NCBI RefSeq assembly: GCF_964355755.1
Contig: NC_092676.1
Coordinates: 2,051,788 to 2,115,787 of the forward strand
Direction of reading: 5' to 3'
Origin: Antedon mediterranea
Taxonomy: Eukaryota; Animalia; Echinodermata
Length of the DNA stretch: 64,000 nt
Shown: piece by piece, positions 1 through 64,000 of the stretch
Layout: every line of letters begins with the position of its first letter
Position numbering within the stretch: the stretch's first letter is position 1
Notes under the pieces: model-generated
The model's database searches: none
Told to the model about the DNA's origin: nothing
Seen by the model: only the letters and a program-made list of their open reading frames with translations
Translations under genes and position numbers: made by a program

Positions 1-263
1 CTGTAGGAAAAAAATTAAAATTAATTATTTCACTTATAAAAAGATAAAAGAAATGGTTAATTTTTACCAAAAATCATTGTCTGACAATTTGGGTATTTTT
101 TCTTTAAATTACATTTTTTCGGAAAATAATTTTTTTTGGGATCTAGTTTTTAGTTAAAGTCAATAACTATTGTGACATTAAAATGGCATATTCAACCCCA
201 AAAAATTGGGAAAAAATTATTTTTGTAGGTGGACAATATATATTTAACACTTGAATCTTGTAG

Positions 264-1343
264 GTACCACAATACCTGTATCCTACTGACAGTACACCAG
301 AGTATTCCTCCATCCTGGTTCCAAATGTCGACAACATCCGTACAGACTTCCTGATCAACACCATCGCTAAGCAAGAGAAAGGAGTGCTTCTGATTGGTGA
401 ACAGGGAACAGCAAAGACGGTCATGATTAAAGGATATTGTAACAATTATGACCCAGAGCAACATTTGGCAAAGAGTGTCAACTTTTCCTCAGCCACAACA
501 CCAAATATGTTTCAGGTATTTAATGCATCATCACGAATGGTGTACGTCTTGTGACTTGGCTTGTATTGTAATAGCGCATTTAACAAGACTTTTCCAATAA
601 GTGATTATCGGCCATGGACTTAATAACTTTATAACTCTACAAAAACTAGACTGGAATATCTCCTAAAACAAAACTTTTCTTATGCATAAAAATGTCCCAA
701 ATTCTTTCCTATTAAAACATACATTTGGAAAACCAGCGTTAGTATTATCCTTTTGAAAATCCAGCAAATGCACTACCCACTATAAATTTCTGTGTAATCA
801 ATATAATGTAAGCAGTTTAAATAAAAGGTTTAATTACTGAGTTTTTTATCCTGAGTCTTCTTGTGTTTTAGCGTACTGTTGAAAGTTATGTTGACAAACG
901 TGTTGGTACAACATACGGGCCTCCTGCTGGAAAGAAGATGACAGTCTTTATTGATGATATCAACATGCCAGTCATCAATGAATGGGGTGATCAGGTAAAG
1001 AACATACTTCATATTTTGTATTTTAAGTTTTCAAGTTTCATAACATTAAAAAATATAAAGAATAGGTCAGAGGTCAGAGTTTGAAGGCAGATGGCCTGAA
1101 AGATGAAGAAAAACATGTTGTGTTGGACAAGCCTTAAAAAAAATATTGAATAGACTAACTAGATGAATGAACAATGGTATAGATAAAGAAGAATGAATTG
1201 AATTGAAATATTTATATTGGCCGACCTCTTCAGTCAAAGACTGATCTCCCAGAGGGCCCAGTCATGATCAGTGGCTGTGATGTAATAGTACTCCAGGGTA
1301 ACCCCCTACTCGTCTCGAAAGATATGAGCTAGATGTGTACACT

Positions 1344-1377
<34 letters not shown>

Positions 1378-4300
1378 TCGTTCTACCACCAGAACTATGG
1401 AGCGAGTAAGCCTTGAACCCTTGCCGATGGTATGGCTACTGTACGTAATCAGGTTCCACTGTCTTAACCGCTCAGTCACATATATAAAGATTGAATATCA
1501 TAGGCGGATTTGAGGTGTTTGAGGGATGGGAGATGATATTTCAAAAAAATCCTGGGTCTGCCACCGGTGGTTTAATACTACAAATCCAGCCTAGTAATAT
1601 GGAGGTCATGGGTTCAAGTCTACTATTTACATATCTTATTTTTCTTTAGATCACCAATGAAATTGTAAGACAAGTGATGGAGAACAGAGGGTTTTACAAC
1701 TTAGAGAAGCCTGGTGATTTTACCAACATTGTAGACATCCAGTATATCGCTGCTATGATCCAACCTGGTGGAGGACGTAACGACATCCCTCAGCGTCTTA
1801 AACGACAGTTTAACGTCTTCAATTCCACGCTGCCTTCCAATCAGTCCATTGATAAGATCTTCTCGACTGTAGGGACAGGTCATTATTGTAAGGTGAGATG
1901 TTTTATTTATTTATTCTTTTTACTGGGTGACCTCTTCAGTAAAAAAGCTGTTCGCCCAGTACACAAAACAGTAAAATTACAAAAGAAAAAACAGACCAGA
2001 TTACAGTTTTTAACTTAAAACAGCACATTGATATTTTTTTAATTTTAATCCATGCTAGTATAAAACAAAGCAAAACAAGGAAAAAAGCTTTTACAAATAA
2101 AGGTCCCTTAAAAAAGAGATATTAATGTTTTGTATATCCAAAGGCAAATTACTGAAAAAATATTAAAATATTTTTTAATATATAGTACAGAATATTGTAT
2201 TATTATGGTTACAACCTCTAAGTTTGAGACAAAAATATTTTATTACAATCTGTATAAAATAGTAATTTAACTACTTTTATATTATAGTATTTTATTATAA
2301 TATTTATGCTAATTTCAATTTTTTGTAGGAGAGAGAATTCTCTGATGAAGTCATTGACCTTGCCGCTATGCTAGTCTCTTGTACCAGACATCTATGGCAG
2401 AGTGTTAAAGTAAAGATGTTACCAACTCCAGCAAAATTCCATTACATTTTTAATTTGAGAGATCTTTCCAGAATCTGGCAGGTATGTACATTTTTAATTG
2501 AAAACCCCTAATATTATAATGAAACAATCCATATAAATTCAAAAATTAATTAATAATTTACTCATTTTGACTGTAACATTTTCTGTATAGGGTATGTTGA
2601 ACACCAACAGTGAGGTTGTGTGTAACCAGTCAGTGTTACTAGCATTATGGAAGCATGAATGCAACAGGGTTATTGCTGATAGGTTCACCAACCAAGAAGA
2701 TAAGAATTGGTTTGAAGCACAAATCAAAAAGGTATGTAAATAGATACTTGGGACAGCGACCTCGGTTTGAGAAGTTATTGTTCCCAGAGTTATTTCATCC
2801 CTTTAGGATGACAAACATAGAAAAGTATTTTTAATTTGTTTTGTGATTTTGCTTCAAATTATGTGAAATTGTTGTTCTTTGATATCAAAACTAATTTTGA
2901 TTAACACAAAACTAACCACAATACAAAAAAGCAATCCTTGTCTCCAGACAACCTGCTTTATTTAATTGACAAGATAATTCATAATCGTTTGTGTTATTTT
3001 TAGTAATGAAGTAAGTTAGTATTATAGGTTTGGTTTCGGTTTTACAAACCTAAACTGATTTTTTAAATATGCTATTCACTAAAGTGTAACAATCTTTTTA
3101 TTGCATCATGAGGACATTTTCATGATGACACCATGTGAACCTTGTTTACAGGATTTTAATGAAATTTTAAAAGAAATTATAGCCCTGCATTTATTCTAAT
3201 ACATTTATTTATTTATGTTTTTGCTCATGAAAAGTTAAAAATATATTTTGGTCAGTATTGTAGTATCAATCAGCTGTCATAGTCATTTTGTCTCTCTGTT
3301 TTTTCTTCTTCTTGTATATTGTACCTCTTGTTTTTAATCACAGTTTCATATCTAGCATAGGAATGTTCTGTTTGTTCTGCTGCATGATCATCAATTGAAC
3401 AGTAAATCTCATTTTTTTCAATAGTGTCACCGACACTAATGGTTTCAATGTTATTTTGATAGTGCACAACAGGTACAGGTGTGTTGTGATGTTTTCTCTT
3501 TTGTTGATCATAACAACACACAACAAACACAAGTAAAACTATCAGTATGATGTTACTTGTTACCAGTATTATGGTTATTGTATTAGCTGTCATTCTTTCT
3601 GTTGGCATGTCATATTTGATATCTCGAGATGTTGTCAGTCTGTCTGTCGGCACAACATCATTACGAATAACTTGTGATGTTGTTAGTCTGTCTGTTAGCT
3701 TGGCATCTTCAATTGTGAATGTTATCTCATTAGATCTGCTCTGAACATCAGTACTCACCAGGCACTTCACAGTGTAGTTACCAGCTGGTAAATTACCAAA
3801 GCATCTTTCATCAGTTTCATTGTAATACTGATACCTAGCTTCCTCCCCATTCAAACTCCAATTATAAATTGTTCTGTCACCAGATCCACCTTCTGCAAAG
3901 CACTTAAAGCAATTCTGGTTCACATCATTATCAGGTGTTTCATATAACCTCTTAACCTCTAGCTTTAACTGAGGGTAAACCGTCAATATCAATGTGTAGC
4001 ACCCGATACCCACATATGTTCTGTTTTTAATAGAAATACAGTAGACAAATATTCCTTCTCCAGAATGAAAACCTTTTTAAAGTCAAAGTAATTTCAATGT
4101 CAGTATCTGCTTGATGAGACTGTGTGATGTGGTACTTTCCTTGGATCCAACCAATTATCACTGCATATTGGAGATTATCATATTTTCTGATGTCACATGA
4201 AATAGATACTTCTTCTCCTTCAATCATGTCTTTCATATTGTCACAATGAAGTTTTACATACCGTGGTTGGCGTCTGCTCGGTGTAACATCTGATGAAGGA

Positions 4301-7300
4301 ACTAAATATTGTAAACTATAATCATCTTGACATGTTCGTATTCCTGTTTGTTGACCAAAAGAAATTAAGCATACGCAGTTCAAATTTAAATCTTTTCCCA
4401 ACAAATCAAGAGTTTCCTGTTTTTCATTTGATGATTTAATTGTCACAGATGACTTCATGTATGATTGGTAATACAACTTTCTGTCAAATTGTACCAACTG
4501 TCTTGAAACTCCATATCTGAATATCAACAAACAAGTCACCAACAAGTTGAAGAATTTCAAAGTCATCTTTAAAAACCTCTCTGTATTGTATATTCATTTC
4601 TTGCATTTTGTAACCTCTTGTTTTCAATCACAGTGTCAGAGCTAACATATACATTTTCAGCTTGTTCTGTTATGTTATCATCAACTGAACAGTAAATCTC
4701 ATTTTCTGTCATTATGTTTGAAACGTCAGTAGTTTTACCAATGCTAATGGTGTCATTATTACTTTGATAGTGTACAGCAGGTACAGATGTCTTCTGCAGT
4801 TTCCTCTTCTGTTGTTCATAACAACACACAACAAACACAAGTAACACTATCAGTATGACATTACTTGTTAACGATATTTTAGTTATCTTATTAGCTGTCA
4901 TGGTTTCTGTTGGATCGTCATATTTGATATCTCGAGATGTTGTCGGTCTATCTGTTGGCATGCCATCTTTAATTGTGAATTCTATCTCATCAGATCTGTT
5001 CTGAACATCAGTACTCACCAGACACTTAACAGTGTAGTTACCAGCTGGTAGATTACCAAAGCATCTTTTATCAGTTTCATTGTAATACTGATACTTGAAT
5101 TCCTCTCCATTCAAACTCCAATTATAAATTGTTCTGTCACCAGATCTACCTTCTGCATAGCACTTGAAGCAATTCTGGTTCACATCAACTTCAGGTGTCT
5201 CACATAGCTTCATAACATCTACCTTTAATTGAGGGTGAACCAGCAATTCCAATGTGTAGCACTCAATACTCACATATGAACCTTGGTTATTTGAAAAACA
5301 GTAGAAAAATATTCCTTCTCCGGAATGAAATCCTTTTACAGTCTGATTAATGGTTGTAGTGTTGTCAGTATCTAGAAGATGAAATTGTGTGATATGGTGC
5401 TGTCTTTGGATCCAGCCAATTGTGATATCATATTGGATGTTGTCATATTTCCTGATATCACATGACATGTTTACTTCCTCTCCTTCAGTTATGTCTTTCA
5501 TATCTTTGTCACAGTAAAGTTTTACATACAGTGGTTGATGTGGGCTCCATGTGACCTCTGATGAAGGTACCACATAGTGTGAATTATAATCATCTTGGCA
5601 TGTGTATATTCCTTTTTCTTGACCAAAAGAAATAAAAAGTTGGCATTTAACTATTAAATCTTTTCCCGGCAATACAACTGTTTTTTGTTCATTTGATGGA
5701 ATAATTGTCACAGGTTGTGGCTTAGTAGACCAGTAATAAAAACCTCTTTCAAATTGTACCAACTCTCTTGAAGCTCCATGTCTGAATATTAATAAACAGA
5801 TCACCAACAGGTTACAGAATTTCAAAGTCATCTTTAAAACCTCTCAGTATTGTTTGTGAAAATATACCATTCTAGTTCCCGATGTGGCCAGCGATAAGAC
5901 TGAATTGATGTTTGTATTTTTATAGGTTTATAATATTGTAATATTTAGTATTTTGAGTTTTGGTTTTTGTTGCTACTGTAATCTCGAAACTAATTTTGTG
6001 AAGAATAATATTTACATGAGCTAACATAGTCATTCTGTCTCTCTGTTCTCATTTCCTGCATTTTGTAACCTCTTGTTTTCAATCACAGTGTCACAGCTAA
6101 CATAGTCAGTCTGTTCTGTTGACTCTCTGTTCTCATTTCTTGCATTTTGTAACCTTTTGTTTTCAATCACAGTGTCAAAGGTAACATAAGAGTCCCAAGT
6201 TTATTCTTTTGTATGATCATCAATTGAACAGTAAAGCTCATTCTTTTCAACCGTTTTTGAAACATTCAAAGTGCCACCAACACTAATTGTGTCATTATTA
6301 CTTTGATAGTGCACAACAGGTACAGGTGTGTTGTGATGTTTCCTCTTTTGTTGTTCATAACAACACACAACACACACAAGTAAAACTATCAGTATGATGT
6401 TACTTGTTGCCAGTATTAGGATTATTGTATTAGCTGTCATGGTTTCTGTTGTCAAGACACATTTGATATCTTGAGATGTTGTCATTCTGTCTCTTGTCAT
6501 GACATCTTCAATTGTGAATGTTATCTCATCAGATCTGTTCTGAACATCAGTACTCACCAGACATTTAACAGTGTAGTTACCAGCTGGTAAATTACTAAAG
6601 CATCTTTCATCGGGTTCATTGTAATTCTTGAATTCCTCTCCATTCAAATTCCAATTATAAATTCTCTTGTCACCAGAGCCACCGTCTGCATAATAACACT
6701 TGAAGCAGTTCTGGTTCACATCAACTTTACATGTTTCATATAACCTTTTAACCTCTACCTTTAATTGAGGGTGAACCAGCAATATCAGTGTGTAGCACCA
6801 AACTGCTTTATAATTAAGTGAAATACAGTAGAAAAATATTCCTTCTCCGGAATGAAATCCTTTTACAGTCTGATTAATTGTTGTAATGTTGTCAGTATCT
6901 AGAAGATGAAATTGTGTGATGTAGTTTTTTCCTTGGATCCAACCAATTGTGATGTCATATTGAATTTGGTCATATTTCCTGATGTCACATGAAATGTTTA
7001 CTTCCTCTCCTTCAATGATGTCTTTCATGTTGTCACAGTAAAGTTTTACATAGAATGATTGACTTCTGCTCTGTGTAACATTTGAGGAAAGAACCAAGTA
7101 TTGTAAATTATCATCATCTTGACATGTGTATATTCCATTTTGTTGATCAAAAGAAATAAAAAGTGGGCATTTAACTATGAAATCTTTTCCTGGAAATACA
7201 AGCGTGTTCTGTTTACTTGATGGTGTAATTGTCACAGGTTGTAGCTTAGTGTGTGATTGGTAATCAAAACCTCTGTCAAATTGTACCAACTCTCTTGAAG

Positions 7301-10300
7301 ATCCATGTCTGAATATCAACAAGCAAGTCATCACCAACAGATTAAAGAATTTTAAAGTCATCTTTAGCATCCTCTCTGTATTTTTTGTGAAAATCCAATC
7401 TCTGAGACTGAAGTGATGTTTGTAGTTGTATAGGTTTATAATACATGGAAACACAAAAGGAAATACAGTATTTAGTATCTGAGTTTTGTTTTTGTTGCTG
7501 CTGTAATATCGAAACTAATTTTGTGAAGAATAATATTTACATGAGCTAACACAGTCAGTCTGTCTCTCTGTTCTAATTTCTTGCATTTTGTAACCTTTTG
7601 TTTTCAATCACAATGTCAAAGGTGACATAGGAGTGCTATGTTTATTCTGCTGTATGATTGCATTTATTTGTTTGAAAAAAACATTTAAGACTTCTAAAAA
7701 GTCAATGATGCTCTATATCTCGCAAGCCAGAAGTCAGTTGAATAGTAAATCTCATTCTTTTCAATATCAATGTGTAGCACCCAATACCCACATATGTTCT
7801 GTTTTTAATAGAAATACAGTAGACAAATATTCCTTCTCCAGAATGAAAACCTTTTAAAGTCAAAGTAATTTCAATGTCAGTATCTGCTTGATGAGACTGT
7901 GTAATGTTTTACTTTCCTTGGATCCAACCAATTGTCACTGCATATTGATGATGTCATATTTTCTGATGTCACATGAAATATTTACTTCCTCTCCTGTAAT
8001 GATGTCTTTCCTAATATTGTTACAGTAAAGGTACTGTGACTGGCGTGTGCTCATTGTAACATCTTGTGTAGAAACCAAATATTATATCATCTTGACATGT
8101 GTGTATTCTTGTTTGTTGACCAAAAGAAATTAAGCATAAGCATTTCAAATTAAATCTTTTCCCACCAAATCACAAGTTTCCTCTTTTTCATTTGATAAAA
8201 TAAAGTGTCACTGATAGTGATAGTGTAAGATTGATAATAAAACTTTCTTTCAAATTGTACTGTCGTAAAGCTTTGAATATCAACAAGCAGATCACCAACA
8301 GGTTAAAGACCTCTCTGTATTGTTTGTGAAAATTCATCCTCTGTTTGTATTTGTATATGTTTATAATATTTAAAATAAACAAAAGAAAATAATTAGTATT
8401 TGAGTTTTGGTTTTTGTTGCTAATAGGCATATATCAAAACTAATTTTGCGAAAGTAAGTAGGTAATATTTATTGCTTTTTGCTTGCTTTCTTTTCTATTT
8501 CTTGCATTTTGTAACCTTTTGTTTCAAATCACAGTGTCAAAGGTAACATAGGAGTCCCATGTTTATTCATCTGTATGATCATCAATTGAACAGTAAACCT
8601 CATGTTCTGCATTAATTTGCTGAACATCAGAAGTGTTACCAACACTAATTGTGTCAATGTTACTTTGATAGTGCACAACTGGTACAGGTGTGTTGTGATG
8701 TTTCCTCTTTTGTTGTTCATAACAACACACAACAAACACAAGTAAAACTATCAGTATGATGTTACTTGTTACTATTATGGTTATCTTATTGGCCTTCTTT
8801 GTAGCTGTTGTCATGTCATCTTTAATTGTAAATGCTATCTCATCAGATCTGTTTTGAACATCAGTACTCACCAGACACTTCACAGTGTATTCACCAGCTG
8901 TTAAATTACCAAAGCACCTTTCAACAGTTTCATAGAAACGATACTGGAATTCCTCTCCTCTCAAACTCCAATTAAAAATCTTTTTACCAGATCCACCTTC
9001 TGCATAACACTTGAAGCAATTCTGGTTCACATCAACTTCATATACCCTTGTGATCTTTACCATTAATTGTGGGTGAACCGCCATAACCAATTGATAGCAA
9101 TACAGTAGAAAAACATCCCTTGTCCAGAATGAAAACATTTAAGAGTCTGAATAATTGTAATGTCAGTATCCGTATGATGAGTCTGTATAATGTTGTGATT
9201 TCCTTGAACCCAAATAGTTGTCACTTCATATTGGATGTTGTCATCTTTTCTGATCAAGTCACATGAAATGTGTACTTCCTCGCCTTCAACGATGTCCCTC
9301 ATACCGTCACAATAGAGGTTTACAAGTTCTGGTTGAGATGTGGTATATGTCACACCCGGCAATGTATAAATAGTATGTTGAAAATTATCATCAAATTGAC
9401 ATAAGTATAGTCCGTGATTAGAACCAAACAATGAAAAGTGGACATTTAACTGTTTCATATTTTCCTGAACGATTAACACTCTTTCGTTTCATTACTGGTG
9501 TGATTGCAATGTTTACCTTACTTGTTGATGAGTACTGAAATTTGTAACTAAATTTTACCAAACTTCTTGAAGCTCCTCCATGTCTGAATATCAACAAGCA
9601 AGTCATCACCAACAGATTAACAATTTTTAAAGTCATCTTTAAAACCTCTCTGTATTGTTTGTGAAAACACACCCTTCTAGTTCCAGATGTGGCCAGCAAT
9701 AAGACTGAATTGATGTTTCTATTTTTATAGGTTTATAATATTGTAATATTTAGTATTTTGAGTTTTGGTTTTTGTTGCTACTGTAATATCGAAACTAATT
9801 TTGTGAAGAATAATATCTACATGAGCTAACATGGTCATTCTGTCTCTCTGTTCTCATTTCTTGCATTTTGTAACCTTTTGTTTCCAATCACAGTGTCAAA
9901 GGTGACATAAGAGTGCTATGTTTATTCTGCTGTATGATTATCAATTGAACAGTAAAGCTCATTCTTTTCAACAGTTTGCAAAGCATTCAAAGTGTCACCA
10001 ACATTAATTGTATCATTATTACTTTGATAGTGCACAACAGGTACAGGTGTGTTGTGATGTTTCCTCTTTTGTTGTTCATAACAACACACAACAAACATGA
10101 GTAAAACTATCAGTATCATGTTACTTGTTACCAGTATTATAGTTATTGTATTAACTGTCATGGTTTCTGTTGTTGTGTAATGTTTTCCTTGGATTCAACC
10201 AATTGCGATGTCATATTGGATGTTGTCATTTTTCCTGATGTCACATGACATGTTTACTTCCTCTCCTTCAATCATGTCTTTCATATTGTCACAGTAAAGT

Positions 10301-13300
10301 TTTACATACCGTGGTTGATGTGGGCTCCATGTAACATCTGATGAAGGTACCACATAGTGTGAATTATCATCATCGTGGCATGTGTATATTCCTTTTTCTT
10401 GAACAAAAGAAATAAAAAGTTGGCATTTGACTTTGAAATCTTTTAATGGCATTACAAGCGTTTTCTGTTTATTTGATGGTGTAATTGTCACAGGTTGTAG
10501 CTTAGTGTATGATTGGTAATAAAAACCTCGGTCAAATTGTACCAACTGTCATGAAGCTCCATGTCTGAATATCAACAAGCAAGTCACCACCAACAGGTTA
10601 AAGAATTTCAAAGTCATCTTTAGAAACCTCTCTGTATTGTTTGTGAAAATCCAAATCCTCAGTTCCTGATGTGGCCAGAGACTAAAGTGATGTTTGTATT
10701 TGTATAGTTTTATAATATAGTAACACAAAAAATAATATTTAGTATTTGTGTTTTGTTTTTGTTGCTACTGTAATATCGAAACTAATTTTGTGAAGAATAA
10801 TATTTACATGAGCTAACATAGTCAGTCTGTCTCTCTTTTTTTCATTGCATTTTGTAACATTTTGTTTCCAATCACAGTGTCAAGGGTAACATAGGAGTGC
10901 CATGTTTATTCTGCTGTATGATCATCAATTGAACAGTAAATCTCATTTTTTTCAATGGTTTGCAAAACATTCAAAGTGTCACCAACACTAATTGTGTCAT
11001 TGTTTCTTTGATAGTGCACAACAGGTACAGGTGTGTTGTGATGTTTCCTCTTTTGTTGTTCATGACAACACACAATAAACACAAGTAAAACTATCAGTAT
11101 GATGTTACTTGTTACTAGTATTATGATTATTGTATTAGCTGTCATGATTTCTGTTGTCAAGACACATTTGATATCTTGAGATGTTGTCATTCTGTCTCTT
11201 GTCATAACATCTTCAATTGTGAATGTTATCTCATCAGATCTGTTCTGAACATCAGTACTCACCAGACACTTAACAGTGTAGTTACCAGCTGGTAAATTAC
11301 TAAAGCATCTTTCATCGGGTTCATTGTAATTCTTGAATTCCTCTCCATTCAAATTCCAATTATAAATTCTCTTGTCACCAGAGCCACCGTCTGCATAATA
11401 ACACTTGAAGCAGTTCTGGTTCACATCAACTTTACATGTTTCATATAACCTTTTAACCTCTACCTTTAATTGAGGGTGAACCAGCAATATCAGTGTGTAG
11501 CACCAAACTGCTTTATAATTAAGTGAAATACAGTAGAAAAATATTCCTTCTCCGCCGGAATGAAATCCTTTTACAGTCTGATTAATTGTTGTAGTGTTGT
11601 CAGTATCTAGAAGATGAAATTGTGTGATGTAGTTTTTTCCTTGGATCCAACCAATTGTGATGTCATATTGAATTTGGTCATATTTCCTGATGTCACATGA
11701 AATGTTTACTTCCTCTCCTTCAATGATGTCTTTCATGTTGTCACAGTAAAGTTTTACATACAGTGGTTGATGTGGGCTCCATGTGACCTCTGATGAAGGT
11801 ACCACATAGTGTGAATTATAATCATCTTGGCATGTGTATATTCCTTTTTCTTGACCAAAAGAAATAAAAAGTGGGCATTTAACTATGAAATCTTTTCCTG
11901 GAAATACAAGCGTGTTCTGTTTACTTGATGGTGTAATTGTCACAGGTTGTAGCTTAGTGTGTGATTGGTAATCAAAACCTCTGTCAAATTGTACCAACTC
12001 TCTTGAAGATCCATGTCTGAATATCAACAAGCAAGTCATCACCAACAGATTAAAGAATTTTAAAGTCATCTTTAGCATCCTCTCTGTATTTTTTGTGAAA
12101 ATCCAATCTCTGAGACTGAAGTGATTTTTGTATTTGTATAGGTTTATAATACATGGAAACACAAAAGGAAATACAGTATTTAGTATCTGAGTTTTGTTTT
12201 TGTTGCTGCTGTAATATCGAAACTAATTTTGTGAAGAATAATATTTACATGAGCTAACACAGTCAGTCTGTCTCTCTGTTCTAATTTCTTGCATTTTGTA
12301 ACCTTTTGTTTTCAATCACAATGTCAAAGGTGACATAGGAGTGCTATGTTTATTCTGCTGTATGATTGCATTTATTTGTTTGAAAAAAACATTTAAGACT
12401 TCTAAAAAGTCAATGATGCTCTATATCTCGCAAGCCAGAAGTCAGTTGAATAGTAAATCTCATTCTTTTCAATATCAATGTGTAGCACCCAATACCCACA
12501 TATGTTCTGTTTTTAATAGAAATACAGTAGACAAATATTCCTTCTCCAGAATGAAAACCTTTTAAAGTCAAAGTAATTTCAATGTCAGTATCTGCTTGAT
12601 GAGACTGTGTAATGTTTTACTTTCCTTGGATCCAACCAATTGTCACTGCATATTGATGATGTCATATTTTCTGATGTCACATGAAATATTTACTTCCTCT
12701 CCTGTAATGATGTCTTTCCTAATATTGTTACAGTAAAGGTACTGTGACTGGCGTGTGCTCATTGTAACATCTTGTGTAGAAACCAAATATTATTATCATC
12801 TTGACATGTGTGTATTCTTGTTTGTTGACCAAAAGAAATTAAGCATAAGCATTTCAAATTAAATCTTTTCCCAACAAATCACAAGTTTCCTCTTTTTTAT
12901 TTGATAAAGTAAAGTGTCACTGATAGTGATAGTGTAAGATTGATAATAAAACTTTCTTTCAAATTGTACTGTCGTAAAGATTTGAATATCAACAAGCAGA
13001 TCACCAACAGGTTAAAGACCTCTCTGTATTGTTTGTGAAAATTCATCCTCTGTTTGTATTTGTATATGTTTATAATATTTAAAATAAACAAAAGAAAATA
13101 ATTAGTATTTGAGTTTTGGTTTTTGTTGCTAATAGGCATATCAAAACTAATTTTGCGAAAGTAAGTAGGTAATATTTATTGCTTTTTGCTTGCTTTCTTT
13201 TCTATTTCTTGCATTTTGTAACCTTTTGTTTCAAATCACAGTGTCAAAGGTAACATAGGAGTCCCATGTTTATTCATCTGTATGATCATCAATTGAACAG

Positions 13301-16300
13301 TAAACCTCATGTTCTGCATTAATTTGCTGAACATCAGAAGTGTCACCAACACTAATTGTGTCAATGTTACTTTGATAGTGCACAACTGGTACAGGTGTGT
13401 TGTGATGTTTCCTCTTTTGTTGTTCATAATAACACACAACAAACACAAGTAAAACTATCAGTATGATGTTACTTGTTACTATTATGGTTATCTTATTGGC
13501 CTTCTTTGTAGCTGTTGTCATGTCATCTTTAATTGTAAATGCTATCTCATCAGATCTGTTCTGAACATCAGTACTCACCAGACACTTGACAGTGTATTCA
13601 CCAGCTGTTAAATTACCAAAGTTTCATAGAAACGATACTGGAATTCCTCTCCTCTCAAACTCCAATTAAAAATCTTTTTACCAGATCCACCTTCTGCAAA
13701 CACTTGAAGCAATTCTGGTTCACATCAACTTCATATACCCTTGTGATCTTTACCATTAATTGTGGGTGAACCGCCATAACCAATTGATAGCAATACAGTA
13801 GAAAAACATCCCTTGTCCAGAATGAAAACATTTAAGAGTCTGAATAATTGTAATGTCAGTATCCGTATGATGAGTCTGTATAATGTTGTGATTTCCTTGA
13901 ACCCAAATAGTTGTCACTTCATATTGGATGTTGTCATCTTTTCTGATCAAGTCACATGAAATGTGTACTTCCTCGCCTTCAACGATGTCTCTCATACCGT
14001 CACAATAGAGTTTTACAAGTTCTGGTTGAGATTTGGTCCATGTTACACCTGATTTATAAATAGTATATTGAGTTTTATCATCAAATTGACATTAGTATAT
14101 TCCTTGATTAGAACCAAACGAAATGAAAAGTGGACATTTAACTGTTTCATATTTTCCGTAACAAATAACACTCTGTTGTTTACTTGATGGTGTGATTGCA
14201 ATGTTTACCTTACTTGTTAATGAGTACTAAAACTTTAAATCAAATATTACCAAACTTCTTGAAGCTCCTCCATGTCCGAATATCAACAAGCATGTCATCA
14301 CCAACAGATTAACAATTTTTGAAGTCATCTTTAAAAACCTTTCTGTATTGTTTGTGAAAATCCACCTTTCTAGTTCCTGATGTGGCCAGAGACTGAAGTG
14401 ATGTTTGTATTTCTATAGGTTTATAATATGAAATAAACACAAAAGAAAATAATTAGTATTTGAGTTTTGGTTTTTGTTGCTAATGGGCTATTTTGTGAAA
14501 TTAAGTAGGTAATATTTATGGCTTTTCAAGAAATGTACAATTTATAAAATAGCATAATATTTGAATGAAAGTAAAAGGATTGAATAATATACACATTTAA
14601 CATTGAGAAATTAAACATGGAAAGCAGGGGATAATAAGAAAGAACAATATTTAAATCAGTAAGTGTCTATAAAAACTCCAATAAAGTACAAGTTTAAACT
14701 GTAATCTATTGTTCTTAAAGGTTGCAGAGGCAGACCTTGGCACAGCATTAGCAGAGCAAATCCCTGCTGAACCGTTCTTTGTTGACTTTCTACGAGATGC
14801 TCCTGAAATAACAGGTTAACTTTTTTGTTAAAATTGTTTGTTTATGCCAAATCTATTTCATGGTGTTGCCATCGCTATATTTATATATTAACATAGATTA
14901 ATAGTAGTTTACTAACTAACATTTTTCATGGCTTTTTACATATAAATGTTGTATACTTTTTTTTAGATTGTTTTGAAAATTATCATCTATCTGTAATGAA
15001 ATAAACTCATGCAGGATTTGGACCCACAATTGTGTAACTTACTTATATCTTGGTATCTTTGGTTTTGACAAGAAAAATACAAAATTTCTGCATTGTTTAC
15101 AATAAAAATTACAATAAAAATGCAATATTCAAATATTAAAATTACATCAAAAATTTAAAATGTATGTATAAAAAAAACAATCGATTTCACGATAAAATTA
15201 CAATATAATATAAAAATGACATCAAAAAGTTCAATTTAAATATTAAAAAAACCTTCGTTGAGAGACGTAAAATATCTAAGTATATAAAGTGACATCAAAA
15301 GAGTAACGATAAAAATATTTAAACAAAGTATCATTGATCATAGACAGTTTTGGTTATTTAGTAATCTGGTTTTACAAACGTATATTTACTAAAAATGTTA
15401 CTTATTATATTTTGTAGGTGATGAACCCGATGATGCTGACCTAGATGCACCTAAGATATATGAACCAATAGAATCCTATCAACAACTAAACGACAGGCTG
15501 ATAGGGTTCATGGCTCAGTACAATGAAACAGTGAGAGGGGGCAAGATGGATTTGGTCTTCTTTAAGGTAATACATATGAGAGTTATCAACCTGTAGCCGT
15601 ATTCACCAATCACACTTAAGTGAGATATATTAAGTGTTTATATATATAATATTAAGTATTTCACTTGAACTCAATAAATACTTAAGTATTTCTCTTAAAT
15701 TGTATTCACTTTACGTAGAAGATTTTTTTTCTTAGCTTAAGTATGAATGGTGAATTCAGCCAATGAGTTGTACTAGAAATTACTAAAGGTTACAGCTTAT
15801 TTAATAACAGTATGTTAGTAGAGTACACAGTACAGTATACCTGTGAAACGAGGGGCAATATGTGTTTTAAAAACCCCTTTCCTGCAATTTTGGACGTTTT
15901 TTGGAAAATAATACATATATATCACTTTAAAAACATTAAACCATGTCATTCCTTGTCTTAAATGTACGTTTTATGGTAAATTATGATAAAAAGTGAGAAA
16001 CAATGCACTACCTAAGTAGCTCGCGGCGATCGACCTCTCGTGGACGGTCTTAGGCCTAGCCTAGCTAGGCTTAGTTTTGTAGGCCTAGCTGGTAAACATC
16101 GATAACGTACGAACATCGTACGCTAGCTATATACCTAGCCTGACGTTGTATAGTTGCTGCATTAATTGTCTTTCTATTTTTGCCAGACTCCGTTGATACA
16201 AATTGGGGAAAACCCGGTATTTTCGCTGAAAAGTTAGGAGTCTTCCATTTGTTTTGGCTTCACGATCGATCGAAAAGTGGGCGAATTACAGGTGAAAAAC

Positions 16301-19300
16301 AAAAATATCAATCCGCGCGCAATGCATTTTGGGATTTACAGCGGGCCGCTATAAATATTAGAATCGATTTATTTTTCACATTTTTAACCGTTTAAAGACG
16401 AAAAAAGTTATCGCAATAGGACAATATAGTATTATTTTTACATTAAATATAGTTTGTGATCTTAAATTAGATCTAAAAAACGTAGGGAATGGGGCTTTAA
16501 TGTGACACTTATGCTGGATTCCTAAAGCCTGTTTTCCTGTCGACGTTATTCACGTTGATCGTTAACAGTTCAACGACGATCGTTTGAAAACGATCAAGTT
16601 GAAATGATAACGATAGCGTGTACTTTTTCCTGTAAATCGTTAACATTTCAATGTTTTTTTATGTAGAAGATCGCCGATTATTGTTAACCATGGCGTCAAC
16701 TAACGTCGACAGGAAAACAGTCTTAAGGTGTCCTCTTATAGTGACTCTACTGTTTTTTTTAAATCGATAAGAAAATATGTTCAAGTTTATTATTTATTTT
16801 ATTTGCTATAAACTATACCATGGGTTAATTTGTTTTAGGTAATTAGGTAATACAGTATTAGGGTAACAATAATGGTTCACTTGGTTGTAGTAGGTGGTAA
16901 TGGTACACAGGTAATACCTCCCTGGTTACCAGTACCTGTAAACATTGGTTATGGTTTGGTGGTGGTATATGGTATTGGGTGCTTGTTGTGGCAGTGGTGC
17001 TAATATCAAATACATATTATACATTTATATTTTCACTAGGATGCTATGGTGCATTTAGTTAAGATATCTAGAATAATCCGTACGCCACGTGGTAATGCTC
17101 TGCTAGTTGGTGTTGGTGGTTCTGGTAAGCAGAGCCTAACAAGATTAGCCTCATTCATTGCTGGATACAAGAGCTTTCAAATAACACTGACAAGGTTTGT
17201 CTTTTAATTATTGTATTTAAACTGGAATAAATTCAGTTCCAAATGTTTTACTCCCCTTATCTTATATCTTATTTTGCAATACATTTTAACAATACAAACT
17301 TACGGTACTAATTTGTCTGACAACAATGATAGGGACTAAGATTCAATTCAATTCAATCAACTTTATTGTCAAACTCATGAATGGCTTGAAACTTTGGCTG
17401 AAACACACATTAAAAGATGGACCAATACACCAGGGTACCTCAACATATGCACTGGTTTCTTTGTGCGCACAAGCCAGATATGTACACTGGACCTCCAGTT
17501 TTAAGTCCTTTCAAGAAGACTTATTCTACCACCAGAACTATGAGGAGGGACTTGAACCGGTGCTATGGCTCGGCTATTCAACCCCACAAACTTATTCAAG
17601 TTTACTTGACTTACCAAGTTTCCATATTTTGAAATAAAAAAATATGTCTCCAAGGTGAATTAATATATGGAAATAAAAATATATTGTTTTTTTTTAATTT
17701 TTACTCTCATTTTCTTAGATCGTATAATGTTGCCAACTTGATGGATGATCTAAAGCATCTTTATCGTACGGCAGGTCAACAAGGTCAAGGAATAACGTTC
17801 ATCTTTACCGATAATGAGATTAAAGATGAAGGATTCTTGGAGTATATGAACAACGTACTAGCATCAGGAGAAGTAAATAAACAAAACTGAAATTTTGTCC
17901 ACCAAACATTTAGCTTTAAAAACTTCCTTATTTTGTCTAATTATTGGTATTTATTGTTTTTAATAAATAATACTTATTGTCATCTTTCTTTTCATAATTA
18001 ATTTCTTCTTATTTCAGGTTTCAAATTTATTTGCCCGTGATGAAATAGATGAGATCACAGGTGAGCTGATACCAGTTATGAAGAAAGAGTTTCCAAGACG
18101 ACCGCCGACCAATGAGAATCTTTACGAGTATTTCTTGAGCAGAGTCCGCGCCAACCTACATGTGGTTTTGTGCTTCTCACCTGTAAGTCAATCTCTGGAT
18201 GTTTTGCTTTGTTAAAATCTTGAAGCTGATAAGGTTATCACTATGATTTCCACAAATTAATAGAACTGTAGCTAGATGGTTAACATGCTTGCCTTCCAAT
18301 CCCAAGGTCCAGGGTTCAATCCTGACCTAGTGCTTTTTTTAAAAATGGTAGTTCTAGAGTGTTGACATGATTTGAACCGAGGACCCAAGAATTCTTGTTA
18401 ACGACTAAGCTACAGCGCCACTATTATAGATTTATGCTCAGGGTTGACAGTCACATCAATATCAGTATACGAAAGCCACAATTATTATCATGATGAATAA
18501 AGAAAAACAAATTATTTTTTATTTTATTTTCTTATCATGTCAGGTTGGTGAAAAGTTCCGTAGCCGCTCGTTAAAGTTTCCCGGTCTGATCTCCGGCTGT
18601 ACAATGGATTGGTTCAGCCGATGGCCAAAAGACGCCCTTATAGCAGTGTCGCAACATTTCCTGTCAAGTTTTGAGATTGTTTGCACAGATACTGTCAAAC
18701 AGAGTGTTGTTAACACTATGGGTGTCTTCCAGGTAATGTAAAACAAATTTTCAGTACACCAATGCTGTGTCTACACTATCAAACTAGTTTGACAAAAAAA
18801 TGTGATATGCCCAAATTTGGTAGTGATATGGCCAAATATGGTGGTGATATGACATCATCATGTCCATATATGGACACATCACATTTTTTTGTCAAATAAA
18901 GTTGGATAGTGTAGACAGAGCTTTAGACCATTTTCAGCTACAATCAATCAATCAATCGTAATTTCATTTTTCAATTTAGGACATGGTTGCGGAATCTTGC
19001 ATCGATTATTTTCAGCGTTTCCGGCGACAGATGCATGTCACTCCAAAGTCGTACTTATCGTTTATCGACAGCTTCACTCAGGTGTATGCTGAGAAGCTCA
19101 AAGCTATTGGTATCCTTGCTAATAGGATGCAAACTGGTAAGCATTATTTTTAAATTGCTTAATTTAAACTTGCGGTTATAGGAAAAACTTTCCAACACAC
19201 AAGAAATGTTTAAAAGCTATGGCCAACACCTTTAGGGGTTCTAAACCAGAATTATATGTATGTATGTACGAGTAAGAGATATTAAACTAGATCATCTGTA

Positions 19301-22300
19301 TGTATGTACGAGTAAGAGATATTAAACTAGATCGTCTGTATGTATGTATGAGTAAGAGATATTAAACTAGATCATCTGTATGTATGTATGAGTAAGAGAT
19401 ATTAAACTAGATCATCTGTATGTATGTACGAGTAAGAGATATTAAACTAGATCATCTGTATGTATGTATGAGTAAGAGATATTAAACTAGATCATCTGTA
19501 TGTATGTATGAGTAAGAGATATTAAACTAGATCATCTGTATGTATGTATGAGTAAGAGATATTAAACTAGATCATCTGTATGTATGTATGAGTAAGAGAT
19601 ATTAAACTAGATCGTCTGTATGTATGTACGAGTAAGAGATATTAAACTAGATCATCTGTATGTATGTATGAGTAAGAGATATTAAACTAGATCATCTGTA
19701 TGTATGTACGAGTAAGAGATATTAAACTAGATCATCTGTATGTATGTATGAGTAAGAGATATTAAACTAGATCATCTGTATGTATGTATGAGTAGGAGAT
19801 ATTAAACTAGATCATCTGTATGTATGTACAAGTAAGAGATATTAAACTAGATCATCTGTATGTATGTATGAGTAAGAGATATTAAACTAGATCATCTGTA
19901 TGTATGTACGAGTAAGAGATATTAAACTAGATCATCTGTATGTATGTACAAGTAAGAGATATTAAACTAGATCGTCTGTATGTATGTATGAGTAAGAGAT
20001 ATTAAACTAGATCGTCTGTATGTATGTATGAGTAAGAGATATTAAACTAGATCATCTGTATGTATGTATGAGTAAGAGATATTAAACTAGATCATCTGTA
20101 TGTATGTATGAGTAAGAGATATTAAACTAGATCGTCTGTATGTATGTACAAGTAAGAGATATTAAACTAGATCGTCTGTATGTATGTACGAGTAAGAGAT
20201 ATTAAACTAGATCATCTGTATGTATGTATGAGTAAGAGATATTAAACTAGATCATCTGTATGTATGTATGAGTAAGAGATATTAAACTAGATCATCTGTA
20301 TGTATGTATGAGTAAGAGATATTAAACTAGATCGTCTGTATGTATGTATGAGTAAGAGATATTAAACTAGATCGTCTGTATGTATGTACAAGTAAGAGAT
20401 ATTAAACTAGATCATCTGTATGTATGTACAAGTAAGAGATATTAAACTAGATCATCTGTATGTATGTACAAGTAAGAGATATTAAACTAGATCATCTGTA
20501 TGTATGTATGAGTAAGAGATATTAAACTAGATCGTCTGTATGTATGTACAAGTAAGAGATATTAAACTAGATCATCTGTATGTATGTATGAGTAAGAGAT
20601 ATTAAACTAGATCGTCTGTATGTATGTACAAGTAAGAGATATTAAACTAGATCATCTGTATGTATGTACAAGTAAGAGATATTAAACTAGATCATCTGTA
20701 TGTATGTATGAGTAAGAGATATTAAACTCGATCATCTGTATGTATGTATGAGTAAGAGATATTAAACTAGATCGTCTGTATGTATGTACAAGTAAGAGAT
20801 ATTAAACTAAATCGTCTGTATGTATGTACAAGTAAGAGATATTAAACTAGATCATCTGTATGTATGTATGAGTAAGAGATATTAAACTAGATCATCTGTA
20901 TGTATGTACGAGTAAGAGATATTAAACTAGATCATCTGTATGTATGTACAAGTAAGAGATATTAAACTAGATCATCTGTATGTATGTATGAGTAAGAGAT
21001 ATTAAACTAGATCATCTGTATGTATGTACGAGTAAGAGATATTAAACTAGATCATCTGTATGTATGTATGAGTAAGAGATATTAAACAAGATCATCTGTA
21101 TGTATGTACGAGTAAGAGATATTAAACTAGATCATCTGTATGTATGTACGAGTAAGAGATATTAAACTAGATCGTCTGTATGTTGTATGTATGTTATTCT
21201 TGGTCCTCAAGTCTAACTGAAAACTAAGGAAATTTAGATTGAGCTCTCCACAGACACGGCAGCCAGCAGTACTGTAACAGCGCCTACCAGATGAGCACAC
21301 CAGGAGACGATCCCCTACTTTTTCGAATAGTGTACCAAGTTCTTGTTCAGTACAGTTTCGTTCCTCCCACTAATGCCAGTCGCATCCAAGAGGTAGTCTT
21401 CTCTAGCATCTAAATTTATGCTGGGTCCTACTGTTGAAAGCCTTCCTTGACTGGGTTAGCTTCTTTAGCTTGACTAGGATCGCACTGAAGGAGATTGCTT
21501 AATTAATGTTGTCTTTTTTTAGGTCTTGCTAAATTAGTGGAAGCTACAAGTTCTGTAAATGAACTGAGCAAAGAACTGGCTGTGAAAGAGAAAGAACTGG
21601 CAGTGGCATCCAAGAAGGCAGATGCTGTATTGGCAGAGGTCACTGTTAGTGCTCAGGCCGCTGAAAAGGTCAAGGCACAAGTCCAAAAAGTCAAAGATAA
21701 AGCCCAGGCTATTGTAGATGAGATTGAGGTGAATACACAATTCAATTTTTGTCAATAAAACTTTTGATACTTTTTTGAAATTCTGTCTATAATGTTTAAA
21801 TTTTTAAAAACATGGGAATTTTTTTTAAATTGAGAATTTTACAATTTTGTTTAGGCTGACAAAGCTATAGCTACCGAGAAGCTAGAAGCAGCTAAGCCAG
21901 CATTAAAAGAAGCCGATGCAGCCCTCAACACCATCAAGCCAACCCACATCTCAACAGTGCGTAAGTTAGCTAAGCCACCTCATCTCATCATGAGGATTAT
22001 GGACTGTGTGCTGTTACTGTTCCAGCATAAGATGGACTCGCCTTCGTTAGACCCAGAGAAGCCTTGCATGAAGCCATGCTGGGGGGAATCATTGAAACTT
22101 ATGGGAGGCAGCAACTTCTTGCAAGGACTTCTCTCTTTTCCAAAGGTAACAATTCAATTTAATTCTTTATTAATACATAAAAAAAAATATGATAAAATTA
22201 ACTTCAAGAAGGTAAACAACAAAACAAACAACATCAAAACTTTCAAAAACAATTATTTCTCCTGTTAACATAATTATTAACCGGCAAAATCATGCACTGC

Positions 22301-25300
22301 CATAAGAAAATTTAATTAATCAAAATAAAAAAATAGTTCCCTCTATAACAATGCTATACAAATCATAACGCAAATCTGAATAAAATGAGCATTTGAGTAC
22401 AAAATTAAATTCATCTTCATACCTAGTTAATCATAACGTGATTATGTCTTTCAATTCTCTATGATAATTATAAAAAGTTATATGTAGCAAAATAAGGGTA
22501 ATGAAGAAAAATGTAATGATTTTTGTAATAGTTGCTTTTATGTTGTTTTATGTAATAAGATGTACATAGGGAATTCCTTCATATTTTAATTCTTTATTGC
22601 ATTGTAAGTGAAGATCGAGAATAATGAACTTAAAATCCCTCTTGCTGTGTTATTGTTCCTACACACATTATTTAAATGACATATTCACTTAATTATTTTG
22701 TTGTTCATCCATTTTAGGATAGTATTAATGAAGAAACGGTAGAACTATTACAGCCATATATGGACATGGAAGATTACAACATGGAGGCTGCTAAGAAGTC
22801 ATGTGGTGATGTAGCTGGTCTCTGTTCCTGGACTAAGGCCATGTCTTTCTTCTACGGGATTAATAAACAAGTGCTGCCGTTAAAAGTAAGTTTATATATC
22901 ATTATTATAGTTCCCTTTTTATGATGGTGTGAGTATGTCAAATGTACGGTACTGTGTGTATTTACATGTGCAAAGAAAACAGAAAGTGTGGAACATACAA
23001 AAATCCATGTTAAAACATGCAATAATATGCAACTAAACAGACTAAGCACCCCCCCCCCCCCCTACCTCCACTCCCTGCCTCGTTTATGTTTATTCATGTT
23101 GTTATGAAATATATTTTGCCTTTCCTAACTTTGATCAGAGTTTTATATTATCATTATATTTTCGTTATTTATGTAAACTTCTGTCTTTGTAGGCAAATCT
23201 CATTCTACAAGAAGCACGTCTTGATAAAGCAATGGAAACATTACGAGAGGCTCAGAGTCAACTAGATGAGAAACAGAAGGAATTAGATGTGGTACAGGCC
23301 ATGTATGATAGTGCCATCGCAGAAAAACAGGTAAGAATATGACGTTTCATAGACTTTTTATTTGTAATGTTACATTTCTTAAAAGTTACAAGCACCAACA
23401 AAGTTTTTTTAGTAGAAGAATTAATTGCACTTTCAAGAATTATAATATGTAAGCTCCTCACCATTATTTGATGAAGAACTTGGCAAAAAAAATGATACCT
23501 ATTATACAGCAGTCTCTGAAAGCTTCAAACACATTGTTGGCTAATACTATTATTTTGATTTGATTTCTAGGCACTGTTGGATGATGCTGAGAGTTGCCGT
23601 AGAAAGATGAACAATGCTACAGCTCTCATAGAAGGTCTTGGAGGTGAAAAGGTTCGTTGGACAGAGGCTAGCAAATCATTTGAAGAGCAAATCAACAGGT
23701 AAACAACAACAATCCTATCTATTCTTGATTCATAGAAAATATATCTTTCCAGATAGCATCCCTGAGGAGGAGAGAACCTTTTATCATTTTGGCAATCTAG
23801 TTATCAGTGGTTTTTCTGTTCATACTGTACTGTTGTCTCCTTAACCTCTGTCTACACTATCAAACTAGTTTGACAAAAAAAGTGTGATATGCCCACATTT
23901 GGTAATGATATGACATCATCATGTTCATATATAGGCATTTGGTAATGATATGACATCATCATGTCCATATATAGGCACATCACATTTTTTTGTCACATAA
24001 AGTTTGATAGTGTAGACAGAACGTAAGAATGTAAACATTTTTTATATTTTATTCCAGACTTGTAGGAGATGTCCTTCTAGCTACTGGGTTCTTGTCCTAT
24101 TCTGGACCGTTCAATCAGGAATTCCGAGAATTGCTTATCAAGAATTGGAAGAGAGAGATGAATGTCAATAAAATTCCATACAGTGATGTAAGTAGTGGCA
24201 CTGCAGCTTAATGGTTAACATGCTTGCCTACAAATCCCAAAGTCCTTGGTTCAAGTTTTTTTTCCATGGTCAAAACATTTCCACTACCTTAAACCCTGTC
24301 TACACTATGAAACAAGTTTGATATGCCCAAATATAGTAGTGATATGCCCAAATATGGTAGTGATATGCCCAAATATGGTAGTGATATGACATCATCATGT
24401 CTATATATGGGCACATCACTTTTTTTTATTTTAACATGTTGCTTTATTCATATGTGTTTATTTCAGGACTTGAACATCAGTGGCATGTTGACTGATTCAG
24501 CTACAATTGGTGAATGGAATTTGCAAGGCTTACCAAACGACGAGCTGTCAATCCAAAATGGCATCATCGTAACCAAGGGAACACGATTCCCGTTGCTCAT
24601 AGATCCGCAAGGTCAAGGCAAGACTTGGATTCGCAATCGTGAAAGCGATAATCAGTTACAGGTCACGACGTTGAATCATAAATACTTTAGGACTCATCTT
24701 GAAGATAGTTTGTCTTTAGGGCGCCCTCTGTTGATTGAGGATGTTGGCGAAGAGTTAGATCCTGCTTTGGATAATGTACTTGAGAAAAACTTTATCAAAT
24801 CTGGAAGTACATACAAGGTTGGTTTGTTTAAATAATTTATTCGATAATTATTGTTTGAAACATCAAAAAACTCAACAGTTCTTTTCAGAACTATACATGG
24901 TGTACCGCAAACTTTATATCAACTTATCCAATAATTTTAATGATTCAAAATGACCTTGTACTCTTTTAAAAAAACAAACACTGTAGAAGTTGTGTTTGCT
25001 GTAAACACAATTTGTTTCCCTTAGCTACTTAAAATCTAAGTTAAGCTTTATTTATATATCATGGAGGCTAGACCAACACTGGGGTGTTCCTCTGTTGACT
25101 ATGCATGAAAATGTACGTACAAGATACAAGAAACTTTATTTGTCTTCGTAAAAAACAGCAAAAGAAAAGTCAGCAAATCCGATTAAAAGATACATATATA
25201 AAACGGACTAAAAAGGACAAAAAGACATTCCTCAAAGTAGCTTACTGCTTTATATCAATAATGTATCTCAACAAATATTACAAAAACAGCCACTTTTCAT

Positions 25301-28300
25301 TCTGTGTATTCCTACATTTCTATGTTACTATTGTAGGTGAAAGTTGGAGACAAAGAAATAGATGTGATGAATGGATTCTGTCTGTATATAACAACGAAGC
25401 TGGCCAATCCTGCATACACGCCAGAGGTCAGTGCCAGAACGTCCATCATTGACTTCACGGTCACCATCAAAGGACTTGAAGACCAGTTGCTAGGAATCGT
25501 CATCTTGACGGAGAAGAATGAACTGGAAGCTGAAAGAGTCAAACTTATGGAAGAGGTTGGTGAACATTTGTAATTTCGTTTCTAAAGCTCCGTCTGCACT
25601 AGCAAACTTTATGTGAAAAAAATGTTATGTGCCCATATATGGACATGATGATGTCATATCACTACCATATTTGGGTATATCACACTTTTTTTGTTAAACT
25701 AGTTTGATAGTGTAGACAGAGCTTTACAGAGTGAAGTATTAAGGGCGTGTTCAGACTTATTTACCTGTGTAAATTAGTAATCTACCCACCAAAGTTAACT
25801 ATAAGTGTTCCATAAATCAGCTTAGCGGGTAAGTAAATAAGCCTGAACAAACCCGTGGAATGTCAGTTAAATGTGTTTATAAACTTTTTCACAAAAAAAT
25901 AGTTTTATTTATTGATTCTTCTTGCTTTGCACAGGTCACAGCAAACAAGCGCAAGATGCAGGAACTAGAAGATAACCTTCTGTACAGACTAACAAGTACA
26001 GAGGGCTCACTAGTAGAAGATGAGTCACTGATTGAGGTGCTGAAAGTCACTAAAGAAACGGCTGAAGACGTTAGTGAGAAACTGACGATTGCTGCTGAGA
26101 CAGAGATACGTATAAACACAGCAAGAGAGGAGTTCAGACCGGTTGCTACTAGAGGAAGTATCCTGTACTTCTTGATAGTGGAAATGAGTATGGTGAACGT
26201 TATGTACCAGACGTCTCTTAAACAGTTCCTTGGGATCTTTGACTTATCCATGGCAAAGTAAGTTTATTTGTCTCTCATAAATCCCTTTCACATTGCCAGC
26301 AGCAAAACTTGGTGTGTACTCTAGGGCTTGGCAATGTGAAACGGGTTATTTGTAGATTTAAAAGACTTTGAAATGGCTTGTTTTTTACATTGTTCCATTC
26401 AAGGTAGAAACAGATCTCCTATATCACATATGCACAATCAAGTTTTTAAATACTCTTTTAAAACCAGTGAGAAAAGTTTAGCTCTTTCTTGAAGTGTTGT
26501 GTATATATCTTGACCTCAAATGTTTTTTTACATTAAATCTCACCTTTTATTCACAGATCTACAAAAAGCCCCATAACAGGTAAGCGTATCAACAACATAA
26601 TTGAATACCTGACATATGAATCGTTCCAGTACACAGCCAGAGGGTTGTATGAAAACCACAAGTTCCTATTTACACTCCTGCTTGCGCTCAAGATTGACCT
26701 GCAAGGAAAGAAGATCAAACACGAGGAATTTCAAACACTTATCAAAGGTAAGATTCTGTTGTTCCAATGGACTTAAAGTGAATTACTATTACTACTGTGT
26801 AGCTATTCTATGCAAAATGTACTACCAAACCCAAGTGTAAGCCCACTCCGAGATATAAGTCCATCTCCTGAATTTTGAGACATTTGTATGGAAAATTATC
26901 TTTCATATTGTGGTTGTTGCATATAATGCCACCAAAGAAGAGGCTGGGCTTATCTGAAATCAATACAGTTAAAAATGTTTTATTAATAATTGTCCATTCC
27001 ACTGTAAATGAAATGAAGTTAAATGTTGATGTTTACTCTTGTGACTATAGGTGGCGCTGCTCTAGATTTAAATGCAGTGGAACAAAAGCCCAAGAAATGG
27101 ATCTCAGACATGACCTGGTTGAACCTGGTCCAGTTGAGCAAACTTCCGCAGTTCTCACAGATCCTAGGTCAGATAGGTCGCAACGACAAAGGCTGGAAAG
27201 GTTGGTTTGATGAAGATGCACCAGAAGAGGCTGTGATTCCAGATGGATATTCTGCTTCTCTTGATGTCTTTCGTAAGCTTCTGTTGGTGAGGTCGTGGTG
27301 TCCGGATCGTACCATTCCGCAGGCTAGGCATTATATTGCAGGTTCTATTGGTGTTAAGGTAAGTCTTGCTTGCTGTAGTATGGTGGTATGGTATGGTGCC
27401 CAAACATGGTAGTGATATGCCCAAACATGGTAGTGATATGCCCAAACATGGTAGTGATATGCCCAAACATGGTAGTGATATGCCCAAACATGGTAGTGAT
27501 ATGCCCAAACATGGTAGTGATATGCCCAAACATGGTAGTGATATGCCCAAACATGGTAGTGATATGCCCAAACATGGTAGTGATATGCCCAAACATGGTA
27601 GTGATATGCCCAAACATGGTAGTGATATGCCCAAACATGGTAGTGATATGTCCATTAAAGGGCACATCACATTTTTTTGTCACATAAAGTTTGATAGTGT
27701 AGACAAGGCTTTAGAAGTGTTTTGTCTTAAAAATAAATTTTATGCAACAATTGTTTTTTTGTAGTTTGCAGAGGGTGTTATTCTGAATATGGAAGAAATG
27801 CAGAATGAAAGTACAAAGCGTGTTCCATTGATCTGTTTCCTGTCAATGGGATCTGATCCTACTGAGAACATTGAGAGACTAGCCAAGAAAATGGGAATCA
27901 GTAAGTTTAAATGATATCATTCAATGTAATAAGTTATATAAAGCTCTGTCCACACTATCAAACTAGTTTGTAGACAGAGCTTTATTCATTCATACATTAA
28001 TGTATATCTCTTTTATTGTTCAATTGTATATTGATTACAGGATGCTCTGCCATCAGCATGGGACAGGGACAGGAAGTGCACGCGAGACGACTCATTTCAG
28101 GATGCATGCAAGATGGAGGATGGGCACTCCTCCAAAATTGCCATCTTGGTTTAGATTTCATGGATGAATTACTTGAAACAGTAAGTTCACAGTACAATAT
28201 AAATGTATTATCTAACAAATATAAACATGGCAAGCTATTTTGCATGCAGGTGTAATTTATACCGTACATGATTAAGTATAATCCCATGCTCAAGTATTTA

Positions 28301-31300
28301 TACACCTGATTTAGACTAAATATGATGGAAAAAAAACTTTGATCAATTTCCATTGTTATTTAATTCCATGTTAGTATAATCCCACCCAATAATTTACCCA
28401 GACTATACTCAGTCATATAGAGTAAAAATAATACTAATATGATAGGGTATTGTTCTGCTACTGTATTTCATACTCTACTCTCCATGCTGTATCTCTCAAT
28501 ATTCCAGCACTATGATATTGATAGGAAATGTGATGTGTTGCCTGTATTATTTATAGTCTATGATACTATCCAACACATTTGATGCTGTTTTATGGATTTT
28601 CCTATGATACTGGGTCAATCTAGATACAGTACTAAGAATTTATCATATCTCTTGGTGTATTTCAATGATATATTACACTGACTCAATATGTTTGTTTTCG
28701 CATTAAGGTGTTGAACACAGAGAGTGTCCATGAAGCCTTCAGAATCTGGCTGACCACAGAAGTACATCCAAAATTCCCAATCAATCTCTTACAATGCTCA
28801 ATCAAATTCACCAACGAGCCTCCGCAAGGAATCAAAGCCGGTATCAAGCGCACATACGCCGGCATCACTCAGGAACAGCTAGACATATCCAGTATGCCCC
28901 AGTGGCGTCCCATACTCTATGCTGTTGCTTTCCTACATACAACCGTTCAGGAGAGGCGTAAGTTTGGTCCGTTGGGTTGGAATATTCCATATGAATTCAA
29001 TCAAGCGGATTTCACAGCGAGCGTTCAGTTTGTTAATAACCATCTAGATGATATGGACCCCAAGAAGGTAAAATATTTACAATTGTATTTACCAGATACC
29101 TGTGCCAGAAGGCAAAACAACCATATAACTAAAACAATTCAATTTTAAATATATTAACTATAGTAATGCTCTGTCTACACTAACAAACTTTATGTGCCAA
29201 AAAATGTTATGTGCCCATATATAGACTTGATGATGTCATATCAATACTATATTTGAGCATATCACTACCATATTTGGACTCATCACAATTTTTTGTCAAA
29301 CTAATTTGATAGTGTAGACAGAGCTTAAGAATCTACACAGTAGCCTTCCCATTACCTAAAATACTTCTCTCATTACCAGGGCGTATCATGGAATACCGTT
29401 CGATACATGCTTGGTGAGGTGCAGTACGGTGGCCGTGTGACGGACGACTTCGACAAACGTCTCTTGAATACATACGCCAATGTCTGGTTTTCAGAAGAGA
29501 TGTTCAGTGACAAGTTTGAATTCTACAAAGGTAAATAATTCTGAAAAATAAAACAATATTTGTGAATTAATTTATTATTATGGCCTAAATGTGTGTGAGG
29601 TGAATTTTTGTTCTGTGTTTTTTTTTTCACTGATAACCTGAAACATGTCAAATTGTCTTAATTTAGGATATACAATTCCAAAGTGCCGTACCATAGATGA
29701 ATATCGTGGAGCAATTGAAAACATCCCGTTGGTTGACACACCAGAGGCGTTCGGTCTCCATCCCAACGCTGATATCACCTACCAAACGAACATGGCTACA
29801 GAAGTAAGTGACCAGTACATCAGCATTAAGTTCTGGTTGGAAAAGCAGACCTTCCCCCTGCAATGGTGACATAGTAGAAAGAGTTACTTTATCTTAAGCT
29901 CTATCTACACTATCAAACTGTATGTGACAAAAAAAATTGTGATGTGCCCAAATATGGATATGATGATGTCATATCACTACCATATTTAAGCATGTCACTA
30001 CCATATTTGGGCACACACACTTTTTCAAACTAGTTGATAGTGTAGACAGAGCTTTAACCCTGGGTTTGAAACATTGTCGGCAGCAAAGATTTAAATGTAT
30101 ACATGGCCATTAAGAAAAATCTCTCATTTTCTTCTTCTAGGTTCTTGATACCATAGTGAACATTCAGCCTAAAGACAGTGCAGGAGGTGGAGGAGAGACA
30201 CGTGAGGCTACAGTGTATAGGCTAGCCAATGAGATGCTGGAAAAACTACCGGAGAACTACAACATGTTTGATGTAACCATTCCTATTACAATAACAATTA
30301 AGCAAACTTATATTTATTATACTTAGACATTTATATTGCTATATATTCAAAGTAAAATAGTTCTTTAATAGTAAAGTATATTTCAACCATTAAACTGATT
30401 TCTTACTAGGTGAAAGCACGTCTGCAGAAAATGGGACACCTCCAACCCTTGAATATCTTTTTACGACAAGAGGTCGACAGAATGCAAAAGGTCATAATAG
30501 CAGTACGCAGCACTCTCAACGACCTTAAACTCGCAATTGACGGTACCATCATCATGAGTGAAAACCTGCGTGACGCCCTTGACAACATGTATGACGCCAG
30601 GGTACCAGCATTATGGCGCAAGATCTCCTGGGATTCTACCACTCTCGGCTTCTGGTTTACGGAATTGATTGAAAGGAATCTTCAATTTTACAGCTGGGTG
30701 TTTGAGGGTCGTCCAAATGTGTTCTGGATGACTGGGTTCTTTAATCCTCAAGGATTTCTGACGGCTATGAGGCAAGAGATCACAAGAGCTCACAAAGGCT
30801 GGGCTTTGGATAGTGTGGTGCTCCATAATGATATGACTAAATTCCTGAAGGAAGATATTAGTACGCCTCCTAATGAAGGTACACAGCCTAAAGCGTAATA
30901 AAAAGTAGTTCATAGAAATGCTGTTTCTCTTTTATTAACTCATAACTTTATTCTTTATAGTAAAAATGAATAAATATTAAAAGACAGCATAAATCTGAAA
31001 GAAATAATATATAAATAATTAAAATAATATATTGTATATTTTGGTTTTATTTCTAGGTGTTTATATTTACGGTCTTTTCCTTGACGGTGCTGGCTGGGAT
31101 CGACGAAACTGCAAACTCATTGAACCGCAACCAAAAGTATTGTTCACACCGCTTCCCGTGGCTCACGTGTACGCCATCAACCAAGTTGGAGGCAAGGATC
31201 CAAGACTGTACGAATGCCCAGTTTACAAGAAACCTCAAAGAACGGACCTGACATACATATTCCCGCTGTATTTGAAGACCGTTCAGCATCCAGATCATTG

Positions 31301-31340
31301 GATCTTGAGAGGTGTCGCCCTCTTGTGCGACACAAAATAA
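264..31340 (+). CDS. DNAH5: Axonemal outer-arm dynein heavy chain (DNAH5/DNAH8-like), 3' part, 31 exons in window; 5' part lies upstream of the window
   Basis: GT-AG exons read by eye with consistent phases: 264-515, 872-994, 1650-1892, 2329-2481, 2591-2731, 14721-14814, 15418-15566, 17040-17194, 17719-17872, 18018-18182, 18544-18732, 18980-19136, 21523-21728, 21855-22145, 22718-22885, 23193-23330, 23571-23698, 24058-24187, 24467-24817, 25337-25555, 25935-26257, 26557-26747, 27051-27358, 27765-27900, 28041-28180, 28708-29067, 29380-29530, 29667-29803, 30141-30272, 30410-30878, 31057-31340. Motifs: AAA3 P-loop GEQGTAKT (typical of DNAH5/8), AAA4 GVGGSGKQS, stalk coiled coil and microtubule-binding domain, AAA5 [12 protein letters not shown]6 SMGQGQ...LQNCHL, C-terminus [18 protein letters not shown]5 versus DNAH8 orthology cannot be resolved by eye. 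Confidence 0.95.
1192..1479 (-). mobile_element. tRNA-derived SINE
   Basis: Minus-strand head GTGACTGAGCGGTTAAG (A box-like) ... GGGTTCAAGGC (B box-like), a body, and a (TTCAA)n tail at ~1192-1207. A related copy lies at 17341-17580. Confidence 0.65.
3270..4566 (-). pseudogene. Nested Ig-like membrane receptor, unit U9 (long tail); one +1 frameshift at 4074-4078, otherwise full length (~431 aa if repaired)
   Basis: ORFs 4027-4566 and 3270-4013 join if one T is removed from the T5 run at 4074-4078; the paralogous site at ~7852 has T4 and reads [14 protein letters not shown]. Signal peptide, two Ig-like domains, TM helix, tail with [18 protein letters not shown]. Could be an assembly homopolymer error. 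Confidence 0.75.
4569..5831 (-). CDS. Nested intronless Ig-like type-I membrane receptor, unit U8 (420 aa, long tail)
   Basis: Intact ORF: signal peptide [21 protein letters not shown]; Ig-like EGEEVNMSC...IGW...GEGIFFYC; second beta-sandwich [15 protein letters not shown]...[10 protein letters not shown]; Thr-rich stalk; [22 protein letters not shown]; basic stop-transfer KRK; tail with NEIYCSV and ENVYVSS. Confidence 0.85.
   Translation of the reverse strand: MTLKFCNLLVICLLIFRHGASRELVQFERGFYYWSTKPQPVTIIPSNEQKTVVLPGKDLIVKCQLFISFGQEKGIYTCQDDYNSHYVVPSSEVTWSPHQPLYVKLYCDKDMKDITEGEEVNMSCDIRKYDNIQYDITIGWIQRQHHITQFHLLDTDNTTTINQTVKGFHSGEGIFFYCFSNNQGSYVSIECYTLELLVHPQLKVDVMKLCETPEVDVNQNCFKCYAEGRSGDRTIYNWSLNGEEFKYQYYNETDKRCFGNLPAGNYTVKCLVSTDVQNRSDEIEFTIKDGMPTDRPTTSRDIKYDDPTETMTANKITKISLTSNVILIVLLVFVVCCYEQQKRKLQKTSVPAVHYQSNNDTISIGKTTDVSNIMTENEIYCSVDDNITEQAENVYVSSDTVIENKRLQNARNEYTIQRGF
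5898..5932 (-). promoter_or_regulatory. TATA box plus initiator core promoter of the receptor units (representative copy)
   Basis: TATAAA starts exactly 31 nt upstream of the A of T(C/T)AGTC in six units (TATA start/+1): 5932/5901, 7440/7409, 9737/9706, 10714/10683, 12148/12117, 14425/14394. Confidence 0.7.
6201..7361 (-). CDS. Nested intronless Ig-like membrane receptor, unit U7 (386 aa, short tail)
   Basis: Intact ORF from the conserved MTLKFF start at 7361; the track's longer start at 7454 lies upstream of the predicted TATA/Inr. Same architecture as U8, tail ends [13 protein letters not shown]. Confidence 0.85.
   Translation of the reverse strand: MTLKFFNLLVMTCLLIFRHGSSRELVQFDRGFDYQSHTKLQPVTITPSSKQNTLVFPGKDFIVKCPLFISFDQQNGIYTCQDDDNLQYLVLSSNVTQSRSQSFYVKLYCDNMKDIIEGEEVNISCDIRKYDQIQYDITIGWIQGKNYITQFHLLDTDNITTINQTVKGFHSGEGIFFYCISLNYKAVWCYTLILLVHPQLKVEVKRLYETCKVDVNQNCFKCYYADGGSGDKRIYNWNLNGEEFKNYNEPDERCFSNLPAGNYTVKCLVSTDVQNRSDEITFTIEDVMTRDRMTTSQDIKCVLTTETMTANTIILILATSNIILIVLLVCVVCCYEQQKRKHHNTPVPVVHYQSNNDTISVGGTLNVSKTVEKNELYCSIDDHTKE
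7590..8320 (-). pseudogene. Degenerate, internally deleted receptor unit U6
   Basis: Relic signal peptide ([11 protein letters not shown]) without the ATG. The domain-1 segment ~7765-7930 is nearly identical to U9 and is then joined directly to the tail region; domain 2 and TM are deleted. Approximate ends. Confidence 0.7.
8563..9636 (-). pseudogene. Receptor unit U5, divergent subtype with two frameshifts
   Basis: Overlapping ORFs 9418-9699, 9063-9479 and 8563-9138 together rebuild signal peptide, both Ig-like domains, TM and short tail (HEVYCSI). Frameshifts at ~9430 and ~9098. Confidence 0.8.
9922..10617 (-). pseudogene. Receptor unit U4, premature stop and internal deletion
   Basis: ATG at 10617; TGA just after the signal peptide (GAS*). 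Domain 1 breaks off at ~10180 and joins the stalk/TM/tail ORF 9922-10161. Confidence 0.8.
10906..12069 (-). CDS. Nested intronless Ig-like membrane receptor, unit U3 (387 aa, short tail)
   Basis: Intact ORF from MTLKFF at 12069; near-identical to U7 except for an ectodomain patch shared with U8; tail ends [13 protein letters not shown]. Confidence 0.85.
   Translation of the reverse strand: MTLKFFNLLVMTCLLIFRHGSSRELVQFDRGFDYQSHTKLQPVTITPSSKQNTLVFPGKDFIVKCPLFISFGQEKGIYTCQDDYNSHYVVPSSEVTWSPHQPLYVKLYCDNMKDIIEGEEVNISCDIRKYDQIQYDITIGWIQGKNYITQFHLLDTDNTTTINQTVKGFHSGGEGIFFYCISLNYKAVWCYTLILLVHPQLKVEVKRLYETCKVDVNQNCFKCYYADGGSGDKRIYNWNLNGEEFKNYNEPDERCFSNLPAGNYTVKCLVSTDVQNRSDEITFTIEDVMTRDRMTTSQDIKCVLTTEIMTANTIIIILVTSNIILIVLLVFIVCCHEQQKRKHHNTPVPVVHYQRNNDTISVGDTLNVLQTIEKNEIYCSIDDHTAE
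12298..13030 (-). pseudogene. Degenerate receptor unit U2 (duplicate of U6)
   Basis: Near-identical to 7590-8320 at an offset of ~4708 bp (identical spurious ORFs at 7633 and 12341). Confidence 0.7.
13270..14328 (-). pseudogene. Receptor unit U1 (duplicate of the U5 subtype), early stop plus frameshifts
   Basis: ATG at 14328 ([23 protein letters not shown]), TAG at ~14228, the same deletion as U5 after YCIA, and further small deletions at ~13620 and ~13700. Confidence 0.8.
15596..15761. mobile_element. Short MITE
   Basis: Imperfect terminal inverted repeats gccgtattcaccaatcacacttaag / cttaagtatgaatggtgaattcagc. Confidence 0.5.
15871..16496. mobile_element. Non-autonomous DNA transposon with TTAA flanks (Kolobok-like)
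   Basis: TTAA on both sides; imperfect TIRs aaacccctttcctgcaatttt / aaaaaacgtagggaatggggct; CpG-rich interior without a transposase ORF. Confidence 0.5.
16526..16723. mobile_element. MITE with TAA target-site duplication (PIF/Harbinger-like)
   Basis: TIR agcctgttttcctgtcgacgtta / taacgtcgacaggaaaacagtct, flanked by TAA on both sides. Confidence 0.7.
17341..17580 (-). mobile_element. SINE copy related to 1192-1479
   Basis: Shares gtacactggacct...agtcctt...agaagact..ttctaccaccagaactatg and a simple-repeat tail. Confidence 0.6.
18763..18922. mobile_element. MITE family A (TIR AGCTCTGTCTACACTATCAAACT, TWA flanks; PIF/Harbinger-like), first of ~10 copies
   Basis: Other copies: 23844-24023, 24292-24428 (partial), 25586-25723, 27397-27710 (partial, expanded), 27942-27981 (TIRs only), 29167-29325, 29897-30053, ~33490-33627, 53516-53675. 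TAA/TAA flanks at 29167 and 53516; TTA/TTA at 29897. Confidence 0.85.
19257..21180. repeat. 40-bp tandem satellite, ~48 copies, in a dynein intron
   Basis: Unit tgtatgtatgta(c/t)(g/a)agtaagagatattaaactagatc(a/g)tc, repeated without spacers. Confidence 0.97.
21181..21345 (-). mobile_element. SINE 3' fragment abutting the 40-bp satellite
   Basis: Contains ccctactttttcgaatagtg, resembling a conserved invertebrate SINE core and the cccctactcgtctcgaaag segment of the 1192 SINE; ends in a (TACA)n-like tail on the minus strand. Confidence 0.45.
25743..25853. mobile_element. Short MITE
   Basis: Inverted ends gggcgtgttcagacttatttac / gtaaataagcctgaacaaaccc. Confidence 0.55.
27397..27648. repeat. 21-bp minisatellite x12 inside a MITE-A copy
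   Basis: tgcccaaacatggtagtgata repeated 12 times; the same unit occurs 1-3 times in other MITE-A copies. Confidence 0.95.
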
Positions 31341-32319
31341 TTTTTTATTCCTAGAAATCAAAGTATCAAAGTTTTGTCTTCCCAAATTGTTTATTTATAT
31401 TTGTCGATTTTCTTAAATACATACATTTTTTATTTACTTAATTTTGTTTTTTTCATTGATAAATTTTTTAAGATTTATCAAATACTTTTAATAATGTTAT
31501 TAGGTTCATGTTTTCTTTTTTAATTGCCAGATATTTGGTTTTTTTTGTTATTCATATTTTTTTTAAATATTTTTGCTACACACTTGCGCAATATATTACC
31601 CTATATACTTTTTACTTTATATATTATGAAAACGTTGAACTTAAAAATAAAAGAGTTTATACTATACATGGATAAACTATTATAAAACAATGAAGTGTTA
31701 AACACCTCTTGAAAATAATAGAACAGTCCACTCACCTAAACTTTACCAATTGTTATGTACGATCTTTACAGAATAAACCAAATAGTATAATATTGGACCA
31801 AAGTAGATAAGATAAAGATAATGTTATTTTTTAGTGAAATTTGCTGTGAAATATATATAGATATTTATGTGTATCATTTTTATTTTAAAATCATAATAAT
31901 ATATAATAATAATCAAGTGATTGAGTGTACTGCAGTAATAATACAGTATGTACTGCAGTAATAATACAGTATTAGTAGTTTGAAGTGTTTTTGACGTATA
32001 CACAGGTCACTTTAGGTGATACAGATTAGGACCATAGAGGCCTTTCTAAATTATAATAAAACACAATATAGATGATAAAATGCAACAAAATATATGATGG
32101 TAAGAATCCGTCCAAATGTATTAACTTAACTTAATATAGCAATTTACATTAATAATGAATAATAATTAAAAAGTCCAAATAAACTATATTAATTCAGCCT
32201 ACACAAATATTTTTTTTCTGTTTATTGAGTTTTGTGAATTTTAAATAACATAAGTTCTTGGGAATATAACCTCGTCGAACCCCATGACGCTAGGTTGCTG
32301 TTAAAAAAAGGTGTTTGTA

Positions 32320-32510
32320 TTTGATTCCCACGTGCATTTTTAAAAGTGATTCCCACGTGCATTTTTAAAAGTAATGGAATTTTGATGACGTTATCATGAA
32401 AGGGGATTCCCCGTACGGTTTATCGTTGAGCTCCTATTGTTCAATTGTAGATAGCGCCCTCATTTGGTTCCTGAAAGATTGGCTCTCAGTGGGCCTTCTA
32501 CGTCACAAAT
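32320..32510. promoter_or_regulatory. Candidate cis-regulatory module upstream of Runx
   Basis: Duplicated E-box (gattcccacgtgcattttt x2), TGACGT at ~32385, kB site GGGGATTCCCC at 32402-32412, ATTGG at ~32478, ACGTCA at ~32500; CpG-richer than the flanks. Confidence 0.35.
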
Positions 32511-34639
32511 CCGCTTCGTGGAATGCACGTACGGCACTGTTACAGTAGGCGACTTATTATTATCAAATCATTACAGATTATTAACACATTATGTTTTCCA
32601 GAAAATGTACAGTTTGATGGATTTAATTGACAGTAAATAGAAATGAGAGATCCTGAATTCATTTTAACAGCCTCCGTTTAACCGTGTTCTACGAAAAATA
32701 ATTATTGTCTCCGATCTCATCTCAGTCGAGATTTTGAAACATGAAAATTGACTGTCTGGGTTTTAAATATTGTAGGTCTATTATCGAGGTATATTATTGT
32801 GAATTAATTAATGTACCTTCTATATAGGCCCTATAAGGTATAGGTTCTCAAAAGGAGAATTGTAGGCCTATTTGGTGGTGTGATATTTATTGGTTGTATG
32901 TAGTAGGCTCCAAGTCTGTATTTATTGTCTTTTTTTGTTTTATTTATTTTTTATTTCGATTTTTGTCTGAAGCTCAAGTAGGTCTAGTATACGTATGAAA
33001 CGCAAAAATATTTATCTTTTTACTAAAATTTAGTAAAACTCAGACTAGTAGTAGTAGTAGTAGTAGTAGTAGTAGGCCTATATAAATTAATTTACTGTAT
33101 GCCTACACGCTATAAAAACGGCGTTGTTTTTTAATTTGAACATATTTAATACAAAATTCAATCATGCCGATGATATTTTACTAAAGTGCTTGGTGATAAC
33201 AGTAGACCTGTCTATTAGGCCTACTAATACTACACACTCTAAAAACAATGATTTATGTCCGCTGAAAATATCAAATGATTTTTTTAATAGATGGACTTAC
33301 GTAAGTTGGTTCATTTCAAGTTTAAGTATCACGTGATGCTAACTGCATGTTAAATGCATTTTATCAGGAAATTACATTGAAAGTCAAAAGTTCAATCTTG
33401 GATACATTTCAATAATGTTAGCCTTATTTGATGGCCTTTCTTAAAAATTGTAGAAGGACTAATTTAAAATGATTTATCTAAAGTGTACACACTCACTCTA
33501 CACTATCACATTTTATGTGACAAAAAATTGGGATGAACCATGATGATGTCATATCACTTGGGTTGGGTATATCACTACCATATTTGGGCATATTTTTTTG
33601 GTCTAGTTTGATAGTCTAGATAGAGCTTTAGTATATTTTGGTAATTGAAGTAACACATTTATAATTATGTTTATTCTGGGTTTTTTTTAAAACATATATT
33701 TATTTGTGGGTGTTTTTCACATGTTGATTGGTTTTGTCTTTAAGAAACTGAATGAGACGTAAAATACCGAAACTAAAAATAGTCTAGTTCTGTGATGTTG
33801 ATGAATCGTAAACAAGTATTATGTTAAGTAAAAGCAATACTAGATATTGCGTAGGCCTAGTACGTGGTACACGTATAGCAACTATATAATACAAATTCAC
33901 AGGGTCTGTATAATATTACGACTGAGTCATGTAATGAACATAGACGGGGGAGTTATCCCAGACGTCGAATACGTCTAAAATGTGACCTGTTACCCTACCC
34001 TAACCATCTTCACTCCTCTCGTGTGACAAGGTCATTATCAACATAACTATGTTTCAATGAATCGATTTACTGTGTATATTCTTAGATAAATTTGGAGGTG
34101 AAATTTGTAACAAAAACGACACTTTCTCATTACTCTGATTTTATGATCTGGTTTAATCTTGGATAAATTTGGAGGTGAAATTTGTCACCAAAATCGACAC
34201 TTTCTCATTACTCTGATATTGCGATCTGGTTACATTTTCCCCAACAGTTTTAACCCCCGCAGCAATAAGCTGGTCCTCTGGTTCCATTGGTCGACGTGTA
34301 TCTTGAACAGCTGTAATATCGCACTAAAGAACCCTATGGTAATATGATACTAGACTTCCTATATTAAATAGGAAAATATTGTAGATGAAAGCTAAATATT
34401 TCCGGTGCGTATAAAGTGTATCTTTTGTTTATTAGGTCGATCAACCCTGCCCTACTACTGTAAGAAGAACGAGAGAGGAACAAGAAAGACCTTGAGGCAT
34501 ACTTCACGTCTAACGTAATCGTCTCGGTTACTTGGAAAATCGCAGGAACACGAGGCGAATTTCAATACTTTAACACCGTTTTGTTTTCTTCACGGTGTTA
34601 TACGCTTAGTTCCGGCGACTTATTTAGTTAGTCATTAAA

Positions 34640-48163
<13,524 letters not shown>

Positions 48164-48948
48164 AATATTACCCAGACTTCTTGTCTTCTACAACGAGGTC
48201 CCCTTAACTCTTCCCAATAACTCTATTCTCTCTCATGGTTTCTGATAATCATTGCAAACTTTTATTCGTCTTCCTCAACAAACACTGAAAAAAAATAATT
48301 TCATGAAATATTCAAAAACAAACATTTTTTAAAGAAATAATGAACTGAAATGAAAATGATTAAGCAACTGAGTGTAAATTTAAAATATTTAAGATAAATA
48401 CAAACAGGTTTTGTAATAAAATAAGTATAATTATAGCAAGTATTGTATAGTTTAGGTTTTTTGTTTTATTTTATAGAAAAAGGTTTTGAAGTTACATAAA
48501 ACATTTCAATAGGACAGTGACACTTAATTTTATAAATGTAATGAAATTGGGAAATACCAAATTCATCATCGACTATAACATTTATTTGAATAAAACAACT
48601 ACGCCATATTTGAAATAATGTATTCAATCTCATTGTGATTGCCGCCACATGTATTTGATTTCTTGGGCCATGTATTATTACTGTGCCATTTATTATTACT
48701 GTGCCCCTTCAGTTTTACATAGCTATGCATTATTCACAGGAACTCTCTCAAATTTATTCCGACAATTTTACTTTTCTATCTAATTCTTATTTCCCCGCCA
48801 ACTTCTAACAATATTTTATAATGAAGCAAGAGAGAGTTGTATGGAAATGAAATTGTAGAAAAGAATTCTTGTAAATAATGTATTTATTTGTTCTTCTTTG
48901 TTGTTGTTGTATACATTATTTTCTTTTTCTGCAACTGTTGCTTTAAGT

Positions 48949-49144
48949 CAGTGCTTACAGAATCAGTTGCTTACAAGTCCATCGCAACGGGCAACCTAAC
49001 AACACCTAAAAAACTAGTTCAAAGGTGAAGAAATTTGAGAAAATCAATTAGAGGGAAACCAACAAATCTTAGACATGGTTGCCCTGTGTGTTAGGTGGGC
49101 AACTAAATCTTAGACTTTGGTTGCCCAGGATTCTGGAAGCACTG
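48949..49144. mobile_element. hAT-like MITE downstream of the Runx stop
   Basis: Ends cagtgcttacagaatc / gattctggaagcactg; the right end is duplicated at ~49163-49178; no clear TSD. Confidence 0.45.
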
Positions 49145-51865
49145 TAATTGTATGTTACCCAGTATTCTGGAAGCACTGTAATTGTAACACGTTTTGTGAC
49201 GTAACATTCCATCTGTTGTACCTAGCAACAACAAACTCTGTGTCTATTGTTCTGTACCACCTTTAATGCAGTATAGTACAATCATTTTTTCTGTAAATAT
49301 ATAATTTATTTCTACTTTAATTAAGATCATTTGTTTGTACATTTAATTATTCATATGGACAAGGTGCATATTTGTGCCTCAAATTAACTTATAAATATCA
49401 TTGATTTTAAATCAATAAGTTTACTATAATATACGTTTGTGTATTTATTTAGAAAATTATTACCGACCAAAAAATGAGATTCTTACTGAGACTGCATCTA
49501 TCAATATTTATCAATATCTATCCAGGAAGTTAACTCCCTCATCTATCTAAATAAAATAACTACAGTTAAATCATTTATATAAATATTTCCTAATAAGGGA
49601 GTATGATCATTCAATCCAAAATATATCTAAAAGTACCCTATCTCTTCTAAATAAGAGGTAACATTTGATTACTGTATCTAAATATCTCTACCAATTGGGT
49701 GGGACTGATGTGGGAAAATATAGATATGCCACCTTTATCAAAATATATAATTCAATTTACTTACGTTGTATTCAATGTTCAACGTTCCACTTTGTTTATA
49801 CCTAAAGCAGGCGTATCTGCAATGCTACCAACTTAGCAATAATAAGTATTGTACTTAAGTTATAGTTGGTAATAGATGTTATTTAATTTAGCTTTTAAGG
49901 AATTTGTATATAGTTATTTGGTTATTAAAGCGCTAGATTTTCTATAAATATTATTAAGACAAAGCAAAGCAAGATCTGAAATTGTCCGCCGTCTTTCTTG
50001 CATGTATTTGCATATATTTATATATATATATTTGCATATATTTTGCATACAGAATGATTTTCAAATAAATGCTGATTTGATATAAATTATTTTGTAAACT
50101 GTCTTTGTTTTACTTTGACAAAATTTAGGTTGGAGAATAACATAATTGCAATTCACAGAATCTTTGTATGTAAATAATATCTGTTTTCTAAAATGCATAC
50201 AATTGCTGTTTTACAAAATTGTAAAGATGTCTTAAAAATTTGACAATTTGTAAGTTTTAATTATCTTTTATTATATTTATTATATGAATATATTTATTAT
50301 TAGGAAATAGATTTTAAAATATTTTAAAGAGCAAAACATATTTTTTTACAGTAAGGGTGTGTTAGAGATAATACAAGATTATTCAGAAACATAAAATTTA
50401 GTTTAGGAGTGGCCAGAGCAGGAAAAAACATGGTTATCATATTGAGATATTGCAAATTATACAAATTTGTTGTTAAATCTGATGGAAAACTACAATATAT
50501 ATCAAAATATTTTAACAAAAAATGTTACCTTGATACAGTACAAAAGTGTGAAAGTTTTATACCTCTCTGTAAGATTTCTGGGAATAATCCATGTAAAAAT
50601 TTGTAATGTAAACCGGGTATAAAAACCAGTAATTATAGAGTAATCACTAGAGACGCACGGATATACTGTAAGCGCAGCGCAAGTAATTTGACCAATGACA
50701 AGCGACATAGATAGAAGCCCAGTGCAAAAATTGAAATGCTTAATCTTACATGATTTTGTAGAAACTGAAAGGCCTAAGTTATAATATAAAGATAATATGT
50801 TAAAATTGTCCGCATATCACGTTCATTTCCTATAGGAAGAAAGGATTTCAACTTTTAACAAGCCTTACATTACGCCGTAAAATTCAAAAGAAAAGCATAT
50901 GTTCTAGATTATCTATAATTGTCGAGGAAACAAAATAGATTAGTTTGGCAAATATTACAAAATGAATTATTAAAAAAAAACAATTATATCAACAATAAAT
51001 AAGATATCGAAATTGCTAAAGGATTGCCAAAATTAGATTATACAACAATTTTTTAATGGCAGTAATTTTAAGATGTTCACGTATGCACCTGTTGTATTAA
51101 TTATGCAAAGTCATGCATTAGCCAATTGTAAGACAGGAAGCTAATCGCATGCGTATCTATCAAACACTATTACCCCACTTGTCATTAACAATTGCTTTCA
51201 ACGTTCTACATAATTGATGTACGATTAATAAAATTAATCACATGTGCTGCAATTGTGGGTTTTGGGGGTTATTTTATCAATTTGAAACGACAGGAAAAGA
51301 TCCTATAATACTCAGCTGATGATATGAAAACAACCAGAACACAGTTGCAACCAATGCATGCATCTCGTGACGGACGAACGTAGGCTAAAATAGCGAAGGC
51401 AGGATCATGTGCAGTGTGCTGTCTGTTATCAGATTCTGTCTGTCTGTCCTACAAATAGAAGGTTACAGGTTCTTATAAAACTACAACATTCAATAAAGAT
51501 GATAAATAGCAACAGTAGAAACATTTAGAAACATTTGAGCATGCGCACAATTATTTTTGTTTCAATTTATGGAGGAATGTTGGTTATAATGGATGCGATC
51601 TAAAAGAATCACAAATGCCAGCCGATTTTACTGTCCAAAACCATAAATATCTCCAATTCAAAAAAAGGAAATTTCAACATTAATTGATTTGACTTTTATT
51701 AAATAAGGAAGAGAAACACCTGTTTGTTTAGGTAATAATATTATTTTGGTAGATAAACTCTACAGTAATGTGAATCACTCACGATAATTAAATTACAAAA
51801 TAAGAAAATAAACTATTTTTTCCGAAACGTGGACCTTTCCAATATTCAATTATGATATATGGATA

Positions 51866-53045
51866 GGGATTTTTTTGAAAAATGGCCAAAATAGCCACTT
51901 TTTAAAATTCAATTATTATGCAATAATATTGCTATATATGTGCATATATTGTGTTATCATCATCTTATAGAGCTATAGTAACTAGTTAAATCGAAAAAAT
52001 AAAAATATATCAAAATTTCCCTGTACTATACTGCCCTGACTCAACTGACACATTTTTCAAAAATCACTTTTTTAGCTTTTGGGGATATTTAGGGAATGAT
52101 ACACCTTGTGGTATATTCAGATATTCAAAATTTTAACAAGAAATATGAAATTTAAAAATCATTTATGTCAAAACTAGTTACTATAGCACAATTGACATGC
52201 GCAGAACGCATTATTCGTCTCTGCGCATGTTTATTATGCAACTTTAACCATTTATGTCAACAAAAAAAAGGTTCGAAAATCGGCCATTTTTCGAAAATTT
52301 CCCTGTACTATAGTACAGGGATTTTTTCAAAAAATGGCCAATTTTTTACCTTTTTATTTTTCGATAAAACTGGTTACTATAGCACAATTGACATGCGCAG
52401 AACCCATTATTCGCCTCTGCGCATGTTTATTATGCAATAGTAACCATTTATGTCAAAACTTGTTACTATAGCACAATTGACATGCGCAGAACCCATTATT
52501 TGTCTCTGCGCATGTTTATTATGCAATAGTAACCATTTATGTCAAAAAATAAAAGGGTAGAAAAACGGCCATAATAAACATGCGCAGAGACGAATAATGG
52601 GTTCTGCGCATGACAATTGTGCTATAGTAACCAGTTTTGACATAATATAAGGTCGAAAATTGGCCATTTTTTAAAAAAAATTTTCGAAAAATGGCCGATT
52701 TTCGACCCTTTTATTTTGGTATAATGGTATAGTAACCAGTTTTGACATAAATGGTTACTATAGCATAATAAACATGCGCAGAGTCGACTAATGGGTTCTG
52801 CGCATGTTAATTGTGCTATAGTAACCAGTTTTATCGAAAAATAAAAAGGTCGAAAATTGGCCATTTTTTTGTACTATAGTACAGGAATTTTTTTGAAAAA
52901 TAGCCAAAATAGCCACTTTTTAAAATTCAATTATTATGCGATAATATTGCTATATATGTGCATATATTGTGTTATCATCTTTTTATAGAGCCATAGTAAC
53001 TAGTTATGTCCAAAAATAAAAAGCTCGTAACTTGGCCATTTGAAA
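51866..53045. repeat. Complex foldback repeat: ~89-bp units in inverted orientation between ~140-bp direct repeats
   Basis: Units ctatagcacaattgacatgcgcaga...tctgcgcatgtttattatgc run forward at 52165-52555 and reverse at 52572-52883; direct repeats 51866-52000 and 52884-53022; perfect 20-bp palindrome ccctgtactatagtacaggg at 52301-52320. Confidence 0.8.
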
Positions 53046-53768
53046 AAAAAGTTATTTTGGCGTAATAGTCTTGATCTCTTCTAATAAAGTTATTTTGGTC
53101 TAATAGTGTCTTCGAACACAGTTATTATTATAATTATAGTAGATAATTGATTGTTGTACTGCAAACGTAAATTTCAAACTAAAATTACCTTTCCAGAAGT
53201 TGACAACAAAAGAATAGAAAGGTAATATTTATAATAGTATATTGTTTGCCTGGTAGTATACTAGTAATAAAGTAGTATTACAACAAAAGTTAGCAACGAT
53301 AATAGCATGGGGTCAAAGCCCAGGATGTGCATTGTTTACGATGAAAGTGAGAAACAACAAGTTTGGTATTGTAATCAAGAAATCGATGATTGAAAAAAAT
53401 TATTTATTTTTGATTGGTTCATACACAAAACAGTTTTGAATGCATCACAGGTTAAAGGTCGGGGTGATCCTTCGCTTACATTAAGGTTGTTGTTTTGCAT
53501 CCAAGCAGGAACTAAAGCTCTGTTTACACTATCAAATTTTATGCGACAAAAAAAAATGTGATGTGTCTATATATGGACCTGATGTCATATCACTACCATA
53601 TTTAGGCATATCACCACCAAATTTGAGAACCTCACACTTTTTTTGTCAAACTAGTTTGATAGTGTAGACAGAGCTTAAGCTTAACATTATGGATCATGGC
53701 AATTTTTTTAGGCCGTCTATATAGAAACTCCAACAAGAAGAGGACGCATTTAAAATCAAACAAATGGT

Positions 53769-54138
53769 CCCTTTAAAAGGGTGCCCCTTTAATAGGATGT
53801 CCCTGTAATAGGATGTCCCCTTAGTCGGGTGACCCCTTAGTCGGGTGACCCCTTAGTCGGGTGACCCCTTAATAGGGTGACCTCTTAATAAGGTGTCCCT
53901 TATTAGGGTGTCCTCTTAATAAGGTGTCCTCTTATTAAGGTGTCCTCTTAATAGGGTGTCCTCTTAATAGAGTGACCTCTTAATAGGGTGTCCTCTTAAT
54001 AGGGTGTCCTCTTAATAGGGTGTCCTCTTAATAGGGTGTCCTCTTAATAGGGTGTCCTCTTAATAGGGTGTCCTCTTAATAGGGTGTCCTCTTAATATGG
54101 TGTCCTCTTAATAGGGTGTCCTCTTAATAGGGTGTCCC
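53769..54138. repeat. 16-bp minisatellite
   Basis: Unit agggtgtcctcttaat and variants, about 23 copies. Confidence 0.9.
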
Positions 54139-54786
54139 ATATATAGGTCTGACTTCTTTTTCTATTAAAATACAATTTATCTTTAGCTTTGTCTGGAAAA
54201 CATGTTAAAATAACATTATTTTAAAATTCCATATCGACATACATTACAATTCAACATTTTCTCATGTATATAAATATCCTGGAGCAAATAGATTCTAAAA
54301 ATAGTGAAATTCTCCCCGACAGCCTGTAGCAGAATCACAAATATCTAAATTTAGTAATTATTTATAACCTAAAAAGTTTATAAAACAACATAAAATTTAA
54401 GAAAAACAAATTACAGATTACACATACAATATAATAAATATAAATAATTATAAATTAAAAAATGCTTATTGTTCTTTTAATTCCCAATATATAAATGTAT
54501 TTATAAATATAATCTAAATGTTCTCTTTAAATATATTCTATTAATTAGGAAATCATTGACATATTTAAAACATAACTTACAAATTAAAGTACAAAGCAGT
54601 ATAAAACTTAATATAGTATGTAGTTTATAAGTTATAAGGTTTCATTAAATTCCTGTTTTCTCTGAAATTAAAGATATCATGGCTGTACATGGACTTGTAT
54701 GCCCTTATATAGGCATATAACGGTTATAAGGTACGGTAATATGTAATAGTTAGAACAGAGGGTTAATTTCCTCAAACTATGATTTC

Positions 54787-55285
54787 CTATGAACGGTATA
54801 ACAGCATCCTGTATGCGCATACGGGCCCTACAAGATTTCCATACTCGGCCACTTCTTCCTTGTCTGCGTGCGAGCCTTGCATCGTCTTGTAAAAACCGTA
54901 CTCCATCGCCCGCCCTTTGTGTAGAGTCAAGATTTGGTTTATGTCAACCTCCGAATCAGCTATGATTTAAAAAAAAAGTAAAAATATTTTTATTGTTGTG
55001 AAGAAGATATGCGAGAAAATTTTTTTCCGTACAATAGTACATACTATTGTATGACATGTGACCCACAATTGTCCAATCAAATGACAGGAATTTATTTAGG
55101 TGTTATATAACATATCTTATATGATGAAATAATTAATTTTAGGTATCAAAATAGTAAACATTGTTACCTGTATTTTTATTGTCTAATCTAATGTACTTGT
55201 TTTCATCTAGCTTAGGACGGCAGTCTTCTATTGGTTGCCAGGTGTACGCCTCTGGACATAGTAGAAATGAACTTCCTATCTGTCC
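54787..55285 (-). CDS. ATE1: Arginyl-tRNA--protein transferase 1, last two coding exons
   Basis: Exon 55285-55168 encodes GQIGSSFLLCPEAYTWQPIEDCRPKLDENKYIRLDNKNT; phase-1 GT-AG intron; exon 54959-54787 encodes ADSEVDINQILTLHKGRAMEYGFYKTMQGSHADKEEVAEYGNLVGPVCAYRMLLYRS*. This matches the ATE1 C-terminus as I recall it (LLCPExYxWxPIE...LVG...RMLL). Upstream exons were not found in the window. Confidence 0.88.
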
Positions 55286-55593
55286 CTAAAATGGACAATA
55301 TATCATTTTAAACAGACAATATAGCACAAACATGTATCGAACCCATGCTTTCTAACATGCAGGTTTGATTCTCTACCATTGAACCATATCACATAAAAAT
55401 ATGCATGTCACATTAGAAATCTGAGATAATTTTTCTATCAATAATTTCAGAGTAAATGCCATGTACAACCCGTGTTTAGTAGGGGTATCCTCTGAATAGA
55501 GCTTGCCCCTTAGGATTCCACAGTAGTTTGAATTTCACTTAAATATTTATAAATAGTGAATATGGTTAAAATATATTAATACTAATATCAATG

Positions 55594-56178
55594 GGAAGAA
55601 TGCAAATACCTCGGTAGTAACTTGGACACAGAAAAAGACATTAAAAGAAGAAAATCACTAGCAGCTATGGCATATAACAAGCTGAAGTCGTCGCTAGAAC
55701 ACAAAACGATGTCTATAGACGTGAAATCCCGTTTGTTTGACGCATACATAGCAAGTATTTTCTTATATAACAGTGAACTCTGGGTACTAAACAAAAAATT
55801 ACAAGAGAGGAAAATCACAGGAAAATGTTGCGAAAGATGATAGATATTAAATTAACAGATAGAGTGTGTAACACGAAAATATACGAGATAACAAAACAAG
55901 AAGAATGGAGTAAAAGAATTAAACGAAGGAGACTAAAATGGTATGGACACATAATTAGATTACCAGATGATACCCCAATCAAACAAACAATGAAGGAAAC
56001 TAACAGGAAAGTAAAACGACCCGTAGGAAGACCAAGAAATAACTGGATGAATCAAATAAAGAAAGACTTACAAGGACTAGTAAACACTAACACAATAACA
56101 AACCATCCTGCCATAAACAGAAACAAATTGTGGAAAGCGTAATGTCGGAAGACGGAAAACGTTAACAACGTAACAACG
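55594..56178 (+). mobile_element. 5'-truncated non-LTR retrotransposon (RTE-like), frameshifted RT C-terminus
   Basis: KYLGS...DIKRR...FLYNSELW...MLRKM...RRLKWYGHIIR...RPVGRPRNNW; short tandem tail (taacaacg)2; 8-bp TSD TATCAATG at 55586-55593 and 56179-56186. Confidence 0.88.
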
Positions 56179-57394
56179 TATCAATGTCACAACTTCACTA
56201 TAAACTTGTGTCTACTAATTAATGTAATATCACATATTAATAAATGGATAATCAATAAATAAATATATGCAGAATGAACAAAAATATATGTAATGTAATG
56301 ATGTAAATAAATCAGACAATAAACACACACGTTTGCTCACTAAACAACAATATCTGTCAACAATAATAATGTCTATCATCAATAAATAAACAAAAACACT
56401 ACACAGTATTTTATAAATAAATATTGTGGTTCACCGCAAACCAAAACCTGGTTGCTTTACCACAAATATGTTCGGTAGTGTAAATATGAAGATATGATAT
56501 TATCAATGCATTATGTATTAATATGATTACTATATAATATGTAACAGCAGCAATGTGTTAATTTAAAGCTACTGTATATAATGTTATATTAATATTTTCT
56601 GTAATGGATTGCTTTCTAAATTTATTATGGAAGTTTACTGGGACTACAATAAGTACCAAATCAATATATATATTTAAATCATTGTTTAAAGAATATTTAT
56701 TATCATTTTACAAATAATTTTAAAAATAATACTTGTTGCCGGATTTAGCTTTTTTATTATTTATGTTTTAGTTTTTTAGGCTAGTTAGGGACATAGGGGG
56801 ACACAACTAATCAAGCTCTTTTGAGTTTTTATGTGTTTCCTTTTCATCTTTTTTATGTTCTCATATATTGTTGTTGTATATTTTCATGATTGAGGATGAA
56901 TAAAGAATATTTGAATTTGAAAATTTGAATAAACTTTTCAGCCACTGATAAGTTTATTCAAAATCTCCCAATGATAAAATATTATAATTCATGAAGTGTG
57001 CCTTGTCTCTTTAAAGCTTTTATACCATGTCTATATAAGGCACGCAAACTGATTAAATAAAATTAAATATAAAAATGAAACTGAGATATTATACATTATA
57101 CATGTAATAACTTAAGCTTTGTGGTTGTACTGTATTTCCATATAAAGATAAAGAAGATATGATATGATAACTACTCAGGAAGTGCTGAATGTCCCTGACT
57201 GATGTTAAACCTTTACCATCATCCCACATTACATTAGCATAGCCTTCATAAGTGCAATGAGGGCTGTGAAAGAACTCTAGTTCAAGGAATTCACATGCAC
57301 CCTGACACACAAAAAATGGCCTTTTAAGGGACCCTACTCAAAGGATAATGGCCCTGAGTTAACATAACTGGCTTTTTATAAAACCATACATTGA

Positions 57395-57495
57395 CATTGG
57401 CCCCTGGACATTGATTTTGGCCCTTGGACATTGATATTGCCACTGGACATAGATATTGGCCTCTGGACATAGATATTGGCCTTTGGACATAGATG
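57395..57495. repeat. ~21-bp degenerate tandem repeat
   Basis: ttggcc(c/t)ctggacat(t/a)gata-like unit, about 5 copies. Confidence 0.7.
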
Positions 57496-57949
57496 GTCTG
57501 TCACCACAACATTTTACCTACTTAATTTAAAACGGTTGATATTTTTTCATTCTGTTTAAACCATATTACTTTTACATTACATTCATTCAAACTTAAATGT
57601 ATTATTAAAATATGGAATACAAACAAATACATAAAGTTTATAAATCACAGTCAGTGTAAGATTTTAATTAAACACACAGGATATTATAGAGCCATTTTGT
57701 TGTAGGAAGGAATACCATGACGATGATGTACTTTGGATAGAAGGACGTTGTATTCATACAATATAGGAAAGGAAGCATAATAAGTCCACTTCCCACATGA
57801 TTATTATAGCAGAAGTATGGCCTGCCAATCATACACAAGATGTGTACTGAGGACAGATACCTACTCAGGTGGTAAATAGGCATGGCTAGAAACTGATGTC
57901 TAACAGTAGAATGGGAGCGGCTAATAATACCATTCGGTGGTATCGAACT

Positions 57950-58372
57950 TTAAAATGGGAGTGGCTAATAATACTACAAGCATCTAAATATAAAATGGGA
58001 GGGGCTAATAATACTACTTGCATCTAAATATAAAATGGGAGGGGCTAATAATACTACTAGTATCTAAATATAAAATGGGTGGGGCTAATAATACTACTAG
58101 TATCTAAATATGAAATGGATGGGGCTAATAATACTACTAGTATCTAAATATGAAATGGATGGGGCTAATAATACTACTTGCATCTAAATATAAAATGGGA
58201 GAGGCTAATAATACTACTAGTATCTAAATATGAAATGGGTGGGGCTAATAATACTACTAGTATCTAAATATGAAATGGATGGGGCTAATAATACTACTAG
58301 TATCTAAATATAAAATGGGAGGGGCTAATAATACTACTACAGGTAGTATCTAAATATGAAATGGATGGGGTT
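57950..58372. repeat. 40-bp tandem repeat, about 10 copies
   Basis: Unit atctaaatat(a/g)aaatgg(ga/at)ggggctaataatactactagt. Confidence 0.92.
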
Positions 58373-61300
58373 ACTTTCATCTGTGGTATCTAAATATAAC
58401 AAGAGCGTGGCTAACTTGATTGGTATTTAAATATAAAATTGGTGGTATTTAAATATAAAATGGTGGTATTTAAATATAAAATGGTGGTATAAAATTACAA
58501 ATCAATGAATAAATATTGTTATTAAATACAGTACAGGTAACATTCCAATACCACATATGGCAATTAAGCAATATATCATTAAGGATGATAAACAGTACTC
58601 ATGTGAGAGCTATAAATATCACTTCAATCAATCCCATTTATTGTCTGAATAGCTTTAAAATAATTAAGTATGGAACACTGGTAGAAATATAGGTCCTGTT
58701 TCTGCTGCATAAAAATAACCGGTTAAAAACGGTGTGAATAAATTAATTGTATTTTGGGTAATTCCAACGATTTTTGTCAAAGATCACCCACTGATTTAAA
58801 CGGTTATTTTGTAGCAAAAATTGAACAGAAATGCAGTAAATATAAAAATGATACTTTAAATCTATTTTGAAATGTTTTTATGTAAAAGGGTCCTGCGTAA
58901 ACAGAAGTGTAAACTTCTCTATGCAGGATCCTTGCCATCATTTATGCTATGAAACTATATTAAGGATGAGTAAATAAATGTGAATTTGAATTTGAAATAA
59001 ACAGTTAAATTATTGGGGCTATGCAGCAGAAACAGACCTACAGTATAGACACCATTGATTTTTTATATTGTGTTTATAAATTAGTGTTCAAGTATCAATA
59101 CATTTTTTAAAACACCAGATTACAAATTTAATCAATTGGATCATCAACAAGAAAATTGTTATCAATAATGTATATAGATTGTTTGTGAGACATAAAAATA
59201 GAAAAATAAATTTTGATGTATATTTAAAAAATTAAAACATTTTTTTTATTGTATTATACAAATTATTTTTTAACTTTTAAATATTATCTGTACTTTTTTT
59301 TAAATTAATGTTTTTGACATTGTTGATGTATTTTAACTGCAGTGTATTAACAAGAATTTTCTGATTTTATTTTATATAAATTAGACCAATAAAAGATGAA
59401 TTGAATTGAATTGACCTGTACACTAATTAGTGTACTAGGAAACTGGAAAGACATGTCTGGTAGAATGTAAAATTAAAGTGATAAATTAACAAAGTATTTA
59501 GACTAAGTTTAACATGTACTTTGTCACGTGCAGCCAAGGGGGTAAACACGCCAATAATTGTCTGTCTGTAAGTCCTATAGGAAGGATTCTTTCCTGTCAG
59601 GCGTTCTCCAGAGGGTTCCATTCTTGGAATAAGTAATACGAGAATAGGTAAAATGACTGGAAAGCTTCCTAACAGTGGTTTTTCGGTTCAAACAAAGTCA
59701 AAATACCGTAGTGTTTACATTAAATAATACAATACTGTCACCAGTTGTTGAGTTCATTGACCCTGAGTTTATCAGCAGCAGGTAATGCACGCAATATTTA
59801 CTCTCCTCCTCCCACTCGCAGTTCAACCTTAGGGTATTTACCTTTGTGCTCAAAATAGTATAAAAGGTAATAATATTGATTTACCTGATATGAAACCAGT
59901 TCAAATAATATATTCAAGTTCATTAAATAAAATCTGGCTGTTTTCTTATAAATGTAAAGGAATTCTTTGAATAGTAGCATGTAAAATAAATCAACAAGAT
60001 ATAAATAACATTTTTCAAAACATTGCTTCTGTTTTGTAGGTGGGAAGACAATAAACAATTTTAGACTGGGGTTTGTGGAAATATTCTATTTTAAACAAGA
60101 AACAACTTTGTGTCTGTCTAGAGCTGATCTAACTCCAAAAAAATACTATTGATAGTCATGCTAAACTAAAACCTAAGATATTAGTTTATCTTTGCCGTAC
60201 TAGACGACGTACCATTTAGTATTATTTGATAGGAATTGAATTATGTAAATATCCAGCACAAACAAACAAAAATTATAACGTCATAATTACTACTAATGTA
60301 CAACAAACGAAAACAACCGTTATTGTAGAGATGATGTAAATATTTTAACCATAAAAATACAAATATTATTCATATCCAAATAAAGGATATGCTAAAAGGA
60401 AATAAATATTAATTTGTAGACCACAAAAAGAAAGAAGAAAACAAAATAAAAGAAACTATAAATAAAAACAAAACCACTTGATAAAACAATGTGGGCTTTC
60501 TGTAGTTAGAAACATAGGTCAACTATCCTACATAATTAAACAAAGTTAAGTATCGTATTTTTAAAATAAAAAGATGAATTCTAGTCTGGTTTCTATTTTG
60601 GTTTCGATGGCCACTCCTACAGTATTACTAACTAAACAACGTCAAGACTAGATCAAGATAGTTGCATATTTTTTATGAAGAATTTTATATTTGAAGAAAT
60701 ACAATAAAACCACGGACCTATAAATTAAATTAAATTATAGGTCCATGGTAAAACGGCTATATATTATTGGGATCAACACTGTTTTCCCCTAATATGGGTG
60801 TTCCTAGTGGTTGGTCATACTGTTAAAACAAGAAATAAAGTAAAACCATGAACCTACAGTATAATATAAATTAATAGGTCGATGGGGGTCTATAGTAAAA
60901 TGGTTATCTAAGGGTGCCTCTTCAGGCATCAACAAAGTGTTTCTAGAGAGTGGTGTCCCTAGAGTGTCCCCTGAATAGGAACGTCTCACTGTCTCAAAGG
61001 TCCTACTCACTCTACTGTATACCAATTTGTTATTTCATTAGCTATTAAAATCATTGGTCCATACCCCCAGTTAAACCTCCTATATCATTAGATAATATAG
61101 AAGTCATAATATATACTATCGGCGTCAGAAAAGGAGTATTTTGTAGAAAATAAGCAAGTCTAGTTTATGGTTTTACATTCACATTCCATCAAGTTCTACT
61201 TGTCAATTACTAACATTTGATGAATGGTCCCCAGTAATGTAATCTTTTTCTTTGTGTATCTCCATCATCAGGCACAAATTTGTCAAAAAATAACATTTGT

Positions 61301-61559
61301 GACAAATGTTATTTTGTGACGACCTATGACCTGTGAATATTGTGTTCTTAACCTAGAATCTATAAAATCTGTGTTAATAAGTATGTTCAACCAAATGTCT
61401 TACATACACACAATAAATTAAATTGACTATTGTTTGTAGTTCCTAGTTTGGCAGAAAACAAAAGTTCTCTATCTTAACTCCTCAACCTGTTGTTACAAAA
61501 ATAATACATTGAGTAGTATACTATACTATTGTCACCTTTCCCCACACCCTTTTCCACAT

Positions 61560-61830
61560 TAATAATAATACGAATTTGTAATGCGCCAATTCCAGCAGTA
61601 AGTGAACAACGGCGCGGTGTATGAGAGAGCTCAATTTAAAAGAAAAAGATGAGTTTTCAAGGCAGATTTAAAGGCAATAGTAAAAGAACATGATCTAAAA
61701 GAGGCGGGTAGGTCATTCCATAAGCAAGAGGCAGCAGAAGTAAAGGTGCTTAGGCCATACGTTTTAGTGTTAAAAGTCGGAATGGAAAGGAGATTTTTTT
61801 AAGACGAGCGAAGGCGACGGGAAGGTATGT
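61560..61830 (-). mobile_element. LINE 3' fragment (L2/CR1 group)
   Basis: Minus strand reads IPSRRLRSS...IPTFNTKTYGLSTFTSAASCLWNDLPASFRSCSFTIAFKSALKTHLF, a typical LINE ORF2 end, followed by an (ATT)n tail. Confidence 0.75.
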
Positions 61831-64000
61831 TATTTTGTCACAAATTGAAAGCTCATAATCCTAACTCTTCAACCTGTTATTGAAACTAGGGAGTTGTATT
61901 AACAAATACCTGCTGAAACTATTGATATAAGTATACTACTAGTACTACGTCCCTTTCCCCACCCTTTTTTCACGATGTTATTTCCAATAATGATTTCATA
62001 ATTCTAAGGGTCATATAATAACCTATATCAACAGATGTGACCTGCTGCTGCCCTCAAGGTGAATCTCAAGTGTCTAGTGTATAAGCGCCCTAATCTTTAC
62101 ATTTCTGATATTATGACAAGGACATCTGACATATGCATTACATTGAAAACAGCAGGTATATTGATGACGACAATGACGAGTACGATTCCTGATATAATTA
62201 TACAATAGAAATCAACTTGTTGGTAGGGAATTACCACAAAATCTAGCATAATATTAATACCTAATAAATTGTATTGTCGCGCTGAAAAAAATAATTTTTT
62301 TACATTTTTGTTGTTGAATATGCCATACCTATTATGTGACATTGTTTTCCAAAAAAAAAAATAAAAAAAAAAATGTATTTACATGAAAATTAAAGTAAAA
62401 AATAGTCAAATTGGCTGCCAGCCCAATGGGTTTTTGGGTGAATTTGACCATTTATTTTGTCATTTTATATGAAAAAACATTATCTTTTTCATTTTTTTCC
62501 GGGAAGGGATTAACTTTATTAAAACTACAAAATAACCTATTCATTTATTAATCTTCATTTTTCATATTTTTTGGGGGACAATACATCTTTAATAATAGTA
62601 TTATGATTAATAATTCATGAAATCAGGAAAAAATGTATTACTTCTTTCTAACTACAGTATCATTACTATACTAAAAAAATGTAAAGGATAAACTGAATTT
62701 AGATTGTAATAGCTCCATAGAAACAACTAATATAATACCAATACAAAAGAAATCGACTTGTTGTTAATCTATCTAATATCTAGCATAACATAAACAATAA
62801 CAACATGTTTATTACTAATACAGTATTATGATTAATAATTTAATATATGAAATCATGAAAACACTGTAATTATTTCTTTCTAACTATCATACTATACTAC
62901 TAGTGTATTACTATACTACTAGTGTATTACTATACTACTAATTTCAAATGTAAGTATTAATGTTTGTATTAAAGACAACTCATTTTGAATAATACATATT
63001 CAATCCCACAATCTAATACAACTACATTCGCTATTACAGTATTGCTAATGTAAATTCTTTGAAGTAGTTGATTTTTCCAGGTAAATTCAAATACATTTGT
63101 TTATTATTATTTATAATAATATTAAAAATCATAACATTCATTGCTTGTTTACCTTTCTGCTTGAGTAAATCGTGTGTGTGTGTGTGTTGTAGACCAATTA
63201 TCAGAGATAGCCTGTCTGTGGTTTTGACCACACCAAGTACCTGATTGTGGTTAGTATTGTTTACTGATCTACCACACTTAATAAATAGTTACTTAAAATG
63301 AAAAGTGGAGTCATTAATTAACTTATTAATTGATTTATACAACTTTTGATTAGTGGTAATAACAATAATATTTATTTAGTAATCATACTATATAGTGTAC
63401 TAAAGTATTACCAGATATAGATCAATTAATTTAATCAAACAGAATAATCATATTCATGTAGAATCTTTGTCCATATGATAATATAATGGACTGTATGTAT
63501 CTATTTTTAATTTTTAGAAATTAACAAGGTATAAATTAATAAATTTATTATAATTATTGAATAGCTCACCAAAATTACTAACTGCAGCGTTGCGCGTCGA
63601 GAAAACGAAAAGTCGTTATGCAATACTGGACTGTACATCTATATTTAATTTATACGATTAACAAAGTAAAAATTTATTATAAATTATTAAATATAATACC
63701 AAAATTACTAACAGAGGCGTTAATTCTGTAAGTACAATCTGAGGCAACTTGAATCAAATACCGAAAGTTAAAAACGTTAATAATTCAATTGATATTAATC
63801 ATTATAGTAATAATTCAAGTTGAATGTTCACCAATATGGCAATGACCTGGGAATACACAGCTTATTTAAATACAAACTATCATGACTACACTATCATATC
63901 TACAGTCTTAATTTTCACTTGTTGATTGTTTATCAAACGTTGATGACCTTGGAATCTTAGCGTGTATATTTATACGTGGGCGGACATTTATACGCAGCCG

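Follow-up and report, generated by a model that had tools for sequence, protein, structure and literature searches.

A single intron of an axonemal dynein heavy chain gene in the crinoid Antedon mediterranea is filled by nine homologous units lying on the opposite strand. On balance, we slightly favour the view that these are single-exon type I membrane genes, likely crinoid, coding for what are likely germline-encoded self/non-self recognition receptors. The features of the array are given below by position in the window, the 64,000-nucleotide stretch of contig NC_092676.1 that was analyzed.

2591..2731, plus strand: dynein heavy chain exon preceding the array, GT donor, in-frame join with 14721-14814
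2732..14720, plus strand: dynein intron hosting the array, 11,989 bp
3270..4566, minus strand: U9, long-tail gene of type C, about 431 aa, with one extra base near 4074 that is probably an assembly error; fused to U8 with loss of its own TATA-Inr
4569..5932, minus strand: U8, intact, 420 aa, long-tail, type B; ATG 5831; TATA 5932, Inr A+1 5901
6019..6200, minus strand: post-stop sequence of U7, two 84-nt Tyr-module repeats with the frame still open, plus a third relic
6095..9783, strand not assigned: three-unit block, 95.4% identical to 10811-14485
6201..7440, minus strand: U7, intact, 386 aa, short-tail, type B; ATG 7361; TATA 7440, Inr A+1 7409
7545..8365 (approximate ends), minus strand: U6, type C pseudogene, near copy of U2
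8563..9737, minus strand: U5, type A pseudogene; ATG 9636; 2- and 34-nt deletions; U8-like promoter, TATA 9737
9922..10714, minus strand: U4, pseudogene of type B with its ATG at 10617, disrupted by two internal stops and a deletion of 477 nt; TATA and a TTAGT variant of the initiator
10906..12148, minus strand: U3, intact, 387 aa, short-tail, type B; ATG 12069; TATA 12148, Inr A+1 12117
11761..11855, minus strand: gene-conversion tract in D1 of U3, identical to U8 at 24 consecutive informative sites (permutation p 5e-5)
12253..13075 (approximate ends), minus strand: U2, type C pseudogene whose deletions have removed the start codon, the Inr and most of D3/TM
13270..14425, minus strand: U1, type A pseudogene; ATG 14328; 34-, 1- and 13-nt deletions; TATA 14425, Inr A+1 14394
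14721..14814, plus strand: dynein exon downstream of the array, in-frame join

The two exons flanking the array form an in-frame GT..AG join that yields dynein heavy chain sequence, and neighbouring host exons match Pfam AAA_7, MT and Dynein_C. The remaining host introns measure 109-2,386 bp in an exon chain from which six low-scoring spurious exons, five of them within the array, were left out. Alignment of the nine units confirmed that the array is real, and the first-pass annotation was thus right to place a minus-strand array in one outsized (12 kb) dynein intron. This intron was likely a mere landing site. No tandem repeat was detected within the array by TRF, no terminal repeats were found at its ends, and no Rfam family was matched.

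Complete units measure about 1.4 kb, each being a cassette that consists of a TATA-Inr promoter, a 48-70-nt leader and a single ORF, with spacers of about 200 nt between units. The three intact ORFs of 386-420 aa described earlier were recovered at 5831-4569 (U8), 7361-6201 (U7) and 12069-10906 (U3). In each, one frame runs from signal peptide to tail, and the coding region contains no introns. The U8 stop lies 2 nt ahead of the U9 ATG, and U8 has an upstream ATG followed by a stop. The five pseudogenes also stood, but the copy said to carry a single frameshift (U9, 4566-3270) is probably intact, because the one short-read contig that reaches over about 4074 in X1 and X3, which represent one sample, lacks the frameshift. 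The X1 piece over this place is 268 bp long with no other letters. The frameshift is thus probably an assembly error. Contigs of X5, a second sample with the same species label, run across this place and do not show the gap.

Contigs from X5 also bridge the intron-to-U9 and U9-to-U8 junctions, and contigs from a second species label lie across the array. X5 was considered as an RNA sample and rejected as such, since one of its contigs runs from a dynein exon into the intron and is hence DNA. Contig depth over the array is far above that of the flanks, this depth being no measure of copy number. Units 1-3 match units 5-7 as blocks of 3.7 kb with 95.4% identity, which raises the question of two haplotypes assembled in tandem. 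Such an error would inflate the count, so that the true unit number may be 6-9, and would leave the existence of the array unaffected. The block identity does resemble that of a matching-sample contig to the dynein flank (22 differences in 450 bp), and the U4-U5 junction is spanned by no listed contig. However, the blocks are 99-100% identical over D2-D3 yet 87-90% over D1, and U5 carries a U8-type promoter (support 97/96) before a U1-type coding region, an arrangement that a duplication breakpoint would leave. The other three units, U4, U8 and U9, are unique. We regard two haplotypes placed in tandem as quite improbable.

The promoter sequence also bears on how the copies arose. The string TATAAA-N23-TCAGT occurs in five of the nine units and nowhere in 105,180 nt outside, and TATA-Inr spacing is 31 nt in five units. 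Because five units carry their own TATA-Inr, the sequence indicates that copies spread by DNA duplication, both tandem and in blocks. Retroposition, which had been proposed as possible and of which an intronless coding region is one sign, fits poorly with this copied promoter, with the lack of a poly(A) tract after U9 and with the lack of a shared flanking direct repeat. A retroposed founder possibly stands behind the array. The promoter tree is discordant with the D1 and D2 trees, and together with the U3 tract this indicates that units exchange segments by gene conversion. Units also decay to pseudogenes. The earlier proposal of birth-and-death evolution was borne out, with five of nine units dead and the N-terminal segment changing fastest.

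Divergence differs along the protein. Non-synonymous divergence (dN) is 0.31 in D1 against 0.14 in D2+D3, in line with the claim that the N-terminal ectodomain is the most divergent part; the tail, said to be conserved along with the TM, is no more so than D3 (0.19 against 0.10). Overall omega is 0.59 (95% CI 0.46-0.76), or 0.71 (0.57-0.90) with a kappa of 2, and its interval reaches 1 with a kappa of 3-4. By part, omega is 0.13-0.18 in the signal peptide, 0.48-0.59 in D2+D3 and 0.81-1.00 in D1, where it is not significantly above 1. The frames of U3, U7 and U9 appear to have been under past selection to stay open, because their indels are nearly all multiples of three (7/7, 6/6 and 7/8, respectively). 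In simulations, a neutral ORF survived 0.1 substitutions per site in 0.9% of 1,500 runs. Current purifying selection is not shown, because 14 of the 16 coding differences in contigs close to U8/U9 are non-synonymous; one is a nonsense change in U9, in a contig with a depth below 5.

The encoded proteins have the layout attributed to them from the outset: a signal-peptide-like N-terminus, four to seven sequons, a Thr-rich stalk, a hydrophobic helix ending in CC and a tail with an NxxY/YxxI-V motif. AlphaFold predicted two Ig-like beta-sandwiches, D2 and D3, in an all-beta model with a mean pLDDT of 73.7 (76-88 in D2 blocks). D1 was poorly modelled (pLDDT below 50 over residues 17-70); from its PGKDLIVKC and GIYTC motifs, one might guess at a shrunken Ig domain. 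The D2 model is a Greek-key sandwich of about 100 residues with seven strands of five or more residues. Gly117, Cys124, Trp140 and Cys178 of U8 D2 sit in the expected predicted strands and are kept in both Antedon relatives, P0001 and P0002. They form the IgSF Gly/Cys/Trp/Cys pattern, with Gly at -7 from the B-strand Cys124 and a putative Cys-Cys disulfide. The stretch before the F-strand cysteine reads E-G-I-F-F-Y-C against the D-x-G-x-Y-x-C motif, with Glu at -6, Phe at -2 and Gly shifted by one. D2 is not V-set, as the model has seven main strands against nine (C', C'', D) and 53 residues separate the cysteines; no V-set family tops the structural match lists.

Ig-like sandwich matches of D2 reach Z scores of 8-9.6. 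Non-IgSF sandwiches (transglutaminase, RbmA, C3, Vps26, Fn3) equal or surpass ICAM-1: the best of them has Z 9.6 and rmsd 3.0 over 93 aligned residues, ICAM-1 Z 8.2 and rmsd 3.0 over 95. CD58 reaches Z 7.4 with rmsd 7.2 over 147 residues, and CD48 reaches Z 7.1 with rmsd 7.5 over 155. In Foldseek, CD22 D1-3 ranked first for the D2-D3 model (E 3.8e-5, 19% identity), and KIR2DL2 was also among the matches. A Siglec identity was rejected, since the F strand of D2 lacks the Arg that we take to be a Siglec feature. In sequence comparisons, Pfam Ig_3 scored 13.8 bits against a cut-off of 30 in one of ten members, no profile matched above its curated cut-off, a PDB sequence search returned nothing below E 0.39, and hhalign detected no mutual relation between D1, D2 and D3 (probability below 1%). 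Structure prediction and Foldseek thus support the Ig-like folds suggested earlier, though the matches are generic. The prediction for D2 is a C2/I-like sandwich of the IgSF type; for D3, which sits on the Thr-rich stalk, it is a sandwich resembling Fn3 or C2.

Canonical ITIM, ITAM or ITSM motifs are present in none of four tails, and hemITAM at the conserved tyrosine in none of seven. All seven tails retaining the region share an acidic E-[IVL]-Y-C-S-[IV] core; five of them match the strict FcoR pattern [E/D][V/I]Yxx[V/I/L], and all seven do when Leu is allowed at -1. A common CAA-to-TAA stop, which removes a tandem 28-residue tyrosine module, gives short tails in seven of nine units, while U8 and U9 retain further tyrosines. 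Past the TAA, the frame is open in the intact U3 and U7 and closed in all five pseudogenes. Readthrough of this stop was judged unlikely: U3 and U7 differ at 5 of the first 21 residues past it, and the context is TAA-A, a poor one for readthrough.

The only relatives found were two uncharacterised A. mediterranea proteins with 65% and 37% identity, located on different contigs (30.6 and 41.4 Mb long). The 37%-identical one is full-length and keeps the cysteines and the overall layout. Searching for short relatives of 30-62 residues gave none, and the 63-874 residue range returned the same two proteins. The best non-crinoid match was a repeat protein of the IgSF that itself matches Pfam V-set, I-set and 2B4; it aligned to D3-stalk-TM with an E-value of 6.5e-10 that is summed over 10 stretches. 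P0004 and P0005 were dropped as relatives, their matches being sums over repeats. In tests that find close relatives only, viral contigs yielded no pattern match, tblastn confirmed none of 31 metagenome stretches as a relative, and no PHROGs family was obtained for U8 or U3; BFVD gave generic sandwiches alone (TMq up to 0.41). The family is best read, from these matches, as crinoid-restricted. This agrees with the first-pass view of a lineage-specific family that could be assigned to no named one.

Known receptor systems offer partial parallels. Hydractinia Alr and Botryllus FcoR were absent from the sequence matches in the database searches for relatives. According to the sections of the FcoR paper cited here (PMC11507803), FcoR, too, are type I membrane proteins that are clustered, confined to their lineage and equipped with tyrosine motifs in the tail. 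About half of their core motifs are [E/D]VYxx[I/L/V], resembling the core of the array tails. An Ig domain is marked in a figure legend, and signalling motifs vary by allele and isoform. Unlike the array units, FcoR genes have several exons (an intron 12 is mentioned) and undergo alternative splicing, and a canonical ITIM or hemITAM occurs in some of them. They pair with fester genes, whereas the array has no partner family. Alr, as presented in part of its description (bioRxiv 10.1101/2022.03.04.482883), also combines clustered divergent Ig domains with a TM, a Tyr tail and, next to the membrane, an Fn3-like fold; pseudogenes make up 12 of 41 loci, and neighbours shuffle domains, domain 1 being the most variable. 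It differs in having one exon per domain, a V-set domain 1 without B-F cysteines and many ITAM tails, whereas the array has single exons, keeps Cys-Trp-Cys and lacks a V-set frame and ITAM.

In echinoderms, sea urchin TLRs are multigene receptors that are mostly single-exon, with one subfamily in large tandem arrays and 67 of 253 genes being pseudogenes, as stated in the sections cited (PMC3367398). The lack of introns is therefore less unusual than had been claimed for such receptors. TLRs have an LRR ectodomain, a TIR tail and clear animal-wide homology (same sections), in contrast to the Ig-like predicted folds and Tyr tail of the array and to the absence of homologs found outside Antedon. 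SpTransformer (Sp185/333) genes are, in the cited part of PMC5103432, small clustered immune genes that show segmental duplications, for which gene conversion has been proposed and whose allelic clusters do not match, but they have GA/GAT repeat flanks and no pseudogenes; in the array, TRF found no tandem repeat and most copies are dead. CD2/SLAM, CD22 and KIR-type IgSF receptors share an ectodomain of two sandwiches and, for D3, a weak sequence match to an IgSF repeat protein, but the array has no ITIM/ITSM/ITAM, no V-set frame and a single exon, with structural matches not above those of non-IgSF sandwiches. The likeness to KIR/LILR/NITR loci put forward earlier is loose because canonical ITIM/ITAM motifs are missing.

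An immune role of these proteins would involve a variable D1, displayed on D2, that binds a changing ligand on a pathogen or a conspecific cell surface. Receptor clustering would let a Src-family kinase phosphorylate the tyrosine of the E-[IVL]-Y-C-S-[IV] core and an SH2 protein be recruited, and short and long tails could provide two signalling strengths. Weighing against a receptor are the five dead units, the lost U9 promoter and the upstream ATG of U8. The units could instead encode recognition or adhesion proteins on the surface of gametes or ciliated cells, expressed wherever the axonemal dynein locus is accessible; variation in D1 would then follow a counterpart on the opposite gamete. 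Fast evolution is common among reproductive surface proteins, and nesting in an axonemal dynein gene, compact TATA-Inr cassettes and a fast-changing outermost segment would fit. We find this unlikely: the units have their own promoters on the opposite strand, the two Antedon relatives on different contigs show that the family is not tied to one site, and the conserved tail tyrosine motif and five pseudogenes better suit immune-type turnover.

About equally unlikely is a formerly functional cassette family, possibly of viral or mobile-element origin, now decaying here and spreading or persisting by unequal crossing-over under little selection. The broken units, the promoterless U9, the mostly non-synonymous differences (including the U9 nonsense change) and the virus-like compactness with short spacers agree with this reading, but the in-frame indel bias, an omega under 1 for both the signal peptide and D2+D3, the preserved 37%-identical relative and array ends without terminal repeats argue against it. 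Slightly less probable still are non-immune, homophilic cell-identity or adhesion molecules for neural wiring or arm regeneration, comparable to clustered protocadherins or chelicerate sDscam. Here the tandem cassettes have one promoter each, and a donor-like CTG|GTGAGT in D3, found in all six D3-bearing units, could splice to other 3' ends; P0001 leaves the family sequence exactly at this site. However, in every ORF the frame continues past this site into the TM and tail of the unit itself, the site doubles as codons for Val-Ser (Val-Thr in P0002), and P0001, which has no signal peptide, gives the impression of a patched gene model. Rapid copy death and restriction to one genus are also unlike what is known of conserved wiring receptors.

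Receptors for self/non-self recognition thus remain our preferred reading. A more specific version, which we put forward tentatively and as rather doubtful, is a crinoid-specific polymorphic system, the first IgSF-like candidate of its kind in echinoderms. One-exon promoter-plus-ORF cassettes, with no exons to shuffle, would gain new specificities by D1 tract conversion between neighbours; signalling would be tuned by the shared stop, and U8-U9 may form one two-gene transcript. The pattern is familiar from single-exon tandem immune receptors such as sea urchin TLRs. The literature searched turned up neither this family nor its single-exon Ig-like form, and both are likely undescribed as far as that literature goes. 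Should expression or selection fail, the array would be a decaying local duplication and nothing more.

Homology is a poor guide to the recognition receptors of invertebrates, which are lineage-specific, and crinoid immunity has barely been described. The family provides concrete candidates whose parts lend themselves to testing: ectodomains of three types, a D1 open to conversion, tails in a long and a short form, and promoters that have been mapped. If the self/non-self system is true, standard annotation would miss most copies. The clustered design of predicted Ig-like domains plus tyrosine tail, multi-exon in Hydractinia and Botryllus, recurs here as single-exon cassettes in a housekeeping intron.

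The 3' portion of a gene for an axonemal dynein heavy chain lies in the window (Pfam AAA_7, MT and Dynein_C); its exons 2591-2731 and 14721-14814 can be joined with the reading frame intact. The intron separating them measures 11,989 bp, against 109-2,386 bp for the remaining introns of the exon chain when its six low-scoring spurious exons are ignored. It is filled by nine homologous single-exon units on the minus strand, numbered U1 to U9 from 14425 down to 3270. Another dynein intron is filled by a 40-bp array (49 copies, 19242-21189), and a related 21-bp minisatellite occurs in three further ones (18802, 24319 and 27397). The dynein gene is directly followed by another gene:

35048-48160, plus strand, Runx gene (Runt E 1e-50, C-terminal WRPY)

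Two ORFs of 139 aa (42833-43249, plus strand) and 121 aa (55777-56139, plus strand) have no Pfam match; the latter presumably resembles the C terminus of a LINE reverse transcriptase.

Open reading frames are intact in U3 (387 aa), U7 (386 aa) and U8 (420 aa), while U1, U2, U4, U5 and U6 are broken by frameshifts, stops or large deletions. U9 has a single extra base near 4074, which is missing in the sole covering contig of X1 (268 bp, no other letter differing) and in that of X3, two short-read contig sets from one sample that is possibly the source of the window. Contigs of X5, a set from a different sample and study with the same species label, cover this position and do not show the gap. 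The extra base is probably a homopolymer assembly error. At 3322, X5 has one base more, in agreement with the tail frame of the paralogs. Because X5 contigs bridge unique intron sequence to the U9 tail (3141-3482) as well as the U9-U8 junction (4306-4623), the array is not the artefact of one assembly. The minus-strand array of about nine copies that the first-pass annotation had described in a 12-kb dynein intron is confirmed. The blocks U1-U3 and U5-U7 share 95.4% identity and may represent a haplotype duplication. Many contigs of the matching sample are unlike all nine units (in X1, 236 of 629 match at less than 95%) or combine parts of different units; this suggests further copies, or a second haplotype that is divergent. 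Many loose contig ends from all four runs fall just upstream of U1 (14575-14634), in a short dispersed-repeat relic.

Upstream of U1, U3, U5, U7 and U8 lies the motif TATAAA-N23-TCAGT, with 31 nt from the first T of TATAAA to the initiator A, the spacing of a canonical TATA-Inr. The initiator reads TTAGT in U4 and is lost in U2 and U6, and the entire promoter is lost in U9. No instance of the motif occurs in 105,180 nt beyond the array, and shuffled sequence yielded 0.0007 per 200 nt; the five copies, being homologous, were counted as one event. Between units of ectodomain types A and B, the core promoter is 85-98% identical and the N-terminal segment (D1) 60-65%. This conservation across units indicates that the copies spread as DNA together with their promoter. 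The retroposition proposed earlier is thus not borne out for the family: promoters were copied along, and neither a poly(A) tract nor a target-site repeat was seen at the array units. The founder copy may or may not have been retroposed. The U8 tail is fused to the U9 leader (4564-4600, minus strand), and since the U9 promoter is lost and the U8 stop TAA precedes the U9 ATG by 2 nt, U9 would be readable only from the U8 promoter. U8 also lacks a separate AATAAA, and the two genes may share one transcript. The U8 leader also holds an upstream ATG (~5845-5870, minus strand) in strong context and in the main-ORF frame, closed by a U8-specific TGA.

Phmmer and profile searches retrieved two relatives, both uncharacterised Antedon mediterranea proteins: XP_071957072.1 (249 aa, 65% identity) and XP_071950092.1 (499 aa, 37% identity). 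It is this family by itself that suggests a crinoid host. Three further matches, all weak and summed over repeats, came from an unindexed search of 1.84 billion representatives, the best being an IgSF repeat protein aligned to D3, stalk and TM (hhalign probability 27%). In X6, a contig set with a second species label, 491 contigs match along the array at 88% or more; among those listed, none shows the array occupying the same dynein intron. The family is apparently restricted to Antedon. Full-text literature searches, mostly of papers free of subscription, turned up no account of it among the results listed.

In U8, a signal-peptide-like segment (1-21) is followed by D1 (22-100), D2 (101-198), D3 (199-289), a stalk, a TM segment (~316-337) and the tail. 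In the ectodomain model, D1 is mostly below pLDDT 50; a D2-D3 model averages 73.7 (D2, 76-88), and both of its domains are predicted beta-sandwiches, giving two predicted Ig-like domains. Foldseek ranked CD22 first (E 3.8e-5), followed by transglutaminases, Fn3-like modules and KIR2DL2, and the VIA structure list was flat (best Z 9.6, rmsd 3.0, 93 aligned; ICAM-1, 8.2). With families mixed in this way, the modelled fold appears Ig-like yet not diagnostic. The IgSF residues of D2 (Gly at -7; Cys124, Trp140 and Cys178 in strands B, C and F, respectively) are present in both Antedon proteins and favour IgSF membership by sequence. The predicted D2, with seven strands and its cysteines separated by 53 residues, is C2/I-like, not V-set. 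For D3 an Fn3-like fold is suggested by weak, sub-threshold scores against Pfam Y_Y_Y in six of ten members (best E 0.0018). All six D3-bearing units carry a donor-like CTG|GTGAGT within D3 (13578, 11262, 8871, 6557, 5018 and 3758, minus strand), precisely where XP_071957072.1 departs from the family sequence. A polar Thr-Ser-Asn inside the hydrophobic TM stretch, found in 7/7 units (U1, U3, U4, U5, U7, U8 and U9) and lacking in XP_071950092.1, could promote helix pairing.

Canonical ITIM, ITAM and ITSM motifs occur in none of four tails, and E-[IVL]-Y-C-S-[IV] is kept in all seven tails retaining that region. A CAA-to-TAA change common to U1-U7 truncates the tail ahead of an 84-nt tyrosine module, which is translated in U8 and U9 and repeated behind U7. 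The tail of XP_071950092.1 contains NECYG and DDYVT at similar rank, a likeness judged by eye. The CAA-to-TAA change also creates an AATAAA overlapping the stop codon (13274, 12354, 10910, 9926, 8567, 7646 and 6205, minus strand); in U3 and U7 no other canonical poly(A) signal lies ahead of the following promoter.

The units demonstrate a cassette structure, duplication, conversion, decay and past selection. U3 nearly equals U7 apart from 24 consecutive informative D1 sites identical to U8 (p 5e-5), and U5 combines a U8-type promoter with a U1-type coding region. Among U8, U7 and U9 (U3, being almost identical to U7, was omitted), omega was 0.59 overall (CI 0.46-0.76), 0.81 in D1, 0.48 in D2+D3, 0.13 in the signal peptide and 0.63 in the tail. 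At kappa 2, near the transition:transversion count of 17:21, the values were 0.71, 1.00, 0.59, 0.18 and 0.78; raising kappa to 3-4 extends the overall interval to 1. Indels relative to U8 are in frame in 7/7 cases for U3, 6/6 for U7 and 7/8 for U9, several being shared. The genes were therefore held open during divergence, under past selection. Neutrality predicts that about three quarters of coding differences are non-synonymous; among close contigs, which may be alleles or close paralogs, 14 of 16 were (of 18 difference rows, one non-coding and one behind a frame difference were dropped), including a stop at U9 codon 23 (4500) in an X5 contig of depth 4.9. This counts against a functional reading; a decaying or mobile-derived cassette family is considered unlikely.

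The recognition-receptor interpretation of the first-pass annotation is borne out in part: the predicted fold is Ig-like, but the likeness to KIR, LILR and NITR is loose, since canonical ITIM and ITAM motifs are absent. We put it slightly above even odds that these putative proteins, judged from sequence and predicted fold, are recognition receptors. D1 would bind a variable ligand, the acidic tail tyrosine could be phosphorylated and recruit an SH2 protein, and tail length might grade the signal. Gamete or ciliary adhesion proteins seem improbable, and a role as non-immune identity molecules more doubtful still. In its putative workings the family resembles Hydractinia Alr, which likewise has Ig plus Fn3-like domains, tyrosine tails, pseudogenes and shuffling, and Botryllus FcoR, whose acidic tyrosine core is matched by E-[IVL]-Y-C-S-[IV] (PMC11507803). 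However, gene structure and motifs place U1-U9 outside both families. Sea urchin TLRs are an established case of tandem single-exon receptors with numerous pseudogenes (PMC3367398), and segmental duplication is established for SpTransformer (PMC5103432). In a 2025 review of IgSF in invertebrates, a term search finds echinoderms once and crinoids never. The array would represent an undescribed receptor-like family of unusual form, single-exon, self-promoted and nested in an intron.

Follow-up and report, generated by a model that had tools for sequence, protein, structure and literature searches.

The question raised by this locus is how one member of a tandem cluster of putative receptor genes came to carry, in its N-terminal region, a segment identical to that of a more distant member. 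The window analysed is a 64-kb stretch of the genome of the crinoid Antedon mediterranea, and the comparison covers one assembled haplotype and the units within that window, which were delimited by tblastn and alignment. Nine tandem units (U1–U9) lie in an intron of a DNAH5-like axonemal dynein heavy-chain gene, all on the minus strand and antisense to their host. The intron (2732–14720, plus strand, 11,989 bp) has a GT donor at 2732 and an AG acceptor at 14720, and is followed by an intervening open exon beginning at 14721; the exon ending at 2731 matches DNAH5 residues 2803–2847, and an exon downstream of the array matches residues 2882–2934. The entire array is enclosed by the intron and extends over ~11 kb (3270–14330), wider than the 5520–11860 range over which exchange between copies was originally predicted. 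Tandem Repeats Finder returned zero rows inside 3.2–14.6 kb.

Three of the units retain intact, intronless ORFs: U3 (10906–12069, 387 aa), U7 (6201–7361, 386 aa), and U8 (4569–5831, 420 aa), the last with a longer tail. Five or six of the nine are broken. U9 (3270–4566) carries a single frameshift at ~4073, in an A run, while U1 (13270–14328), with stops and frameshifts, and U5 (8563–9636) are pseudogenes of type A. U4 (9922–10617) is a pseudogene with two stops, in which a deletion at ~10175 takes out the remainder of domain 2, domain 3, and the stalk. U2 (12235–13030) is a decayed pseudogene with a U9-like ectodomain remnant, having lost domain 3 to the transmembrane (TM) segment, and U6 (7530–8320) is a near-identical copy of it.

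The predicted product of the units is an Ig-like type-I receptor, with an unclassified N-terminal beta module followed by two Ig-like sandwiches. The structural model places hydrophobic helices at 3–15 and 313–347, as expected of a signal peptide and a single TM segment with a cytoplasmic tail. Modelled domain 3 aligned with HLA-DM beta (Z 9.8, rmsd 2.5, 83 aligned), domain 2 matched generic sandwiches (Z ≤ 8.2), and Atlas matches to Ig clusters lay at 0.92–0.94. No Pfam Ig domain rose above the cut-off, Ig_3 appearing in one of the three ORFs at E 0.26 and 12 bits against a cut-off of 30. Residues 22–100, modelled within the longer protein, form a confident beta module that most fold matches left unaligned, and a Foldseek search with the two-domain model gave poor C3-type matches only (rmsd 13); the missing fold match for this module is no evidence of a new fold. 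Internal homology among D1, D2, and D3 was not detected. The tails of U3, U7, U8, and U9 contain several tyrosines and no match to ITIM, ITAM, or ITSM.

The N-terminal module is where the shared segment sits. The claim that the N-terminal peptide of U3 equals that of U8 was borne out at the DNA level, where the maximal exact match spans 135 bp (U3 11738–11872 and U8 5506–5640, minus strand; U8 residues 64–108), and both of the peptides quoted in that claim were found. U3 and U8 differ at 0/135 positions inside this tract and at 96/747 outside it (p 8e-8). The reverse holds for U3 and U7, with 24/135 mismatches inside and 3/756 among ectodomain bases outside (Fisher p 7e-18). All 24 of these differences fall within the run of U3–U8 identity, where they equal the U7–U8 differences; they occupy 11855–11761 and are edged by blocks of 17 and 23 bp common to U3, U7, and U8. 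Moreover, the run comprises 75 consecutive identical polymorphic sites, with a score of 27.1, against at most 10.2 under the null across 2000 joint permutations, and a triplet test of U3 against U7 and U8 found 24 U8 sites in succession (p 5e-5). In AU tests, the pairing (U3,U7) was rejected for the tract (p 0.007) and (U3,U8) for both flanks (p 0.005 and 0.0008). The PHI test gave p 0.0002, and p 0.026 without U3. Trees were not congruent across windows: the topology differed among them, and the flank topology returned on either side of the tract. The run, triplet, PHI, and AU tests thus support the recurrent conversion and unequal crossover that had been proposed for the array.

Within the tract there are 0 synonymous differences between U3 and U8 and 6.5 between U3 and U7; convergent evolution under selection was therefore ruled out as the cause, since synonymous sites were copied as well. 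The patch alters 14 of 45 residues and deletes one N-glycan sequon, which in U7, with its own tract type, lies at N94. The dN/dS ratio in the tract is near 1 and not significantly above it (0.73–1.51 in eight non-independent pairs), which is no proof of selection, and U7–U8 divergence in the tract does not significantly exceed that in the remainder (p 0.14).

Similar mosaicism was found elsewhere in the array. A near-identical block at 11170–14000, comprising the 3′ part of U1, U2, and the U3 ectodomain, matches ~6465–9320, with the 3′ part of U5, U6, and the U7 ectodomain; outside the tract it shows 14 mismatches in 2692 bp (0.52%) and five indel events, and its ends are 8–10% diverged. The near-identity of U3 and U7, originally ascribed to most of their length, accordingly holds for the ectodomain outside the tract and ends at ~11170/6465, beyond which the TM segment and tail differ by 8%. 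U4 had been described as a mixture of U7-like, U8-like, and U9-like pieces. The first two were recovered, as a U8-like tract (10421–10219) in a U7-like unit (triplet p 5e-5), with 6/135 tract differences from U8 versus 42/301 outside (p 0.003) and 29/307 differences (~9%) from U3/U7 outside the tract; its start nearly coincides with that of the U3 tract, at a conserved block. The U9-like pieces fared poorly, with one of 13 triplets at an uncorrected p of 0.024 and no significant U4–U9 run. The predicted match between the upstream flanks of U5 (9818–9630) and U8 is real, these being 4.9% apart versus 11–21% to the remaining units (triplet p 5e-5). The affinity of U2 and U6 for U9 likewise stands, U9 being nearest across all of their retained ectodomain. 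The near-identity, however, is in domain 2 (0.7%, with a 119-bp run at 12610–12492 versus 4125–4006) and not in domain 1, as first suggested, where they are 15–18% apart; for this event, a direction from gene to pseudogene is likelier. Other nominally significant runs (U1–U8 and U1–U3) were set aside as merely conserved blocks, and the same grounds spoke against reading the lengthy identical stretches of domain 3 and the TM segment as signals of exchange.

Taken together, the patchwork is probably the product of ordinary germline ectopic recombination, including a short conversion tract, likely of 95–135 bp, from U8 to U3. U3 is favoured as the changed copy because a single event accounts for all 24 of its differences from U7. 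From the observed mosaic pattern, unit anatomy, and nesting in the dynein intron, we infer a history of four steps. An old unequal crossover would have duplicated part of the array, leaving U5 as a chimera of U8-type flank and U1-type body, and a recent 2.8-kb homogenisation or duplication may then have made the U1′–U2–U3 segment nearly the same as U5′–U6–U7 (0.5%). Third, a break in U3 would have been repaired on U8, 6.2 kb off and in the same orientation, with the repair ending in short conserved blocks (the LFISF and VKLYCD codons). The fourth step would be an older event of this kind, placing the U8-type tract in U4. The outcome would be a new N-terminal surface joined to the U3/U7 body and short tail, and by analogy such a swapped surface may have a role in recognition. 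Pseudogenes, once suggested as sequence donors, are unsupported in that capacity, since the clean U3–U8 event joins two intact ORFs.

It is also conceivable, if unlikely, that the exchange ran in reverse. U7 could be the changed copy because U4 both lies nearer U3/U7 outside the tract and shares the U3 tract type: U4 and U3 differ by 4.4% inside it, compared with 9% between U4 and U3/U7 outside, whereas U7 and U4 differ by 17% inside (p 0.026). The U3/U4 tract would then be native, U3 would have converted U8, and U7 would later have been patched from a paralog outside the window. The existence of paralogs or alleles beyond the window is suggested by contigs from four of eight sequencing runs (three studies): 202 of 594 contigs of run X1 are only 90–95% alike and contain letters without counterpart in the window, which leaves room for unseen donors. 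Nevertheless, this history demands such a donor together with two independent recent events whose ends coincide within 17 and 23 bp.

Less probable still is a false join of two haplotypes, U1–U4 and U5–U9, with U3 and U7 as alleles and the patch as a polymorphic conversion allele. The block difference of 14/2692 is allele-like. In X1, depth is 50 on the contigs that U3 and U7 share, 24–26 on those of U9, U4, and U1, and 43 on the flank, as one copy per haplotype would give. The same depths, which are no measure of copy number, fit two copies on one haplotype too. Moreover, U4 lacks a counterpart in the other half, the block ends diverge far more than its interior, and a false join would still require a U3–U8 conversion.

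A consensus or polishing error, in which U3 was overwritten by U8 reads, is very improbable. It would yield perfect identity, and among the pieces listed for X1 and X4 (eight a run, against 2051 beyond the listing), none bridges the U3 patch junctions or spans the array; the patch therefore rests on the assembly. Two contigs of organism B (X7), at 11662–11843 and 11755–11896, show 11 and 8 mismatching letters and are ambiguous among U3, U4, and U8. Against an error, X1, which may be the assembly's own sample, has contigs matching U9, U8, U4, and U1 at 0 differences over 185–320 bp; overwriting would require reads to map across flanks that are 13% divergent; a block of this age (0.5%) would be expected to show 0 differences in 135 bp; and U4 has a similar patch with six later differences, which no error produces. 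Least probable of all is programmed or somatic diversification templated by pseudogene cassettes, as in chicken Ig and lamprey VLR. Many units are indeed broken, and the U3 and U4 tracts share nearly the same starting point in a conserved block. However, the clean donor U8 is an intact ORF, the array has three intact ORFs where a single expression site would be expected, the pseudogenes show decay of a kind that maintained donors do not, no sign of somatic mosaicism emerged, and one assembly would not reveal somatic events.

Germline conversion of this kind is unsurprising, being a textbook process in clusters of tandem receptor genes, and comparable systems have been described. For example, in the CEACAM paired receptors of Xenopus and mammals, recent conversion is confined to the N-terminal region, with synonymous differences absent (PMC5112662). 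Both systems are clusters of Ig-type type-I receptors with N-terminal conversion between copies that have different tails. The CEACAM genes, as presented there, are multi-exon, with V-set N domains and ITIM/ITAM tails, and emphasis is placed on their opposite orientation, whereas the crinoid units are intronless and in one orientation, exchange only part of a module, lack ITIM/ITAM, and share no sequence homology with them. The sea-urchin SpTransformer (Sp185/333) genes (PMC3091723, PMC5103432) are likewise an echinoderm tandem cluster of small, mosaic genes, with segmental duplications of 4–5 kb, for which conversion has been proposed; they differ in having two exons, flanking GA/GAT repeats, and hardly any pseudogenes, whereas the present array yielded no tandem-repeat rows and consists mostly of broken copies, and its product is predicted to be an Ig-like receptor. 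The Hydractinia Alr allorecognition genes are described (PMC3276163, PMC9546547) as having exons, V-set, I-set, and Fn3-like domains, and some ITAM/ITIM tails; their function is genetically proven and their scale is that of megabases, in contrast to an 11-kb array of predicted receptors with no detected homology to them.

The interest lies in the family, which is apparently undescribed: a literature search, supplements aside, found no paper on a crinoid Ig receptor cluster or on this receptor family. It is tempting, if speculative, to suggest a crinoid-specific polymorphic locus for the recognition of self/non-self, pathogens, or symbionts. A 45-residue cassette of the unclassified module, bounded by conserved homology blocks, would there be repeatedly swapped between receptors whose tyrosine tails differ, and selection would maintain it. 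Such a locus would be a counterpart of Alr or of CEACAM micro-conversion confined to a dynein intron. Should the exchanged segment prove to form a binding surface, this compact locus, amplifiable from the dynein exons, would offer a crinoid test case for receptor diversification, and U3 and U7 form a natural pair of ectodomains differing almost solely in that segment. The only close homologs found were two uncharacterised, unannotated A. mediterranea proteins, XP_071957072.1 and XP_071950092.1, with 65% and 37% identity to U8; both share the domain series and cysteines of the units, and the 499-aa protein of the pair differs in having an unrelated tail. No homologs were found among shorter (30–135 aa) or longer (875–2495 aa) proteins. 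Three weak matches (P0003–P0005) proved to be long repeat proteins in which Ig or SpaA-like domains occur.

The clearest mosaic among the nine tandem copies of a predicted Ig-like type-I receptor gene (U1 to U9, numbered from high to low coordinates) is U3. As originally predicted, U3 and U7 are near-identical over most of their length, the block at 14000–11170 differing from ~9320–6465 by 14 mismatches in 2692 bp, with one tract of 24 set apart. In this 135-bp N-terminal tract (11738–11872), U3 is identical to U8 (5506–5640) and unlike U7, also as foreseen; U3 and U7 differ at 24/135 sites there versus 3/756 in the rest of the ectodomain, and U3 and U8 at 0/135 versus 96/747 outside. Synonymous sites of the tract are copied as well. 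In a GENECONV-like test over 604 polymorphic columns, the U3–U8 run of 75 sites scored 27.1, compared with a highest null score of 10.2. PHI gave p = 0.0002 for the six full-length units (p = 0.026 when U3 was left out), and AU tests rejected the grouping U3+U7 within the tract and the grouping U3+U8 in each of the two flanks; trees are incongruent across windows. These three tests were our own implementations, applied to one MAFFT alignment. The mosaic is real and unusually clean; the best reading is that germline conversion, together with unequal crossover, produced it in a birth-and-death receptor array.

The 24 sites at which U3 and U7 differ all lie within the U3=U8 run, bounded on one side by a shared block of 17 bp and on the other by one of 23 bp, and they coincide exactly with the sites separating U7 from U8 in that run; a single U8-to-U3 event would account for every one. 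The alternative, in which U3 converted U8 and U7 took its tract from an unseen donor, draws some support from U4, which has the U3 tract type and otherwise stands nearer U3/U7, but it requires two events with coinciding ends. Whether U8 or U3 gave the sequence, the donor of this clean event is an intact ORF, and the suggestion that pseudogenes may act as donors is not supported. For the exchange between U9 and U2/U6, a gene-to-pseudogene direction is favoured, because the shared stretch is free of the lesions found in the remainder of the U2/U6 pseudogenes. Assembly error at U3 is countered only indirectly, since none of the contigs listed from two public sequencing runs (X1 and X4) bridges the patch junctions.

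Blocks that are only conserved are also flagged by the run test, so triplets and trees were used for events other than U3–U8, the other mosaics being judged from 13 triplets and distances. One flagged run, U1–U8 in domain 3, is merely a conserved block. U4, predicted to mix U7-, U8- and U9-like pieces, is indeed U7-like with a U8-type tract at 10421–10219 (triplet p = 5e-5); its U9-like pieces are unconvincing (p = 0.024, uncorrected). The U4 tract starts almost where that of U3 does, now differs from U8 at 6/135 sites, and would be the older event. The upstream flanks of U8 and U5 are alike, as anticipated, with U5 carrying a U8-like flank (4.9% distance) on a U1-type gene (p = 5e-5). U1 and U5 form the ectodomain outgroup (~30%); their tails are only 11–14% from U3, U4, and U7. 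The ectodomain remnant of U2/U6 is U9-like along its whole length, although near-identity is confined to domain 2 (0.7%) instead of the proposed domain 1 block (15–18%), and the 3′ end is U4/U7-like. Recurrent conversion and unequal crossover among units are supported by four kinds of test (run, triplet, PHI, and AU).

Contigs from four public runs cover the array. Those of 185–320 bp from X1, perhaps the assembly's own sample and so not independent, match U9, U8, U4, and U1 with 0 differences. Many contigs are 90–95% alike or carry letters foreign to the window, and the tail motif near 6094 occurs on 8–20 contigs per run at ~10x the depth of unique pieces, a depth that does not equal copy number; together these hint at more alleles or paralogs, with many further copies of the tail motif elsewhere. 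A tyrosine-bearing stretch 3′ of the stop is doubled after U7 (6050–6160). Contigs of another organism (run X7) at 11662–11896 share 94% identity with the tract type of U3, U8, and U4; that type may therefore predate the species split.

Self-comparison of the window and tblastn placed the nine units on the minus strand at 3270–14330. U3 (387 aa), U7 (386 aa), and U8 (420 aa) are intronless ORFs without interruption, U9 has a single frameshift, and U1, U2, U4, U5, and U6 are broken. The U9 frameshift (~4073), one additional A within a run inside the segment that U9 shares with U2/U6 but missing from those two units, could be a sequencing error. The array lies antisense within a single 12-kb intron (2732–14720) of a DNAH5-like axonemal dynein heavy-chain gene (264–30900, plus strand), whose flanking exons match residues 2803–2847 and 2882–2934 of one chain; a short exon between them begins at 14721.

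In the full protein model (pLDDT 59), a signal helix precedes three beta regions, followed by a stalk of low confidence, a transmembrane helix, and a disordered tail; residues 22–200 fold confidently (pLDDT 90, pTM 0.86, 9 rows). Domain 3 is Ig-like in the model (Z 9.8, rmsd 2.5, 83 aligned), the matches for residues 101–200 are generic beta-sandwiches (Z up to 8.2), and residues 22–100, modelled within 22–200 only, are largely unaligned in the fold matches. Language-model neighbours are Ig receptors, e.g., PECAM and Siglec clusters (0.92–0.94); Pfam gave no Ig match over cut-off, and receptor function is putative. The tract corresponds to U8 residues 64–108, spanning the latter half of the N-terminal module and the first strand of domain 2; between U7 and U3, 14/45 residues are changed and the N94 sequon of U7 is lost. 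By description, dN/dS is 0.73–1.51 in the tract (8 non-independent pairs, 4 with pseudogenes), against 0.33–0.64 in 9/10 domain 2 pairs and 1.11 in the remaining one, and 0.37–0.64 in 6 domain 3 pairs (near-identical pairs excluded); it is likewise high, descriptively, in the stalk and over the first half of domain 1. The tails contain tyrosines and no ITIM, ITAM, or ITSM. A TAA common to U1–U7 (e.g., 10906–10908) stands where U8 and U9 have CAA and read on; it shortens the tail by 30–40 residues and drops further tyrosines, giving short- and long-tailed forms.

Conversion and crossover are known processes; the receptor family is apparently undescribed. A search of 5.8 billion proteins and 1.84 billion representatives yielded just two close homologs, both uncharacterised A. 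mediterranea proteins (65% and 37% identical), which point to a feather star as the likely source animal. Literature searches, with subscription papers and supplements outside their scope, found no publication on the family. In the CEACAMs of Xenopus and human, conversion restricted to N-terminal ligand-binding regions has been described (PMC5112662). For Hydractinia Alr, whose family anatomy is described (PMC9546547), loci are proposed to donate sequence to one another (PMC3276163), and conversion with 4–5 kb duplications is proposed for sea-urchin Sp185/333 (PMC3091723, PMC5103432). Compared with those accounts, the Antedon array is similar in DNA history alone; its units are intronless, lack ITIM/ITAM and homology, and have no established V-set, and the locus belongs to none of the three.

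Elsewhere in the window, a Runx gene (35048–48163, plus strand) has its Runt domain exon at 35048–35569 and a Pro/Ser/Thr-rich last exon (47297–48163) ending in VWRPY. The dynein gene contains a minisatellite (19242–21189; 40-bp period, 48.7 copies, 96% matches). Finally, a 165-bp repeat that contains a 21-bp unit is dispersed in both orientations (18761–18927, 23840–24028, 25581–25726, 29164–29329, 29892–30056, and 53512–53676), and its 21-bp unit forms a 12-copy array at 27397–27654.

Follow-up and report, generated by a model that had tools for sequence, protein, structure and literature searches.

Vertebrate paired receptors (LILR, Siglec, CEACAM, FcR-like) carry related Ig ectodomains on different tails. 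Among invertebrates, the Alr genes of Hydractinia encode clustered single-pass receptors with one to three unusual Ig-like domains, and the family is marked by many pseudogenes, domain-level mosaicism and a divergent domain 1, as described in the part of the preprint that we draw on (bioRxiv 10.1101/2022.03.04.482883). In echinoderms, the sea urchin Sp185/333 genes form a tandem family shaped by segmental duplication and, as has been proposed, gene conversion, and they vary between individuals (PMC5103432, in excerpts). As for stop codons that belong to a poly(A) hexamer, they have been reported in the protists Giardia, Spironucleus and Naegleria. This dual use is genome-wide, with 7-18% of Giardia genes (WGURAA) and ~11-13% in N. 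gruberi (AAUAAA), and it goes along with short mapped 3' UTRs (PMC11529991, in excerpts).

The locus described here is an array of nine units in the window, i.e. the whole 64,000-nucleotide stretch of Antedon mediterranea DNA that was analysed. The units (U1-U9, all on the minus strand) were delimited by their common leader and then aligned. As in the dual-use stops of protists, the stop codon overlaps a canonical poly(A) hexamer, and it does so in seven of the nine units. The initial annotation proposed that one substitution had created both elements, that the new terminator could have enabled tight tandem amplification and that short- and long-tailed copies might now form two signalling classes. 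The reading that we favour, with a probability of about 60%, is that a Gln codon of the tail repeat was once, long ago, turned into a stop, that this nonsense mutation was spread by recombination and that the hexamer is a by-product.

The array lies within another gene, an axonemal dynein heavy-chain gene whose exons run on the plus strand from ~260 to 31,340 and whose later exons encode Pfam AAA_9 and Dynein_C.

2732..14720, plus strand: intron of the axonemal dynein heavy-chain gene, containing the entire nine-unit array in antisense orientation

The units are candidate nested genes, all lying within this single 12-kb intron. The flanking exons (2591-2731 and 14721-14813) are phase-0 with GT/AG ends, and their order across 2732-14720 is taken from translated frames rather than from an RNA joint; one spliced dynein contig (record 9) is found in run X5, labelled 'RNA?'. 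The G+C content of the window is 27-40% in 2-kb blocks. Tandem Repeats Finder detected no tandem repeats between 2305 and 15097. Elsewhere, dynein introns harbour a very high-copy interspersed repeat, possibly a SINE (1188-1434, summed depth ~500,000 in X1), a 40-bp minisatellite (19242-21189, 48.7 copies, 96% matches), and one 21-bp tandem unit present in three introns (18802-18851, 24319-24388 and 27397-27654, with 2.4, 3.3 and 12.3 copies) that yields spurious repeat ORFs. Further along the plus strand is a Runx gene (35054-48163), whose Runt exon (35054-35569) shares 96% identity with Runx of Antedon mediterranea and 82% with that of Anneissia japonica, and whose last exon ends in VWRPY at 48163.

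The units and one of the spacers that separate them are as follows.

13270..14328, minus strand: U1, broken by a stop after 33 aa and by frameshifting deletions; hexamer at 13274-13269, second AATAAA at 13180
12350..13023, minus strand: U2, broken, with no ATG and with domain 3, TM segment and tail deleted; hexamer at 12354-12349
10906..12069, minus strand: U3, twin of U7 with an unbroken 387-aa ORF; hexamer at 10910-10905
9922..10617, minus strand: U4, broken by a stop after 22 aa and a 477-nt deletion; hexamer at 9926-9921
8563..9636, minus strand: U5, broken by a stop after 72 aa and by frameshifts; hexamer at 8567-8562, second AATAAA at 8473
7642..8314, minus strand: U6, broken, with no ATG, twin of U2; hexamer at 7646-7641
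6201..7361, minus strand: U7, unbroken ORF of 386 aa (389 from an upstream ATG at 7370); 51-aa tail with 2 Tyr
4569..5831, minus strand: U8, CAA type; unbroken 420-aa ORF, with 4 Tyr in its tail of 82 aa
3270..4566, minus strand: U9, CAA type, with a 1-nt insertion near 4078 and neither upstream spacer nor TATA-like element
5852..6018, minus strand: spacer 5' of U8, as an example of these ~170-200-nt segments, with the TATA-like ATTATAAA at 5934; putative promoter

Open frames are found in U3, U7 and U8 only, the six other units being broken, with first in-frame stops after 33 (U1), 3 (U2), 22 (U4), 72 (U5), 3 (U6) and 179 aa (U9). The insertion in U9 sits in an A run of the assembled sequence. 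The units look intronless, as their frames read through without introns. A homologous spacer is present upstream of U1-U8 and absent before U9, and its TATA-like ATTATAAA, a putative promoter element, lies 187-271 nt beyond each hexamer, in agreement with the ~200-270 bp initially given for the distance to the next promoter. Conserved ends in the spacers (TTACAG and AATACAG, e.g. at 10773-10765 and 10638-10632, minus strand) resemble splice acceptors. It is possible that each unit is an exon behind a leader, with either a 5' UTR intron or a common upstream leader exon. U8 has lost its 3' spacer, and its final codons derive from the leader of U9, with the stop 2 nt before the U9 ATG; its length is therefore partly accidental. 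The U8/U9 junction (4567-4590) is also found in a contig of X5, from a different sample (4306-4623, 4 differences), and it therefore occurs beyond the individual that was assembled.

With six units broken, and with young duplicates nested in long introns being common (PMC5174743, in excerpts), the array might be a silent, decaying nested cluster, in which stop and hexamer have become irrelevant and dN<dS testifies to past selection. Nevertheless, three units have kept frames of 386-420 codons open despite their A/T-rich DNA, and all indels between U3 and U7 comprise whole codons. The intact frames have been under purifying selection, as dN (0.125) is lower than dS (0.228) between U3 and U8 (Fisher p=0.0016); domain 1 shows no excess dN in this comparison. 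We regard a silent cluster as very improbable.

The stop itself and the sequence that follows it in U7 are located as follows.

6200..6205, minus strand: AATAAA of U7 containing the TAA stop (6203-6201)
6033..6200, minus strand: post-stop frame of U7, 56 open codons comprising two 28-codon modules

The minus-strand AATAAA with an in-register TAA starts at 13274, 12354, 10910, 9926, 8567, 7646 and 6205, and CAA is found at the same place in U8 (4664-4662) and U9 (3374-3372). The GAA TAA A of seven units and the GAA CAA of the two others had thus been placed correctly. The hexamer was also said to follow a YCSI/V motif, which is not so in U2 and U6, as domain 3, the TM segment and most of the tail are deleted there. 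The idea that one C>T change separates the two classes does not stand, as identity over the 61 nt that follow the stop is 90-95% among TAA copies (100% between duplicate twins) and 73-80% when these are compared with U8 and U9. In U8, the CAA is followed by G, and a C>T change would produce TAAG there and not AATAAA. Given the similarity of this post-stop cassette between non-twin units, the seven TAA copies are likely best counted as one event rather than as independent ones.

How surprising is the overlap? Of all possible nonsense substitutions, 3 of 182 in U7, 4 of 181 in U3 and 5 of 211 in U8 would create AATAAA (~2%), or 8, 10 and 11, respectively, if ATTAAA is counted too. The overlap is therefore not the default outcome. 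The window contains one AATAAA per 444-566 nt, and a ~2% coincidence noticed after the fact amid such frequent hexamers is weak evidence of design, though not none.

A contig from organism B (X7 record 21) spans the stop site, with flanks ~95-96% identical to the window and 7 differences, all outside the hexamer among the difference rows listed. As this contig apparently keeps the hexamer, the stop appears to be older than the split between organisms A and B. The TAA cassette is seemingly present in two organisms and common in the array, which selection could explain as well. At 10914, a loose end in X1 suggests that another copy of the family stops one codon earlier without AATAAA; this weak indication comes from two contigs with an agreement of 0.62.

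The direction of the change can be gauged from the tail modules. The initial annotation had rightly noticed that the frame of U7 stays open for ~56 codons past the stop, with two modules. They represent an 84-bp local duplication (6188-6095 versus 6104-6019, 86% identical), and within the array the second module occurs in U7 alone. This second module and the module of U8 both begin with T-E-Q, and an in-register E-Q is present in U9; E-Q-A-E-Q is encoded at loose contig ends that stem from other copies, both at 10881 in run X1 (organism A) and at 10894 in run X7 (organism B). With CAA-type tails found in both organisms, the tail was probably once longer, and the stop probably arose from a Gln codon, as had been proposed. 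Because the stop occupies the position of the Gln codon of each module, the change likely ran from CAA to TAA. A second stop is found within 15 codons in five of the seven TAA copies, as one would expect once translation of this stretch has ceased, and U3 loses the module frame after ~22 codons.

The tail also stands out in the read data. The summed depth of its module (10842-10897) is ~4x that of the upstream tail in X1 and X7, in short collapsed contigs. In both DNA runs the summed tail depth is many times that of unique flanks, depth not being equivalent to copy number. Possibly, the module is a repeat that has expanded at other loci. Depth and those loose ends in which a second module begins jointly hint at more loci and at variation in repeat number. 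A bolder interpretation would be that of crinoid-specific, intronless Ig-fold receptors with variable 28-residue tyrosine repeats, in which a portable 3' cassette, carried by recombination from one divergent ectodomain to another, silences all the repeats and ends the transcript by one base; we consider it a long shot.

Two further features illustrate how the array has been reshuffled.

14485-10811 versus 9783-6095, no strand assigned: block duplication of U1-U3 and U5-U7, 3,712 columns, 95.4%
11739..11872, minus strand: tract in domain 1 of U3, 134 nt identical to U8 5640-5507, with 24 consecutive informative sites shared with U8

Identity between non-twin units is 57-92% for the signal peptide and domain 1, 83-89% for domain 3 and 77-94% from the TM segment to the stop, U2 and U6 being left out of the latter two figures owing to their deletions. 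The 3' cassette, 90-95% identical, sits on ectodomains that are 57-99% alike. In the tree of domains 1-2, U8 (CAA) groups with U3, U4 and U7 (TAA), and U9 (CAA) with U2 and U6 (TAA), with bootstrap values of 100 each; tail type is therefore not inherited together with the ectodomain. The 134-nt tract shared by U3 and U8 likely results from gene conversion. On the whole, the pattern speaks for unequal crossover and gene conversion, and not for the amplification of one short-tailed founder. The exact contigs of X1 in or beside the array (2687-5944 and 10800-10929) have depths of 24-35, compared with the 46-48 reached by three contigs at 200-2381. Possibly, the other haplotype is very different or without the array, and the duplication of U1-U3 and U5-U7 might stem from merged haplotypes.

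In the reading that we favour, a CAA to TAA nonsense mutation would have hit the Gln codon that opens the cytoplasmic-tail repeat of a predicted Ig-fold receptor, and AATAAA would have arisen as a by-product of the A-rich codons on either side. Presumably, the downstream module, no longer translated, then decayed after the TAA, and the TAA cassette and the spacer were later spread through the array by unequal crossover and gene conversion. The short tail would retain the YCSI/V site. U3, U7 and U8 would encode type I membrane proteins, and any signalling by them would rely on this acidic site. Transcripts of the internal units, if they are made, would end at the stop hexamer or further downstream, at ATTAAA-type variants or at a cluster of AATAAA behind U9; those of U8 apparently must end at one of the latter two.

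3097..3213, minus strand: cluster of four AATAAA behind the U9 stop (3213, 3209, 3195 and 3102), within 170 nt

Could U3 and U7 nevertheless use the hexamer as their poly(A) signal, with 3' UTRs of ~10-30 nt as the result, whether or not it was selected for this? From the stop to the start of the next unit, no other exact AATAAA is present in U2, U3, U4, U6 and U7. The 3' flank of U9 is the only native-looking one in the array, and as the internal units have been copied without it, they have no obvious native 3' end, which is the need that the initial annotation had proposed. The dual-use stops of Giardia and Naegleria offer a precedent. An exact AATAAA can function without a strong downstream element. 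However, AATAAA is frequent in the window, U1 and U5 possess a second one 94 nt further on, and U8, intact and at the tightest junction, has neither a spacer nor any AATAAA before U9. Animal poly(A) sites have a U/GU-rich downstream element, and a link between UAA and AAUAAA has been discussed (PMC6413133, in excerpts). Here, the DNA downstream of the seven hexamers is A-rich, with short TG runs, and its T content 20-60 nt from the hexamer start, a crude measure, is 0.25-0.30, compared with a window median of 0.325; 69-85% of the 144 minus-strand hexamers of the window equal or exceed the seven in downstream T. Moreover, stops overlap AAUAAA in Trichomonas and Tritrichomonas too, yet with limited evidence of use (PMC11529991, in excerpts), so that overlap alone shows nothing.

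Of eight sequencing runs listed, four were compared with the window in one analysis and three in a second. Contigs 9, 12 and 13 of X5 extend past the hexamer by ~96, well over 30 and 48 letters, respectively, and none of the six loose ends listed in X5 is poly(A)-like. These pieces may be DNA or dynein pre-mRNA, because the X5/X1 depth ratio is alike (0.18-0.20) for the U9 3' contig, the U8/U9 junction, record 9, the module and the high-copy repeat. Altogether, a functional hexamer seems to us unlikely, though worth keeping in mind. If true, an animal gene family would provide a clear-cut case of a dual-use stop newly generated by one substitution.

The fuller scenario, in which the new terminator led to tight tandem amplification and to paired short- and long-tail signalling classes, can draw on the presence of the hexamer stop in most units and on two intact tail lengths side by side, a short one of 51 aa with 2 Tyr and a long one of 82 aa with 4 Tyr. 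U9 has a 79-aa tail with 6 Tyr, and the YCSI/V site is kept in all tails; it presumably resembles SH2-docking sites such as EPIYA. Several observations argue against this scenario. Five of the seven hexamer carriers are broken upstream, and the two intact ones, U3 and U7, are twins of the block duplication. The short class is thus made of these twins and the long class of a single gene, U8, the second long copy being broken. Using the ITIM consensus [ILVS]xYxx[IVL] of the Alr preprint (bioRxiv 10.1101/2022.03.04.482883, in excerpts), we found no ITIM, and no ITAM, ITSM or NPxY either, in any of five tails (U3, U7, U7 read through, U8 and U9), nor is there a charged residue (D/E/K/R) in the TM hydrophobic segments of U3, U7 and U8. 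By these defining features, the array therefore does not qualify as one of paired receptors, even though signalling might still be tuned by tail length. As for amplification, the tightest junction, with U8 and U9 2 nt apart, is devoid of a hexamer, most copies are dead, and tail type is independent of ectodomain lineage. We give the hexamer under one in ten as the enabler of amplification, and the complete scenario appears to us about as improbable as that of a silent cluster.

What kind of protein do the intact units encode? U3, U7 and U8 have a hydrophobic N-terminus (predicted signal peptide), three predicted beta-sandwich domains, one TM segment and a cytoplasmic tail, i.e. the predicted layout of a type I membrane receptor with a leader, a single TM segment and a tail. 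KD19 hydropathy peaks at 2.7-3.2 at residues 313-337, with an N-terminal maximum of 1.4-1.5, and the structural model of U8 has helices at residues 3-15 and 312-347. U8 also contains several N-glycosylation sequons. Its ectodomain is modelled as all-beta (mean pLDDT 59, ectodomain blocks mostly 60-84, from a 5-sequence alignment). Among the fold-search matches listed, domain 3 matches HLA-DM (Z 9.7, rmsd 2.5, 82 aligned residues), tied with FnIII- and PKD-type folds, and domains 2-3 match SYG-2 (Z 9.5, rmsd 5.8, 163 aligned residues). The model is therefore consistent with an Ig-like beta-sandwich fold for domains 2-3, with domain 1 barely covered. The Cys, Trp and Tyr-Cys pattern of domain 2 resembles the Ig consensus. 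Pfam matches of the array proteins all fall below the cut-off (Ig_3, E=0.26; Y_Y_Y, E=0.002-0.009).

The only full-scale homologues found are two uncharacterized proteins of Antedon mediterranea, XP_071957072.1 and XP_071950092.1, 65% and 37% identical to the U8 ectodomain, respectively. Unlike U8, the former is annotated without TM segment and tail, and the latter has an unrelated long tail; the region of the stop is seen in neither. An HMM search yielded 15 matches: these two proteins, one 133-aa fragment and 12 long proteins, the latter hit by repeated stretches over domain 3. Of these 12, nine were looked up, and the named ones are bacterial or archaeal. A bacterial origin of the family was rejected, as the HMM scores are additive on a generic fold. 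The 133-aa fragment (P0007), from a 658-nt ENA contig, matches the leader and domain 1 (E=4e-11) and is a distant relative. A search for short homologues with residues 260-420 of U8 returned eight candidates, none of them significant.

The stop/hexamer overlap is thus most likely an incidental feature of a birth-and-death gene array. Of more use is the array as such, a fast-shuffling family of Ig-like crinoid receptors that lacks annotation. The family is a candidate for a role in immunity or recognition, and it is compact enough for genotyping. Neither this family nor a poly(A) signal made by a nonsense mutation in a duplicated animal receptor is described in the open-licence literature searched.

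How, then, does the array compare with the systems described above? In protists, stop codons doing double duty as poly(A) signals have been described before. There, the phenomenon extends to whole genomes and to mapped transcripts (PMC11529991, in excerpts), whereas the array is known from DNA and likely reflects one mutation. Unlike vertebrate paired receptors, it lacks an inhibitory member with an ITIM as well as an activating one, be it with an ITAM or with a charged TM residue, and the resemblance of its predicted fold to CD22, NEGR1, CD58 and the like is no more than generic. The likeness to Sp185/333 lies in the tandem arrangement and in the modes of duplication, and homology searches revealed no sequence similarity. 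According to the part of PMC5103432 used here, Sp185/333 genes are flanked by short tandem repeats and include no pseudogenes, in contrast with an array that has no such repeats and is mostly broken. No sequence link to Hydractinia Alr emerged from homology searches either, and Alr genes have one exon per domain and many tails with ITAMs or ITIMs, while the array units look intronless and carry neither motif (bioRxiv 10.1101/2022.03.04.482883, in excerpts). The array nevertheless shares with Alr its clustered single-pass architecture, its load of pseudogenes, its mosaicism and its divergent domain 1. It is apparently an undescribed, mosaic family of crinoid Ig-like receptors, kin in kind to the diversified Ig-like clusters of other invertebrates.
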